A stretch of DNA of 38,764 nucleotides. Source: Enterococcus phage phiFL1A. How positions within the stretch are numbered: position 1 is the stretch's first letter; each line of letters begins with the position of its first letter. Made by a program: the position numbers and the translations under genes. Of the stretch, positions 1 to 38,764 are shown piece after piece. Where the stretch lies: sequence record GQ478081.1; one strand, given 5' to 3'. The notes beneath the pieces were generated by a model. It was not told where the DNA came from. It did not search any database and saw only the letters and a program-made list of their open reading frames with translations.

Positions 1-1368
1 TTAATATCCTAAAAAATTTATTTTCAAATTTCCATCTGGATAAACCACAATATTTTTTATCACTTGCCGCCATAAAGAACTTTTTTCAGAAACAGTTAGC
101 TGTTTGTATCCATCTCTAAATTCAGCAGTAGAGTAGTTATGCAGTGAATTCAAATCAATTTTAGAAATTTTATTATCTTGTTCAGGAATTAAAAGTGCTT
201 CTAATTCTTCTCTGTCTTTTTTATATTCCTCTAATGTTATAACCTCATTTAGATAAGCTTTTTTTAGTCTATCTATTTTCTTTTTTATTTTATCGTTAGT
301 ATTCTTAGTTTTTTTTACTTCGGATTCTTGTTGCATTTTTACAGACAGCTCTTCTGCTTGTTTTTCAATATTTTCCAGAAGGAAATTTTCTAGTGTAGTT
401 TCATATATACCTTTTTTATTACTACATTTTTTTACGTTATTACGGTTTTTTGTGCATCTATATAAATGTCTTTCATTCGGGTTTGTCGTACCGTCTTTGC
501 GTACATATCGGCTAATAACCGCCGTGGCGGAATAATTACAACCACATTCACTACAAACTAACAATCCAGTAAACATATAGTCGCGTTTTTTATTCATACG
601 AATATTTTTTGAAAGTTGTAATTGTACTCTTTCGAATACGTCACGATCAATAATAGGTTCACAAAAATTTTTATTATCTCGTAATTCACCAATGTATTTT
701 CTATTAGTAAGCATTTGCCGAACGCTTTGATAATCTCTTGTCATGCTGAAATGATTTTCTAAATGTCTAACGGTGGCACGCATGCTACCAGTTTCTAAAT
801 AGTACTGGAAAATTTCTTTTACTATTTCAGCTTTTTCATTCGGAACAAGATGTTTGTCTTTGATATCGTAGCCAAGCGGTACTTTTCCACTAACAACTTC
901 ACCTTTTCGTATTTTATTATCGAAAACGGCACGAATTCTTTCAGAAGTCATCTGTGCTTCAAGCTCAGCAAAACCCATTGATTGATTTACAAATGAACGG
1001 CCCATTGCTGTTTCTGTGTTAAAGAAAGGTTGTGTAACGGCTAACCAAGTAACATTGTTTTTGTCTAGTATTTCTTGAATATTTAAATAATGACGTAAAT
1101 TTCTAAACCATCTATCTAATTTTGTAAATAAGATTGTATCGATTTTTCCTTTTTTAACATCATCTAATAATTTTTGAAATTCATCACGATATAGTTTCTG
1201 ACCTGAAATGCCATCATCTATATAAGTTTTGAATACTCTCATATTTCCTTGTTGTCTTACGTATTCATTTAAAGTGTGTTGTTGTTCATCCAAACTATCA
1301 CCATGTTTAGCTTGTTGATCTGTAGACACACGTATGTATAACGCAACTTGTTTTATTTCATTTGCCAT
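1..1368 (-). CDS. int: large serine recombinase (phage integrase)
   Basis: 455 aa. N-terminal resolvase-type catalytic region (ALYIRVSTDQQ... Ser nucleophile context). Long C-terminal recombinase/zinc-ribbon region (CSECGC...C..C) with terminal coiled coil. First gene of the minus-strand lysogeny module. Confidence 0.85.
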   Translation of the reverse strand: MANEIKQVALYIRVSTDQQAKHGDSLDEQQHTLNEYVRQQGNMRVFKTYIDDGISGQKLYRDEFQKLLDDVKKGKIDTILFTKLDRWFRNLRHYLNIQEILDKNNVTWLAVTQPFFNTETAMGRSFVNQSMGFAELEAQMTSERIRAVFDNKIRKGEVVSGKVPLGYDIKDKHLVPNEKAEIVKEIFQYYLETGSMRATVRHLENHFSMTRDYQSVRQMLTNRKYIGELRDNKNFCEPIIDRDVFERVQLQLSKNIRMNKKRDYMFTGLLVCSECGCNYSATAVISRYVRKDGTTNPNERHLYRCTKNRNNVKKCSNKKGIYETTLENFLLENIEKQAEELSVKMQQESEVKKTKNTNDKIKKKIDRLKKAYLNEVITLEEYKKDREELEALLIPEQDNKISKIDLNSLHNYSTAEFRDGYKQLTVSEKSSLWRQVIKNIVVYPDGNLKINFLGY

Positions 1369-1469
1369 TGTTTCACCTCATTATTTTTGGTAAAATAGGC
1401 GTAACTAAATAAGCCTATTTTGGTTCTATTTTTAACGCACATCTTCTTGGCCGGAGGGTGCGTTATTTT

Positions 1470-1814
1470 TTATTTTAAGTAAATTTCTTGGCCCATCTTT
1501 AAATTATAATGTGTAATTACATTAGAATAGTTAAATTGACCACCGTTCTTTTCGATTAAACATTCGAGCATATATTGTTCAGCTTCTGCTTCCATTTTTG
1601 ATCTGAAAATAGGAATGTTGTATAGTGCCATCAAATCAGCATGATCTTTCACGTGCTTAAATTCATGATAAATAGCTTCTTCTTGTTCTGCAGTAGATAA
1701 ATCTTGATTAATGAAAATTACACCATACTTTGGTTCGAAACAAGCCTTTTTGTGTAATGTAGTAAAAACTAACTCCACATTATATTCTTCCACCAACTCT
1801 TTGATACTTTTCAT
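1470..1814 (-). CDS. ImmA/IrrE-family metallopeptidase (anti-repressor protease partner of CI-like repressor)
   Basis: 114 aa with an HEFKH zinc-metallopeptidase motif. Located immediately downstream of the XRE repressor on the same strand, as in ImmR/ImmA pairs. Confidence 0.7.
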   Translation of the reverse strand: MKSIKELVEEYNVELVFTTLHKKACFEPKYGVIFINQDLSTAEQEEAIYHEFKHVKDHADLMALYNIPIFRSKMEAEAEQYMLECLIEKNGGQFNYSNVITHYNLKMGQEIYLK

Positions 1815-1832
1815 ATAAGCACAACCTTTAAC

Positions 1833-2165
1833 TTATTTCCCAAATCTACCCTTTAAATATGCACGTATAACTTCTCTGTCATGATCATCAAGTGGTTCAC
1901 CGTCAAAACTCATCACATTGTCTAAAACTTCATCCAAATCATCAGTTTTTTTTTCGACAAAAGGTTCTGGATTATCAACTATTCCTAAAATATAATCAGT
2001 GGAAATATTTAAATATTTAGCAACTTTAGTCAAATTTTCACCGCCAGGAGTTTTTTTCTTCCATCCATATAATACATTTTGACTAATTCCAACTCGATTT
2101 TCTAACTCATTAATGGAAATACCTCTACGGTCTGTAATTTTTTTTATTCTATCAAATGCTGTCAT
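1833..2165 (-). CDS. XRE-family HTH transcriptional repressor (CI-like)
   Basis: 110 aa. N-terminal helix-turn-helix (GISINELENRVGISQNVLYGW). Divergent from the early genes. RBS AAGGAG 7 nt before the ATG. Confidence 0.8.
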   Translation of the reverse strand: MTAFDRIKKITDRRGISINELENRVGISQNVLYGWKKKTPGGENLTKVAKYLNISTDYILGIVDNPEPFVEKKTDDLDEVLDNVMSFDGEPLDDHDREVIRAYLKGRFGK

Positions 2166-2194
2166 ATCAAAGCTCCTTAAAGCTTTACAGACCT

Positions 2195-2290
2195 ATTTTT
2201 TATTCTAAAGATTAATTTTTTGTCTAAAACGGTTGACTTTTAAACTTTAGAATAATATACTATGTCCGTAAGCTAATTTATTAGCTAATA
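2195..2290. promoter_or_regulatory. immunity switch: back-to-back promoters with inverted-repeat operators
   Basis: Rightward -35 TTGACT (2233-2238), 17-nt spacer, -10 TATACT (2256-2261). Candidate leftward -10 TAGAAT (complement of 2202-2207) feeds the CI-like gene. A 10-bp inverted repeat TATTCTAAAG (2201-2210) / CTTTAGAATA (2245-2254) brackets the -35. Palindrome ATTAGCTAAT at 2280-2289, within AGCTAAT-TT-ATTAGCT, recurs at 2435-2444. Confidence 0.35.
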
Positions 2291-2484
2291 AGTTCTCAAA
2301 TAAAACCAATAAATAAAACATAAAAAAATCGTTGGGGAACGGTAATAGTGTTTATTTACTAGTCTTTAAAAGGCTTATTTAACTATGGTTACATTTTAAT
2401 CTATAGGTTAAAATGTGTCAACAGGTTTTATAAAATTAGCTAATTTTTTAGCTTACAAATTAAAAATGAAAGGAAGTGAAGGGA

Positions 2485-2643
2485 ATGGATTTGATTGTGA
2501 CAGAACTAAATGAAGGGGAAAAATACTCAAATTCAAGCAAAACTGAATTGGTTAGTTTACTTATGGAAATTATTGATGAATCAGTTATCTATGTTGAAGT
2601 TAAAAAGAACCCGTCTAATAAAACAACGGGTTCAGACAATGAT
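2485..2643 (+). CDS. small acidic hypothetical protein (52 aa)
   Basis: ATG preceded by AGGAAG RBS with 8-nt spacing. Open for 52 codons. Not in the ORF track because it is under 60 aa. First ORF downstream of the rightward switch promoter. Confidence 0.3.
2607..2633 (-). terminator. rho-independent terminator for the minus-strand 92-aa gene
   Basis: Perfect 8-bp stem GAACCCGT/ACGGGTTC with 11-nt loop. Followed on the minus strand by a U-run (complement of GTTAAAAA). Lies just downstream of the stop of 2643..2921. Confidence 0.45.
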
Positions 2644-2921
2644 TAAAAAGTTCTAGATTCGCTTTTTAGCCACTTACAGGCACCTTCAGCTAGATTAAAA
2701 GAAGCCCAGTGTTTTTTTGTTTCAATCACTAACAAAGAATCATCTGAATCGATTTCTTTCTTTAATTTATCTCGAATTTCAGATGCACTTAAAGAGGAAT
2801 CTACTAACCAGAACGAATCAAATCTTTTTGAATAAGCACCAAGTGATTTAATTTTTTCATTCAAATCATCATAATCTTGATTTGGTTTTTTCAAATCATA
2901 GGTAATAGCGTAAACACTCAT
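2643..2921 (-). CDS. small ferredoxin-fold-like protein with VapD/Cas2-like N-terminus (uncertain)
   Basis: 92 aa. N-terminus MSVYAITYDL resembles VapD (MYAIAFDL...) and the Cas2 beta1-YD motif. A later DSLLVIE segment fits the Cas2-like pattern. Strong RBS AAGGTGGTGA, own promoter and leader. Minus strand, like the lysogeny genes. Confidence 0.5.
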   Translation of the reverse strand: MSVYAITYDLKKPNQDYDDLNEKIKSLGAYSKRFDSFWLVDSSLSASEIRDKLKKEIDSDDSLLVIETKKHWASFNLAEGACKWLKSESRTF

Positions 2922-2935
2922 AATATTTCACCACC

Positions 2936-2982
2936 TTATCAGTTATTTCAGCAGACCACTTGCTGATAATTAAATTATACCA
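2936..2982 (-). promoter_or_regulatory. extended -10 promoter (TGGTATAAT) plus conserved leader hairpin, copy 1
   Basis: On the minus strand TGGTATAAT (complement of 2974-2982) is followed by TTATCAG-[CAGCA AGTGGTC TGCTG]-AAATAACTGATAA, then RBS AAGGTGGTGA and the ATG of the 92-aa gene. The same leader recurs upstream of the KTSC gene with compensatory stem changes. Confidence 0.45.
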
Positions 2983-2998
2983 GAAAGGATGTGATTAA

Positions 2999-3175
2999 AT
3001 GTCACAAGACTTAGAACTTGAAGTAAGAGCTGCATTAGTAAAAGCAAAAAAAACTCAAACATGGTTAGCAGAAGAATTAGACCTTTCAAAGCCGTATCTT
3101 ACAGATATTTTGAAAGGGCGTAGAAGTCCGGAAAAACAAATCAAAAAAATCAAAAAAATCTTAAATATCAAGTGA
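2999..3175 (+). CDS. Cro-like small HTH protein (58 aa)
   Basis: ATG at 2999 with AAAGGA RBS. Sequence KTQTWLAEELDLSKPYLTDILKGRRSP is HTH_XRE-like. Divergent from the repressor side. Not in the ORF track (under 60 aa). Confidence 0.55.
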   Translation: MSQDLELEVRAALVKAKKTQTWLAEELDLSKPYLTDILKGRRSPEKQIKKIKKILNIK

Positions 3176-3185
3176 GGTGAATAAA

Positions 3186-3347
3186 ATGGCAGATCAAGTG
3201 AATATTGATTTATTAGGTCAAGCATATTGTAACGTTCTGACACGCAAAACAGGAATTAAACATACGTACACTATCAAAGGAAAGGATGGCGAAAAACAAA
3301 ATGAACAATTTAGTAATAATGAAAAATCACCAAGCAGTAACAAGTAG
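3186..3347 (+). CDS. possible small ORF (53 aa) overlapping the rha start
   Basis: Very good RBS GAGGTG 7 nt before the ATG at 3186. Overlaps the 5' end of the Rha ORF in another frame, so coding status is uncertain. Confidence 0.2.
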   Translation: MADQVNIDLLGQAYCNVLTRKTGIKHTYTIKGKDGEKQNEQFSNNEKSPSSNK

Positions 3348-4011
3348 TTTACAAGTTGCTGAAGTTTTTGGCAAAGAACACAAAGTTGTTCTAAAAGCCA
3401 TTGATGAAATAAAACAGGGGGTGGCACAAAATTATGCCGACCTATTTTACGAAGATACCTACATTCATCCACAAAACAAACAATCTTATCGCCAAGTAAT
3501 TATGAACCGTGACGGATTTACATTATTAGCAATGGGATTCACAGGTCAAAAAGCTTTGCAATTTAAATTGAAATATATTGAAGCTTTCAATCAAATGGAA
3601 AAAGAAATTCAACAGCCTAAACTTCCAACCTCGCAAAGAGAATTGGCGATGCTTGCTTTATCAGCAAATGAAGAAACAAATGAGCGTGTAGATGTAATCG
3701 AAAAAGAAGTAGCCAACTTAAAAGACAATCAAAAAATCGGTGCAGATGATTATAGCTACTTATCACGTCGAGTTCATCAACGAGTAGCAGAAGTTGCAAG
3801 AGGATTTGGGAAAATCACAAAGGAACAGCGTGGAAAGTTATACAAAGATATTAATTCAGGTATTAAGCAAATCACAGGCGTGGGTACCCGATCACAATTA
3901 AGAGAAAAACATTATCCAATGGTAATTGAATATATCAATGACTGGGAGCCATCCACAGCCACAAAAACAGTTGTAAGACAAATGAGTTTAGACTTAAACG
4001 ACGTAATATAA
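3286..4011 (+). CDS. Rha-family phage regulatory protein / antirepressor
   Basis: N-terminal Phage_pRha-type motif (NLVIMKNHQAVTSSLQVAEVFGKEHKVVLKAI). C-terminal ORF6C-like coiled region. Start may be the ATG at 3301 (MNNLV...). Confidence 0.8.
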   Translation: MAKNKMNNLVIMKNHQAVTSSLQVAEVFGKEHKVVLKAIDEIKQGVAQNYADLFYEDTYIHPQNKQSYRQVIMNRDGFTLLAMGFTGQKALQFKLKYIEAFNQMEKEIQQPKLPTSQRELAMLALSANEETNERVDVIEKEVANLKDNQKIGADDYSYLSRRVHQRVAEVARGFGKITKEQRGKLYKDINSGIKQITGVGTRSQLREKHYPMVIEYINDWEPSTATKTVVRQMSLDLNDVI

Positions 4012-4021
4012 GGAGAATATT

Positions 4022-4207
4022 ATGGCTTATACGATTGATCAAGAAGCTTGGATACTTAATCAAATAAAAAAAGAACGTAAACAGCTTCAAGATGATAGAG
4101 CAGCACTCAGACAATCTGAACAATTAACGGAAAATAAAGCAGTTCAAATCGAAATAGAGCTTGAATTTTTAAGAGGTTTAGAAATTCAAAATAGAATTCA
4201 TGCATAG
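4022..4207 (+). CDS. hypothetical coiled-coil protein (61 aa)
   Basis: ORF with AAGGAG RBS. Heptad-like charged sequence. Confidence 0.5.
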   Translation: MAYTIDQEAWILNQIKKERKQLQDDRAALRQSEQLTENKAVQIEIELEFLRGLEIQNRIHA

Positions 4208-4217
4208 GAGGTTAATC

Positions 4218-4391
4218 ATGAAAGAAAATGAATTCAACGAAGAAAGAAAACAAAAAATATATGAATTAGCATTGGAAATTGTAGAGCTATTAAAAGAACA
4301 TGGTAATCCTAATATGAAAATTGAAATTAGCATAGATAGAATCGAACAAACAAGTGTTGACTGGTCAGAGCCAACACCTGCATGGGACTGA
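4218..4391 (+). CDS. hypothetical protein (57 aa)
   Basis: ATG at 4218 after RBS AGGAGG (GCATAGGAGGTTAATCATG). The track start at 4200 is probably too far upstream. Confidence 0.5.
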   Translation: MKENEFNEERKQKIYELALEIVELLKEHGNPNMKIEISIDRIEQTSVDWSEPTPAWD

Positions 4392-4598
4392 TTAGTATCC
4401 ACGTCTGAAAGGGTACCTTTTAATATTTTGATGATAGTAGCTACCTTTTGAAGAAGACGACAATAGTCCCTCGTAAATATAATGAGGCACACCTGTATGC
4501 GTATAAACACCGTTGTGGAATTGGACCGTCAACTCTTGATTGGATGAATTATATCCAACAGCAACCATATTACTAGAAGAAACAGGAATCATTTCCAC
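4392..4598 (-). CDS. KTSC-domain protein
   Basis: 68 aa with the KTSC pattern (VGYNSSNQELTVQFHNGVYTHTGVPHYIYEGLLSSSSKGSYYHQNIKRYPF). GTG start after RBS AAGGTGGTGA. Opposite strand to the surrounding early genes, with its own leader. Confidence 0.7.
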   Translation of the reverse strand: MEMIPVSSSNMVAVGYNSSNQELTVQFHNGVYTHTGVPHYIYEGLLSSSSKGSYYHQNIKRYPFRRGY

Positions 4599-4612
4599 TC
4601 ATATTCACCACC

Positions 4613-4646
4613 TTATTAGTTATTTCAGTGGACCACTCACTGATAA
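4613..4646 (-). promoter_or_regulatory. conserved leader hairpin, copy 2 (upstream of KTSC gene)
   Basis: Minus strand reads TTATCAG-[CAGTG AGTGGTC CACTG]-AAATAACTAATAAGGTGGTGAA. Same loop AGTGGTC as copy 1. Stem CAGCA/TGCTG is replaced by CAGTG/CACTG (two compensatory pairs). Candidate promoter -35 TTAACC / -10 TATAAT further upstream (complement of about 4660-4700). Confidence 0.4.
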
Positions 4647-4698
4647 GAGAATTTTAGCAAAAAAAAATTATATAAATCAATAGCATAGGAGGTTAACC

Positions 4699-4902
4699 AT
4701 GAAAGCAATACGTGAAGCACGATTGATAGGCGCATTTTTAGTGATGATTGCGCTAGGTGTGTTATTGAAAAATCACTTTTCAATGCCAATACTAGCAACG
4801 CTAAGTTCACCTTTCTTTATCCATTGGTTTTTTAACTGGGATGAAGCGAAGTATCAATACTCTAAAAAAGGAGGCGATAAAAACATTCCATTCATTAATT
4901 AA
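4699..4902 (+). CDS. small membrane protein (67 aa)
   Basis: RBS AGGAGG. One or two predicted TM helices (LIGAFLVMIALGVLL..., FFIHWFF). Ends ...IPFIN inside the 33-bp palindromic repeat. Confidence 0.5.
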   Translation: MKAIREARLIGAFLVMIALGVLLKNHFSMPILATLSSPFFIHWFFNWDEAKYQYSKKGGDKNIPFIN

Positions 4903-4916
4903 TTAATGAATGAATG
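4884..4916. repeat. 33-bp perfect repeat, copy 1 (CATTCCATTCATTAATTAATTAATGAATGAATG)
   Basis: Identical 33-mer at 21987-22019. Core 24-bp perfect palindrome CATTCATTAATTAATTAATGAATG contains TAA stops in all six frames. Confidence 0.6.
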
Positions 4917-5088
4917 GTATGTAGCTGTAGGTGAAGCTAGTAGAGAAACATATGTGATTGGAGAAACACAAGCGGAAGTCATGCGAAAGTTGTTTGAAGA
5001 ATATCCGTATGTTTCAGCTGATAAAAATGTTTATCCAGAGAGATTAAGCATAGTACAAAAAGAGCCCCAATCGTCTGCAAACGAATAG
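4906..5088 (+). CDS. hypothetical protein (60 aa)
   Basis: ORF starting MNEW within the palindromic repeat. No strong RBS. Acidic small protein. Confidence 0.4.
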   Translation: MNEWYVAVGEASRETYVIGETQAEVMRKLFEEYPYVSADKNVYPERLSIVQKEPQSSANE

Positions 5089-5142
5089 GGCAAATATTGA
5101 ACAAAAAAATCAAAAATTATTAACTAAGGAGAGTATATCAAA

Positions 5143-5466
5143 ATGAACGAAAAAATTCAAAATTTATTAATGGAACTTGTAAAAGAATGCCAGAAAGGAG
5201 AAGTTGCTCTTGTTTTAGCAACTGTTGATCCAGAAAGAATGGAACCATCCAGTGTTTTACTTGCAGGTTCTTTGCCTGAACAAGCAATTGCATTTAATGA
5301 ATTATTTGAAAAATTTAAAGAAGAAGCACTTGCTCATGATTGTAATTGTCCGCAATGTAAACAAATAAAAGAAGCACTTATTGGTGCAGAATCATCTTCA
5401 ACTAAACAAAATAATGAGAAAAAACTAGATATATTGTTAAAAGATTTTTTACGAGGTGAGTTGTAA
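5143..5466 (+). CDS. hypothetical protein (107 aa)
   Basis: ORF with AAGGAG RBS. Contains a C..C....C..C cluster (HDCNCPQCKQ). Confidence 0.55.
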   Translation: MNEKIQNLLMELVKECQKGEVALVLATVDPERMEPSSVLLAGSLPEQAIAFNELFEKFKEEALAHDCNCPQCKQIKEALIGAESSSTKQNNEKKLDILLKDFLRGEL

Positions 5467-5693
5467 TGATTGAAGTAAGAGGTTTAGGTAACGACATTTA
5501 CGAATTAATGCTAGCAAACGCACAGAATAACATTGTCCAATCTGTTCGGACATCTGCATCTTATGGCAATACAAGTTGTGTGGTAAGCAGTAAAGGAGCT
5601 ACAAAACCATTTTTAGATCAATTACAAATACAAGGTGTCGATTATATCGAATTGGAAGATGAAAAAATAAAACTATTTTGGGAGGGGTTGTAA
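5466..5693 (+). CDS. hypothetical protein (75 aa)
   Basis: ORF translationally coupled to the previous gene (TGTAATG overlap). Confidence 0.5.
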   Translation: MIEVRGLGNDIYELMLANAQNNIVQSVRTSASYGNTSCVVSSKGATKPFLDQLQIQGVDYIELEDEKIKLFWEGL

Positions 5694-5790
5694 TGCCTGA
5701 ATTTGATTCGCTAGGGGCAAGACAAGAGCCACCTGAAGAAAAAGAAGTGTTAGAGCTAACGTGGGAATACGATGAGGAGGAAGACGAAAG

Positions 5791-6732
5791 ATGATTCAAT
5801 CTACTTTATCCATGAGCCATCAAGAATGGCTTGAGGATAGGCGTAAAGGAATTGGAGGATCAGACGTTGCAACAATCTTAGGCTTGAATCAATATAAATC
5901 AGCTTATCAATTATGGCTAGAGAAAACAGGTCAAGTTGAGCTGAAAGATACAGAAAGCGAGCCAGCCTATTGGGGAAATGTTTTAGAAGAAGTTGTTGCG
6001 AAAGAGTTCCAAGAAAGAACAGGAAAAAAAGTTCGTCGTAGAAATCAAGTCTTCGAACATTCGCTCCATCCTTTTTTAAGAGCAAATATTGATAGAGAAG
6101 TGGTTAGAGAAAATGCCATTTTAGAATGTAAAACTGCGAATCAATTTTTAGCGAAGGAATGGGCAGGAGACGAAGTGCCATTGAGTTATCTTTGCCAAGT
6201 TCAGCATTATATGAATGTTTTGAATAAAGACTATTGTTATATTGCAGTTTTAATTGGTGGTCAGAAATTTATTTGGAAACGAGTAGAACGTGATCAAGAA
6301 TTAATCGATGTACTGACCGAGCAATTAGTTGATTTTTGGAAAAACAACGTAATCAAAGGCGTTGAACCTATTATTGACGGAAGTAAGGCAACAGCTGACT
6401 TTTTAAAGGATAAGTATAGCGATATAGAAGAAACGCAAACTACTTTACCTGCTTCATTCGATGAATTGATAGATCAAAAAAATGAAATGAAGAAAACCAA
6501 AAAAGAGTTGGATGTAGCTATTAGAAAAATTGAAAATGAAATAAAAAGCGAATTGGGAAAAAGAAATGCAAGCATTGGTATTACCAAAAAACATATTGTT
6601 GAGTGGAAGGAAATACCTACTAAAAGATTGAACAGTAAAAAGTTTGCTGAAAAATATCCTCAAATTGCAGAAGATGAAGAAATATATATGGTTACTACGC
6701 CACGAAGATTAATAGAAAAGGAGATTGAGTAA
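5791..6732 (+). CDS. YqaJ-like (lambda Exo-type, PD-(D/E)XK) recombination exonuclease
   Basis: YqaJ motifs GIGGSDVATILG, KTGQ, ILECKT. C-terminal coiled coil. Immediately upstream of RecT. Confidence 0.8.
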   Translation: MIQSTLSMSHQEWLEDRRKGIGGSDVATILGLNQYKSAYQLWLEKTGQVELKDTESEPAYWGNVLEEVVAKEFQERTGKKVRRRNQVFEHSLHPFLRANIDREVVRENAILECKTANQFLAKEWAGDEVPLSYLCQVQHYMNVLNKDYCYIAVLIGGQKFIWKRVERDQELIDVLTEQLVDFWKNNVIKGVEPIIDGSKATADFLKDKYSDIEETQTTLPASFDELIDQKNEMKKTKKELDVAIRKIENEIKSELGKRNASIGITKKHIVEWKEIPTKRLNSKKFAEKYPQIAEDEEIYMVTTPRRLIEKEIE

Positions 6733-6733
6733 A

Positions 6734-6829
6734 TGTGTAAAGTATGCCCAAGATGCAAAAGTAAAGTGAGAGATAAAAATTGGAAGTATTGTTCCATTTG
6801 TGGTTTGAAATTGAAGGAGGAAAAATAAT
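6734..6829 (+). CDS. possible zinc-ribbon micro-protein (31 aa)
   Basis: MCKVCPRCKSKVRDKNWKYCSICG: two CxxC pairs. Start overlaps the upstream stop (TAAATG). Confidence 0.3.
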
Positions 6830-6830
6830 A

Positions 6831-7721
6831 ATGGCAACAAACGAAACCTTAAAAAATCAATTATCACAACAAAATCAAAAACAAGTTCCTGCGAATCAAT
6901 TAGGTTTAAAAGGATTAATGAATACTCCTACTATGAAGCGGAAATTTGAGGAAGTTCTTCATGAAAATGCTAATGCTTTTATGTCAAATGTCATGACCTT
7001 AGTTTCTAATGATAGTTACTTGGCAGAAAGCGAGCCAATGTCTATTTTAAGCGGGGCTTTAACAGCTGCTACATTAAATTTAGGATTAGATAAAAATCTA
7101 GGTTATGCCTATCTCGTACCATTTAATACTAAAAATAAGCAGACTGGCAAATGGGAGAGGAAAGCTCAATTTATTTTAGGATATAAAGGATATATTCAAT
7201 TAGCTCAACGATCAGGCAAATATAAAGCATTAAATGTTATTGAAGTCTACGAAGGAGAGTTACTGAGTTGGAACAGATTAACGGAAGAATTTGAATTTGA
7301 TCCAAATGGTAGACAATCAGACGATGTAATCGGATATGTTGGATATTTTGAACTATTAAATGGATTTAAGAAAACTGTTTATTGGACCAAACAAGAAATT
7401 GAAGCTCATCGAATTGCAAATAGCAAAGACAAAGAAAAAACAAAATTGAGCGGTGTCTGGGCTACAGATTATAATGCGATGGCTCGTAAAACAGTATTAA
7501 GAAATATGTTATCAAAATGGGGAATTTTGTCCATCGAAATGCAAGAAGCGACAACTTCAGATGAAAAAGTTCAACAAATGCAAGAAGATGGAAATATTAT
7601 TTCCGAAACGGAAGTAGAAGAAAATACTACGATGAAAACAGCAGAAGTAATTAATGAAGCTGATTCAGATTCATTGAATCAAACAGATTTATTTGATACT
7701 AAAAATCCACCATTAGAGTAA
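6831..7721 (+). CDS. recT: RecT-family single-strand annealing protein
   Basis: RBS GAAGGAGG before the ATG at 6831. RecT-like core (LGYAYLVPFN..., GYKGYIQLAQRSG). Paired with the YqaJ exonuclease. Confidence 0.85.
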   Translation: MATNETLKNQLSQQNQKQVPANQLGLKGLMNTPTMKRKFEEVLHENANAFMSNVMTLVSNDSYLAESEPMSILSGALTAATLNLGLDKNLGYAYLVPFNTKNKQTGKWERKAQFILGYKGYIQLAQRSGKYKALNVIEVYEGELLSWNRLTEEFEFDPNGRQSDDVIGYVGYFELLNGFKKTVYWTKQEIEAHRIANSKDKEKTKLSGVWATDYNAMARKTVLRNMLSKWGILSIEMQEATTSDEKVQQMQEDGNIISETEVEENTTMKTAEVINEADSDSLNQTDLFDTKNPPLE

Positions 7722-7734
7722 AGAAGGAGATGTA

Positions 7735-8697
7735 ATGGCAAGACCTGCAAAAGAAGGTTTGGATTATTTTCCTCTTGATGTTGGAATTTTTGAAGACGAA
7801 AAAATAGAAGCTATTGCTGGGGAATTTGGTATTAAAGGAGAACTTGCGGTAATCAAACTGCTTTGTGCGATATACAAAAAAGGATATTTCATTTTGTGGG
7901 ATGACTTATCGCAAGCGACTCTTTTAAAACGCCTGCCTGGAGTAAGTAAGGAAATGCTCAATCAAATAGTGAACCGCTTAGTCTTATGGGGATTTTTTGA
8001 TAAAGAACTGTTTGACTCGGTCAAGGTGCTTACGAGTGAGAATATCCAAGCGACATTTTTCGAAGCGACAAAAAGACGGAAAACACCAAAACCAACTAAA
8101 TATATAGTTAATGTCAACAGTAACTCTCAAAGTGAAACAGTTAATGCTGACATTAATACACAAAGTAAAGTAAAGGAAAGTAAAGTAAATAAAAGTAAAG
8201 TAAACAAAAAAGAAACAGAAAGTTGCATCAATCCGTCGTCACCTGAAACGTCGGTTGAAAAAGCATTCTTTGAAGAGCCGTTAGGTGAAGAAAAGCTAAC
8301 GGAGTTAATCCGCTATTATTCACAGAATGTAAGTCCTGCTACTCCTGTTAATATCACTGATTTACAATATGATCTTGCTGATTTTGACGGAGATCTCGAG
8401 TTATTGAAAGAGGCTGTTAATATCTGTGCTAGAAATAATGAACGAAGATATAGCTATTTTGCTGGTATTTTGAAAAATTGGCGAGCAAATGGTGTAAAAA
8501 CATATGCTGATTATCTAAATAACGAGAGAGAACGAGCAGATAAAAAAACACAAAATAAGCAATATCAAAATAAACCTGTTCGACAAGAAAAGGTGCCTGA
8601 GTGGATGAATCAAGCGAACGGTGAAGAAGAAAAGCTATCACCAGAAGAACAAGCTGAACTTGATAGACAAATAAAAGATTTTTTGGAGGGAAAATGA
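7735..8697 (+). CDS. phage replication initiation protein (N-terminal Lin1244/DUF4373-like, C-terminal DnaD-like)
   Basis: N-terminus GLDYFPLDVGIFEDEKIEAI... typical of DUF4373 replisome organizers. C-terminus YSYFAGILKNWRANGVKT is DnaD-domain-like. Contains internal iterons. Confidence 0.75.
   Translation: MARPAKEGLDYFPLDVGIFEDEKIEAIAGEFGIKGELAVIKLLCAIYKKGYFILWDDLSQATLLKRLPGVSKEMLNQIVNRLVLWGFFDKELFDSVKVLTSENIQATFFEATKRRKTPKPTKYIVNVNSNSQSETVNADINTQSKVKESKVNKSKVNKKETESCINPSSPETSVEKAFFEEPLGEEKLTELIRYYSQNVSPATPVNITDLQYDLADFDGDLELLKEAVNICARNNERRYSYFAGILKNWRANGVKTYADYLNNERERADKKTQNKQYQNKPVRQEKVPEWMNQANGEEEKLSPEEQAELDRQIKDFLEGK
8163..8212 (+). repeat. tandem iterons (AAAGTAAAGTAAAN x3) inside the replication gene, candidate ori
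   Basis: caaAGTAAAGTAAAGgaaAGTAAAGTAAATaaaAGTAAAGTAAAC, followed by an A-rich stretch. Encodes SKVKESKVNKSKVNKK. Iterons embedded in the initiator gene are typical of phage origins. Confidence 0.4.
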
Positions 8698-8996
8698 TGG
8701 ATGAATTAGTTAAATTAGTGGAAGAATGGGCGAAAGAAAAGCGTTTAGATAAAGCAGAGCCTGAAAAGCAAATGCTAAAAGTGATTGAGGAAGTCGGAGA
8801 AGTTGGCGCTGCATTAGCAAGAAACAACAAAAATGATTTAAGGGATGGTATCGGTGATGTTGTTGTGACACTGGTCATTCTCGCTATGCAAAATGATATG
8901 GATTTATACGAATGTCTGAACCAAGCGTATAACGAAATTAAAGATCGTAAGGGAAAAAATGTTAATGGTGTGTTCGTTAAAGAAGCCGACTTGTAA
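8694..8996 (+). CDS. MazG-like nucleotide pyrophosphohydrolase
   Basis: 100 aa with a small MazG pattern (EEVGEVGAAL...GIGDVVVTLVILA). Confidence 0.7.
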   Translation: MMDELVKLVEEWAKEKRLDKAEPEKQMLKVIEEVGEVGAALARNNKNDLRDGIGDVVVTLVILAMQNDMDLYECLNQAYNEIKDRKGKNVNGVFVKEADL

Positions 8997-9012
8997 GGCT
9001 GAGGTGGGAGAA

Positions 9013-9438
9013 ATGCGAATTAGTCTACCGATTGAACCAAAACCACAAAGCAGACCAAGGTTTGCTAGACGTGGGAATTATGTCCAAACCTATGAAGATA
9101 GCGCTATGAGAGCCTATAAACAAAAGATAAAAGCGTATCTACGAAAGGCAAAACCAGAATTGATTGAAAAAGGGGCTATTTTTGCGCATGTGACGTTTTA
9201 CGTTCCTGCACCTAAATATCTATTAAGTTCTAAAAAGAAACGCTTAGAAGTGAAATTAGAGCGGAAATATTGCGATAAGAAAAGTGACTTAGATAATTAT
9301 TTCAAAGCAGTCACTGATGCTGCCGAAGGTATTTTATACAAAAACGATGGTCAAATTGCTGTAATGGTTTGCCAAAAGTTGTACAGTATGCGACCACGAA
9401 CAGAAATTGAAATTATGAGTTTGGAGGAAAAGGAATGA
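9013..9438 (+). CDS. rusA: RusA-family Holliday junction resolvase
   Basis: RusA-like motifs (ISLPIEPKPQSRPRF...; KSDLDNYFKAVTDAAEGILYKNDGQI). Start at 9013 with RBS GAGGTGGGA. Confidence 0.7.
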   Translation: MRISLPIEPKPQSRPRFARRGNYVQTYEDSAMRAYKQKIKAYLRKAKPELIEKGAIFAHVTFYVPAPKYLLSSKKKRLEVKLERKYCDKKSDLDNYFKAVTDAAEGILYKNDGQIAVMVCQKLYSMRPRTEIEIMSLEEKE

Positions 9439-10196
9439 CAAAAAACAAACTCAGAGAAACAAAAAGAGCCATTCGTCAGAGAATTCTTTTTTTGACTGGT
9501 GATGATGAATCATGGATGAATAATCCAGAAATCGTGGAAGAGGTCCAGAGATTATCCAAACAACTGAATTCTAACCTTATAAACGATAAGCGACCATTGC
9601 CAAGGCTAGATCCTGATAAGCTGACGAAAGAAGAATACCAACGCTTGTTGGATTTGGGATATCAAGTAAAAGATATTAAGAAAGCCTTAGGGCTAGGCAC
9701 AACAACCTTTCAAAATTGGCGAATGGCAAACGGCATAGAAAACATAATTAAGCGAAAAGAAAATAACAAAGTAGAGGAGAACAAGCACATGAAATTTAAC
9801 ATCAATACAGCAACGTTACTTATTTCAAACAATTTTGGAGTGAAAGCAGAGGAATGTTTAACGATCTCAAAAAGCGGTCTGGCTTTAAGTGGTCCAGTAG
9901 TTCAACGATTGAACAAACCCGAATGGGTTCAACTGTATTTAGACGAACAAAACAAAGCGTTATTTGTTTTGCCGTGTGAAGCAACTGCGGAAGGTGCTAG
10001 AAGTTGCGTAAGTCCTAAGGCAAATAAAAAAACTGGCTATCGAAAAAGCTGGAATGGTCATGTGTTAAGAAAAGCTGCTGAGGTTGGAGGCTTTAACATT
10101 GAAACAGATGTTTACCATGTAAAACCAGAAGAAGTGGAAGGACATCCAAATGCTTTAGGATTTGATTTGACAAAGGCGGTCAAAGTGAATGGGTAA
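9435..10196 (+). CDS. hypothetical protein (253 aa)
   Basis: Long ORF translationally coupled to rusA. No domain recognized with confidence. Confidence 0.5.
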   Translation: MTKNKLRETKRAIRQRILFLTGDDESWMNNPEIVEEVQRLSKQLNSNLINDKRPLPRLDPDKLTKEEYQRLLDLGYQVKDIKKALGLGTTTFQNWRMANGIENIIKRKENNKVEENKHMKFNINTATLLISNNFGVKAEECLTISKSGLALSGPVVQRLNKPEWVQLYLDEQNKALFVLPCEATAEGARSCVSPKANKKTGYRKSWNGHVLRKAAEVGGFNIETDVYHVKPEEVEGHPNALGFDLTKAVKVNG

Positions 10197-10283
10197 AACT
10201 AAATCTAAAATCAAGAAGAAAAAACGTAGACTAAAAGAAAAAGCTATTGCAAATGGCACATACAGTAAGCGAGGGAAAAGCGA

Positions 10284-10424
10284 TGGTATGTATAAAATGC
10301 AAGGGACAGATGATTGTCTGGGAAAAAGATAGATTCGGTCATTCAAAAGCAACTTCTTGTCCGCTATGCAACAAAAGTGGGCAAAGTGTTGCGAAAAAGT
10401 TAGCTGAAATAAAGAAGAAATAAA
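10284..10424 (+). CDS. possible zinc-ribbon micro-protein (46 aa)
   Basis: MVCIKCKGQ...CPLCNK: CxxC...CxxC. RBS GAGGGAAAAG upstream. Confidence 0.3.
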
Positions 10425-10475
10425 TGAAAGGAGTGGAGGTTTGGTCGACCACAAAGAATTCTTTACTCCTTTGGA

Positions 10476-10943
10476 ATGATGAAAAAAATACTTGATGTAT
10501 GCTGTGGTAGCAGAATGTTTTGGTTTGATAAGCAAAACGACCAAGTTTTGTTTATGGATAACAGAAAGCATTACGAAAAATTAGACAGTGGGCATGTTAT
10601 CGATGTTAATCCTAATCTAGTTGCAGATTTTAGAAAGATGCCTTTTGAAGATAACTCGTTTTATCATGTTGTATTTGATCCTCCGCATTTATTGAGGTGT
10701 GGTAATAACAGCTGGTTGGCTAAAAAATATGGCAAGCTAAACGAGAAAACTTGGAAAGAAGATATACAAAAAGGTTTTCATGAGTGTATGAGGGTTTTGA
10801 AGCCCAATGGGACGTTAGTTTTTAAATGGAACGAGGAACAAATCAAGTTATCTGAAATATTAAGCACAATTGATTGTGAGCCATTGTACGGCAATAAAAG
10901 AGCAAAAACACATTGGTTAGTATTTATGAAAGCGAGTGAATAA
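10476..10943 (+). CDS. small SAM-dependent methyltransferase-like protein (putative phage DNA methyltransferase)
   Basis: LDVCCGS (motif I-like) and VVFDPPH (motif IV-like, DPPH). Only 155 aa, so it may be a minimal or degenerate methyltransferase. Confidence 0.45.
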   Translation: MMKKILDVCCGSRMFWFDKQNDQVLFMDNRKHYEKLDSGHVIDVNPNLVADFRKMPFEDNSFYHVVFDPPHLLRCGNNSWLAKKYGKLNEKTWKEDIQKGFHECMRVLKPNGTLVFKWNEEQIKLSEILSTIDCEPLYGNKRAKTHWLVFMKASE

Positions 10944-11265
10944 GATGAATGAGCAAATAAATTTGCTTGAGTTAGATAATGATAAACTTTGGCAATTTTA
11001 TGGGCATTATTGTAATGACGATTGGTCCGCTAAGACAGAGACCGTGAATGGTGATGCTGATATAGTGCTAGGTTTTAGAGTTAAACTATCGAAAAATGAG
11101 CTGAGAAAAATATGCAGAGATGCCATTGAAATAAGCAGAATTAAGTATGGATATTCTGTCAGGTTTTTAACAAATAATGTAAAGAAAGAGCTGTTCGTTC
11201 GTTTTGACAACTACACCACTAGTAAAAAAAGAGATGTCTTTGAACATATAAATTTATATTTTTAA
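10936..11265 (+). CDS. hypothetical protein (109 aa)
   Basis: ORF translationally coupled to the previous gene. Confidence 0.5.
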   Translation: MNKMNEQINLLELDNDKLWQFYGHYCNDDWSAKTETVNGDADIVLGFRVKLSKNELRKICRDAIEISRIKYGYSVRFLTNNVKKELFVRFDNYTTSKKRDVFEHINLYF

Positions 11266-11285
11266 GCGGAAAGAGAGTAAAGAAG

Positions 11286-11654
11286 ATGATCCCAAAATTT
11301 AGAGCAAGAGATCAAAGAGGTAACTGGCATATTGGACTTCTAACTTTTATGTTTGGCCAGTATGCCATCGTAAATGAATCAGATGAAAATTCGGTTTATC
11401 TGATTGATAAGGAAACAGTCGGACAATCAACAGGGTTGAAAGACAAGAACGGCGTTGAAATTTTTGAGGGTGATGTATTATATTATGATCCTTTCAAAAC
11501 ACATATGAATGATAGCATTGTTGTATTTGAAAAAGGTTCATTCTGCAAAAAAACGATAAGAAATGGAAAATTAACATCTGTTAGATTCATTGACAGCGAA
11601 GAATATGAAGTTATCAGAAATGTTTGGGAGGACAGATGGAACTATGGCGATTAA
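11286..11654 (+). CDS. YopX-family phage protein
   Basis: N-terminus MIPKFRARD... and overall pattern typical of the YopX family. Confidence 0.7.
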   Translation: MIPKFRARDQRGNWHIGLLTFMFGQYAIVNESDENSVYLIDKETVGQSTGLKDKNGVEIFEGDVLYYDPFKTHMNDSIVVFEKGSFCKKTIRNGKLTSVRFIDSEEYEVIRNVWEDRWNYGD

Positions 11655-11952
11655 AGGAAGAAGCAAGTTTGACTTTGAAGTGTTTAAAGGGGATTTCAAT
11701 AATTGGATGGGCTTCAATAAACAAAAATATACCAGGGAACAAGCAATAGATGAATGGCGGTCAGAACTAATGCTTGACGAAAATACACCTTATATCATAG
11801 AAGATGCATTTGTTAGATATCGTTTCGGAGTAGACGAAGACAATGAGAACCGTAGTTGCTGGTGGTTAGAATGGCGAGATTGTGGTCATAGGTCTGTACC
11901 TGTCTGGTCCATTAGAACGCCTTTTCCGTGGGAATTGGAGGGAACAGAATGA
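11644..11952 (+). CDS. hypothetical protein (102 aa)
   Basis: In-frame ATG at 11644 (MAIKGRSKF...) overlapping the YopX stop. The track start at 11590 is probably too early. Confidence 0.5.
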   Translation: MAIKGRSKFDFEVFKGDFNNWMGFNKQKYTREQAIDEWRSELMLDENTPYIIEDAFVRYRFGVDEDNENRSCWWLEWRDCGHRSVPVWSIRTPFPWELEGTE

Positions 11953-12308
11953 GTACAGGGCGATTAGTAATTAATGGCAAAACGTGGGGCGAATTTGAGT
12001 CAGCTAAACGTATTAAAGGCCATATTGTCATAAGTGGCTATGAATCGTATGGTGGATGTCACACTGTTAGAGGAATCAAACAACAAAAACTCAACGAAAA
12101 TCAGCAGATTGTGCTTGATTGGTTGAAAGAATCATGCAAATTATACGGATTACGTGAAGTTATTGAAATCATGGGATTTTTATCAACTACTGGTGGAAAA
12201 ATGAAGTATAAGCAAGTAGCTTATGCATATGGTGACTTAAATGATGATGAATTGAAGCATGTCTTACAAGCGTTTAGCCGGTGGGCTATTGAACAGGAGG
12301 AAGGATAA
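11949..12308 (+). CDS. hypothetical protein (119 aa)
   Basis: ATG at 11949 after RBS GGAGGGAAC (MSTGRLVING...). Confidence 0.5.
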   Translation: MSTGRLVINGKTWGEFESAKRIKGHIVISGYESYGGCHTVRGIKQQKLNENQQIVLDWLKESCKLYGLREVIEIMGFLSTTGGKMKYKQVAYAYGDLNDDELKHVLQAFSRWAIEQEEG

Positions 12309-12445
12309 TGGGAGAAATTGCAGAAATGATGTTGGAAGGTGTCTTATGTGCAAGTTGTGGAGTATTCCTTGATGTAGATGGGAATGGGTATCCTGAATAT
12401 TGTGAAGATTGCCAAGAACAAATAATCGAGGAGGACCATCGATGA
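12308..12445 (+). CDS. small Cys-rich (zinc-finger-like) protein (45 aa)
   Basis: Excellent RBS CAGGAGGAAGGA before the ATG. Motif C.SCG...C.DC. Confidence 0.35.
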   Translation: MGEIAEMMLEGVLCASCGVFLDVDGNGYPEYCEDCQEQIIEEDHR

Positions 12446-12948
12446 TTAAACAAGAATTGATTGGTATTTTAGAAGGTTTAGAAGGTGATTCATTCATCGA
12501 AAAGTACAACGAAGGATATGATCAAGCAGTTCGTGACTGTTTGATTGCAGTAAAACAACTTGACGAATCGAAAAAAACTGTATTGCCCAAAAAGGCCGAT
12601 GACTTTATCAAAGAAGGCGAAGGCCTAGGTTCTGATAAAGTTGATATTATTGATTCAGCAATTTCTTTCGCAAGAGCAATGCCAAATGATGAATTTTCTT
12701 TGTGGTTTAAGTCGAATAGAAATTTATTTGTTAATGCATTAGCTAACGGCTACGAAGTCGAGAAGGAACCATTATATCATGTTTTATTACCAGACAAAGG
12801 GGCGACTAACACAGGATATACTTTTTTAAATTTAACGGGAACAATTGATTTTACGATATGTAAGGAAAAGGTGGATATGTTAACAGAAAATCAAATCAAA
12901 GCAATTGATGAGCGCTATTGGGCTTTTGCTGTGAAGGTGGAGGGATAA
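12442..12948 (+). CDS. hypothetical protein (168 aa)
   Basis: ATG at 12442 after RBS GAGGAGGA (MIKQELIGILEG...). Confidence 0.5.
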   Translation: MIKQELIGILEGLEGDSFIEKYNEGYDQAVRDCLIAVKQLDESKKTVLPKKADDFIKEGEGLGSDKVDIIDSAISFARAMPNDEFSLWFKSNRNLFVNALANGYEVEKEPLYHVLLPDKGATNTGYTFLNLTGTIDFTICKEKVDMLTENQIKAIDERYWAFAVKVEG

Positions 12949-12951
12949 TAA

Positions 12952-13152
12952 ATGGAAAAATCAAAAAGTTTGATCATATGGCTACCGACTGGTGAAACAA
13001 TGAAGTTTGAAGATGTTAGGCATGTTGAAACAGTTACAACTGATTTAGAATGGGATGTTTTAAAATTTAATTATCTAGGTATTTCAACTGGAGTAAGACG
13101 AAATGTAGTATTTGAAATGAGTAAATTAATGGGATGGGCATTGGAAGAATAA
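12952..13152 (+). CDS. hypothetical protein (66 aa)
   Basis: ORF with GGAGGG RBS. Confidence 0.45.
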   Translation: MEKSKSLIIWLPTGETMKFEDVRHVETVTTDLEWDVLKFNYLGISTGVRRNVVFEMSKLMGWALEE

Positions 13153-13155
13153 TAA

Positions 13156-13356
13156 ATGATCAAATTTAAAGAATTCAATACTCAACCTTACGATGTTCAC
13201 ATTACTAGATTTTTTGAAGATTTAAACAGAAACAACCCAGATGGTGTTTTTGAATATGTTGACTTGAAATGCGTTGATAGAAATTTAGTGATATTAGTTT
13301 ACCGTCAAACTAATAGAAGCATACGTCAGCTCGGAAATGTACTTAAGGGAGGATAA
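13156..13356 (+). CDS. hypothetical protein (66 aa)
   Basis: Compact ORF following the previous gene. Confidence 0.45.
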   Translation: MIKFKEFNTQPYDVHITRFFEDLNRNNPDGVFEYVDLKCVDRNLVILVYRQTNRSIRQLGNVLKGG

Positions 13357-13359
13357 GCA

Positions 13360-13563
13360 ATGCTAAGTTATCCAGAAGTTTATATTTTAGGGCGACAAGT
13401 CGATGACGTTTGTGTTGAATACCTGCGCGGATCAGAGCAAGCCGATTTATTTTTCGATTATACGATAGCTCGTGATGAAAGAAATCATATGAATAAAAGC
13501 AATACAAAAGATGGCGAATGGAGAATTTTAAAATATGGGAGGCCAAGTACATTGGAGTTTTAA
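13360..13563 (+). CDS. hypothetical protein (67 aa)
   Basis: ORF with AAGGGAGG RBS. Last gene of the early block. Confidence 0.45.
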   Translation: MLSYPEVYILGRQVDDVCVEYLRGSEQADLFFDYTIARDERNHMNKSNTKDGEWRILKYGRPSTLEF

Positions 13564-13603
13564 CTTATTGCAACTTTTTTACAATAACTAGCTGATTTTT
13601 TGC

Positions 13604-13811
13604 AAACAAAAAGCCAGCCGACCAATGGCTGACTAATGTGGTAGTTAGCACTTTTCCCAAGTAAAGTGCTAATAGTGCCAACAAATAAGGTTGACATTGT
13701 GTCTCTGGTGGAGACAGGAACTATCGATAACTGTTTTCCGCCAGTTATCATAGAAAAGGAGAAATTTATTTCAGAAATAAAATCCCCAAGAAAGTTAATA
13801 TGATTATATCA
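13604..13811 (-). ncRNA. candidate structured noncoding RNA (about 190 nt)
   Basis: Minus-strand extended -10 TGATATAAT (complement of 13803-13811). Three perfect hairpins follow: stems of 8 bp (13726-13749), 6 bp (13700-13716) and 10 bp (13645-13672). Then a terminator CAGCC-ATTGGTC-GGCTG + UUUUUGUUUG (complement of 13604-13633). The overlapping 63-aa ORF has no RBS. Confidence 0.25.
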
Positions 13812-13952
13812 TGAGTAAATGTATTTGAAAATACTATCTCATAGTACGTATTGTAAAAAGTTTATTTAGTAGAAAATAAAAAAAGCCAGATTGCTCCGGC
13901 TGTGAGTAATATTTTCGACATAGTTATTATACCACAAAAGGAGCGATTTCAC

Positions 13953-14369
13953 TTGATTCAATTGCTAAAAGAAGTAGATTTTCGACAAACAAAAGTGAAT
14001 GCTAGAAATGTGTTGAAGAATTTTAGACGTTTAGAGCGAATAGCTGGTCGCTCTTTGATAGATTTAAAATCACCAATTATTACAGATATGCCTAAAAGCC
14101 AAAGTCATGGGAACAAATCAGAAGATGCGCTAGTACAATTAGCAGATGCAGAAGCAGAAAGAGATGCAATTTTATCTGCACTTATGGCTTTGAGTTTGAC
14201 TAGTAGACAAATTCTGCACTACAGTTTTTGTGTGCAGGATCATTACTCTAATTACAAGATTGCTAGAGAAGTTGGATATTCTGAAAGAAGTATTCAACGC
14301 ATGAAATCAGAAGCTTTGATTGAATTCGCGGAAGCTTACCGAAATGGCAAAATAATTGCATATAAATAA
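13953..14369 (+). CDS. ArpU-family late transcriptional regulator
   Basis: ArpU-like sequence (..RRLERIAGRS..., C-terminal sigma-region-4-like YSERSIQRMKSEALIEFAEAY). TTG at 13953 is 9 nt after AAAGGAG. Alternative GTG start at 13902. Confidence 0.75.
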   Translation: MIQLLKEVDFRQTKVNARNVLKNFRRLERIAGRSLIDLKSPIITDMPKSQSHGNKSEDALVQLADAEAERDAILSALMALSLTSRQILHYSFCVQDHYSNYKIAREVGYSERSIQRMKSEALIEFAEAYRNGKIIAYK

Positions 14370-14373
14370 TTTT

Positions 14374-14401
14374 TGGCGGTTTTTTGGCGGAAAGTTGGCG
14401 G
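14374..14401 (+). promoter_or_regulatory. three direct TGGCGG repeats at 11-bp phasing (candidate activator binding site / late promoter region)
   Basis: ttTTGGCGGtttttTGGCGGaaagTTGGCGGttttt immediately after the arpU stop. One helical turn apart. Followed by -10-like TAATAT. Confidence 0.35.
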
Positions 14402-14593
14402 TTTTTATACGAATTTGAGTGCTAATATAGTAATATCGAAAGTCAAAGAAATAGACACATTACACAACACTTTCTCGTTTAGTCACCGTTCACTTTGTCT
14501 TTCGATGGTCACTTGCAGACTTACGTTCTCAATAAAATGAAGTGAGGTGAATAACCTCCTCTTTTTTCTACAAGTTTGCAAGGGACACTTTAA

Positions 14594-14666
14594 TGGAATA
14601 TAGCTCAGTTGGTAGAGCGTACGACTGTTAATCGTAGGGTCATGAGTTCGAGTCTCGTTATTCCAG
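14594..14666 (+). tRNA. tRNA-Asn (anticodon GTT)
   Basis: Canonical cloverleaf folded by hand. 7-bp acceptor TGGAATA/TATTCCA (U1-A72), U8, D-arm GCTC-AGTTGGTA-GAGC, anticodon loop CTGTTAA, T-loop TTCGAGT, discriminator G. No encoded CCA. Confidence 0.88.
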
Positions 14667-14761
14667 TAAGTAGCTATGCTACTTAAATAAAAAAATCGTC
14701 AATAAGTCAAATGTAACTACCTTTACGATCAGATGACGGTTAAGATTTTCCCTCCTATCTG

Positions 14762-14791
14762 AGACTGCACTTCTGAGTGTGGTCTTTTTTT
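14762..14791 (+). terminator. rho-independent terminator after tRNA-Asn
   Basis: 9-bp stem AGACTGCAC/GTGTGGTCT (two G-U pairs), loop TTCTGA, then TTTTTTT. Confidence 0.5.
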
Positions 14792-14823
14792 CTTAAAAAT
14801 TCATAGCTAATCAAATTTCACTT

Positions 14824-14852
14824 TTTACATTCTTTTTATATTAGCTTATAGT
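14824..14852 (+). promoter_or_regulatory. sigma70-like promoter of the moron cassette
   Basis: -35 TTTACA (14824-14829), 17-nt spacer, -10 TATAGT (14847-14852). About 45 nt upstream of the 14900 start. Confidence 0.4.
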
Positions 14853-14899
14853 ATTATGTAGTAAGTAAAAAATATGAAAATAAGTGGAGTGAAAATTTA

Positions 14900-15514
14900 A
14901 TGAGTTTAAATAGTCTATTGTTGTTATTGATTTTTGGTGGTATTGCAATTATTGGTTATTTTGTAAAAGATTTACCAAATTTGTTTAGGGAACTAGCAGT
15001 TGAAGAATCGCGAGGAAAAAACGAAAGAGAAATTCAAAAAGAGGCTTTCTTTCGTCAAATCAAGGGTTCAGATATAGATGAAGCTTTTAACTATTGGACT
15101 AGCTTGATGGTTGATATGGATAATAAGATAAATCAGATTGGAACGGCATCTGGTAAAAAAGAGTTCGTAAAAATGCAACAAAAGGTTTTGATGTACGGTT
15201 CGAATGGCACAGTCACTATCCTTTCTTCTATGATGCAGCATGTTTATAGACGGGGAGAATTGAAGAATACAGTAAAAGTTTCATTTGGAGATCAAGATAG
15301 TACAAAGGAAAATATACAAAACTATATGTTAATGTTTTACATTGCGTATCTAATAAGTTCATTAAAAAAAGACTTTACAGGATACAGTATTGATCCTATA
15401 GAAATTCTATTAATTAAAATAAATGATATAGATAGTCATAAGAATAAACCACTTTTTGAACAAGCTGAAAAAAATGTTCGAAAAGAATTAAAGAAGCTAG
15501 GGGTGACTATCTAG
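14900..15514 (+). CDS. membrane-anchored protein of unknown function (204 aa), moron gene
   Basis: N-terminal TM helix (LLLLLIFGGIAIIGYFV) followed by a soluble domain with no recognizable family. Own promoter and flanking terminators. RBS GTGGAGTG..AAATTTAATG. Confidence 0.6.
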   Translation: MSLNSLLLLLIFGGIAIIGYFVKDLPNLFRELAVEESRGKNEREIQKEAFFRQIKGSDIDEAFNYWTSLMVDMDNKINQIGTASGKKEFVKMQQKVLMYGSNGTVTILSSMMQHVYRRGELKNTVKVSFGDQDSTKENIQNYMLMFYIAYLISSLKKDFTGYSIDPIEILLIKINDIDSHKNKPLFEQAEKNVRKELKKLGVTI

Positions 15515-15526
15515 AGGGGAGTCGAA

Positions 15527-15685
15527 ATGCTACTTGTAATAGCTTTTGCTTTTATATTATTAAAGATAGCAGGTTTTGTACAATTGACTTGGAATGAAGT
15601 GATACTATGTGAATTAATTCTACTGATGTGTTCTATTTTAGAACTCATATTAATTTACAAGAAAATAAATAATAGATTTAAATAG
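15527..15685 (+). CDS. small two-TM hydrophobic protein (52 aa)
   Basis: RBS GGGGAG 5 nt before the ATG. MLLVIAFAFILLKIAGFV...ILLMCSILELILIY: two hydrophobic helices. Immediately followed by a strong terminator. Confidence 0.4.
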   Translation: MLLVIAFAFILLKIAGFVQLTWNEVILCELILLMCSILELILIYKKINNRFK

Positions 15686-15710
15686 ATCACTCGTTGAGTG
15701 GTCTTTTTTT
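15685..15710 (+). terminator. rho-independent terminator closing the moron cassette
   Basis: 8-bp stem GATCACTC/GAGTGGTC, loop GTT, then TTTTTTT. Confidence 0.6.
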
Positions 15711-15717
15711 CGTACAT

Positions 15718-15748
15718 AAAAAAACCACTAGACTATGGGATCTAGTGG
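15718..15748 (-). terminator. minus-strand rho-independent terminator (convergent with the preceding one)
   Basis: Perfect 8-bp stem CCACTAGA/TCTAGTGG, preceded on the plus strand by A7 (a U7 tail on the minus strand). Confidence 0.5.
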
Positions 15749-15877
15749 CTAGGTAGCGTTAGTGAAAATCTCGTGTCACTTGTAGTTTATGAACTTTAGC
15801 TATTATGAAAGAGTGCTACCTAAAACAAGTGTAACATAGCTGTCAAGTTTTGTCGGATATTTGGATTGTTTTCGCAT

Positions 15878-15906
15878 GAAAAACCACCAGATAAGATATC
15901 TAGTGG
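15878..15906 (-). terminator. second minus-strand rho-independent terminator
   Basis: 9-bp stem CCACCAGAT/ATCTAGTGG (one mismatch), preceded by A5 on the plus strand (a U-tail on the minus strand). Sequence-related to the 15718 hairpin. Confidence 0.4.
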
Positions 15907-15975
15907 CCAGACAGCAGATTATGTTTTGAAATAACTGGAAGTGTTACATGAAGCAAAAAGGAGTTGCTGTCTTGC
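15878..15975 (-). ncRNA. candidate small RNA (about 95 nt)
   Basis: Minus-strand extended -10 TGtTATACT (complement of 15980-15988), so the TSS is near 15972. Internal 8-bp long-range stem AGACAGCA/UGCUGUCU. Ends at the 15878-15906 terminator. No ORF. Confidence 0.2.
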
Positions 15976-16049
15976 AGTGAGTATAACAGGAATTGAAGCG
16001 TTTGTCTTACAATAAACAAATATACATAAAAACAATTAGGAGAGAGAAC

Positions 16050-16127
16050 ATGAAAAGCTATTGGTATGTATCGTTAACACATGAATATCCACAGCCGAAC
16101 CGCTCAACTGATTCAGTACGTGTCTAA
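16050..16127 (+). CDS. micro-ORF (25 aa) with strong RBS
   Basis: AGGAGAGAGAACATG. MKSYWYVSLTHEYPQPNRSTDSVRV. Followed by an AAAGGC...GCCTTT stem and a T-rich tail. Could be a leader peptide or small protein. Confidence 0.25.
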   Translation: MKSYWYVSLTHEYPQPNRSTDSVRV

Positions 16128-16230
16128 AGGCCGCACAATAAAAGTGTAGCCTTTTATTTTATTCCTCGTGTTGAAAGAAATTAGTAATTAGTAGATAATT
16201 AATTCAAAAGACAGATGGAGGTATAATAGT

Positions 16231-16953
16231 TTGGAAAATAATTCAAAGAGTGCTGATGACAAAGTAATCAAAAACTATGAAGAGACGTTGAGTATTATTT
16301 TTAAAAAAATACCGGACTCAAATGAGCCCCTGATCTATATGGTCGCAAGTGAAATAGGTTTCGAGATTCTAGATTTAAAACTGTCAATAAATGCTTTATT
16401 AGAAAGTGCTTGTTATGCTGGTATTTTAGCTTTATCCAGAACAATGGTGGAAAATTATATTTATTTAATGTATATACTCGAACAAGATTCTTTTAAAAGA
16501 AGCAAAGCGTATCAATTGAACATGTATAGAGATATAAAAAAACAATATGAGGCGCAAAAAAAGAATAAAAAATTACAACAAATGTCTGAACAAGATCAAA
16601 GCTTTAATGAACAAATTGTTTTATATGAACAAAATGAGCCTAAAATTATAGAATATTTAGAAGAACTTGATTCACTCTATGGGCATAGATTAGTACCATG
16701 GTACAATGATGACGAAGAAACAAAAGGAATATATAAGCTATTTGAGCGTTTAGATAAGTCGGATTGGTATGATGGTATATATAGATACTTATGTATGGAA
16801 TCCCATGGTAATAACGGATTAAAACATTTTGAAATGTTAGAAGATGGTACTGCAAAATTAAAACCAACTACGTTGGATGAAAAACAAATCAGTAGCATAA
16901 CTTGTAGTATCCTAGATAAAACAAAAAAAGAATTAGAAAAATTAATTATTTAG
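16231..16953 (+). CDS. hypothetical protein (240 aa), possible HEPN-like accessory protein
   Basis: TTG start 8 nt after GGAGG. Mostly helical, charged protein. C-terminal R-x6-H (RYLCMESH) resembles the HEPN Rx4-6H motif. Sits between the moron and terS. Confidence 0.55.
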   Translation: MENNSKSADDKVIKNYEETLSIIFKKIPDSNEPLIYMVASEIGFEILDLKLSINALLESACYAGILALSRTMVENYIYLMYILEQDSFKRSKAYQLNMYRDIKKQYEAQKKNKKLQQMSEQDQSFNEQIVLYEQNEPKIIEYLEELDSLYGHRLVPWYNDDEETKGIYKLFERLDKSDWYDGIYRYLCMESHGNNGLKHFEMLEDGTAKLKPTTLDEKQISSITCSILDKTKKELEKLII

Positions 16954-16999
16954 AAAACAAAACTCAACCATTTATATGAAAGCGAGGTGGTGTTAATGG

Positions 17000-17809
17000 A
17001 TGGCTAGAAAAAGAGATCCACGTCGTGACCAGGCTAAAGAAACTTGGTTAAAGTCAAACGGTAAAAAGGTTCTTAAAGAATTAGCTAATGAATTAAATGT
17101 TTCAGATTCCCAAATAAGAAAATGGAAATCGATAGATAAATGGGCTGATGAATTAAAAGGTAATGTTACCAATTCAAAAAGTAACGTTACTAATAAAGGT
17201 GGAGCGCCGCCTGGAAACAAAAATGCCGTAGGTAACAAAGGGAATAAAAGTGCCTCGCCACCAAAAAGAAATAAGAATGCGGTAAAAACAGGTGAATATG
17301 AGACAATATTTGCTGACTTACTATCTGACGAAGAAAAGGACATCTATTCTAAACTGAATGATGATCCTTTTTTTGTTTTGGAGGAAGAAATAAGAATCCT
17401 AAAGATTCGTCAATATAGAATGCTTAAACGCATAAAAAATGCAGAGGCTGGCTTAAATGATGAAGAAGTTGAACGTTTGCAACAGCTTCGGAAAGTTAAA
17501 GAGCCATCGGCAATTGATGGGAAAATGGTTACTGTCAAAAGAGAAGTTTTGAAAGATGTACAAATAACTCGTAAAACATTTAGAAAGTTAGATGACATTT
17601 TAGCTATAGAAGATGCGTTGACTCGCGTTAGCAATCAACTAGTCAAAGCGATTAAGCAACAAAAAGAACTTGCTATGAGTGATAGTCGTATTTCGCTACT
17701 AAATGCACAGGTCGCAAAAATAAGACAGAATACTGATGAGACAGAATCTACAGAGTCTAAGCTTGATGAATTGATGTCTATGATTAGTGGTGAATTAAAT
17801 GAGTCTTAA
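17000..17809 (+). CDS. terS: terminase small subunit
   Basis: N-terminal HTH (KKVLKELANELNVSDSQIRKWK). Internal low-complexity (NVTNSKSNVTNKGGAPPGNKNAVGNKGNK). C-terminal coiled coil. Directly upstream of and overlapping terL. Confidence 0.65.
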   Translation: MARKRDPRRDQAKETWLKSNGKKVLKELANELNVSDSQIRKWKSIDKWADELKGNVTNSKSNVTNKGGAPPGNKNAVGNKGNKSASPPKRNKNAVKTGEYETIFADLLSDEEKDIYSKLNDDPFFVLEEEIRILKIRQYRMLKRIKNAEAGLNDEEVERLQQLRKVKEPSAIDGKMVTVKREVLKDVQITRKTFRKLDDILAIEDALTRVSNQLVKAIKQQKELAMSDSRISLLNAQVAKIRQNTDETESTESKLDELMSMISGELNES

Positions 17810-19040
17810 TGATGTTTATACTAATCGACAGATTGAAGTGTTAAAAGAAACTATCAATAAAGATTGGTTCATTACTCTTTTACACGGAGCTAAGCGTTCT
17901 GGTAAAACGAAAATCAATAATGATTTATTTTTATTTGAACTAAGACGTGTGCGTAAAATTGCAGATGAAGAAAACATAAAAGAACCAATGTATATATTGG
18001 CTGGTGTGTCTAGTTCAACTATTCAAAAGAATATACTTCAAGAGTTATACAATACGTATGATATTGAACCTAAATTTGATAAACATGGTAATTTTAAATT
18101 ATTTGGTGTTAAAGTCGTACAGGCCTATACAGGTAATATCGGCGGCGTTGGTTCTATACGTGGTATGACAGCGTATGGAGCTTATATTAATGAAGCTTCA
18201 CTTGCTAAACAAGAGGTTTTTGCAGAAATAGTTTCCCGTTGTTCAGCGACTGGTGCACGTATATTAGCTGATACAAATCCAGACAACCCCGAGCATTGGT
18301 TGAAAAAAGAATATATAGATAATTCAAGTAAAAGTATTCAATCATTTCATTTTGGTTTAGACGATAACACATTTTTAAGTGAAAGATATAGAACGAACAT
18401 TAAAGCTAGCACACCTAGTGGAATGTTTTATGACCGAGATATAAAAGGTTTGTGGGTTTCTGCTGATGGGGTCGTATATAAAGATTTTGATGCTAACAAA
18501 CACTATATTGATTCATCAGATTTGCCACCATTAGCAAAATATTATTGTGGAGTTGACTGGGGCTATGATCATTGGGGGTCAATTGTAGTTATAGGAGAAA
18601 CAGAAGACGGAACTGCGTATTTAGTTGAAGAACACGCCTCTCAATATGAGGAAATTGATTATTGGGTTGGTATTGCAAAAGAAATTCAAGCACGATATGG
18701 CGGGAGAATTCCTTTCTATTGTGATTCGGCTCGTCCAGAACACGTATCTAGATTTGTAAGGGAAGGACTAAATGCCATCAATGCTTTTAAAGCTCGCTTA
18801 TCTGGTGTCGAATCAGTAGCGAAGCGGTTCAAAACGAATAGATTATATATTTGTCGAGACAAAGTTAAAAAGTTTAGAGATGAGATTTATCAATATATAT
18901 GGAATAAAAAAACTGGTGAGCCTATTAAAGAATTCGATGATGTTTTAGATTCATTAAGGTACGCTATATATTCCAACGAAGTATATTCAAATACATCATT
19001 AGAAGAACGAATGGATGCAGCAAAATTCTTCTTCGGATAA
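17799..19040 (+). CDS. terL: terminase large subunit
   Basis: Walker A LHGAKRSGKT. Terminase_6/PBSX-type ATPase followed by a nuclease domain. 413 aa. Confidence 0.9.
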   Translation: MSLNDVYTNRQIEVLKETINKDWFITLLHGAKRSGKTKINNDLFLFELRRVRKIADEENIKEPMYILAGVSSSTIQKNILQELYNTYDIEPKFDKHGNFKLFGVKVVQAYTGNIGGVGSIRGMTAYGAYINEASLAKQEVFAEIVSRCSATGARILADTNPDNPEHWLKKEYIDNSSKSIQSFHFGLDDNTFLSERYRTNIKASTPSGMFYDRDIKGLWVSADGVVYKDFDANKHYIDSSDLPPLAKYYCGVDWGYDHWGSIVVIGETEDGTAYLVEEHASQYEEIDYWVGIAKEIQARYGGRIPFYCDSARPEHVSRFVREGLNAINAFKARLSGVESVAKRFKTNRLYICRDKVKKFRDEIYQYIWNKKTGEPIKEFDDVLDSLRYAIYSNEVYSNTSLEERMDAAKFFFG

Positions 19041-19056
19041 AGAAAGGGATGAAAAA

Positions 19057-20616
19057 GTGAATAAAAAAAATGAAGTAACGTTTTTAAGGAATCACAGGTA
19101 TCATAAAGATGCGAATGCGGTTTTTAGAATGTCTCAAGAAGATTTTGATGATATTGATTTTGAAAAAAAATCATGGATAACGCGTTTAGAAAAGTTCGTA
19201 AATCGTCATATTGTTGAACAAGTACCACGTTTACGAGAACTCAAACGCTATTATTTAGCAGATAATAATATTAAATATCGACCTCCTAAAACTGATGAAT
19301 ATGCTGCCGACAATAGAATAGCAAGTGATTTTGCTAGATATATCACTATTTTTGAGCAAGGTTATATGTTGGGACAACCTGTGCAGTACAAAAACGAAAA
19401 TGTTGAACTGCAAAAAAAAATCGATGAATTCAATAAGCAAAACAACGAAGCCTATCACAATGTACTTATCAAAACAGATTTGTCAATCTATGGCAGGGCC
19501 TATGAGTTAGAAACAATTGCTTTACAAGAGGAACAAGCGTTTGTAAAACTAGTTAAATTAAACCCAGAGCAGACATTCATTGTTTATGATGATACGACTG
19601 ATAGCAATTCTTTATTTGGTGTTTATTATTATTCAATAGATTATGGCGATGGGGTGCGTAAGGATTTTATAAACGTTTATACATCTGACATGTTATACAT
19701 CTATGTTAATGATAACCAGAATGAAAAGGGATTGACATTATTAGACTTTGAAGATTATGCATTTGATGGAGTTCCTATTAATGAATTTGCAAATAATGAA
19801 GACCGTACAGGTGCATACGAGCCTGTTTTAGATTCAATTGACGCTTATGATTTGTCTCAATCTGAGTTAGCTAATTATCAGCAGGACACAATGGACGCAA
19901 TTTTGCTTATCAAAGGAAACCCATACACAGGTACTGCTCAAAATGACTTAGATGAAGATGGTAATATTGTTCCTAATTCACGGTTAGCTGTTTCTTTAGC
20001 TTTCAAAAAAGCAAGAATAATGATTTTAGATGATAATCCAAATCCCAACGGATCAGAACCTGATGCAAAATATCTCATAAAAGAATATGACTCAGAAGGT
20101 GCAGAAACTTATAAGAAAAGATTGGTTAATGATATTTTACGATTTACTTTTACACCAGATACATTGGATGCCAATTTCAGTGGTACACAATCAGGTGAGA
20201 GTATGAAATACAAGTTAATGGCTGCAGATAATCGGCGGGTTATGCAACAACGCTTATTTGAAAAAGGATTGATGAGACGATTACGACTAGCTATTAATAT
20301 TTGGCGAATAAAAGGGAACGATTCAACAGTGTATAATGATATTAACAATACGAATATTATCTTTACTGCTAATGTTCCTAAATCAGACAATGAGGTTGTT
20401 TCATTAGCTAGTCAATTAGTTGGGCAAGTTTCAGATGAAACATTATTTGAAATATTGTCTACAGTGACGGGTGTCGATCCCGATGTCGAACTAAAACGTA
20501 TTAAAGAAGAAACAAATGATAAGCCAGAACCACGAAGACCTGAAGTGAATAAGAATGAAACGGGGAATGAAGACGATGAACGAGAAGCAGCTAAAAGAAT
20601 TAATGAAGATGAATGA
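19057..20616 (+). CDS. portal protein (SPP1 gp6-like)
   Basis: About 520 aa, immediately after terL. GTG at 19057 after RBS AAGGGA; the track ORF extends further 5'. Acidic C-terminus. Confidence 0.85.
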   Translation: MNKKNEVTFLRNHRYHKDANAVFRMSQEDFDDIDFEKKSWITRLEKFVNRHIVEQVPRLRELKRYYLADNNIKYRPPKTDEYAADNRIASDFARYITIFEQGYMLGQPVQYKNENVELQKKIDEFNKQNNEAYHNVLIKTDLSIYGRAYELETIALQEEQAFVKLVKLNPEQTFIVYDDTTDSNSLFGVYYYSIDYGDGVRKDFINVYTSDMLYIYVNDNQNEKGLTLLDFEDYAFDGVPINEFANNEDRTGAYEPVLDSIDAYDLSQSELANYQQDTMDAILLIKGNPYTGTAQNDLDEDGNIVPNSRLAVSLAFKKARIMILDDNPNPNGSEPDAKYLIKEYDSEGAETYKKRLVNDILRFTFTPDTLDANFSGTQSGESMKYKLMAADNRRVMQQRLFEKGLMRRLRLAINIWRIKGNDSTVYNDINNTNIIFTANVPKSDNEVVSLASQLVGQVSDETLFEILSTVTGVDPDVELKRIKEETNDKPEPRRPEVNKNETGNEDDEREAAKRINEDE

Positions 20617-20779
20617 GAATAATCAAACACTTGAAGCTACATTTTTCGAAACGCAAAGAAGTTTAGAATTTATTGCTAAGCAGGGGAAATATCTTTTTGA
20701 TAAATGTTTAGATGAGGGGTTTAATGAAAATCAGGCTTTAAGATTCACTATTGGCATTCTGACTGGCGTTTCAAATTAA
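20576..20779 (+). CDS. hypothetical protein (67 aa)
   Basis: ATG at 20576 (MNEKQLKEL...) overlapping the portal 3' end. Confidence 0.4.
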   Translation: MNEKQLKELMKMNENNQTLEATFFETQRSLEFIAKQGKYLFDKCLDEGFNENQALRFTIGILTGVSN

Positions 20780-20791
20780 GGGGCTGATTGA

Positions 20792-21694
20792 ATGACTTCA
20801 CAGCAATATTGGATAAAGCGTATGGATGAAATCATGGCTTACGTTGATAAAACGGATTTAGATTTCTTCGATGAATTACAATCTATATACACAGAAAATC
20901 GCCAGAGCATCCAGAAAGAGATATATAAATTTTATGCTCAGTATGCTAAAGAAAATAGAATCTCTATGCAAGAAGCAAAAAAACGGCTCATGAGGGAGGA
21001 CTTAAGTGATTATAGAGAGAATGCTAAGAAATATTTCAAAGCAGCTAAAAAAGACCCGGAATTATTGAAACGCTTAAATGAACAATATAGAGCTGGAAAA
21101 GTCACTCGATTAGAGGCGTTACAGCTAGACTTGCTTTATCAATTAGGTGTGATGCGCGGTGATCTTGAACAATCATTTAATGGCTATTTGAAAGAAGTCG
21201 CGAAGTACGCATATAGAAAAATATCTGGTGGAAATTCTGCGAGTACTTTAAATCTACCTGCCTTAGAACAATTAGTGAATACACCATTCAATGGAAAAAA
21301 CTATTCGCAAAGTATTTGGGGAAATGTAGATGATTTAGCTAATGACTTGAGGAATACTTTAGTTAAAGGCTTTGTAAGGGGATTGGGCCCTGCTGAAATG
21401 GCAAGGGAGTTAAGAAAAAAATACAATGTAGCGCGTTCAAGAGCTGAAGCAATCATTCGTACAGATGGAACGAATATTATCAATAATGCTACGGCAAAAC
21501 GCTATATAGATGCTGGTTTCACTGAATATGAATACCTTGCTCATATTGACAATCGCACTACCGAGATATGCAAAGGTCTAAACGGTGACGTCTTTAAATT
21601 GGCAGATTTTCAACCTGGTCTAAATGCACCACCGATGCACGTGAATTGTCGAAGTACGATCGTTCCAAGTAAAAAAGAATTGAGGGATATTTAA
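20792..21694 (+). CDS. head morphogenesis protein (SPP1 gp7 / Mu F family)
   Basis: C-terminal Phage_Mu_F-like region (RTDGTNIINNATAKRYIDAGFTEYEYLAHIDNRTTEICKGLNGDVF...PMHVNCRSTIVP). Confidence 0.8.
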   Translation: MTSQQYWIKRMDEIMAYVDKTDLDFFDELQSIYTENRQSIQKEIYKFYAQYAKENRISMQEAKKRLMREDLSDYRENAKKYFKAAKKDPELLKRLNEQYRAGKVTRLEALQLDLLYQLGVMRGDLEQSFNGYLKEVAKYAYRKISGGNSASTLNLPALEQLVNTPFNGKNYSQSIWGNVDDLANDLRNTLVKGFVRGLGPAEMARELRKKYNVARSRAEAIIRTDGTNIINNATAKRYIDAGFTEYEYLAHIDNRTTEICKGLNGDVFKLADFQPGLNAPPMHVNCRSTIVPSKKELRDI

Positions 21695-21695
21695 A

Positions 21696-21890
21696 ATGTT
21701 GTTAAGATTTATTGCTTTAATTATTGGCATGCCTTTCTTAGGGTTTTCACTAGCAATAACGATTATGCTGATTAAGACAGGAATTCATTACGAACAAAAA
21801 GAAGTACCAGATCCATATGATTACCTCGACTCTGATTATGAAGAGCATTTGAGAAAGGAGAATTCGAATGAACCTCATAAAAATAGATGA
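21696..21890 (+). CDS. small membrane protein (64 aa)
   Basis: N-terminal hydrophobic segment (FIALIIGMPFLGFSLAITIMLI). Acidic C-terminus. Confidence 0.4.
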   Translation: MLLRFIALIIGMPFLGFSLAITIMLIKTGIHYEQKEVPDPYDYLDSDYEEHLRKENSNEPHKNR

Positions 21891-22005
21891 TGGTATTTTC
21901 ATTGATGGAACTAAAATTAATTACCTTACCAATGTGGCGATTCATTCGGGGATAGAAAATCTAAGTGAAATAACATTAACTTTTTTCATTCCATTCATTA
22001 ATTAA
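21868..22005 (+). CDS. possible small ORF (45 aa) ending in the palindromic repeat
   Basis: RBS AAGGAG 8 nt before the ATG. Ends ...IPFIN with the same last six codons as ORF 4699..4902. Confidence 0.25.
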   Translation: MNLIKIDDGIFIDGTKINYLTNVAIHSGIENLSEITLTFFIPFIN

Positions 22006-22019
22006 TTAATGAATGAATG
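21987..22019. repeat. 33-bp perfect repeat, copy 2
   Basis: Identical to 4884-4916. Same orientation (asymmetric CC on the left side). Confidence 0.6.
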
Positions 22020-22220
22020 AGATGGTTTGGATAATGTACAGAATAATTTTTATCAGTTTAAAAGTTCTGGATCAAAGGAATATAAACCAAGTCGTAAATA
22101 TCTAAGTCGGTAGTTCAATCTATCGATTTTTTTTATTTTGTCCAGGCGTGGATGACAAAAAAAGCTACGGAAATGAGCAAGCATTGATTCTCAATAAAAG
22201 CTATGGAAGGAGAAAGTCAA

Positions 22221-22862
22221 ATGAAAACATGTAATTTATTACCAATGCAATTACAATTTTTTGCTGCAGATAATGGAAATGGTTCAGGTGGAGGAGATAA
22301 TCATCAGCAACAAAATGAAGACGAACGAAAATCATTGAATCTCGATGAACTAGATGAAGAACAGCTGACTTCAATTAAAGAAAAGTTCGGATTAAAAGAC
22401 GATAAAGATGTTGATGAGATTATCAAAAGTAAAAAATCACGTTGGCAAAAAGATTTAGAAGAACAAAAGAATGAAGCCGCTCGTTTAGCGAAACTTTCAG
22501 AAAAAGAGCGACAACAAGCTATTCTTGATAAAGAAAAAGAAGAGTTTGAAAAACAAAAGGCTGAGTTCCAAAAACAGCAACTGTTCGTTGAAAAAGGAAA
22601 TCAGTTAAAAGCTGAAGGTATGCCTTCTGATTTTGCCCATAGAATTACCGGAGAAACGGCTGAAGAAATTCTGCAAGATGTAAAGGCATTTCGTGATGAA
22701 TGGGATAAAGCTGTAGAAGCAAAGGTGAACGAGCGCCTTGCTAGCAAAAATAAGACACGAGTAGGCAATAATGGTGGTCAAATGACTAAAGCAGAAATTA
22801 TGCAAATTAAAGACTCTAAAGAGCGTCAAAGAATGATTGCTCAAAATAGAGATTTATTCTAG
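22221..22862 (+). CDS. capsid scaffolding protein
   Basis: ATG at 22221 after RBS AAGGAG. Highly charged coiled-coil protein. N-terminal MKTCNLLPMQLQFFAA carries an L27/Prp-type processing motif. Directly upstream of the capsid gene. Confidence 0.7.
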   Translation: MKTCNLLPMQLQFFAADNGNGSGGGDNHQQQNEDERKSLNLDELDEEQLTSIKEKFGLKDDKDVDEIIKSKKSRWQKDLEEQKNEAARLAKLSEKERQQAILDKEKEEFEKQKAEFQKQQLFVEKGNQLKAEGMPSDFAHRITGETAEEILQDVKAFRDEWDKAVEAKVNERLASKNKTRVGNNGGQMTKAEIMQIKDSKERQRMIAQNRDLF

Positions 22863-22874
22863 GAGGAATAACTT

Positions 22875-23870
22875 ATGAAAAATATGTCAAAAACTAATAA
22901 AGAACGTTTATTAAAAATGGATTTGCAACTATTTGCGGCAGAACCAGACCTTACAAAAATGGACGATTTAGGAGAAATTAAATCCATTGATTTTGTGAAT
23001 CGTTTTGAAGCAGGAATCAAAGAGTTGTTAGAATTATTAGGAGTAACACGCTTAGAACCTTTATCAAAAGATATGAAAATACAAATGTACAAATGGACAT
23101 CTTCATTAAAAGATGGAAACATTGCTGAAGGCGATGATATTCCTTTATCTAAAGTGTCTCGAGCTAAAGGAAAATCATTTACAGTAACATTTAATAAATG
23201 GCGCCGTGCAGTAACTGCAGAAGCGATTGCTCGTCATGGAGCATCTATTGCGATTGATCAATCTGACGAAAAATTATTACGCCAAATTCAAGGCGGAATT
23301 AAATCACAATTTGTTAACTTCCTAGGTACAGCCCCTACTAAAATTCAAGCTGAAGGGTTACAAAAAGCGTTAGCACAGTCATGGGGGAAACTAAGCACAT
23401 TCGAAGAGTTTGATGGCGCTCAATTTGTTTCCTTTGTAAATCCTATGGATGTAGCAACCTACTTAGGGGATACAAAAGTCTTAGCAGATGCATCTAATGT
23501 ATTTGGTATGACCTTATTGAAAAACTTTCTAGGTGCAACAAACGTTATTGTATTAAACGCAATCCCAGAAGGAAAGGTTTATTCTACCGCCGTTGACAAT
23601 ATCGTATTAGCATACTTGGATATGAAGGCATCTGATTTAGGTGATATTTTTGTGGACTTTGTTGATGAAACTGGTTTTATTTCAGCGACTCGTGGACGTA
23701 CCCTACGAAATGCAACATTTGAATCATTGTTTATGAATGCTTTAACATTATTCCCTGAAATTCCAGAAGGTGTAGTAGAAGCAACAATTAGTGGTGAAAC
23801 AACAACGACGACAAAACCAACAACAACAACGACAAAACCAACAACAACGACTACTACGACACAAGGGTAA
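22875..23870 (+). CDS. major capsid protein (HK97-fold) with Prp-type N-terminal motif and poly-Thr C-terminal tail
   Basis: 331 aa following the scaffold. N-terminus ...LLKMDLQLFAAEP. C-terminus ...ISGETTTTTKPTTTTTKPTTTTTTTQG. Confidence 0.8.
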   Translation: MKNMSKTNKERLLKMDLQLFAAEPDLTKMDDLGEIKSIDFVNRFEAGIKELLELLGVTRLEPLSKDMKIQMYKWTSSLKDGNIAEGDDIPLSKVSRAKGKSFTVTFNKWRRAVTAEAIARHGASIAIDQSDEKLLRQIQGGIKSQFVNFLGTAPTKIQAEGLQKALAQSWGKLSTFEEFDGAQFVSFVNPMDVATYLGDTKVLADASNVFGMTLLKNFLGATNVIVLNAIPEGKVYSTAVDNIVLAYLDMKASDLGDIFVDFVDETGFISATRGRTLRNATFESLFMNALTLFPEIPEGVVEATISGETTTTTKPTTTTTKPTTTTTTTQG

Positions 23871-23884
23871 AGTAGGTTTCTGAT

Positions 23885-24268
23885 ATGGGAAAGACAGAAA
23901 AAGAATACGGTGATCGTCTGAAGGAAATCAAAGTTTTGTTAGGCATTTCTGACGAACTCCAAGATGAATTGTTAACATTAGTGATTCAAGACAGTGAAGA
24001 ACGTATTTTATCTGTCTTGAATCAATATGCTCAAAAAAATGGAACAGATAAGTACGATGCTGTACCTGATAGTTTGAACTATATATTGAGAGATGTATCA
24101 ATTAAACGTTTCAACAAAAGAAATAGTGAAGGGACAAGTTCTGACAGCGAAGAAGGTCGTTCTTTTACTTGGGAAAAGAGTTATTTGGATGAATATTTGA
24201 ACATTTTAGACGAGTATACCAAGCCTGAAATTAGAGCTGGTAAAGGAATTGCGAGGTTTTTACCATGA
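23885..24268 (+). CDS. head-tail connector protein (gp6/gp15-like)
   Basis: 127 aa. Position and pattern match the Phage_connect_1 family. ATGA overlap with the next gene. Confidence 0.6.
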   Translation: MGKTEKEYGDRLKEIKVLLGISDELQDELLTLVIQDSEERILSVLNQYAQKNGTDKYDAVPDSLNYILRDVSIKRFNKRNSEGTSSDSEEGRSFTWEKSYLDEYLNILDEYTKPEIRAGKGIARFLP

Positions 24269-24546
24269 TTTATAACCATCGTTGTAAAATAGTCAAGAAT
24301 ATTACTACTGATGAAGGTTATTTAGGAGAAGAAGTCATTTCAAAAGAAGTTAAAACAGTACCTTGCAGTATCCATAATATTTCTTTTGATGAACAAATAG
24401 CTTTCTTTGGAAAATACAATAAGAATGCACTTAAAGTTCATTTACAGGGATATTTCTTCTTTGATGAAATTAATATAGACGGTATTTCTAAAAATATTTT
24501 TGATGTTAAGTTCCATCGCAATTCAACAGTTGTGATATTAACATGA
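24265..24546 (+). CDS. head closure / head-tail joining protein
   Basis: 93 aa. Position and size typical of the SPP1 gp16-like family. Confidence 0.55.
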   Translation: MIYNHRCKIVKNITTDEGYLGEEVISKEVKTVPCSIHNISFDEQIAFFGKYNKNALKVHLQGYFFFDEINIDGISKNIFDVKFHRNSTVVILT

Positions 24547-24890
24547 GCAAAGTTATTCAAATTGTTGGACTGAAGGCATTTGTTCGTGGTGTTAAGAAGC
24601 AAACAGAAAAAACAGAACAGTCTATTCATAAAGAGCTACAAAAATCAGGATTTAGAGTTGAGAAAAGGGCTAAACAATTAGCACCGGTAGATACTGGATG
24701 GTTAAGAAGCAATATATATTCATATATGATGAACAGAATGTGTGTAAGTATAGACTCGCCTGCTAACTATTCAATTTTCATCGAAGAAGGAACACGCTTC
24801 ATGGCTGCTCAACCTTTCTTGTATCCTGCTGTTAAAGAAGAATATCCAACATTAATGAAGAATTTACAAAAGATAGTTGGAGGTAAATGA
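24543..24890 (+). CDS. HK97 gp10-family tail component
   Basis: Motif APVDTGWLRSNI is characteristic of the HK97 gp10 family. Confidence 0.6.
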   Translation: MSKVIQIVGLKAFVRGVKKQTEKTEQSIHKELQKSGFRVEKRAKQLAPVDTGWLRSNIYSYMMNRMCVSIDSPANYSIFIEEGTRFMAAQPFLYPAVKEEYPTLMKNLQKIVGGK

Positions 24891-24891
24891 A

Positions 24892-25248
24892 GTGGAACAT
24901 GCCCCAAATACTAAATTTTTAAAAGAGATTTCTGAAAAATTATATAAAACGGGAATCCCTATTTACTATAAACTTCCAGGGCCAGAAATTATTGAGCCTT
25001 TTTATGTTATTGGCAATCACTTTGACGATGATACAAAAAGTGCAAAGTTTGGTGCTGCAATAGTGAACACTGATTTACAAATAGATTTATTTTATCCAGT
25101 AAATAGTAGAGCAAAAGTCGAAGATGTAATATATCAAACCAAATCTGCTCTACGTACAAAGAAAATTAGTACAAATATTAGACCTGATAACACTATTGGT
25201 CGAGAAGTTTATCATGTCGTATTTAAAATATCTGATTATATTTTTTAG
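24892..25248 (+). CDS. tail terminator / tail completion protein (gp17-like)
   Basis: About 118 aa, immediately before the major tail gene. GTG at 24892 is 8 nt after GGAGG. The track start TTG at 24877 is an alternative. Confidence 0.5.
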   Translation: MEHAPNTKFLKEISEKLYKTGIPIYYKLPGPEIIEPFYVIGNHFDDDTKSAKFGAAIVNTDLQIDLFYPVNSRAKVEDVIYQTKSALRTKKISTNIRPDNTIGREVYHVVFKISDYIF

Positions 25249-25259
25249 GAGGAATTCAT

Positions 25260-25916
25260 ATGCCAGAAACAGTAAATAACGGAATTAAAAAATTTCAAGG
25301 AACACCTATTAGAGGAAATCGTGTTTGGTACTTTATTCAAAGCACACAAGTACCAATTGGATCTCCAGCTCTCTTGCCTGCATTTCAAACAGATGGTACT
25401 ACAACTATTGGTGGTGACAACATCGATGAACAAACAAAAATGGGGCGTATCATTTTAAAGTCAACTGATGAACATAGTATTGAATTGACCCAATACTTTG
25501 CTCCCGACGATGAATCAATTGATGTTATTGAAGAAGCCAAAAAGAATGGACATTCTGTTAAAGTATGGCGAGTTGTTGTTGACGATACTCTTGCAACGGA
25601 AGAAGGCGCCGGAACTAAAGCTTATCCAGCTAAATTTGGTTATGGTATCCCTGACGAATTAGAATATGCTGAAGGAGAAGATCTAGTTGAAATTAGCTAC
25701 ACATTAAATATTGTAGGGAAATTGCAAGACGGAACATTTCCTTTGTCAGATGAAGACGTTGCAATGGTCGAAAGTTTGTATCAATTCCAACGCCCAGGAG
25801 AAACTACTGGTGATTATAGCAATATTGATAATGGAACAACAACAACTACTTCCACAACTACTACAACAACATCTTCCACCACGACGACAACAACAACGCA
25901 GGCGTCTTCTAAGTAA
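25260..25916 (+). CDS. major tail (tube) protein with poly-Thr C-terminal tail
   Basis: 218 aa. Strong RBS AGGAGG. Position matches the major tail protein. C-terminus ...NGTTTTTSTTTTTTSSTTTTTTTQASSK. Confidence 0.7.
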   Translation: MPETVNNGIKKFQGTPIRGNRVWYFIQSTQVPIGSPALLPAFQTDGTTTIGGDNIDEQTKMGRIILKSTDEHSIELTQYFAPDDESIDVIEEAKKNGHSVKVWRVVVDDTLATEEGAGTKAYPAKFGYGIPDELEYAEGEDLVEISYTLNIVGKLQDGTFPLSDEDVAMVESLYQFQRPGETTGDYSNIDNGTTTTTSTTTTTTSSTTTTTTTQASSK

Positions 25917-26824
25917 TGAAATATATTCTTTGTCAACCTGCAATCACTCGTTTTAAATGGGAATTAGAGGTTTGTTTGACAAATTTGAAAAAACTAGGAA
26001 TTAAAGATATTGTGCTTATTTTTAGCAAGCATGATGAAACGATTCCTAGTTTTTTTGAAGAGAAATATGGCGTTGAAGTTCATGTTTATGAAGATTCTAG
26101 GGATGACAAAGGATATATCCCTTCAATCAAACCTTATCTATGGTGGAAATATTTAGAAGAGAATCCCAAACGAGAAAACGAACGATATATGTATATTGAT
26201 TCAGATGTTATTTTCAGAAAGAAAATTAATTTTAGAAAAATGCCATCAAAAAATGACGTATGGTATTGTTCTGATTGCAACGGTTATTTGAATTTAGATT
26301 ATATTCGTCAATGTAAAAATGGAGAAAAAATCTTAGCTGATATGGCAGATATTGTAGGTGTGACTGTAGATTCGTTAGAAACAATTAATAATAACTCTGG
26401 AGGAGCTCAGTGGGTTATTACACGTCCTAAGAAAGAATATTGGGAAAAAGTTTATCATGATTCAAATCGTCTTTATCGTTACCTTGATGCTCAACAAAGT
26501 AATATTCAAAAATGGACAGCTGAGATGTGGGCACAACTTTGGAATATGATGTTTTATAACATAGGTCCTAAAATTCATGATGAATTAAATTTTTGCTGGC
26601 CAACAGATCCGATAGAAAAATGGTACGAAACAAAAATATTACACAATGCAGGTGTAACTGAAAAAGATAAAGATTTATTTTTTAAAGGAAAATATGTTAA
26701 TACAAGTCCCTTTGAAGATGGGTTAGATAATATGGCTAAAGATAAAGCAACTATAAAATATATAGAAGCTATAAAAATGGCTAAAACAGGAGGAAATAAT
26801 ATATGTCATTTACAGTTGGATTAA
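25916..26824 (+). CDS. GT-A-type (DxD) glycosyltransferase-like protein
   Basis: 302 aa. KPYLWWKYLEENPKRENERYMYIDSDVIF resembles the sugar-binding DxD region of Gly_transf_sug/GT32-like enzymes. Start overlaps the major tail stop (TAATG), with no RBS of its own. Unusual position inside the tail module. Confidence 0.5.
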   Translation: MKYILCQPAITRFKWELEVCLTNLKKLGIKDIVLIFSKHDETIPSFFEEKYGVEVHVYEDSRDDKGYIPSIKPYLWWKYLEENPKRENERYMYIDSDVIFRKKINFRKMPSKNDVWYCSDCNGYLNLDYIRQCKNGEKILADMADIVGVTVDSLETINNNSGGAQWVITRPKKEYWEKVYHDSNRLYRYLDAQQSNIQKWTAEMWAQLWNMMFYNIGPKIHDELNFCWPTDPIEKWYETKILHNAGVTEKDKDLFFKGKYVNTSPFEDGLDNMAKDKATIKYIEAIKMAKTGGNNICHLQLD

Positions 26825-27279
26825 AAGGGAAACAATTAGAAATTAAATTTAACTATGGAATGTTATTTAAAGCTAATAAAAAGCTAGGTACAAAAGATGC
26901 TCAAGGTAACTCACAAAATGATGGCGCGGGTGTTCTTTTTGTAAAAGTTCTAGAAGAAGATGATGATGCGCTTTTTGATATTATCAAGTTGGCTTCAAAA
27001 GACAAAGTAACAGATGAAGACATTGCGAAGTCTGTTCAGGATTTTGTGGAAACTTTTGAAGATGAAGAAGAAGGATACAGCATGGTATTTGAAACGCTTA
27101 AACAAGAAATGTTGGATTCTGGTTTTTTCGTGAAGAAATTGAAGAAATATATCAGCAATCTGGAGAAAGCAGCAGATTACTTGAAGAGCCAACAACCGAC
27201 CGAAGAGATTCAAAATCCAGAGCAGCAAGCAAAAGCGGTCAAAGATTTAGCAGATCGAATCAAGAAAGAAATCTCATAG
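26803..27279 (+). CDS. tail assembly chaperone (gpG-like)
   Basis: 158-aa acidic protein immediately upstream of the tape measure. Contains the slippery site GGTTTTTTC (27121-27129) in frame as G GTT TTT TC. Confidence 0.65.
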   Translation: MSFTVGLKGKQLEIKFNYGMLFKANKKLGTKDAQGNSQNDGAGVLFVKVLEEDDDALFDIIKLASKDKVTDEDIAKSVQDFVETFEDEEEGYSMVFETLKQEMLDSGFFVKKLKKYISNLEKAADYLKSQQPTEEIQNPEQQAKAVKDLADRIKKEIS

Positions 27280-27593
27280 TGAATTGTGCTAGGCAAGGAT
27301 TAGTGGATATTCCATTAATTATGTCTTGTTATAAGTGGGAGTTAGAAGCGATTTTAGAAGGATTAGCTTTGAAAAGCGTAGATGAACAAGAACAAAAAGC
27401 TCATTATGCGTTTACTTTAAGATATGTTTTGAATGCAAAAAAGCCAAAAATAAAAAAGGTATTTGATAAAGAAAAAATTGAACGCAAAATAAAATCTATT
27501 TTTGCTACGACAAACGAAAAGGAAGAAACATACAATCGTGTGGAAAAGGCAAAAGAAGTGATGAACTATTTCAAAAATAAAAAGTGGGGGTGA
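27123..27593 (+). CDS. -1 frameshift extension of the tail chaperone (gpGT-like product)
   Basis: The -1 frame is open from 27102 through 27593. U UUU UUC heptamer at codon 107 of gpG. The fusion product would be about 263 aa, ending just before the tape measure start. Confidence 0.45.
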   Translation, partial: FFREEIEEIYQQSGESSRLLEEPTTDRRDSKSRAASKSGQRFSRSNQERNLIVNCARQGLVDIPLIMSCYKWELEAILEGLALKSVDEQEQKAHYAFTLRYVLNAKKPKIKKVFDKEKIERKIKSIFATTNEKEETYNRVEKAKEVMNYFKNKKWG

Positions 27594-27597
27594 GTAA

Positions 27598-30500
27598 ATG
27601 GCTTTTGAAGGTGCTATTAACGCTGTTATCGGTGCTGATTTGTCGCAATATAATGCTGCAATGAATAAAGTTTCATCTATAGCGAATAAAACTATGAATG
27701 ATGTTGCTAACATATTACAAAGCGGATCTATGAGTACTACTCAAAAAGTCGGTCAAATTATGAGTAAGTTAGCTGATCCGATGCTAAATAGCGTTTCTAA
27801 AGTTTTACCGCAAACTGTTGCATTATTTGAAAAAGCTGGCGGCGGTATTCAACGTGTAATTGCTGGAATCGGCGAAAAAATACCACAACCAATTAAAAAA
27901 GGGATGTCTGCTGCCAAGAATGCGGTTGTAAGTTCAGCTAAAGAAATGGGAGCTGGACTATCACAACAAACATCAATAATTGGTAAAGCATTTTCGACAG
28001 TTGCTTCTAAAATACCACAGCCTTTTAAAAGTGCATTTAAAGCTGTTGGATCAAGTGCTAGTGAAATAAGTTCAAAAATTACTACTTTGGGAACTAATAT
28101 AGGTTCGAAATTAACTGGAGCGTTTAATAGTGCTGGATCAAAAGCGTCTAACGCACTAAATAAGATGGTTTCAGGAACCAATAAAGCAGGATCAGCAACA
28201 GATGATTTAGTAAAAAAAATCATAGGTATTGGTGCAGCATACGCGGTAGCTCAAAAAGGCATATCAGCACTTTCTAGCGGATTTAAAGAAATTATAGGTG
28301 ACTTGAACCAAGGCTCAGCTACATGGAAAACTTTCAATGCTAATATGGAAAATATTGGTAAAGGAAAAGATGAAATAGCATCTGTAAAAAAAGAGCTACA
28401 GGATTTTGCCACTAAAACAATTTATTCTGCTTCTGAAATGGCTACTACATATAGTCAATTAGCAGCTGTAGGAATAAAAAATACTGACAAATTGGTTATG
28501 GGTTTTGGTGGATTAGCTGCGGCAGCTGAAAATCCGACACAAGCGATGACAACGCTAAGTCAACAAGCTACACAAATGGCTGCTAAACCGATGGTTCAAT
28601 GGCAAGATTTTAAATTGATGTTAGAACAAACTCCTGCGGGTATTGCAGCTGTTGCTAAAACTATGGGCATGTCAACCTCTGAAATGGTGACTGCGGTTCA
28701 AGATGGGAAAATTGCTACTCAAGATTTCTTTGATGCAATAACTAAAACTGGTACAAACGAAACGTTTTCAAAAATGGCTACCGAATATAAAACTGTCGGT
28801 CAAGCAATGGATGGCTTAAAGGAAACAATCACCAATAAATTACAACCGGCTTTTGATCAACTGTCTCAAGTAGGGATAGAAGCAGTAAGCAAATTAACAG
28901 ATAAAATTGGTGACTTTAATATGGATAAAATATCTGCAGCGGTAGATATTGCTACAAATGTTTTAAACCATTTTATAAATGGTACTGATTTGTCTAAAAA
29001 AAGTATTGATGCTTTAAAAGGTGCTATTCAAGGACTATTACCTATAGCTGCTGTATTGGGAAGCGCGCTAGTAGTCAGTAAAGCAGTTCCTGCAATTGCA
29101 TCTCTTTCAAGCGGATTTTCAGCATTTTCAGGAATATTAGGAGGTATGATAAGCGGACCGTTCAAAATGTTTAGTTCTGGATTAACAGGTTTAATAGGTT
29201 TAATTCCTAAAATAGGAAGTAGCTTATCCATGGCAAGTTCTGTTGGGATGGGAGCCTTAGGTGGCATGACTTCTGCAATGGGAACTATCATGCAAGTGGC
29301 TTTATCAGCTATAGGACCTGCAGCTATATTAGGGTTAGTTATAGCTGGATTGGGATTAATAAATAATCAATTTGGAGCACAAATTGACCAATTATTAAAC
29401 ACAGTAACTACAAAAGGACCAGAAATTATAACTAATCTTGTTAATGGTATTACCTCACAATTGCCACAACTTATGCAAAGTGGCACTGAATTAATTGCTA
29501 AACTAGCTAGTGCTATATCTACAATGATTCCAGTAATCATAGATGCAGGTATGAAGATTATTGGAAGTCTTGTACAAGGTGTAGGACAAAATGCACCTTC
29601 TCTTATAAATTCAGCTTTAGAAGTTATTACTTCATTTTTGAGCTCCATAGCAAGTGCATTGCCTGAATTATTAAAAATGGGAATGGAACTTTTGCTGAAT
29701 ATAGTTAAAGGAATCATTCAAAATATACCCAAAATAGTTGAATCAGTAAAAAAAATCTTGGATTCGTTTGTTAATTCTGTAATGGAAAATCTACCTCAGA
29801 TTATAGATACGGGTATTCAGATTCTTCAGAATTTAATTGATGGTCTTACTCAATTACTGCCACAAATTTTACCTGTCGCATTAAACGCGATTCTAACATT
29901 AATCCAAGGTTTAATGGATAATATACCTAAGCTTTTAGATGGAGCAGTCCAAATAATAAATTCATTATGTAATTTTATTGTAGAAAACTTACCTATGATT
30001 CTAGATGCTGCAATGCAAATTATTATGGCCTTGGTTAATGGTATTGTAGAAAATTTACCTAACATTGTCTCTTCAGGGATACAAATCATTATGACGTTGA
30101 TTGGCACGGTAATCCAGATGCTACCACAAATTATTGCTGCTGGATGGGATATTATTAAAGCTCTTGCTGGTGCTATTTTAGAGGCTATTCCTAATGTTTT
30201 AAAAGGAGCTTGGGATGGTATTAAAAATGGGTTTTCAAATTTATGGAACACAATAACGGGTAAGTCATCTGAAACAAGCTCAAAAGTATCAAATGATGCT
30301 ACAACTACAGCTACAAATTTGAGTTCATCTTATGGACAAGCAAGTTCAAATGTTGCTAATTCAATGAACAACATGAATCTAAATGTAGGTAATTTGAGTA
30401 CACAAGCCTCAAACAATGCAATTAATGCTTCTAATGCAGCTAAAGATGGTACGTCTTCAAACTATAATCTACTAGCTACAAATGTATCAGGAACGATGAA

Positions 30501-31512
30501 TAACCTTAATAGTGTAGTAAGTTCAAATTCAACTAAAGCAGCAAATGCTGCAACAAAAGAGTCTAATAGTGCACTAAATGGTGTCTCTAGTGACTATAAT
30601 AGTATTTTATCTAATGTTAATCAGGCTACCTCTGGCACTGCGAATGCTGTTGGCACTAATATGAATCAAGCTACCCAACAAGCTTCTAGTGCCTCTAACC
30701 AAATGTTTCAAAATGTATCAAATAATACACAAAATATTAATAATAAATCTTCGCAAGACATTTCACAGATGTCAAACAATGTAACGAAGTCCATGAACTC
30801 AATGAAGTCAAATGTGACAGGTACAATGAATAGTGTTGTTAGTACTATTAACGGGGGATTCAGTAGGATAAATTCTGCAAATACTCAAGCATTCAATTCA
30901 ATGGCAAATAATGTTCAAAATGGTATGAATAGAATGAATAGTGCCGTTATGAATAGCATGAATTCAATGACAAGCATAATGATTTCTTCCACGAGTCGAA
31001 TAAACTCCATTTTTAGTGGATTGACTTCAACGCTTTCTAATATCGGTTATAATGCAGGTATAGGTTTGAGAAATGGTTTAGCAAATTCTGCGGGTTCTAT
31101 TTACGCAACTGCTAGTAATATAGCTAGTAACGTAGCCCGTACTATGAGGAAAGCACTGGACATTCATTCGCCATCACGTGTTACCGATAAAATTGGGGGA
31201 TTTGTTGGGATGGGTTTAGCTAACGGCATGTCAAGAATGCAAAAGCAAGTTGATAGACAAGCGTTAGCATATGCAACATCAATAAAATCACAAGAATATG
31301 AAGCAAATTCTGTTTTAACGGCGGATACTAGAAATGTCTCTAATAAGCTTTCTTCATCTATGAATGAATTAAGCGAAGAAGTTAAAACTAGTCAATTACA
31401 AGAACCAGTATTTGAAGTTCATACCGAACTTGTTGGAGATAAAATATACACAATTGTTAAACAAAAAGAAGCAAGAAATCAAAATAAAGTTAATTTGGTT
31501 AACAAGAAATAG
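27598..31512 (+). CDS. tape measure protein
   Basis: 1304 aa. Long helical, Ala/Gly/Ile-rich repeats. Internal hydrophobic segments. C-terminal Ser/Asn/Thr-rich low-complexity region. Confidence 0.9.
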   Translation: MAFEGAINAVIGADLSQYNAAMNKVSSIANKTMNDVANILQSGSMSTTQKVGQIMSKLADPMLNSVSKVLPQTVALFEKAGGGIQRVIAGIGEKIPQPIKKGMSAAKNAVVSSAKEMGAGLSQQTSIIGKAFSTVASKIPQPFKSAFKAVGSSASEISSKITTLGTNIGSKLTGAFNSAGSKASNALNKMVSGTNKAGSATDDLVKKIIGIGAAYAVAQKGISALSSGFKEIIGDLNQGSATWKTFNANMENIGKGKDEIASVKKELQDFATKTIYSASEMATTYSQLAAVGIKNTDKLVMGFGGLAAAAENPTQAMTTLSQQATQMAAKPMVQWQDFKLMLEQTPAGIAAVAKTMGMSTSEMVTAVQDGKIATQDFFDAITKTGTNETFSKMATEYKTVGQAMDGLKETITNKLQPAFDQLSQVGIEAVSKLTDKIGDFNMDKISAAVDIATNVLNHFINGTDLSKKSIDALKGAIQGLLPIAAVLGSALVVSKAVPAIASLSSGFSAFSGILGGMISGPFKMFSSGLTGLIGLIPKIGSSLSMASSVGMGALGGMTSAMGTIMQVALSAIGPAAILGLVIAGLGLINNQFGAQIDQLLNTVTTKGPEIITNLVNGITSQLPQLMQSGTELIAKLASAISTMIPVIIDAGMKIIGSLVQGVGQNAPSLINSALEVITSFLSSIASALPELLKMGMELLLNIVKGIIQNIPKIVESVKKILDSFVNSVMENLPQIIDTGIQILQNLIDGLTQLLPQILPVALNAILTLIQGLMDNIPKLLDGAVQIINSLCNFIVENLPMILDAAMQIIMALVNGIVENLPNIVSSGIQIIMTLIGTVIQMLPQIIAAGWDIIKALAGAILEAIPNVLKGAWDGIKNGFSNLWNTITGKSSETSSKVSNDATTTATNLSSSYGQASSNVANSMNNMNLNVGNLSTQASNNAINASNAAKDGTSSNYNLLATNVSGTMNNLNSVVSSNSTKAANAATKESNSALNGVSSDYNSILSNVNQATSGTANAVGTNMNQATQQASSASNQMFQNVSNNTQNINNKSSQDISQMSNNVTKSMNSMKSNVTGTMNSVVSTINGGFSRINSANTQAFNSMANNVQNGMNRMNSAVMNSMNSMTSIMISSTSRINSIFSGLTSTLSNIGYNAGIGLRNGLANSAGSIYATASNIASNVARTMRKALDIHSPSRVTDKIGGFVGMGLANGMSRMQKQVDRQALAYATSIKSQEYEANSVLTADTRNVSNKLSSSMNELSEEVKTSQLQEPVFEVHTELVGDKIYTIVKQKEARNQNKVNLVNKK

Positions 31513-31523
31513 AGGAGGACACT

Positions 31524-32378
31524 ATGGACTTAAAAATAGAAAAGGAAAACTTATCTACAAGGATGTCTTCCCTAGGTGTCCTTGTGATAGATATTAATTC
31601 CACTAATTCTATTGTTGAAATTAATACTAAAAAAATAGACGGAACTAACCGAAGTCTATTTTTGGGAGCCACTCATAGTGAGAAAAAAATCACTGTGAGT
31701 GGTTATTATTATGTAGAAAATGAACTTCAAGATGAGTACATGAAAGATAAATTGAATGGTACTTTTGCAGACACAGAACCATTTTATATAACTAAAATGT
31801 ATACTAATCAAAGCTTATATGGTTATGAGCGACCTGGAGAAAAGCAAGGTTTCGATATGTTGAGAGTTGATAAGCAACGTCAATATCATTATAGATATAA
31901 AGTGTTATTAGACGGAGAAATCAATTATGATTTTCAAGGTTTTAGTGATGTAGGCCTTCTATACGAAGTATCACTAACATTTAAGACGGTAGATTTACCA
32001 TTTGGAATTACCATCCCTGATGATATAGAAATAACAAATTCTAAAATGATTGAATATCGCGGTACTGTTCCTTGCAGTCAATTAGAATGGCCATGGAAAG
32101 TGCAAATTATTGCAAAAAAAAATTTAGGGGCTGAATTTAAATTATCTATTGATGAACGAGAGTTTAAGTATGTTGGTAAAAGAAATATTTTATCCGGCGA
32201 TAAATTTTTGTTAGAAGGAACATCTTTCACTCTTAATGGTTTAAATATTAATGATCAGACAAATATTGAATATTTTATTTTAAAGCCAAATGAGGTTGGT
32301 TTTATACCGTTTTCTACATCTTTTAACATTGGTGAAGTAGAAATAAATATATTGAATAAAGTTGACTTATATAGATAA
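31524..32378 (+). CDS. distal tail protein (Dit)
   Basis: 284 aa directly after the tape measure. Sipho_tail-like. Confidence 0.8.
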   Translation: MDLKIEKENLSTRMSSLGVLVIDINSTNSIVEINTKKIDGTNRSLFLGATHSEKKITVSGYYYVENELQDEYMKDKLNGTFADTEPFYITKMYTNQSLYGYERPGEKQGFDMLRVDKQRQYHYRYKVLLDGEINYDFQGFSDVGLLYEVSLTFKTVDLPFGITIPDDIEITNSKMIEYRGTVPCSQLEWPWKVQIIAKKNLGAEFKLSIDEREFKYVGKRNILSGDKFLLEGTSFTLNGLNINDQTNIEYFILKPNEVGFIPFSTSFNIGEVEINILNKVDLYR

Positions 32379-32388
32379 GGAGTAAGTA

Positions 32389-34512
32389 GTGATGGTTCAA
32401 TTCATAGATACAGATGGAAATACTTTTATTGCATTGGCAGATATATCTTTCGTTAGAAGCCTAAATGGTGAAAAATCAATTAGCGGTACTATATATACTA
32501 ATAATGATGTCCTTCACAGAATAGACAGAGGTTGGCAAGTAGAATTTGAAAATGAAAAATACTATTTAACTTATGCCATGCCAACTGATTATGGAAATAA
32601 TATTACTGTTGAATTTGATGCCATACATGAATTTTTCTTTAGAATGGGTAAATCATGCGTGTATGATACTTTAAACGGTTCAAATACTGCAAAAGCTTAT
32701 CTAGATTTTATTTTTAAAAACAGTGGTTTTACTTATTCACTAGCTACTACTATACCAGCATTCGAAAAAGAAAATTTTGGAATGAAAAATAGATTAGCGT
32801 TATTTAATGACTTTATAAATAGTACTAACACTGAGTTTCAAATTATTGGTAATAACCTTTACATCGTTGACAAGATAGGCAGTGATTTATCAACGATTGT
32901 TCGTAAAGGTTTTAATATGCAAGAGTTAGGGTTAGAGCACAATATAAGTGATTTTGTTACGTATGCGAAAGGGTTTGGGGCGTACAAAGACCCAAATGAT
33001 GTTACTAAAGGAAGATTAATAGTTGAATATACCAGCCCATTAGCGGAAATTTATGGAAAGCTTGAGGCGGACCCAATTGTTGACGAACGCTATACTAAAG
33101 AAGATAGTTTTCTTGAACATTTAAAGGAAATTGTTGAATCTTCTTATAGTATCTCTGTTAATTTAACCGTAGAAGATTTGAGAAAAGTCGGGTATCAATA
33201 TGGGTTGCCTGAACCAGGAGATTACATTATGGCTGTTAATGAACAGTTAGGTTTTCAACAAAAAATAAGAATTGTTGGAGTAACTGAGAATTTTAATGTT
33301 ACTGGGGATTTAATTGAAAATAATATAACATGTAATTCACTAAACTTAGTTGATAAGAAGAACCAAGCTGATGCTAGTAACGCTCAATCATGGTCAGATA
33401 TATCTAACGGAATAAAGCCTATTCCAAATGAATGGTTAACAGCAGCAATCCAACAAGCAACTTCTGATTTAATCAATTCACAAACGGAAGTGAAATATGC
33501 CAAGACAGGTATTCTTGCCATTGATAAGAATGACTCAAATAAAATAGTTATATTAAACTCTGTGGGTATCGGAATTTCAACGGATGGGGGGAAAAGCTTT
33601 GAGAATGCAATAACTGCTAACGGAATAAACGCCTCTGCTATAAATACTGGAATTTTAAAAGCGATAGCTATTGAAGGTGTAACAATTTCAGGTTCAGTTA
33701 TTACATCCATCGGAAAAGACTTTTCTTTAAAAGAGGACAATGGGGCAATAACTTGGACGCGAAATAGTGATGGAAAAGAAATATTTAAATTTTACACTAC
33801 TTTAATTAATCAAAAAGAAGGAAATGTTAGATTAGATGTTTCAGACGAAGGTTCTTTTACGATATTTAATAAAAAGCTTAATAAGGCATTTCTAACATTT
33901 TTTGGCGCAACAAATAATATGTCAGGATCTGCAAACTTAGATAACTTTTATGTTGTTGGTAATGGTCATAGTTTGAATTTTGCACCTGGGAGCTTTGGTT
34001 ATTCTTCTACAGCTAGTAATAGTCCTAGTTTAAATGTGAGTAGCAATGGTTTTAGTATAGGGAATAATGATACTAAAGTATTAGGATCATCTGGAGGAAG
34101 GATTAGTATATCCGCTACTTCTACAAGCGTCACAGGAAATCTTAGTGTTACTGGTTCCAAAAACTCTCTTGTGGATACACTGTCATACGGTCATCGACTG
34201 TTAAACGCCTACGAAACGCCAGAATATTATTTTGCTGACTATGGTAAAGCAATTACAGATTCTGATGGTGAAATAAAAATAGATATTGAACCTATTTTTT
34301 TAGAAACGGTGAATACTGAAAGTGAAAATTATCATGTTATGTTAACTCCTTATAGTAAAGGAAATATATGGGTAGAAGAAACTAAAGAAAAATATTTTGT
34401 AGTCAAAAGCGACCCAGCGCTAATAGAATTTAGTTGGAACCTTGTTGCGTATCGAAAAGGTTATGAAGAGGTTAGACTGACACAACAAAAAGAGGAGGGT
34501 TATGAAACATGA
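32389..34512 (+). CDS. tail-associated lysin / Tal (Prophage_tail family)
   Basis: 707 aa. N-terminus typical of the prophage-tail (gp21/Tal) family. Glycine/Ser-rich C-terminal extension. Confidence 0.8.
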   Translation: MMVQFIDTDGNTFIALADISFVRSLNGEKSISGTIYTNNDVLHRIDRGWQVEFENEKYYLTYAMPTDYGNNITVEFDAIHEFFFRMGKSCVYDTLNGSNTAKAYLDFIFKNSGFTYSLATTIPAFEKENFGMKNRLALFNDFINSTNTEFQIIGNNLYIVDKIGSDLSTIVRKGFNMQELGLEHNISDFVTYAKGFGAYKDPNDVTKGRLIVEYTSPLAEIYGKLEADPIVDERYTKEDSFLEHLKEIVESSYSISVNLTVEDLRKVGYQYGLPEPGDYIMAVNEQLGFQQKIRIVGVTENFNVTGDLIENNITCNSLNLVDKKNQADASNAQSWSDISNGIKPIPNEWLTAAIQQATSDLINSQTEVKYAKTGILAIDKNDSNKIVILNSVGIGISTDGGKSFENAITANGINASAINTGILKAIAIEGVTISGSVITSIGKDFSLKEDNGAITWTRNSDGKEIFKFYTTLINQKEGNVRLDVSDEGSFTIFNKKLNKAFLTFFGATNNMSGSANLDNFYVVGNGHSLNFAPGSFGYSSTASNSPSLNVSSNGFSIGNNDTKVLGSSGGRISISATSTSVTGNLSVTGSKNSLVDTLSYGHRLLNAYETPEYYFADYGKAITDSDGEIKIDIEPIFLETVNTESENYHVMLTPYSKGNIWVEETKEKYFVVKSDPALIEFSWNLVAYRKGYEEVRLTQQKEEGYET

Positions 34513-35981
34513 GCGATTTATTAAGATTTGATCTTTCAAAAAATTCTATCGGGCGACCAATTGTTTTTGGTCGAGTCGGAGACGGAGAAAGTTTTTCAAT
34601 GAGGGTTCAGATATTTAAAGATGGAGCTCCCTTCGATTTGACTGGCTGGGTAGCTACTTTTGAAGGAGTAACCCATGAAGAAAGAACAAAAGTTTTTGAT
34701 TCAGATGGAATAGAGGTAACAAATGGAAAAAATGGTGAATTTACCTATACTTTTCCAAATATGGCATTTGCTGTGGCTGGTTCATATGAACTAGCATATT
34801 TTTCTTTCATGAAGGATGATAGGAGAGAATCTACTGATGATTTTGAGATTACGGTGTACGGGAATGCTGACATTGATGCAGAAGAAGCAAAAACTATAAT
34901 TACTGAATACAACAAATTAGTTAAAGCTTTAAATGAAGCTTATCAATCTGCATTAGAAAAAATAGATACTGATTACGATGCAGTTGTTAAGCGAATTGAA
35001 ACAATAAAAACAGAGATGAATACATTACAAACGCAAATTGATAAAACAGTAAGTGATGCAGAAGGCCGTATTTCAAAGGTGGCTACAGATAGTGAAAACA
35101 AGATTAATCAGGCAGGAAAAACTGTAGAGACAAATATTACAGCAATTGGAAAAACAGTTACTGATGCTATGAATGCAGCATTAGAAGAATTGCGAGCAGC
35201 AGACTTTTATACACGAACAGAATCAGATTCTCGTTATGTAAGTAAAACAGAGATGGAGAACGGATCATTAGTTGCTAAAAAAACTGTGATTAAGGCGCAG
35301 GACTGGGATGAAATTTTAGACAAAGGAATTTACACCGTCTTCGGTGCTTCTGGCGCAAACCGGCCTTATTCGGGTGCAGTTTATGGTGCTTTAGTTGTAT
35401 ATGCAGATAATACATTCATCAATCAAACTTATATTTATAAAGGCGAAACGTATATTAGGAGTAGACAAGGTAGTCCTGCTACTTGGACAACTTGGAACAA
35501 AATGATTGTTGATAATGGACAGTTTGACAAATTTGTATATAAACAATCAGGTTCTCCAGATACAAATGTGGTAAGTCAACTTGAAGTAACGTGTATAAGG
35601 ATTGGAAATGTTGTTACATGTCATATGCGTGTGAATGTGACAAAAGTTGATGTTGAACCGAAAAATAATGTCTTGTTACAAATTCCAGAAGGATTCAGGG
35701 CTACTTATAACACTGGTGGTGAAGATATAGGGGCAATCTGGAATATCCCATTTACCGTTAACTCAACTGCCCCACCTAGTGGCCAAAAAATAGTGAAAAT
35801 GCATCTTGAACCAGGCAACGGGCTTTACCCAAATCGAGTGACCTTGATGTCAGGACAAACAGGGAATCAATATGCAACTTGTACATGGACGACGGATGAT
35901 CCATATCCAAAAATAGGAAAAGTTGGACTTGGTACTGTAGTTAAACTAACTGCTAAGAGTGATGGTTCACTTACTTTGTAA
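34509..35981 (+). CDS. receptor-binding / baseplate upper protein (BppU-N-like)
   Basis: N-terminal BppU-like Ig domain (FDLTGWVATFEGV...). Central repetitive coiled-coil stalk. Distinct C-terminal head domain. Confidence 0.65.
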   Translation: MSDLLRFDLSKNSIGRPIVFGRVGDGESFSMRVQIFKDGAPFDLTGWVATFEGVTHEERTKVFDSDGIEVTNGKNGEFTYTFPNMAFAVAGSYELAYFSFMKDDRRESTDDFEITVYGNADIDAEEAKTIITEYNKLVKALNEAYQSALEKIDTDYDAVVKRIETIKTEMNTLQTQIDKTVSDAEGRISKVATDSENKINQAGKTVETNITAIGKTVTDAMNAALEELRAADFYTRTESDSRYVSKTEMENGSLVAKKTVIKAQDWDEILDKGIYTVFGASGANRPYSGAVYGALVVYADNTFINQTYIYKGETYIRSRQGSPATWTTWNKMIVDNGQFDKFVYKQSGSPDTNVVSQLEVTCIRIGNVVTCHMRVNVTKVDVEPKNNVLLQIPEGFRATYNTGGEDIGAIWNIPFTVNSTAPPSGQKIVKMHLEPGNGLYPNRVTLMSGQTGNQYATCTWTTDDPYPKIGKVGLGTVVKLTAKSDGSLTL

Positions 35982-36008
35982 TATTTATATAGAGAGAAGG
36001 AAATTTAT

Positions 36009-36263
36009 GTGAAAGATGAGCTTGTTCAGGATATGGTCGAGCGCCTTGTACGCATCGAAACAAAGCTAGATAACTACGAATTGTTAAGGGAAAAAACAGA
36101 AGATGCTAAAGAAAAGGCTGATTATGCTTTTTCTATTGCTAAAAATAATGTAGAAGACATCAAAGAAATAAAAGAAAATCAAAAATGGACTTGGCGGACA
36201 ATTGCTGGCATAGGAGTGTCAGTAGTTGTCTATTTATTTACAAAATATTTAGGAGGTGTGTAA
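36009..36263 (+). CDS. XhlA-like lysis-associated membrane protein
   Basis: GTG 7 nt after GAAGGA. N-terminal coiled coil. C-terminal ...NQKWTWRTIAGIGVSVVVYLF TM segment as in the PBSX XhlA family. Confidence 0.5.
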   Translation: MKDELVQDMVERLVRIETKLDNYELLREKTEDAKEKADYAFSIAKNNVEDIKEIKENQKWTWRTIAGIGVSVVVYLFTKYLGGV

Positions 36264-36265
36264 GG

Positions 36266-36472
36266 ATGATACTACCAGACAAGTATTACAAAATTATCAA
36301 ATGGGGAGTACTTACGGTGCTTCCTGCGGGATCTGTTTTAGTAGCTACGTTAGGTAAAGCTTATGGGTGGCAACAAACAGATACGGCAGTGTTGACTATT
36401 AACGCTTTATCAGCATTTTTAGGAGTTGTAACAGGCGTGTCAGCATATAACTTAAAAGACAAGGAGAAATAA
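36266..36472 (+). CDS. holin (phi LC3-family-like)
   Basis: 68 aa. RBS AGGAGG. Two TM segments ([19 protein letters not shown]... ; [14 protein letters not shown]). Charged C-terminus. Directly upstream of the endolysin. Confidence 0.7.
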
Positions 36473-36474
36473 AA

Positions 36475-37776
36475 ATGAAAAAGAAAATTTTAGTAGGAGC
36501 GCTAGTCGCTCTATTTTTTATGCCTTTGAATGTATTTGCTGCAAAAGGTGACCAAGGTGTGGATTGGGCGATTTATCAAGGTGACCAAGGTCGCTTTGGT
36601 TATGCACATGATAAATTCGCTATCGCTCAAATTGGCGGCTACAATGCTAGTGGTATTTATGAACAATACACATACAAAACGCAAGTAGCAAGTGCCATTG
36701 CTCAAGGAAAACGAGCGCATACCTATATTTGGTATGACACTTGGGGAAACATGGACATTGCGAAAACAACAATGGATTACTTTTTGCCACGTATTCAAAC
36801 GCCTAAAAATTCCATCGTTGCATTAGATTTTGAACATGGAGCGTTGGCTAGTGTTCCAGATGGATATGGAGGATATGTAAGTTCAGATGCCGAAAAAGCA
36901 GCAAATACAGAGACAATTTTGTACGGTATGCGCAGAATAAAACAGGCTGGCTATACTCCAATGTATTACAGCTATAAGCCATTTACACTAAATCATGTAA
37001 ACTATCAACAAATCATCAAAGAGTTTCCTAACTCTTTATGGATTGCTGCGTATCCTATCGATGGTGTGTCACCATATCCATTGTATGCTTATTTCCCAAG
37101 CATGGATGGTATCGCAATTTGGCAATTTACCTCCACTTATATTGCTGGTGGGTTAGATGGGAATGTTGATTTAACAGGTATTACTGATAATGGCTACACA
37201 GATACAGATAAGCCAGAGACGGACACACCAGCAACAGATGCAGGTAAAGAAACTGAAGATACGCCTAATACTGCAGTAAAAGTCGGTGACACAGTTAAAG
37301 TGAAATTTAATGTTGATGCTTGGGCAACTGGCGAAGCTATTCCAGATTGGGTAAAAGGAAACAGCTACAAAGTGCAAGAAGTAACTGGAAGTAGAGTATT
37401 GCTAGAAGGCATTTTGTCGTGGATTAGCAAAGGGGATATTGAACTATTGCCAGATGCAACAGTCGTCCCTGATAAGCAACCAGAAGCAACTCATGTGGTA
37501 CAATACGGTGAAACGTTATCCAGCATTGCTTATCAATATGGAACAGACTATCAAGCGTTGGCGGCATTAAATGGATTGACAAATCCAAATCTAATCTATC
37601 CTGGTCAAGTTTTGAAAGTTAACGGATCAGCAGTAAGCAATGTTTACACGGTTCAATACGGCGACAATTTATCAAGTATTGCAACCAAACTAGGCACGAC
37701 ATACCAAGCTCTAGCGCAACGGAACGGATTAGCAAATCCTAACTTAATTTATCCAGGGCAAACATTGAACTATTGA
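36475..37776 (+). CDS. endolysin: Sec signal peptide + GH25 muramidase + 2x LysM
   Basis: N-terminus [24 protein letters not shown] is a signal peptide. GH25-like region (GVDWAIYQG..., AHTYIWY). Two C-terminal LysM repeats ([25 protein letters not shown]...; [25 protein letters not shown]...). Confidence 0.85.
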
Positions 37777-37819
37777 TAGTTTTGATATAAAATAAGAATA
37801 CACTTATTAAATTTCTCTG

Positions 37820-37846
37820 GAGCCACCTCCCCAAGGTGGCTCTTTT
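37820..37846 (+). terminator. rho-independent terminator after the endolysin
   Basis: 9-bp stem GAGCCACCT/AGGTGGCTC, loop CCCCA, then TTTTC. Confidence 0.6.
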
Positions 37847-37848
37847 CG

Positions 37849-37922
37849 GGACCATTAGCTCAGTTGGTTAGAGCCAACCGCTCATAACGGTTAGGTCATA
37901 GGTTCGAGTCCTGTATGGTCCA
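37849..37922 (+). tRNA. tRNA with CAT anticodon (tRNA-Ile2(LAU)-like acceptor stem; alternatively elongator Met)
   Basis: Hand-folded cloverleaf. Acceptor GGACCAT/ATGGTCC with C4:G69 and C5:G68, D-arm GCTC-AGTTGGTTA-GAGC, anticodon loop CTCATAA, T-loop TTCGAGT, discriminator A. Anticodon stem lacks the three G-C pairs of an initiator. Confidence 0.85.
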
Positions 37923-37923
37923 T

Positions 37924-37951
37924 AAAAAAATCCAACCTTTTTAGGTTGGAT
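37924..37951 (-). terminator. rho-independent terminator for the minus-strand flanking genes
   Basis: 8-bp stem ATCCAACC/GGTTGGAT, loop TTTTTA. U-run on the minus strand (A-run at 37924-37929 on the plus strand). Confidence 0.5.
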
Positions 37952-37962
37952 TAAAAATACAA

Positions 37963-38115
37963 CTATTTGAAAACGACGAAACGAAATACTATATCTAAGA
38001 TTAATATTGAAAGTACTATCCACAGTGCAATTCGTTTTTGAATTGGTTTTCTATCGTGGAAAATGCATCTAATTTGCTCTTTTCTTTTTGTTATTCTATG
38101 TTTTATTTTAGTCAT
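37963..38115 (-). CDS. small membrane protein (50 aa)
   Basis: ATG (complement of 38113-38115) 7 nt after AGGAG. MTKIKHRITKRKEQ...IALWIVLSILILDIVFRFVVFK: basic N-terminus plus one TM. The 85-aa track ORF is probably over-extended. Confidence 0.35.
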   Translation of the reverse strand: MTKIKHRITKRKEQIRCIFHDRKPIQKRIALWIVLSILILDIVFRFVVFK

Positions 38116-38125
38116 TGTAATACTC

Positions 38126-38497
38126 CTATTTTTTTGAAGTAAATGTGTTTCCGCAATTTTTACAGTGCCATTGATTTTTCCCTTTTTTTCCAGCGAATCC
38201 AGCCAATGTACCCACGCCACCTGTTAAAATCGCACCACCTGTAGCTTTACCTACAGAAAAACTTTTACGGTTATTTTGCATAAATTCTACATTCATACTA
38301 CGACATTTAGGACAGTGAACCCCGTTATGAAACATAGGTGCTTTCTTATCCTGTTCTTTATTGGTTGTTTTTTTTCTTTCTTCAGCTTTTTTGATTCTTT
38401 CTTGATCATTTTTCCATTCTTGGAATGAATCAATACCTTTCTCAGTAGCTTGTTTACTAACATCTAATGCTTTTTTTCCAACTTCTTTCCAATCCAT
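38126..38497 (-). CDS. zinc-ribbon protein with Gly-rich segment (123 aa)
   Basis: ATG (MDWKEV...) 8 nt after AGGAG. CPKC...CKNCG zinc-ribbon pairs. GGAILTGGVGTLAGFAG Gly-rich hydrophobic stretch. Could be prophage cargo or a flanking host gene. Confidence 0.5.
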   Translation of the reverse strand: MDWKEVGKKALDVSKQATEKGIDSFQEWKNDQERIKKAEERKKTTNKEQDKKAPMFHNGVHCPKCRSMNVEFMQNNRKSFSVGKATGGAILTGGVGTLAGFAGKKGKNQWHCKNCGNTFTSKK

Positions 38498-38764
38498 AAT
38501 ATACACTCCTGCTTATTAATTTAAGTCAATTTTATCACTTAATAAAGATTTTACAAAGGAAAATATTAAATATATAAAATGACCATACTTTGACCATACC
38601 TATCAGGAAAAATAAGAGGAAGTAAAAAGAACAGAATTAATATAAGTGTTGAAACTAAAATCAGGACGATGTAAAAGCTCTACTTATCAATCAAGGAAGT
38701 AGATTTTTTTATTTGCACTAAGTCACATCATCCATCTGGTTAATATTTATTAGTGCAAATAAAA

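Follow-up and report, generated by a model that had tools for sequence, protein, structure and literature searches.

Two small minus-strand genes of Enterococcus phage phiFL1A are preceded by copies of one leader, whose hairpin is under selection as an RNA structure on the strand of the gene behind it (the cargo). Promoter, fixed spacing, and Shine-Dalgarno (SD) sequence are conserved around this hairpin, and the cargo is exchangeable. From these features we infer transcription start, mRNA stabilization, and expression in the lysogen. Our favored reading, which we hold with about as much confidence as doubt, is that the element represents the transcribed part of a portable moron-expression cassette of temperate Enterococcus and Vagococcus phages, with a 5' hairpin that would stabilize the mRNA.

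The window analyzed here (the whole stretch of 38,764 nucleotides) is 99% identical to Enterococcus phage phiFL3A. An initial annotation of this DNA had recognized the same element ahead of both genes, and both copies were recovered on the minus strand (Table 1). Copy 1 reads TTATCAGCAAGTGGTCTGCTGAAATAAC (2969-2942, minus strand) and copy 2 TTATCAGTGAGTGGTCCACTGAAATAAC (4646-4619, minus strand), and the order of parts is the same in each: an extended -10, 4 nt, UUAU, a 5-bp stem closed by an AGUGGUC loop, an AAAUAA linker, a long SD, and the start codon. As first described, the loop is identical in the two copies, and the stems (CAGCA/UGCUG in copy 1 vs. CAGUG/CACUG in copy 2) differ at two pairs, each changed on both sides. 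The annotated stem-loop is thus present, but its stem is longer than had been given: the flanking U (before) and A (after) pair too, and the hairpin has 6 bp. A pattern in which the two variable stem pairs were left free matched exactly two sites in the window, namely copies 1 and 2, with 0.00 matches expected from 100 dinucleotide-preserving shuffles of the window. Likewise, a covariance model built from relatives (R1) scored copy 1 at 73.6 bits (E 2e-17) and copy 2 at 68.8 bits (E 4.5e-16), the third-best score in the window being 14.4 bits for a match covering the SD part alone.

Table 1. Features of the two leader copies and their cargo genes in the window.
Feature	Positions	Strand	Basis or remark
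Copy 1 extended -10 promoter TGGTATAAT	2974..2982	-	Without recognizable -35; TGnTATAAT equally spaced in all relatives
Copy 1 predicted transcription start, A	2967	-	7th nt past the -10
Copy 1 leader element, 44 nt: UUAU, hairpin, AAAUAAC UGAUAAGGUGGUGAAA	2926..2969	-	Model R1
Copy 1 RNA hairpin U-CAGCA / AGUGGUC / UGCUG-A, 6 bp, 7-nt loop	2948..2966	-	RNAfold -6.1 kcal/mol; covariation
Copy 1 Shine-Dalgarno AAGGUGGUGA, ATG 2921 6 nt further	2928..2937	-	Conserved in the alignment of relatives (A1)
Cargo 1: 92-aa protein (phiFL3A gp05)	2643..2921	-	PHROG 1090; weak Cas2-like signal; start ATG 2921
Cargo 1 intrinsic terminator GAACCCGUU...GACGGGUUC then UUUUU	2602..2633	-	Fold -13.7 kcal/mol, z -4.0
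Copy 2 extended -10-like promoter TGCTAAAAT	4651..4659	-	TTGATT 18 nt upstream; 9/12 match, TG present
Copy 2 predicted transcription start, A	4644	-	Placed as for copy 1
Copy 2 leader element, 44 nt	4603..4646	-	Model R1
Copy 2 RNA hairpin U-CAGUG / AGUGGUC / CACUG-A	4625..4643	-	RNAfold -5.9 kcal/mol
Copy 2 Shine-Dalgarno AAGGUGGUGA, GTG 4598 6 nt further	4605..4614	-	Sequence reading
Cargo 2: 68-aa KTSC-domain protein (phiFL3A gp11)	4392..4598	-	Pfam KTSC E 2.1e-18; start GTG 4598
Cargo 2 3' hairpin, 13 bp, then UUUGUU; probable terminator	4343..4381	-	Fold -20.3 kcal/mol, z -3.5

Covariation among relatives strongly supports the original view that both genes have the same 5' leader with an RNA hairpin under selection, and not a chance likeness between ribosome-binding sites. 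The covariance-model search of other genomes that had been suggested as a check retrieved 168 further copies in 185 viral and genome loci, and stem pairing in these is kept through compensatory changes. Across 81 distinct copies, 98.8% of stem cells are paired and double compensatory changes are found at four of the five stem pairs (55 cells), the closing pair occurring as AU (45), CG (18), GC (14), and UA (2). The covariation score of 0.455, compared to 0.20 in shuffles, was reached by none of 500 shuffles and collapsed when the partner was slid by 1-3 columns, and RNAalifold independently predicted the same 6-bp helix. The hairpin is predicted to be only modestly stable (-5.6 to -6.1 kcal/mol). 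A putative outer helix, UUAUCAG/CUGAUAA, is paired in 91% of cells yet identical in this respect to shuffles, and was discarded as unsupported; most of its 5' arm would in addition fall upstream of the predicted transcription start site (TSS). Diversification of the stem within one genome left no signal, with 2 of 14 within-locus pairs identical vs. 1.4 expected.

The pattern of mismatches is informative as to the strand. G-U cells outnumber A-C cells by 27 to 1 on the gene strand, so that an antisense RNA would be less well paired (about 92%). This points to a structure that would act as RNA on the cargo gene's own strand. A feature acting as DNA, i.e., a palindromic operator or cruciform just past the promoter whose covariation stems from template-switch correction of a quasi-palindrome, would favor neither strand, and the G-U excess extends over at least five independent stem types; we consider this explanation unlikely. 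Its attraction lies in the position of the palindrome, at +3 to +21 of the promoter, where repressors classically bind, in the ability of template switching to give short inverted repeats paired changes, and in the outer 7-nt inverted repeat TTATCAG...CTGATAA, which is conserved in sequence without covarying. However, operators keep their arms and vary their spacer, whereas here the arms vary and the center is fixed. Both stem types also occur in one phage, and repressors and integrases differ among the phages that carry the cassette. The element is unrelated to the CI-type operator repeats found in phiFL1A (AGCTAATTTATTAGCTAAT at 2271-2289 and 2438-2456), and 9-mers around the loop are not in excess in the window; a CI operator was rejected on these grounds.

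More doubtful still is a role in the opposite, lytic transcript, in which the reverse complement of the element would lie about 35 nt before the ribosome site of the next lytic gene and could mark a site of processing or insulation, or could act as an anti-SD decoy, given that the moron SD in complement resembles the tail of 16S rRNA. In most copies, the SD (AGAAAGG) and start of a divergent lytic gene are indeed found 15-35 nt upstream of the cassette -10, and a CCUU pairs with the SD of gp06 in the antisense fold. Nevertheless, each of the 27 G-U cells of the sense strand would become an A-C mismatch in the antisense hairpin, its fold is no better than that of shuffles (z -1.4), and the neighboring gene can differ wholly, the cassette lying between portal and terminase in AE4_2.

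The suggestion that the transcript of copy 1 starts at the element, from an extended -10, fits the consensus match from which we predict the position of the TSS. In every true copy, including those retrieved by promoter-free patterns, TGnTATAAT lies exactly 4 nt before UUAU, the extended -10 of copy 2 being weaker than that of copy 1. The distance from the -10 hexamer to the stem is always exactly 8 nt, whereas the hairpin-to-SD (8-17 nt) and SD-to-start distances vary, a pattern that a requirement for a 5'-terminal hairpin would produce. Judged by this promoter match, 1-2 nt would separate the transcript 5' end from the hairpin. We infer a start at A3 of UUAU, leaving one unpaired nt. This A, the 7th nt, is the sole purine 5-9 nt past the copy 1 -10, and published dRNA-seq of E. 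faecalis and E. faecium places TSSs at a purine 7-9 nt past the -10, with transcription from the identical context TATAATTTAATTA starting at its last A (PMC7724050 supplement). The published TSS tables of E. faecalis V583 and E. faecium AUS0004 list no element promoter in either.

That two unrelated genes carry one leader, the starting observation for this window, turned out to be general: the element is a family-wide cassette, not special to these two genes. Genome matches are nearly all from Enterococcus or Vagococcus, and the genes downstream of the copies belong to about 45-50 unrelated small families (52 clusters, mostly of 55-215-aa proteins). The same position next to a cro-like gene, identically flanked upstream, holds at least three different cargos, and the leader is better kept than homologous cargo genes (85% vs. 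69% nucleotide identity, at 52% protein identity). Each window gene ends in a strong hairpin, and both are therefore complete morons. They share with phage morons, in the concept of Hendrix and Juhala, an own promoter, a single small gene, and a terminator, as well as insertion between conserved genes, often in opposed orientation, and cargo that differs among similar phages. Specifically, the promoter is an extended -10 consensus match at fixed spacing in both copies and all relatives, a strong 3' hairpin lies behind both window genes, and exchange of cargo is apparent from the one flank with three cargos and from the 52 cargo clusters. Classical morons, in contrast, bring their own unrelated signals, whereas this cassette is one standardized conserved module.

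The terminator of cargo 1 shares sequence with the 3' end of gp04, a convergent gene, and among relatives many cassette genes have a terminator while others abut a convergent gene. The GTG start of the KTSC gene is backed by a homologue (L039) with ATG at the same codon. Both window genes run like cI, ImmA, and integrase, against the early operon, in agreement with the orientation initially reported, and cassette genes also run against the lytic genes in other phages (L146, AE4_2), alternating with oppositely oriented lytic genes. No shared 3' motif was detected in the 3' flanks of 99 cargo genes. An integron-type gene cassette with a 3' attC was ruled out, given the lack of such a motif and a conserved hairpin that is 5' of the gene and inside the transcript.

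We propose that the cassette would combine four parts: an extended -10 promoter independent of a -35, an RNA hairpin (6 bp, 7-nt loop) 1-2 nt past the transcript 5' end, an A-rich linker, and a 10-nt SD. The 5'-terminal hairpin would leave too little single-stranded 5' end for pyrophosphohydrolase and for decay by RNase J/Y, a ribosome on the strong SD would protect the transcript further, and the outcome would be a stable, well-translated monocistronic mRNA. Stem-loops and strong SDs at the 5' end are established stabilizers in Firmicutes (the B. subtilis aprE leader, the B. thuringiensis cryIIIA STAB-SD, the SP82 polypurine element, and hbs). With these and with ermC, the element would have in common a hairpin a few nt (about 0-4) from the 5' end, a very strong SD close behind, and a predicted block of RppH and RNase J1 access; the SP82 polypurine stabilizer is a phage-derived precedent, and the E. 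coli ompA 5' hairpin a Gram-negative counterpart. The Gram-positive stabilizers are, however, single-gene leaders with unrelated sequences, whereas the element is one leader with a near-fixed loop before about 50 families, and its stabilizing effect is a prediction. RppH of B. subtilis requires a 5' end with no fewer than 2 unpaired nt, with a preference for 3 or more and for G as the second nucleotide (PMC3997798). Measured against this preference, the leader has one unpaired nt (predicted) and U at position 2, although these are the rules of B. subtilis, not Enterococcus.

The same hairpin may also insulate the ribosome site. With the first 20 nt of the leader locked in a self-contained hairpin, no pairing with the following coding sequence would occur, the strong ribosome site would stay open, and one leader would therefore suit any cargo. 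Across 98 leaders, opening the ribosome-binding site is predicted to cost 5.19 kcal/mol in the natural sequence vs. 5.81 kcal/mol with the hairpin region shuffled (Wilcoxon p 3e-6), a small effect of 0.6 kcal/mol.

A purely protective hairpin needs no fixed loop, yet about 92% of copies retain AGUGGUC. Together with the recurrence of the 17-nt tip elsewhere, the fixed loop therefore hints at sequence-specific recognition. It is conceivable, though clearly less probable than stabilization, that a trans-acting factor (an RNA-binding protein or ribonuclease, from host or phage) uses the hairpin as an operator, recognizing the AGUGGUC loop together with the CAG/CUG base of the stem; a prophage may then have its whole set of cassette genes switched together, up or down, with the Enterococcus sRNA Ref1C as a fellow target or competitor. 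Phage regulators of translation that bind hairpins include Mu Com, T4 RegA, and MS2 coat. Such recognition is consistent with a loop and lower stem that are nearly invariant and two apical pairs that co-vary freely. In addition, the best Rfam match of the 96-nt region is the 3' hairpin of Ref1C, the consensus of which, GuCagCcAGUGGUCgGcuGaC, agrees with the element in loop and stem base. A divergent Ref1C-like sRNA (L196) keeps exactly this tip on a different lower stem, and the same 17-mer caps a terminator in one phage locus (L074).

Set against this binding factor, no candidate for it emerged: clustering of 2332 ORFs from 141 loci gave as shared families only ordinary lysogeny and early genes (cI, integrase, antirepressor, and ImmA) and no dedicated co-occurring protein. 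About 8% of cassettes have another hairpin in the same place, e.g., CAGUGUGACAGGCUG and UAGCA-UGUUUG-UGCUA, and the loop variants, among them the natural AGUGCUC and GUGACAG, equally suit a structural reading in which the stem may run on through A.C and G.U to a triloop. The Ref1C match is weak by itself (14.6 bits, E 5) and does not place the leader in that family (RF02845), for which the gathering score is 90 bits: only model positions 68-131 are matched, and the hairpin tip alone is common to both. Ref1C, a core sRNA encoded on the chromosome of the same host genus, carries the identical tip, CAGC(N)-AGUGGUC-(N)GCUG, at its 3' end, where it caps a terminator stem of 9-13 bp with a U-run behind it. 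A further idea, to which we give slightly less credence than to the operator, is that the hairpin is a tag for an RNA-binding factor common to core sRNA Ref1C and some 50 accessory-gene leaders, forming one post-transcriptional regulon per prophage that might be switched upon induction, or titrated through Ref1C. One might also speculate that the loop pairs with the 16S 3' tail (GUGGUC to GAUCAC through one G-U), but loop variants do not track this pairing.

Control of the ribosome site by a small riboswitch or thermosensor is highly improbable. The leader has a superficial likeness to preQ1-I in size and layout (5-bp stem, loop, A-rich tail, SD), but Rfam returned no riboswitch family even at E up to 10: the 2.9-kb query gave no relevant family, and the 96-nt query gave the weak Ref1C tip match only. 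The SD is in no conserved pairing and its spacing from the hairpin varies by 9 nt, the loop has no conserved pseudoknot partner, and the cargo genes are without a common metabolic theme. A preQ1-like pseudoknot and ribozymes were accordingly set aside, with neither a model match nor a conserved loop partner. An anti-SD was considered as well, the promoter spacer cuCC and UUAUCAG being complementary to CUGAUAAGGAG, but the positions behind the apparent link of the ctcc spacer to a GGAG SD would not be pairing partners, and the link thus reflects lineage, not covariation. A mini-ORF in the hairpin (GUG GUC NNC UGA) is without an SD and was considered incidental.

Among known systems, lambda-type nut boxB is likewise a promoter-proximal 5-bp hairpin with a conserved loop and a variable stem. 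Its loop is, however, a GNRA-like pentaloop, it follows a boxA partner, and it serves long operons via N antitermination, whereas the element has a 7-nt loop, no boxA, and a single short gene ending at its own terminator; identity with lambda nut was rejected. In Cluster K mycobacteriophages, the SAS, a short conserved SD-containing sequence (13-bp GGGATAGGAGCCC) at the start sites of many unrelated non-structural genes, is accompanied at about half of its sites by an adjacent inverted repeat (ESAS, repeats of 17 bp with a variable spacer), and is presumed to be translation-related (PMC3203893). Genes with SAS follow the operon direction without a promoter of their own, and RNA covariation is unreported for them, whereas copies of the element have their own promoter and clear hairpin covariation. 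With sequence and host phylum both different, SAS/ESAS was retained as an analogue only. The exact sequence of the element was found in no paper in the literature searched.

The element would represent a new, well-supported cis-acting RNA motif in a clinically important genus, with strong covariation and >170 copies, and neither Rfam nor the literature searched has an entry for it. One standardized, exchangeable promoter-leader module would serve the accessory genes of prophages, of which some are defense-like (e.g., a TIR-type effector), and scanning for the leader would offer an easy route to finding such genes. The shared 85-nt module also suggests that cargo is swapped by recombination within it, and it would provide a compact natural expression part for Enterococcus genetics. 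Finally, if the loop is a binding site shared with Ref1C, it would constitute a post-transcriptional link between host and phage.

The two minus-strand genes behind copy 1 and copy 2 of the leader element are preceded by a single shared layout, as the initial annotation had proposed, with stems that differ by compensatory changes around an identical loop. A degenerate pattern leaving the two variable stem pairs free matched only these two sites in the window (0.00 expected from shuffles), and the covariance model R1 scored copy 1 at 73.6 bits, copy 2 at 68.8 bits and the runner-up at 14.4 bits. The proteins encoded behind the two copies are unrelated. Strong hairpins lie 3' of both genes (-13.7 kcal/mol, followed by U5, for the 92-aa gene; -20.3 kcal/mol for the KTSC gene), and both genes run in the direction of the integrase, ImmA and cI-like repressor genes, opposed to the adjoining early genes, which also agrees with the earlier reading. 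With their own promoter, 3' hairpin and orientation against the early genes, both inserts are therefore complete morons. Over the region examined, the window is 99% identical to the Enterococcus faecalis temperate phage phiFL3A, a member of the genus Phifelvirus.

Several further features were observed around these inserts. From a second promoter-like site, just upstream of the -10 of copy 2, a longer transcript could arise whose 5' extension would lack protection. The terminator hairpin of gp05 sits within the coding end of the convergent gp04, and may therefore terminate in both directions inside the early operon. Two palindromes between cI and the early genes probably serve as operators for the repressor; they bear no relation to the leader element.

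Coordinates and characteristics of the leader copies, neighboring features and related loci
Feature	Sequence	Position	Strand	Characteristics
Copy 1 extended -10	window	2982-2974	minus	TGGTATAAT; spacer to leader ttaa
Copy 1 leader	window	2969-2926	minus	UUAU-CAGCA-AGUGGUC-UGCUG-AAAUAACUGAUAAGGUGGUGAAAUAUU
Copy 1 start codon	window	2921	minus	AUG
Copy 1 cargo (phiFL3A gp05, PHROG 1090)	window	2643-2921	minus	92 aa; Pfam CRISPR_Cas2 E 0.004; PADLOC Cas2b E 5e-4
Copy 2 extended -10	window	4659-4651	minus	TGCTAAAAT; spacer to leader tctc
Copy 2 leader	window	4646-4603	minus	copy 1 layout except for stem CAGUG/CACUG and a single linker change
Copy 2 start codon	window	4598	minus	GUG
Copy 2 cargo	window		minus	68-aa KTSC-domain protein (Pfam E 2e-18)
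Promoter-like site	window	4667-4696	minus	TTAACC, 18 nt, TATAAT
gp04/gp05 convergent ends	window	2602-2646	plus/minus	4 nt of overlap
Palindromic motif, two copies	window	2268-2294; 2435-2461		AGCTAATTT(A/T)TTAGCT; 167 bp apart
Leader of 186-aa cargo	L054	1949-1992	minus	cargo matches PADLOC TIR effector model (E 1e-10)
Enterococcus phage AE4_2 cassette	L188	2518-2786		loop AGUGCUU; 72-aa gene
Ref1C-like sRNA	L196 (also L191, L197, L199, L202, L205, L206)	556-665		tip identical to phage leader hairpin
Tandem terminator-like hairpins	L074	10780-11100		about 1 kb without ORFs; a U-run after each of the four hairpins, one of which has tip CAGCC-AGUGGUC-GGCUG

The viral collection was scanned with three degenerate patterns, each leaving a different part free; together with one additional scan of species-representative genomes, this yielded 185 loci. 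From these, 81 distinct 44-nt copies were aligned (A1) and used to build R1; the collecting patterns fixed some flanking columns, and stem complementarity was never demanded. The covariance-model search of other prophages and genomes suggested in the initial annotation recovered 168 copies (E up to 0.01) across the 185 loci. Every true match obtained with promoter-free patterns still has a TGn and -10 hexamer exactly 4 nt before UUAU, and a long Shine-Dalgarno (SD) sequence 8-17 nt 3' of the hairpin; the few scan matches that had neither the -10 nor the SD were rejected as chance matches.

Covariation across A1 identifies the 5-bp stem as a selected RNA structure, and on this evidence the earlier proposal holds. 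Standard pairs occupy 98.8% of the 405 alignment cells (86.6% with 3' letters shuffled), both-sided changes affect four of the five pairs in 55 cells, and the covariation score of 0.455 (vs. 0.202) was reached by 0 of 500 shuffles, these sequences being related and their cells non-independent. Sliding the partner by 1-3 columns reduced pairing to 4-51%. The loop-closing pair is AU (45), CG (18), GC (14) or UA (2), its neighbor occurs as CG, UA or UG, and in rarer stems the changes fall on pairs two and three (CAACG/CGUUG, CGGCA/UGUCG, CGGCU/AGUCG). RNAalifold independently returned the same helix, extended at the base by a U-A pair that never varies. Wobble pairs (G-U or U-G) account for 27 cells, drawn from five or more stem types, and A-C for one. 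The reverse-complement RNA would therefore pair less well, which speaks for an RNA of the same sense as the cargo gene rather than for a DNA palindrome. An outer inverted repeat, UUAUCAG/CUGAUAA, was unsupported as a helix (91% of cells paired, exactly as in shuffles).

The loop AGUGGUC is retained in about 92% of copies, and its variants are single transitions. In some of these, A1.C7 or G2.U6 becomes a Watson-Crick pair (AAUGGUC, AGUGGCC, GGUGGCC, AGUGGUU, AGUGACC), and the helix may therefore continue through A.C and G.U pairs to a UGG triloop; the remaining variants change the middle three bases. About 8% of cassettes carry a different hairpin at the same position (CAGUGUGACAGGCUG; UAGCA-UGUUUG-UGCUA, before a KTSC gene; CAGCA-CUGCAA-UGCUG). 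A hairpin is present in every cassette, but it need not have the canonical loop.

The 22 genome loci comprise 18 from Enterococcus (14 species), two from Vagococcus and two others, and most are neighbored by cI-like, integrase, antirepressor or replication genes. The "Streptomyces sp. P17" contig, which bears enterococcal-type phage genes, looks like contamination, and the 606-bp Flavobacterium petrolei contig, with one antirepressor-family ORF, is probably contamination as well; ORFs of enterococcal phage families occur in both. A cassette was also seen in "Listeria phage LM 4-11-1" (UNVERIFIED_ORG), whose host label may be wrong.

Cargo genes form 52 clusters, a few of them truncated artefacts and most encoding 55-215 aa, including DUF2513, DUF1883, DUF2321, zinc ribbons, a TIR-like effector and the weakly Cas2-like gp05 family; many cargo PHROGs are of unknown function. 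One slot adjoining a cro-like gene holds three different cargos behind an identical upstream flank, and one locus (L146) interleaves four cassette genes, directed like cI and ImmA, with opposed early genes. In AE4_2, the cassette lies between portal and large terminase, against the late operon, so that the module also occurs outside the early region. Within the gp05 family, mean identity is 85% for leaders, 69% for coding DNA and 52% for proteins. In other phages, the leader precedes at least nine diverged homologues of gp05, and weak but repeated signals point to a Cas2-fold protein that stands alone, outside any CRISPR context. Given the TIR effector match in L054, at least some cargos are defence-like. 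The cassettes are not integron-like, because the 3' flanks of cargo genes share no motif. An inverted repeat, TTGCTCC...GCTTGGAGCAA, recurs 3' of many cassettes inside a convergent lytic-direction gene (e.g., L010, L066, L098, L115, L163); its likely origin is a small early protein that is conserved.

Among the classical 5' stabilisers of Firmicutes are 5' stem-loops and strong SDs. In the leader, the A of UUAU is the sole purine 5-9 nt 3' of the -10. In E. faecalis and E. faecium, published dRNA-seq places start sites 7-9 nt 3' of the -10, and in the identical context TATAATTTAATTA transcription starts at the last A (PMC7724050 supplement). The mRNA would thus start with pppA, immediately followed by a 6-bp hairpin (-5.6 to -6.1 kcal/mol). 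In B. subtilis, RppH requires a 5' end with two or more unpaired nucleotides and favors G as the second (PMC3997798); the terminal hairpin would shield the mRNA. Promoter-to-hairpin spacing is invariant whereas hairpin-to-SD spacing varies, in keeping with a hairpin that has to be terminal. Across 98 natural leaders with their coding starts, opening the ribosome site was predicted to cost slightly less, 5.19 kcal/mol vs. 5.81 with the hairpin region shuffled (p 3e-6), consistent with a hairpin that insulates the site, and the leader would insulate translation from cargo sequence. We infer transcript start, protection and insulation throughout from sequence.

This stabiliser model should not be taken as settled, mainly because the hairpin tip recurs elsewhere. 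An Rfam search with a 96-nt query gave, as best element-strand match, the 3' hairpin of the Enterococcus sRNA Ref1C (14.6 bits, E 5), whose consensus (...GuCagCcAGUGGUCgGcuGaC...) shares its loop and stem base with the leader. Ref1C was detected by Northern, and its discoverers found it in all 25 of the E. faecalis genomes that they examined (PMC3074167). Scanning metagenomes for the tip returned seven low-GC contigs with one identical, divergent Ref1C-like sRNA (50.4 bits, below the Rfam gathering score of 90), in which a 9-bp stem bears the tip and runs into a U-run, making it a terminator (-14.5 kcal/mol). In L199, this sRNA lies in a chromosomal neighborhood, between a 276-aa gene with no assigned identity and genes whose translations we read as CsbD- and Asp23-like. 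The same 17-mer caps a terminator in phage locus L074. Common descent, an especially favorable fold or a putative shared binding factor may each account for this recurrence. By membership tests, the leader belongs neither to Ref1C nor to any riboswitch family, and is not a nut site.

The nearest functional likeness is to 5'-terminal stabiliser leaders combined with the moron concept. In genome behavior, the closest counterparts are the start-associated sequences of Cluster K mycobacteriophages, which likewise recur in front of numerous unrelated genes and have no known function (PMC3203893). The leader sequence was not found in the literature searched. Taken together, promoter and leader make up a family-wide cassette, previously undescribed, whose 5' hairpin covaries and whose mechanism is probably an ordinary one, combining mRNA protection with insulation of translation.

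Follow-up and report, generated by a model that had tools for sequence, protein, structure and literature searches.

Enterococcus phage phiFL1A most probably encodes an enzyme that O-glycosylates threonine tags on its capsid and tail-tube proteins, a GT8-like glycosyltransferase (GT) of the retaining GT-A type; we put the probability of this reading at roughly 78%. No glycan has been observed, and the reading rests on the predicted fold of the enzyme and on the co-occurrence of enzyme and tags. The window (the whole stretch of DNA analysed, 38,764 nt, GQ478081.1) belongs to an Enterococcus faecalis phage resembling phiFL2B and contains the following features:

22875..23870, + strand: major capsid protein gene (331 aa); proposed acceptor substrate
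23799..23867, + strand: capsid C-terminal poly-Thr tag TTTTTKPTTTTTKPTTTTTTTQG (23 aa, 17 Thr), preceded by ...ISGE
25260..25916, + strand: major tail (tube) protein gene (218 aa); proposed acceptor substrate
25836..25913, + strand: tube C-terminal poly-Thr/Ser tag TTTTTSTTTTTTSSTTTTTTTQASSK (26 aa, 18 Thr, 5 Ser), preceded by ...IDNG
25914..25918, + strand: TAATG stop/start overlap of the tube and GT genes; the GT start is the ATG within TAATG
25916..26824, + strand: gene of the 302-aa glycosyltransferase with predicted GT-A fold (GT8-like); proposed tag-modifying enzyme
26198..26206, + strand: codons of the DxD motif, D95-S96-D97; proposed Mn2+/UDP-sugar binding site (no binding data)
26590..26594, + strand: T5 homopolymer within the GT gene; T6 in the phiFL2A record
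26642..26644, + strand: H243 codon; proposed third metal ligand (role inferred from the GT8 DxD...H arrangement)
26684..26686, + strand: K257 codon; proposed diphosphate contact (inferred by analogy with GT8 H-x(n)-K)
26803..27279, + strand: tail assembly chaperone gene (Pfam Phage_TAC_12, E 6e-11; phrog_183)

The capsid gene product was identified as phrog_544 major head protein (E 4e-69), and its Streptococcus prophage homologs (60–69% identical) are annotated as major capsid protein. The tube gene product was identified as phrog_238 major tail protein (E 8e-55); for its homolog in 315.6, the annotated best match is SPP1 gene 17.1. Both proteins end in Thr tracts, as the preliminary description had claimed. 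In the tails, 17 of 23 (capsid) and 18 of 26 (tube) residues are Thr, compared with 7–9% in the protein cores. The capsid tag begins exactly at the end of homology to GT-less relatives (...EIPEGVVEATI), which carry short tails without a Thr run in its place. GT-less tube relatives stop at ...PGETTGDYxNI plus 0–15 residues, again without a Thr run. When all six frames of the 38.8-kb window were scanned, capsid and tube were the only Thr-dense ORFs (≥10 Thr in 20 residues).

The GT gene belongs to the late structural operon. Between the capsid and tube genes are the expected connector genes, and the tape measure gene comes after the Phage_TAC_12 chaperone. The chaperone gene begins 22 nt before the GT gene ends, and the canonical module order resumes there. 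The tube gene is followed by the chaperone gene, with no 302-aa gene between them, in five syntenic Streptococcus prophages and in eight closer IMG/VR relatives, which bears out the earlier view of a gene wedged into the tail module. The GT gene had also been said to overlap the tube stop and to lack a ribosome-binding site of its own. This was confirmed: no Shine-Dalgarno sequence was present in the 20 nt upstream of the GT start, whereas the chaperone gene is preceded by GGAGG. Because the TAATG overlap comes without a ribosome-binding site, we infer translational coupling of the GT to the tube gene; the suggested coupled expression is supported to this extent, the coupling itself being an inference.

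A structural role was considered for the 302-aa protein, as the GenBank record of phiFL2B labels gp49 (the GT gene) as 'major tail protein' and gp48 (the real tube) as 'conserved hypothetical'. We rejected this candidate: gp48 is the phrog_238 tube, so the gp49 label is off by one and gives no evidence for a structural role. The GT-A fold model likewise rules out a known tail structural protein. In the record of phage 1706, the GT homolog orf14 is labelled 'unknown' and its neighbours 'structural protein'; going by these labels, the GT protein is not a virion component.

The AlphaFold2 model of the 302-aa protein was of high confidence (pLDDT 94.8, pTM 0.90) and showed GT-A topology with a single Rossmann-like alpha/beta/alpha domain. 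The top Foldseek matches in the PDB were all GT-A retaining glycosyltransferases (E 8e-9 to 1e-6). The structural matches in BFVD were two family members first, followed by GT8/GT-A glycosyltransferases. No transmembrane segment was found in the GT protein. The DxD motif sits directly after a beta-strand (residues 90–93). The proposed GT-A fold with DxD was upheld by a confident model.

The protein contains the motif YMYIDSDVIF, of which Y93, D95 and D97 do not vary between homologs. The two Asp residues are conserved without exception in 41 close and 56 distant homologs (the latter 30–49% identical). H243, which terminates strand 241–243 in the model, and K257 are invariant in both sets as well. 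E203 is invariant among close homologs only.

The checks proposed earlier on GT-family membership came out positive for fold and DxD but negative for sequence. The Pfam scan of the GT protein returned no family at E≤1, Glyco_transf_8 (PF01501) included, and a PDB profile search with it gave no glycosyltransferase match. The hhalign comparison with glycogenin was weak (probability 0.26), with the DxD as the sole aligned segment. As far as these searches go, the GT protein is not assignable by sequence alone to any characterised GT family. For its retaining stereochemistry, the closest structural neighbours are the sole basis of inference.

Since GT-A-like folds also occur in enzymes of other chemistry, the Thr tails might instead be modified by sugar-1-phosphate transfer (Stealth/CpsY, GlcNAc-1-phosphotransferase type) or by nucleotidyl transfer. 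The best structural matches, all of the GT8/GT24/GT6 type, scored ~5 Z-units above these sugar-1-phosphate/nucleotidyl-transferase alternatives, and DxD plus His plus Lys is the pattern of Leloir GT-A enzymes. This explanation is very unlikely.

The case for O-glycosylation of the tags rests further on the distribution of the gene. Thr tails were present in all 80 GT-carrying IMG/VR loci; the Thr tracts at such loci were mostly C-terminal (81/86) and no more than 100 nt away from the GT gene (74/86). The GT together with Thr tails was also found in eleven further backbones, among them Herelleviridae and a Chryseobacterium phage. Nine diverse GenBank phages have the GT and Thr tracts on structural proteins (iLp84, bIL285, 1706, VPE25, SA2, phiCTP1, Bacchae, SAC12B and Chryseobacterium phage MA9V-3), and the carriers of their Thr tracts are non-homologous: phrog_10 and phrog_544 capsids, phrog_238 and phrog_2645 tubes, phrog_909 and phrog_14018. 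A GT without tails, which would have counted against the preliminary description, was found neither in the 80 IMG/VR loci nor in the nine GenBank phages.

In the capsid-side sample, all 11 GT-positive loci had both tails and all 11 GT-negative loci had neither (Fisher p=2.8e-6); in eight of the latter, the capsid is 80–88% identical to that of the phage. Among further GT-less homologs outside this sample, tails were found in none of nine. The expectation that relatives lacking the GT also lack the tails was therefore met in 20 of 20 cases, the 80–88% identical capsids included. The counts of GT and tails are not phylogenetically independent, and this applies to the Fisher test. The joint gain and loss of enzyme and tails across unrelated phages strongly suggests a sugar-coated particle.

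We also checked 120 arbitrarily sampled viral stretches that encode Thr8. The GT family was found in seven, and in six of these seven it adjoins a poly-Thr ORF; the base rate of the family is ~539 of 2.9 million contigs. Poly-Thr without the GT family was seen at 72 of 79 arbitrary viral loci, which means that the tails are not exclusive to the family and that other uses or enzymes are possible. In bIL285 and VPE25, the GT adjoins a capsid gene without a Thr tail, and the tail is on the tube only. In SA2, one Thr tract is found within the head-maturation protease, and this is no surface protein.

The preliminary description, which spoke of one phage group, underestimated the scope of the system. 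The GT family comprises at least 871 clusters at 50% identity and is spread over many phage lineages, with hosts in the Bacillota plus one Bacteroidota phage. Virulent phages carry it too (VPE25, SA2, and Bacchae and SAC12B of the Herelleviridae). In distant members, fusions to GT2 or Glyco_transf_7C, radical-SAM/SPASM or methyltransferase domains are seen.

This spread bears on the possibility that the GT modifies a host envelope polymer (wall teichoic acid, Epa rhamnopolysaccharide or lipoteichoic acid) in the manner of TarP, for superinfection exclusion or serotype conversion, with the tails as unrelated linkers. The phage is temperate (integrase at 1–1368), the acceptor cannot be read from the fold alone, and modification of teichoic acid by prophage GT-A enzymes is well documented (TarP of S. 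aureus; bioRxiv 10.1101/2023.12.21.572611). However, the family is not confined to temperate phages, and the GT gene occupies no lysogeny or moron position but overlaps the tube gene in the late operon without a ribosome-binding site. An envelope enzyme would also have no reason to be gained and lost jointly with the tails among relatives 80–88% identical, or to adjoin poly-Thr ORFs in unrelated metagenomic phages. We regard this role as very unlikely.

An inactive, non-glycosylating GT-fold protein that acts as an assembly factor or chaperone and binds the tails as unmodified flexible spacers is no easier to sustain. It would fit the place of the gene directly before the tail assembly chaperones and the undetectable sequence similarity to active GTs. 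Moreover, the T6 in the phiFL2A record shifts the GT reading frame before H243 while both tails are retained; unless this is a sequencing error, the phage can be viable without the enzyme. Yet D-x-D, His and Lys are strictly conserved in 56 members with identities as low as 30%, which is the expectation for an active metal/nucleotide-sugar site. Fusions to GT2 domains and other modifying enzymes occur in the family, and the gene is found elsewhere than at the tail-chaperone position in Herelleviridae and the Chryseobacterium phage.

Glycosylation of the phage DNA in a hypermodified-base pathway is hardly credible: phage GT-A/GT8-like enzymes glycosylating 5hmC DNA exist (bioRxiv 10.1101/2023.12.21.572611) and a small SAM methyltransferase is encoded at 10476–10943, but no TET/5mYOX or thymidylate-synthase homolog was found in the Pfam scan of the replication module or the phiFL2B annotation, and a DNA-modifying GT in the structural operon would leave the association with the tails unexplained.

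Modification of the virion tags by the GT has a parallel in phages of other hosts. Mycobacteriophage capsid and tail-tube subunits are glycosylated at their C-termini (Freeman et al. 2023, Cell Host Microbe 31:1216, in the summary given by PMC12619734). Actinobacteriophages (e.g. Che8, Corndog) share with the Enterococcus system one or more phage-encoded glycosyltransferases. In the latter, C-terminal extensions that are candidate acceptors are present on both capsid and tube and absent from GT-less homologs. The differences are considerable. The Enterococcus phage has a single GT of a sequence-orphan family without a Pfam or NCBIfam model, a near-pure poly-Thr acceptor tag, a GT gene inside the structural operon beside a substrate gene whose stop it overlaps, and no methyltransferase gene adjoining the GT. 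No actinophage protein was among the best 50 BFVD matches of the GT model. Glycans are proven in actinobacteriophages, whereas they are only inferred here.

Sequence similarity to GT8 enzymes (glycogenin, LgtC, the Skp1 alpha-galactosyltransferase Gat1) and to the GT24 enzyme UGGT is undetectable, and the His-to-Lys spacing is longer than in GT8. Many GT8 enzymes lengthen existing glycans instead of initiating on Ser/Thr. No second GT is encoded by the phage, as judged by the phiFL2B annotation. The serine-rich-repeat pathway of streptococci and staphylococci starts with the GT-B enzymes GtfA/GtfB, continues with Gtf3, GlyE and others, and uses accessory Sec export. The phage system differs in having a single GT-A enzyme and virion subunits as proposed substrates, and the phiFL2B annotation contains no other GT and no secretion gene.

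In mucin-type glycosylation, a retaining GT-A enzyme of family GT27 puts an alpha-linked sugar directly on clustered Thr in Thr/Pro-rich tracts, and we take TTTTTKPTTTTT to be similar to mucin PTS repeats. Unlike GT27, the phage enzyme would be cytoplasmic (not Golgi); it has no ricin-type lectin domain and no sequence relationship to that family, and GT27 was absent from its top structural matches. PBCV-1 A64R of chloroviruses and the capsid GTs of giant viruses belong to eukaryotic viruses and concern atypical N-linked glycans on a folded double-jelly-roll capsid protein without a poly-Thr tag.

In the proposed mechanism, the 302-aa protein would work in the cytoplasm as a soluble glycosyltransferase that depends on a metal ion; it would have a GT-A fold, belong to the GT8-like retaining type and be produced in step with the tail-tube protein. 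It would transfer a sugar from a host nucleotide-sugar to hydroxyls of the poly-Thr tags on the capsid and tube proteins. A TTTTTKPTTTTTTTQG peptide would be expected to accept sugar from a UDP-sugar in the presence of Mn2+. The donor (UDP-hexose or UDP-HexNAc), the alpha (retaining) linkage and Thr as the acceptor are all inferred. As the tags are C-terminal additions where related proteins stop, they should project outside the head and the tail tube. The virion would then carry a dense mucin-like O-glycan brush, provided that the tags are surface-exposed as inferred. Antibody or protease shielding, colloidal stability, and adhesion to mucus or cell-wall glycans may be its roles.

No prior description of virion glycosylation of this kind was found outside actinobacteriophages. 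If the reading is true, the sugar-coating of virions extends past the phages of mycobacteria and their relatives, the only ones for which it has been shown so far.

The finding is located within the late structural operon of the window. The genes of the terminase, the portal, a Mu-F-like head protein and the scaffold lie upstream of the capsid gene, and the order then continues as follows:

22875–23870, major capsid gene, followed by four connector genes
25260–25916, major tail (tube) gene
25916–26824, gene of a 302-aa putative glycosyltransferase (GT)
26803–27279, tail assembly chaperone gene
27279–27593, frameshift partner of the chaperone
27598–31512, tape measure gene

The region 22875–27600 is 100% identical to the E. 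faecalis temperate phages phiFL2B and phiFL2A (genus Phifelvirus), apart from one extra T in the GT gene of phiFL2A. The window and the phiFL2B record (GQ478085.1) begin at the same serine-integrase gene, and the window is ~1.9 kb longer (38,764 vs. 36,826 bp). The early/replication region (1–17800) is not colinear with GQ478085.1 and the coordinates drift, so the window represents a mosaic of the phiFL2 type, distinct from phiFL2B. The −1-frame ORF at 27279–27593 matches the C-terminal part of phrog_183 and forms a canonical G/GT programmed-frameshift pair with the preceding chaperone ORF in frame 1 (the slippery site is not part of the basis for this assignment). In the tape measure protein, the C-terminal third (residues ~885–1130, window ~30250–31000) contains a long low-complexity region rich in Ser, Asn and Thr (...SSETSSKVSNDATTTATNLSSSYGQASSNVANSMNNMN...).

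The capsid protein ends in TTTTTKPTTTTTKPTTTTTTTQG (23799–23867), where 17 of 23 residues are Thr, and the tube protein ends in TTTTTSTTTTTTSSTTTTTTTQASSK (25836–25913), where Thr accounts for 18 and Ser for 5 of 26 residues. The Thr content of the two protein cores was 7–9%. When all six frames of the window were scanned for ORFs of ≥80 aa with ≥10 Thr in any 20 residues, only the capsid and tube ORFs were identified. The start codon of the GT gene lies inside the TAATG that closes the tube gene. No Shine-Dalgarno-like sequence was found ahead of this start, while the downstream chaperone gene does have a GGAGG. The preliminary description had pointed to the two Thr-rich ends, the overlap with the tube stop and the missing ribosome-binding site, and all of these sequence observations held in full.

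We checked whether relatives without the GT also lack the tails, as had been proposed, and found this to be the case in prophage controls and in a capsid-side sample. In five syntenic Streptococcus prophages (capsids 60–69% identical), the GT is absent and the tube gene is followed directly by the chaperone gene. Their capsids end ~8–11 residues past ...EIPEGVVEATI and their tubes 0–15 residues past ...PGETTGDYxNI, with no Thr run in these short ends. None of the 73 phage genomes in which the GT was matched is a Streptococcus record. Four more distant GT-negative capsid homologs had no Thr tails either. In an unbiased sample drawn from the capsid side, both tails were present in all 11 GT-positive loci, and neither tail occurred in any of the 11 GT-negative loci, eight of which had capsids 80–88% identical (Fisher p = 2.8e-6; the loci are not phylogenetically independent).

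Seen from the GT side, Thr tails were found on structural ORFs in 80 of 80 GT-carrying IMG/VR loci. A transferase without tails, which would have refuted the proposal, was thus looked for and not encountered in this set. With a threshold of ≥8 Thr in 12 residues, four of the 80 loci were scored as tailless; on inspection, these had T6–T7 tails or were truncated. Most Thr tracts in these loci were ≤12 residues from the C-terminus (81 of 86) and ≤100 nt from the GT gene (74 of 86). About 60 of the 80 loci have a different backbone, in which the capsid belongs to another family (phrog_10), ends in TTTTTTKPTTTTTTTQA and is encoded by a gene that stops 4 nt ahead of the GT.

Nine GenBank phages that have nothing but the GT in common with the window phage were also compared. 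In iLp84, capsid and tube both end in ...TTTTTTTSK, and a 125-aa poly-Thr protein is encoded just 5′ of the GT. In phage 1706, orf10 ends in ...TTTTTTTTTHHD and the tube in ...TTTTTTTTTTHHD. Tube tails were found in bIL285, VPE25, SA2 and phiCTP1, in the latter also on a head protein and the portal; in bIL285 and VPE25, the capsid gene beside the GT has no Thr tail. The GT of the Herelleviridae phages Bacchae and SAC12B and of Chryseobacterium phage MA9V-3 is flanked by poly-Thr or TTV-repeat proteins.

Some of these loci showed further features. Small proteins of phrog_14018 (~115–125 aa, mostly Thr runs, labelled ‘major tail protein’) are encoded directly 5′ of the GT in the Lactobacillus siphovirus iLp84 (iLp84_8, 6504–6878 of its locus, L086) and likewise in the Herelleviridae myovirus Bacchae (8649–8993 of L092); they may be dedicated glyco-decoration proteins travelling with the GT. 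In the Tybeckvirus SAC12B (L094, 7665–8970 and 18121–18696), the GT homolog is 33% identical, and the flanking proteins carry TTVxPTTVEE-type repeats, not pure poly-Thr. The repeats may be a variant acceptor; the annotation of one flanking protein reads ‘Ig domain containing protein’. In Staphylococcus phage SA2 (L090), the tube gene (8117–8713) is overlapped at its 3′ end, in a different frame, by a poly-Thr ORF without a PHROG match (8649–8927). The arrangement recalls frameshift-made tube extensions such as SPP1 gp17.1*, without slippery-site evidence. SA2 also has a Thr tract inside a head-maturation protease/scaffold-like protein (3874–4980), and the phiCTP1 portal has a C-terminal one (434–2023 of L091). 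As these two proteins are not on the virion surface, their tracts are unexplained by a simple ‘surface coat’.

The reverse sample comprised 120 arbitrary viral stretches (~1 Mb) with an (ACN)x8 pattern, 79 of which had a Thr8 run within an ORF. A GT family member was found in seven of the 79 (E 1e-50 to 1e-135), in six cases directly adjoining the poly-Thr ORF; the base rate of the family is ~539 of 2.9 million contigs. As the other 72 loci lacked the family, poly-Thr tracts are not exclusive to it.

Sequence searches did not identify the 302-aa protein. It has no Pfam family and yielded merely a noise match in NCBIfam, and a PDB search with a 41-sequence profile returned no relative, only a spurious kinetochore protein. 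The sole match was phrog_4417 (function unknown, E 4e-156). The profile comparison (hhalign) of the family with human glycogenin, whose sequence was verified against PDB 3t7m, was not significant; the only aligned segment pairs YIDSDVIF with FMDADTLV. An AlphaFold2 model from 41 homologs was very confident (pLDDT 94.8, pTM 0.90), and its top Foldseek matches in the PDB were all GT-A glycosyltransferases: WbbM, UGGT (GT24), glycogenin (GT8) and GT6 alpha-3-GalT/GTA/GTB. Among viral models, two family members came first (including Lactobacillus phage LP65 Orf49), followed by viral GT8/GT-A enzymes. Hence, the GT-A fold suspected in the preliminary description is supported by structure prediction, but not by a sequence match to GT families.

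In the model, D95-S-D97 immediately follows strand 90–93. In 56 members at 30–49% identity to the query, Y67, D95, D97, Y124, G163, W200, M204, H243, G246, F255 and K257 are invariant. E203 (TAEMW motif), a catalytic candidate from close homologs, was dropped because its conservation does not extend to the deep alignment. In GT8 enzymes, the DxD and a downstream His and Lys serve Mn2+ and the UDP diphosphate. By analogy, D95, D97, H243 and K257 may correspond to this arrangement, which is inferred without residue-level superposition. The protein contains no hydrophobic segment and should therefore act in the cytoplasm.

The family is large and unrecognised. All 1,029 homologs in a large protein collection (at least 871 clusters at 50% identity for the family) are named ‘hypothetical’ or ‘prophage pi2 protein 34’. 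The record of phage 1706 lists the homolog, orf14, as ‘unknown’ and its neighbours as ‘structural protein’. Distant or longer members (P0168, P0170, P0179, P0238) are fused to GT2, Glyco_transf_7C, radical-SAM/SPASM or methyltransferase domains, as would be expected of a modification enzyme rather than a structural protein. In other phages, such fusions may point to the modification of glycans or peptides in several steps. The GenBank label ‘major tail protein, domain phage_Maj_tail’ on the GT gene (phiFL2B gp49, GQ478085.1) was rejected as off by one gene: the true tube gene, gp48, is labelled ‘conserved hypothetical’, and the phiFL2A record labels the two genes (window 25260–26824) correctly.

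Compared with the window, the GT gene of phiFL2A (GQ478084.1; ~1385–1391 of locus L216) differs by T5 becoming T6 at 26590–26594, the single-base difference that also separates it from phiFL2B. The extra T shifts the frame at about residue 225, ahead of the invariant H243; both Thr tails are kept, and gp49 is annotated there as a mere 31-aa stub. Either the extra T is a homopolymer sequencing error, or phiFL2A is a natural GT-null. If real, phiFL2A and phiFL2B are an isogenic pair.

Other functions were weighed against glycosylation of the virion. A related chemistry, e.g. phospho-sugar or nucleotidyl transfer, remains possible at low probability. A TarP-like enzyme modifying the cell wall is disfavoured: the GT gene lies in the late operon with its start overlapping the tube stop, the family is present in virulent phages, and this function offers no reason for the link to Thr tails. 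A pseudo-enzyme or chaperone conflicts with the deep invariance of the DxD, His and Lys. DNA glycosylation was tried and rejected, as the required 5hmC/5hmU pathway is absent (no TET or ThyS partner in a Pfam scan of the replication-module ORFs or in the phiFL2B annotation).

Under virion glycosylation, ribosomes ending the tube protein in late expression would probably re-initiate on the GT, judging from the TAATG overlap and the absent ribosome-binding site. The soluble enzyme would bind a host UDP-sugar via Mn2+, D95, D97, H243 and K257 (an inference based on the fold and on residue invariance) and O-glycosylate Thr hydroxyls of the capsid and tube tags, with GTTTTTTKPTTTTTTTQG as a candidate acceptor. 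The latter step is inferred from the co-occurrence of GT and tails; no glycan has been seen, and glycosylation of this virion is an inference only. The linkage would probably be alpha, as the nearest structural neighbours are retaining enzymes. GT8-type enzymes often extend glycans and do not initiate them. Since the phage encodes no second GT (phiFL2B annotation), the simplest product would be a Thr brush bearing numerous single sugars or short chains, which host enzymes might lengthen. The tube protein is in the SPP1 gp17.1 lineage (annotation of a homolog), in which C-terminal additions are displayed on the tube exterior; that the capsid tail is likewise exposed is an assumption by analogy. 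If mycobacteriophages are a guide, one role of the coat may be to shield the virion from antibodies.

After the Thr run, capsid and tube of one phage share identical or near-identical end motifs, which differ between phage groups: ...TTTQG/QA/QR in Enterococcus, and, on both proteins, ...TTTSK in iLp84, ...TTTHHD in 1706 and ...TTTSHA in L. casei-type loci. In one IMG/VR locus (L001), the whole tails of two unrelated proteins are near-identical (TTTTTTKPTTTTTTTQG and TTTTTTRPTTTTTTTQG). These matches suggest a copied tag or a motif recognised by the cognate enzyme. A more far-reaching reading, which we hold tentatively (probability of roughly 40%), is that the poly-Thr tail and the GT family are a portable two-part glyco-tag. 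A dedicated cytoplasmic enzyme would recognise a short C-terminal tag (a Thr run plus a short phage-specific end motif) and make any tagged virion protein mucin-like, be it capsid, tube, decoration or fibre-like protein. The unit would have spread horizontally across siphoviruses, Herelleviridae and Bacteroidota phages.

Like the preliminary description, which was unaware of an account for this phage group, our literature search found none of the GT family or of Thr-tailed capsid/tube proteins in Bacillota phages. In full-text searches, virion glycosylation was found only for actinobacteriophages, and the precedent (Freeman 2023) is known second-hand. There, virion sugars blunt antibody recognition (PMC12619734, summarising Freeman et al. 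2023). As far as that source goes, the systems share a phage-encoded GT acting on capsid and tube C-termini (here inferred). Unlike in actinobacteriophages, the enzyme family here is unrecognised, the poly-Thr tag is distinctive, gene linkage is tight, and the host range is different and much wider.

If the glycosylation reading is right, it gives a function to a large family that is ‘hypothetical’ everywhere, absent from Pfam and NCBIfam and placed in a function-unknown PHROG. Virion glycosylation would then reach phages of Enterococcus, Lactobacillus, Lactococcus, Staphylococcus, Clostridium and Listeria-group hosts, some of them dairy phages or candidates for therapy (VPE25-like, SA2-like), and surface glycans could alter how these phages are cleared by the immune system, bind mucus and adsorb, as well as their stability. 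If the portable tag is also true, a single enzyme with a single, genetically encodable tag would make up a minimal system for O-glycosylation in the bacterial cytoplasm, which could be engineered. Many phages of gut and dairy Bacillota would then have glycan-coated virions, which would bear on adherence to mucus, on how phages used in therapy are recognised by the immune system, and on protein engineering.
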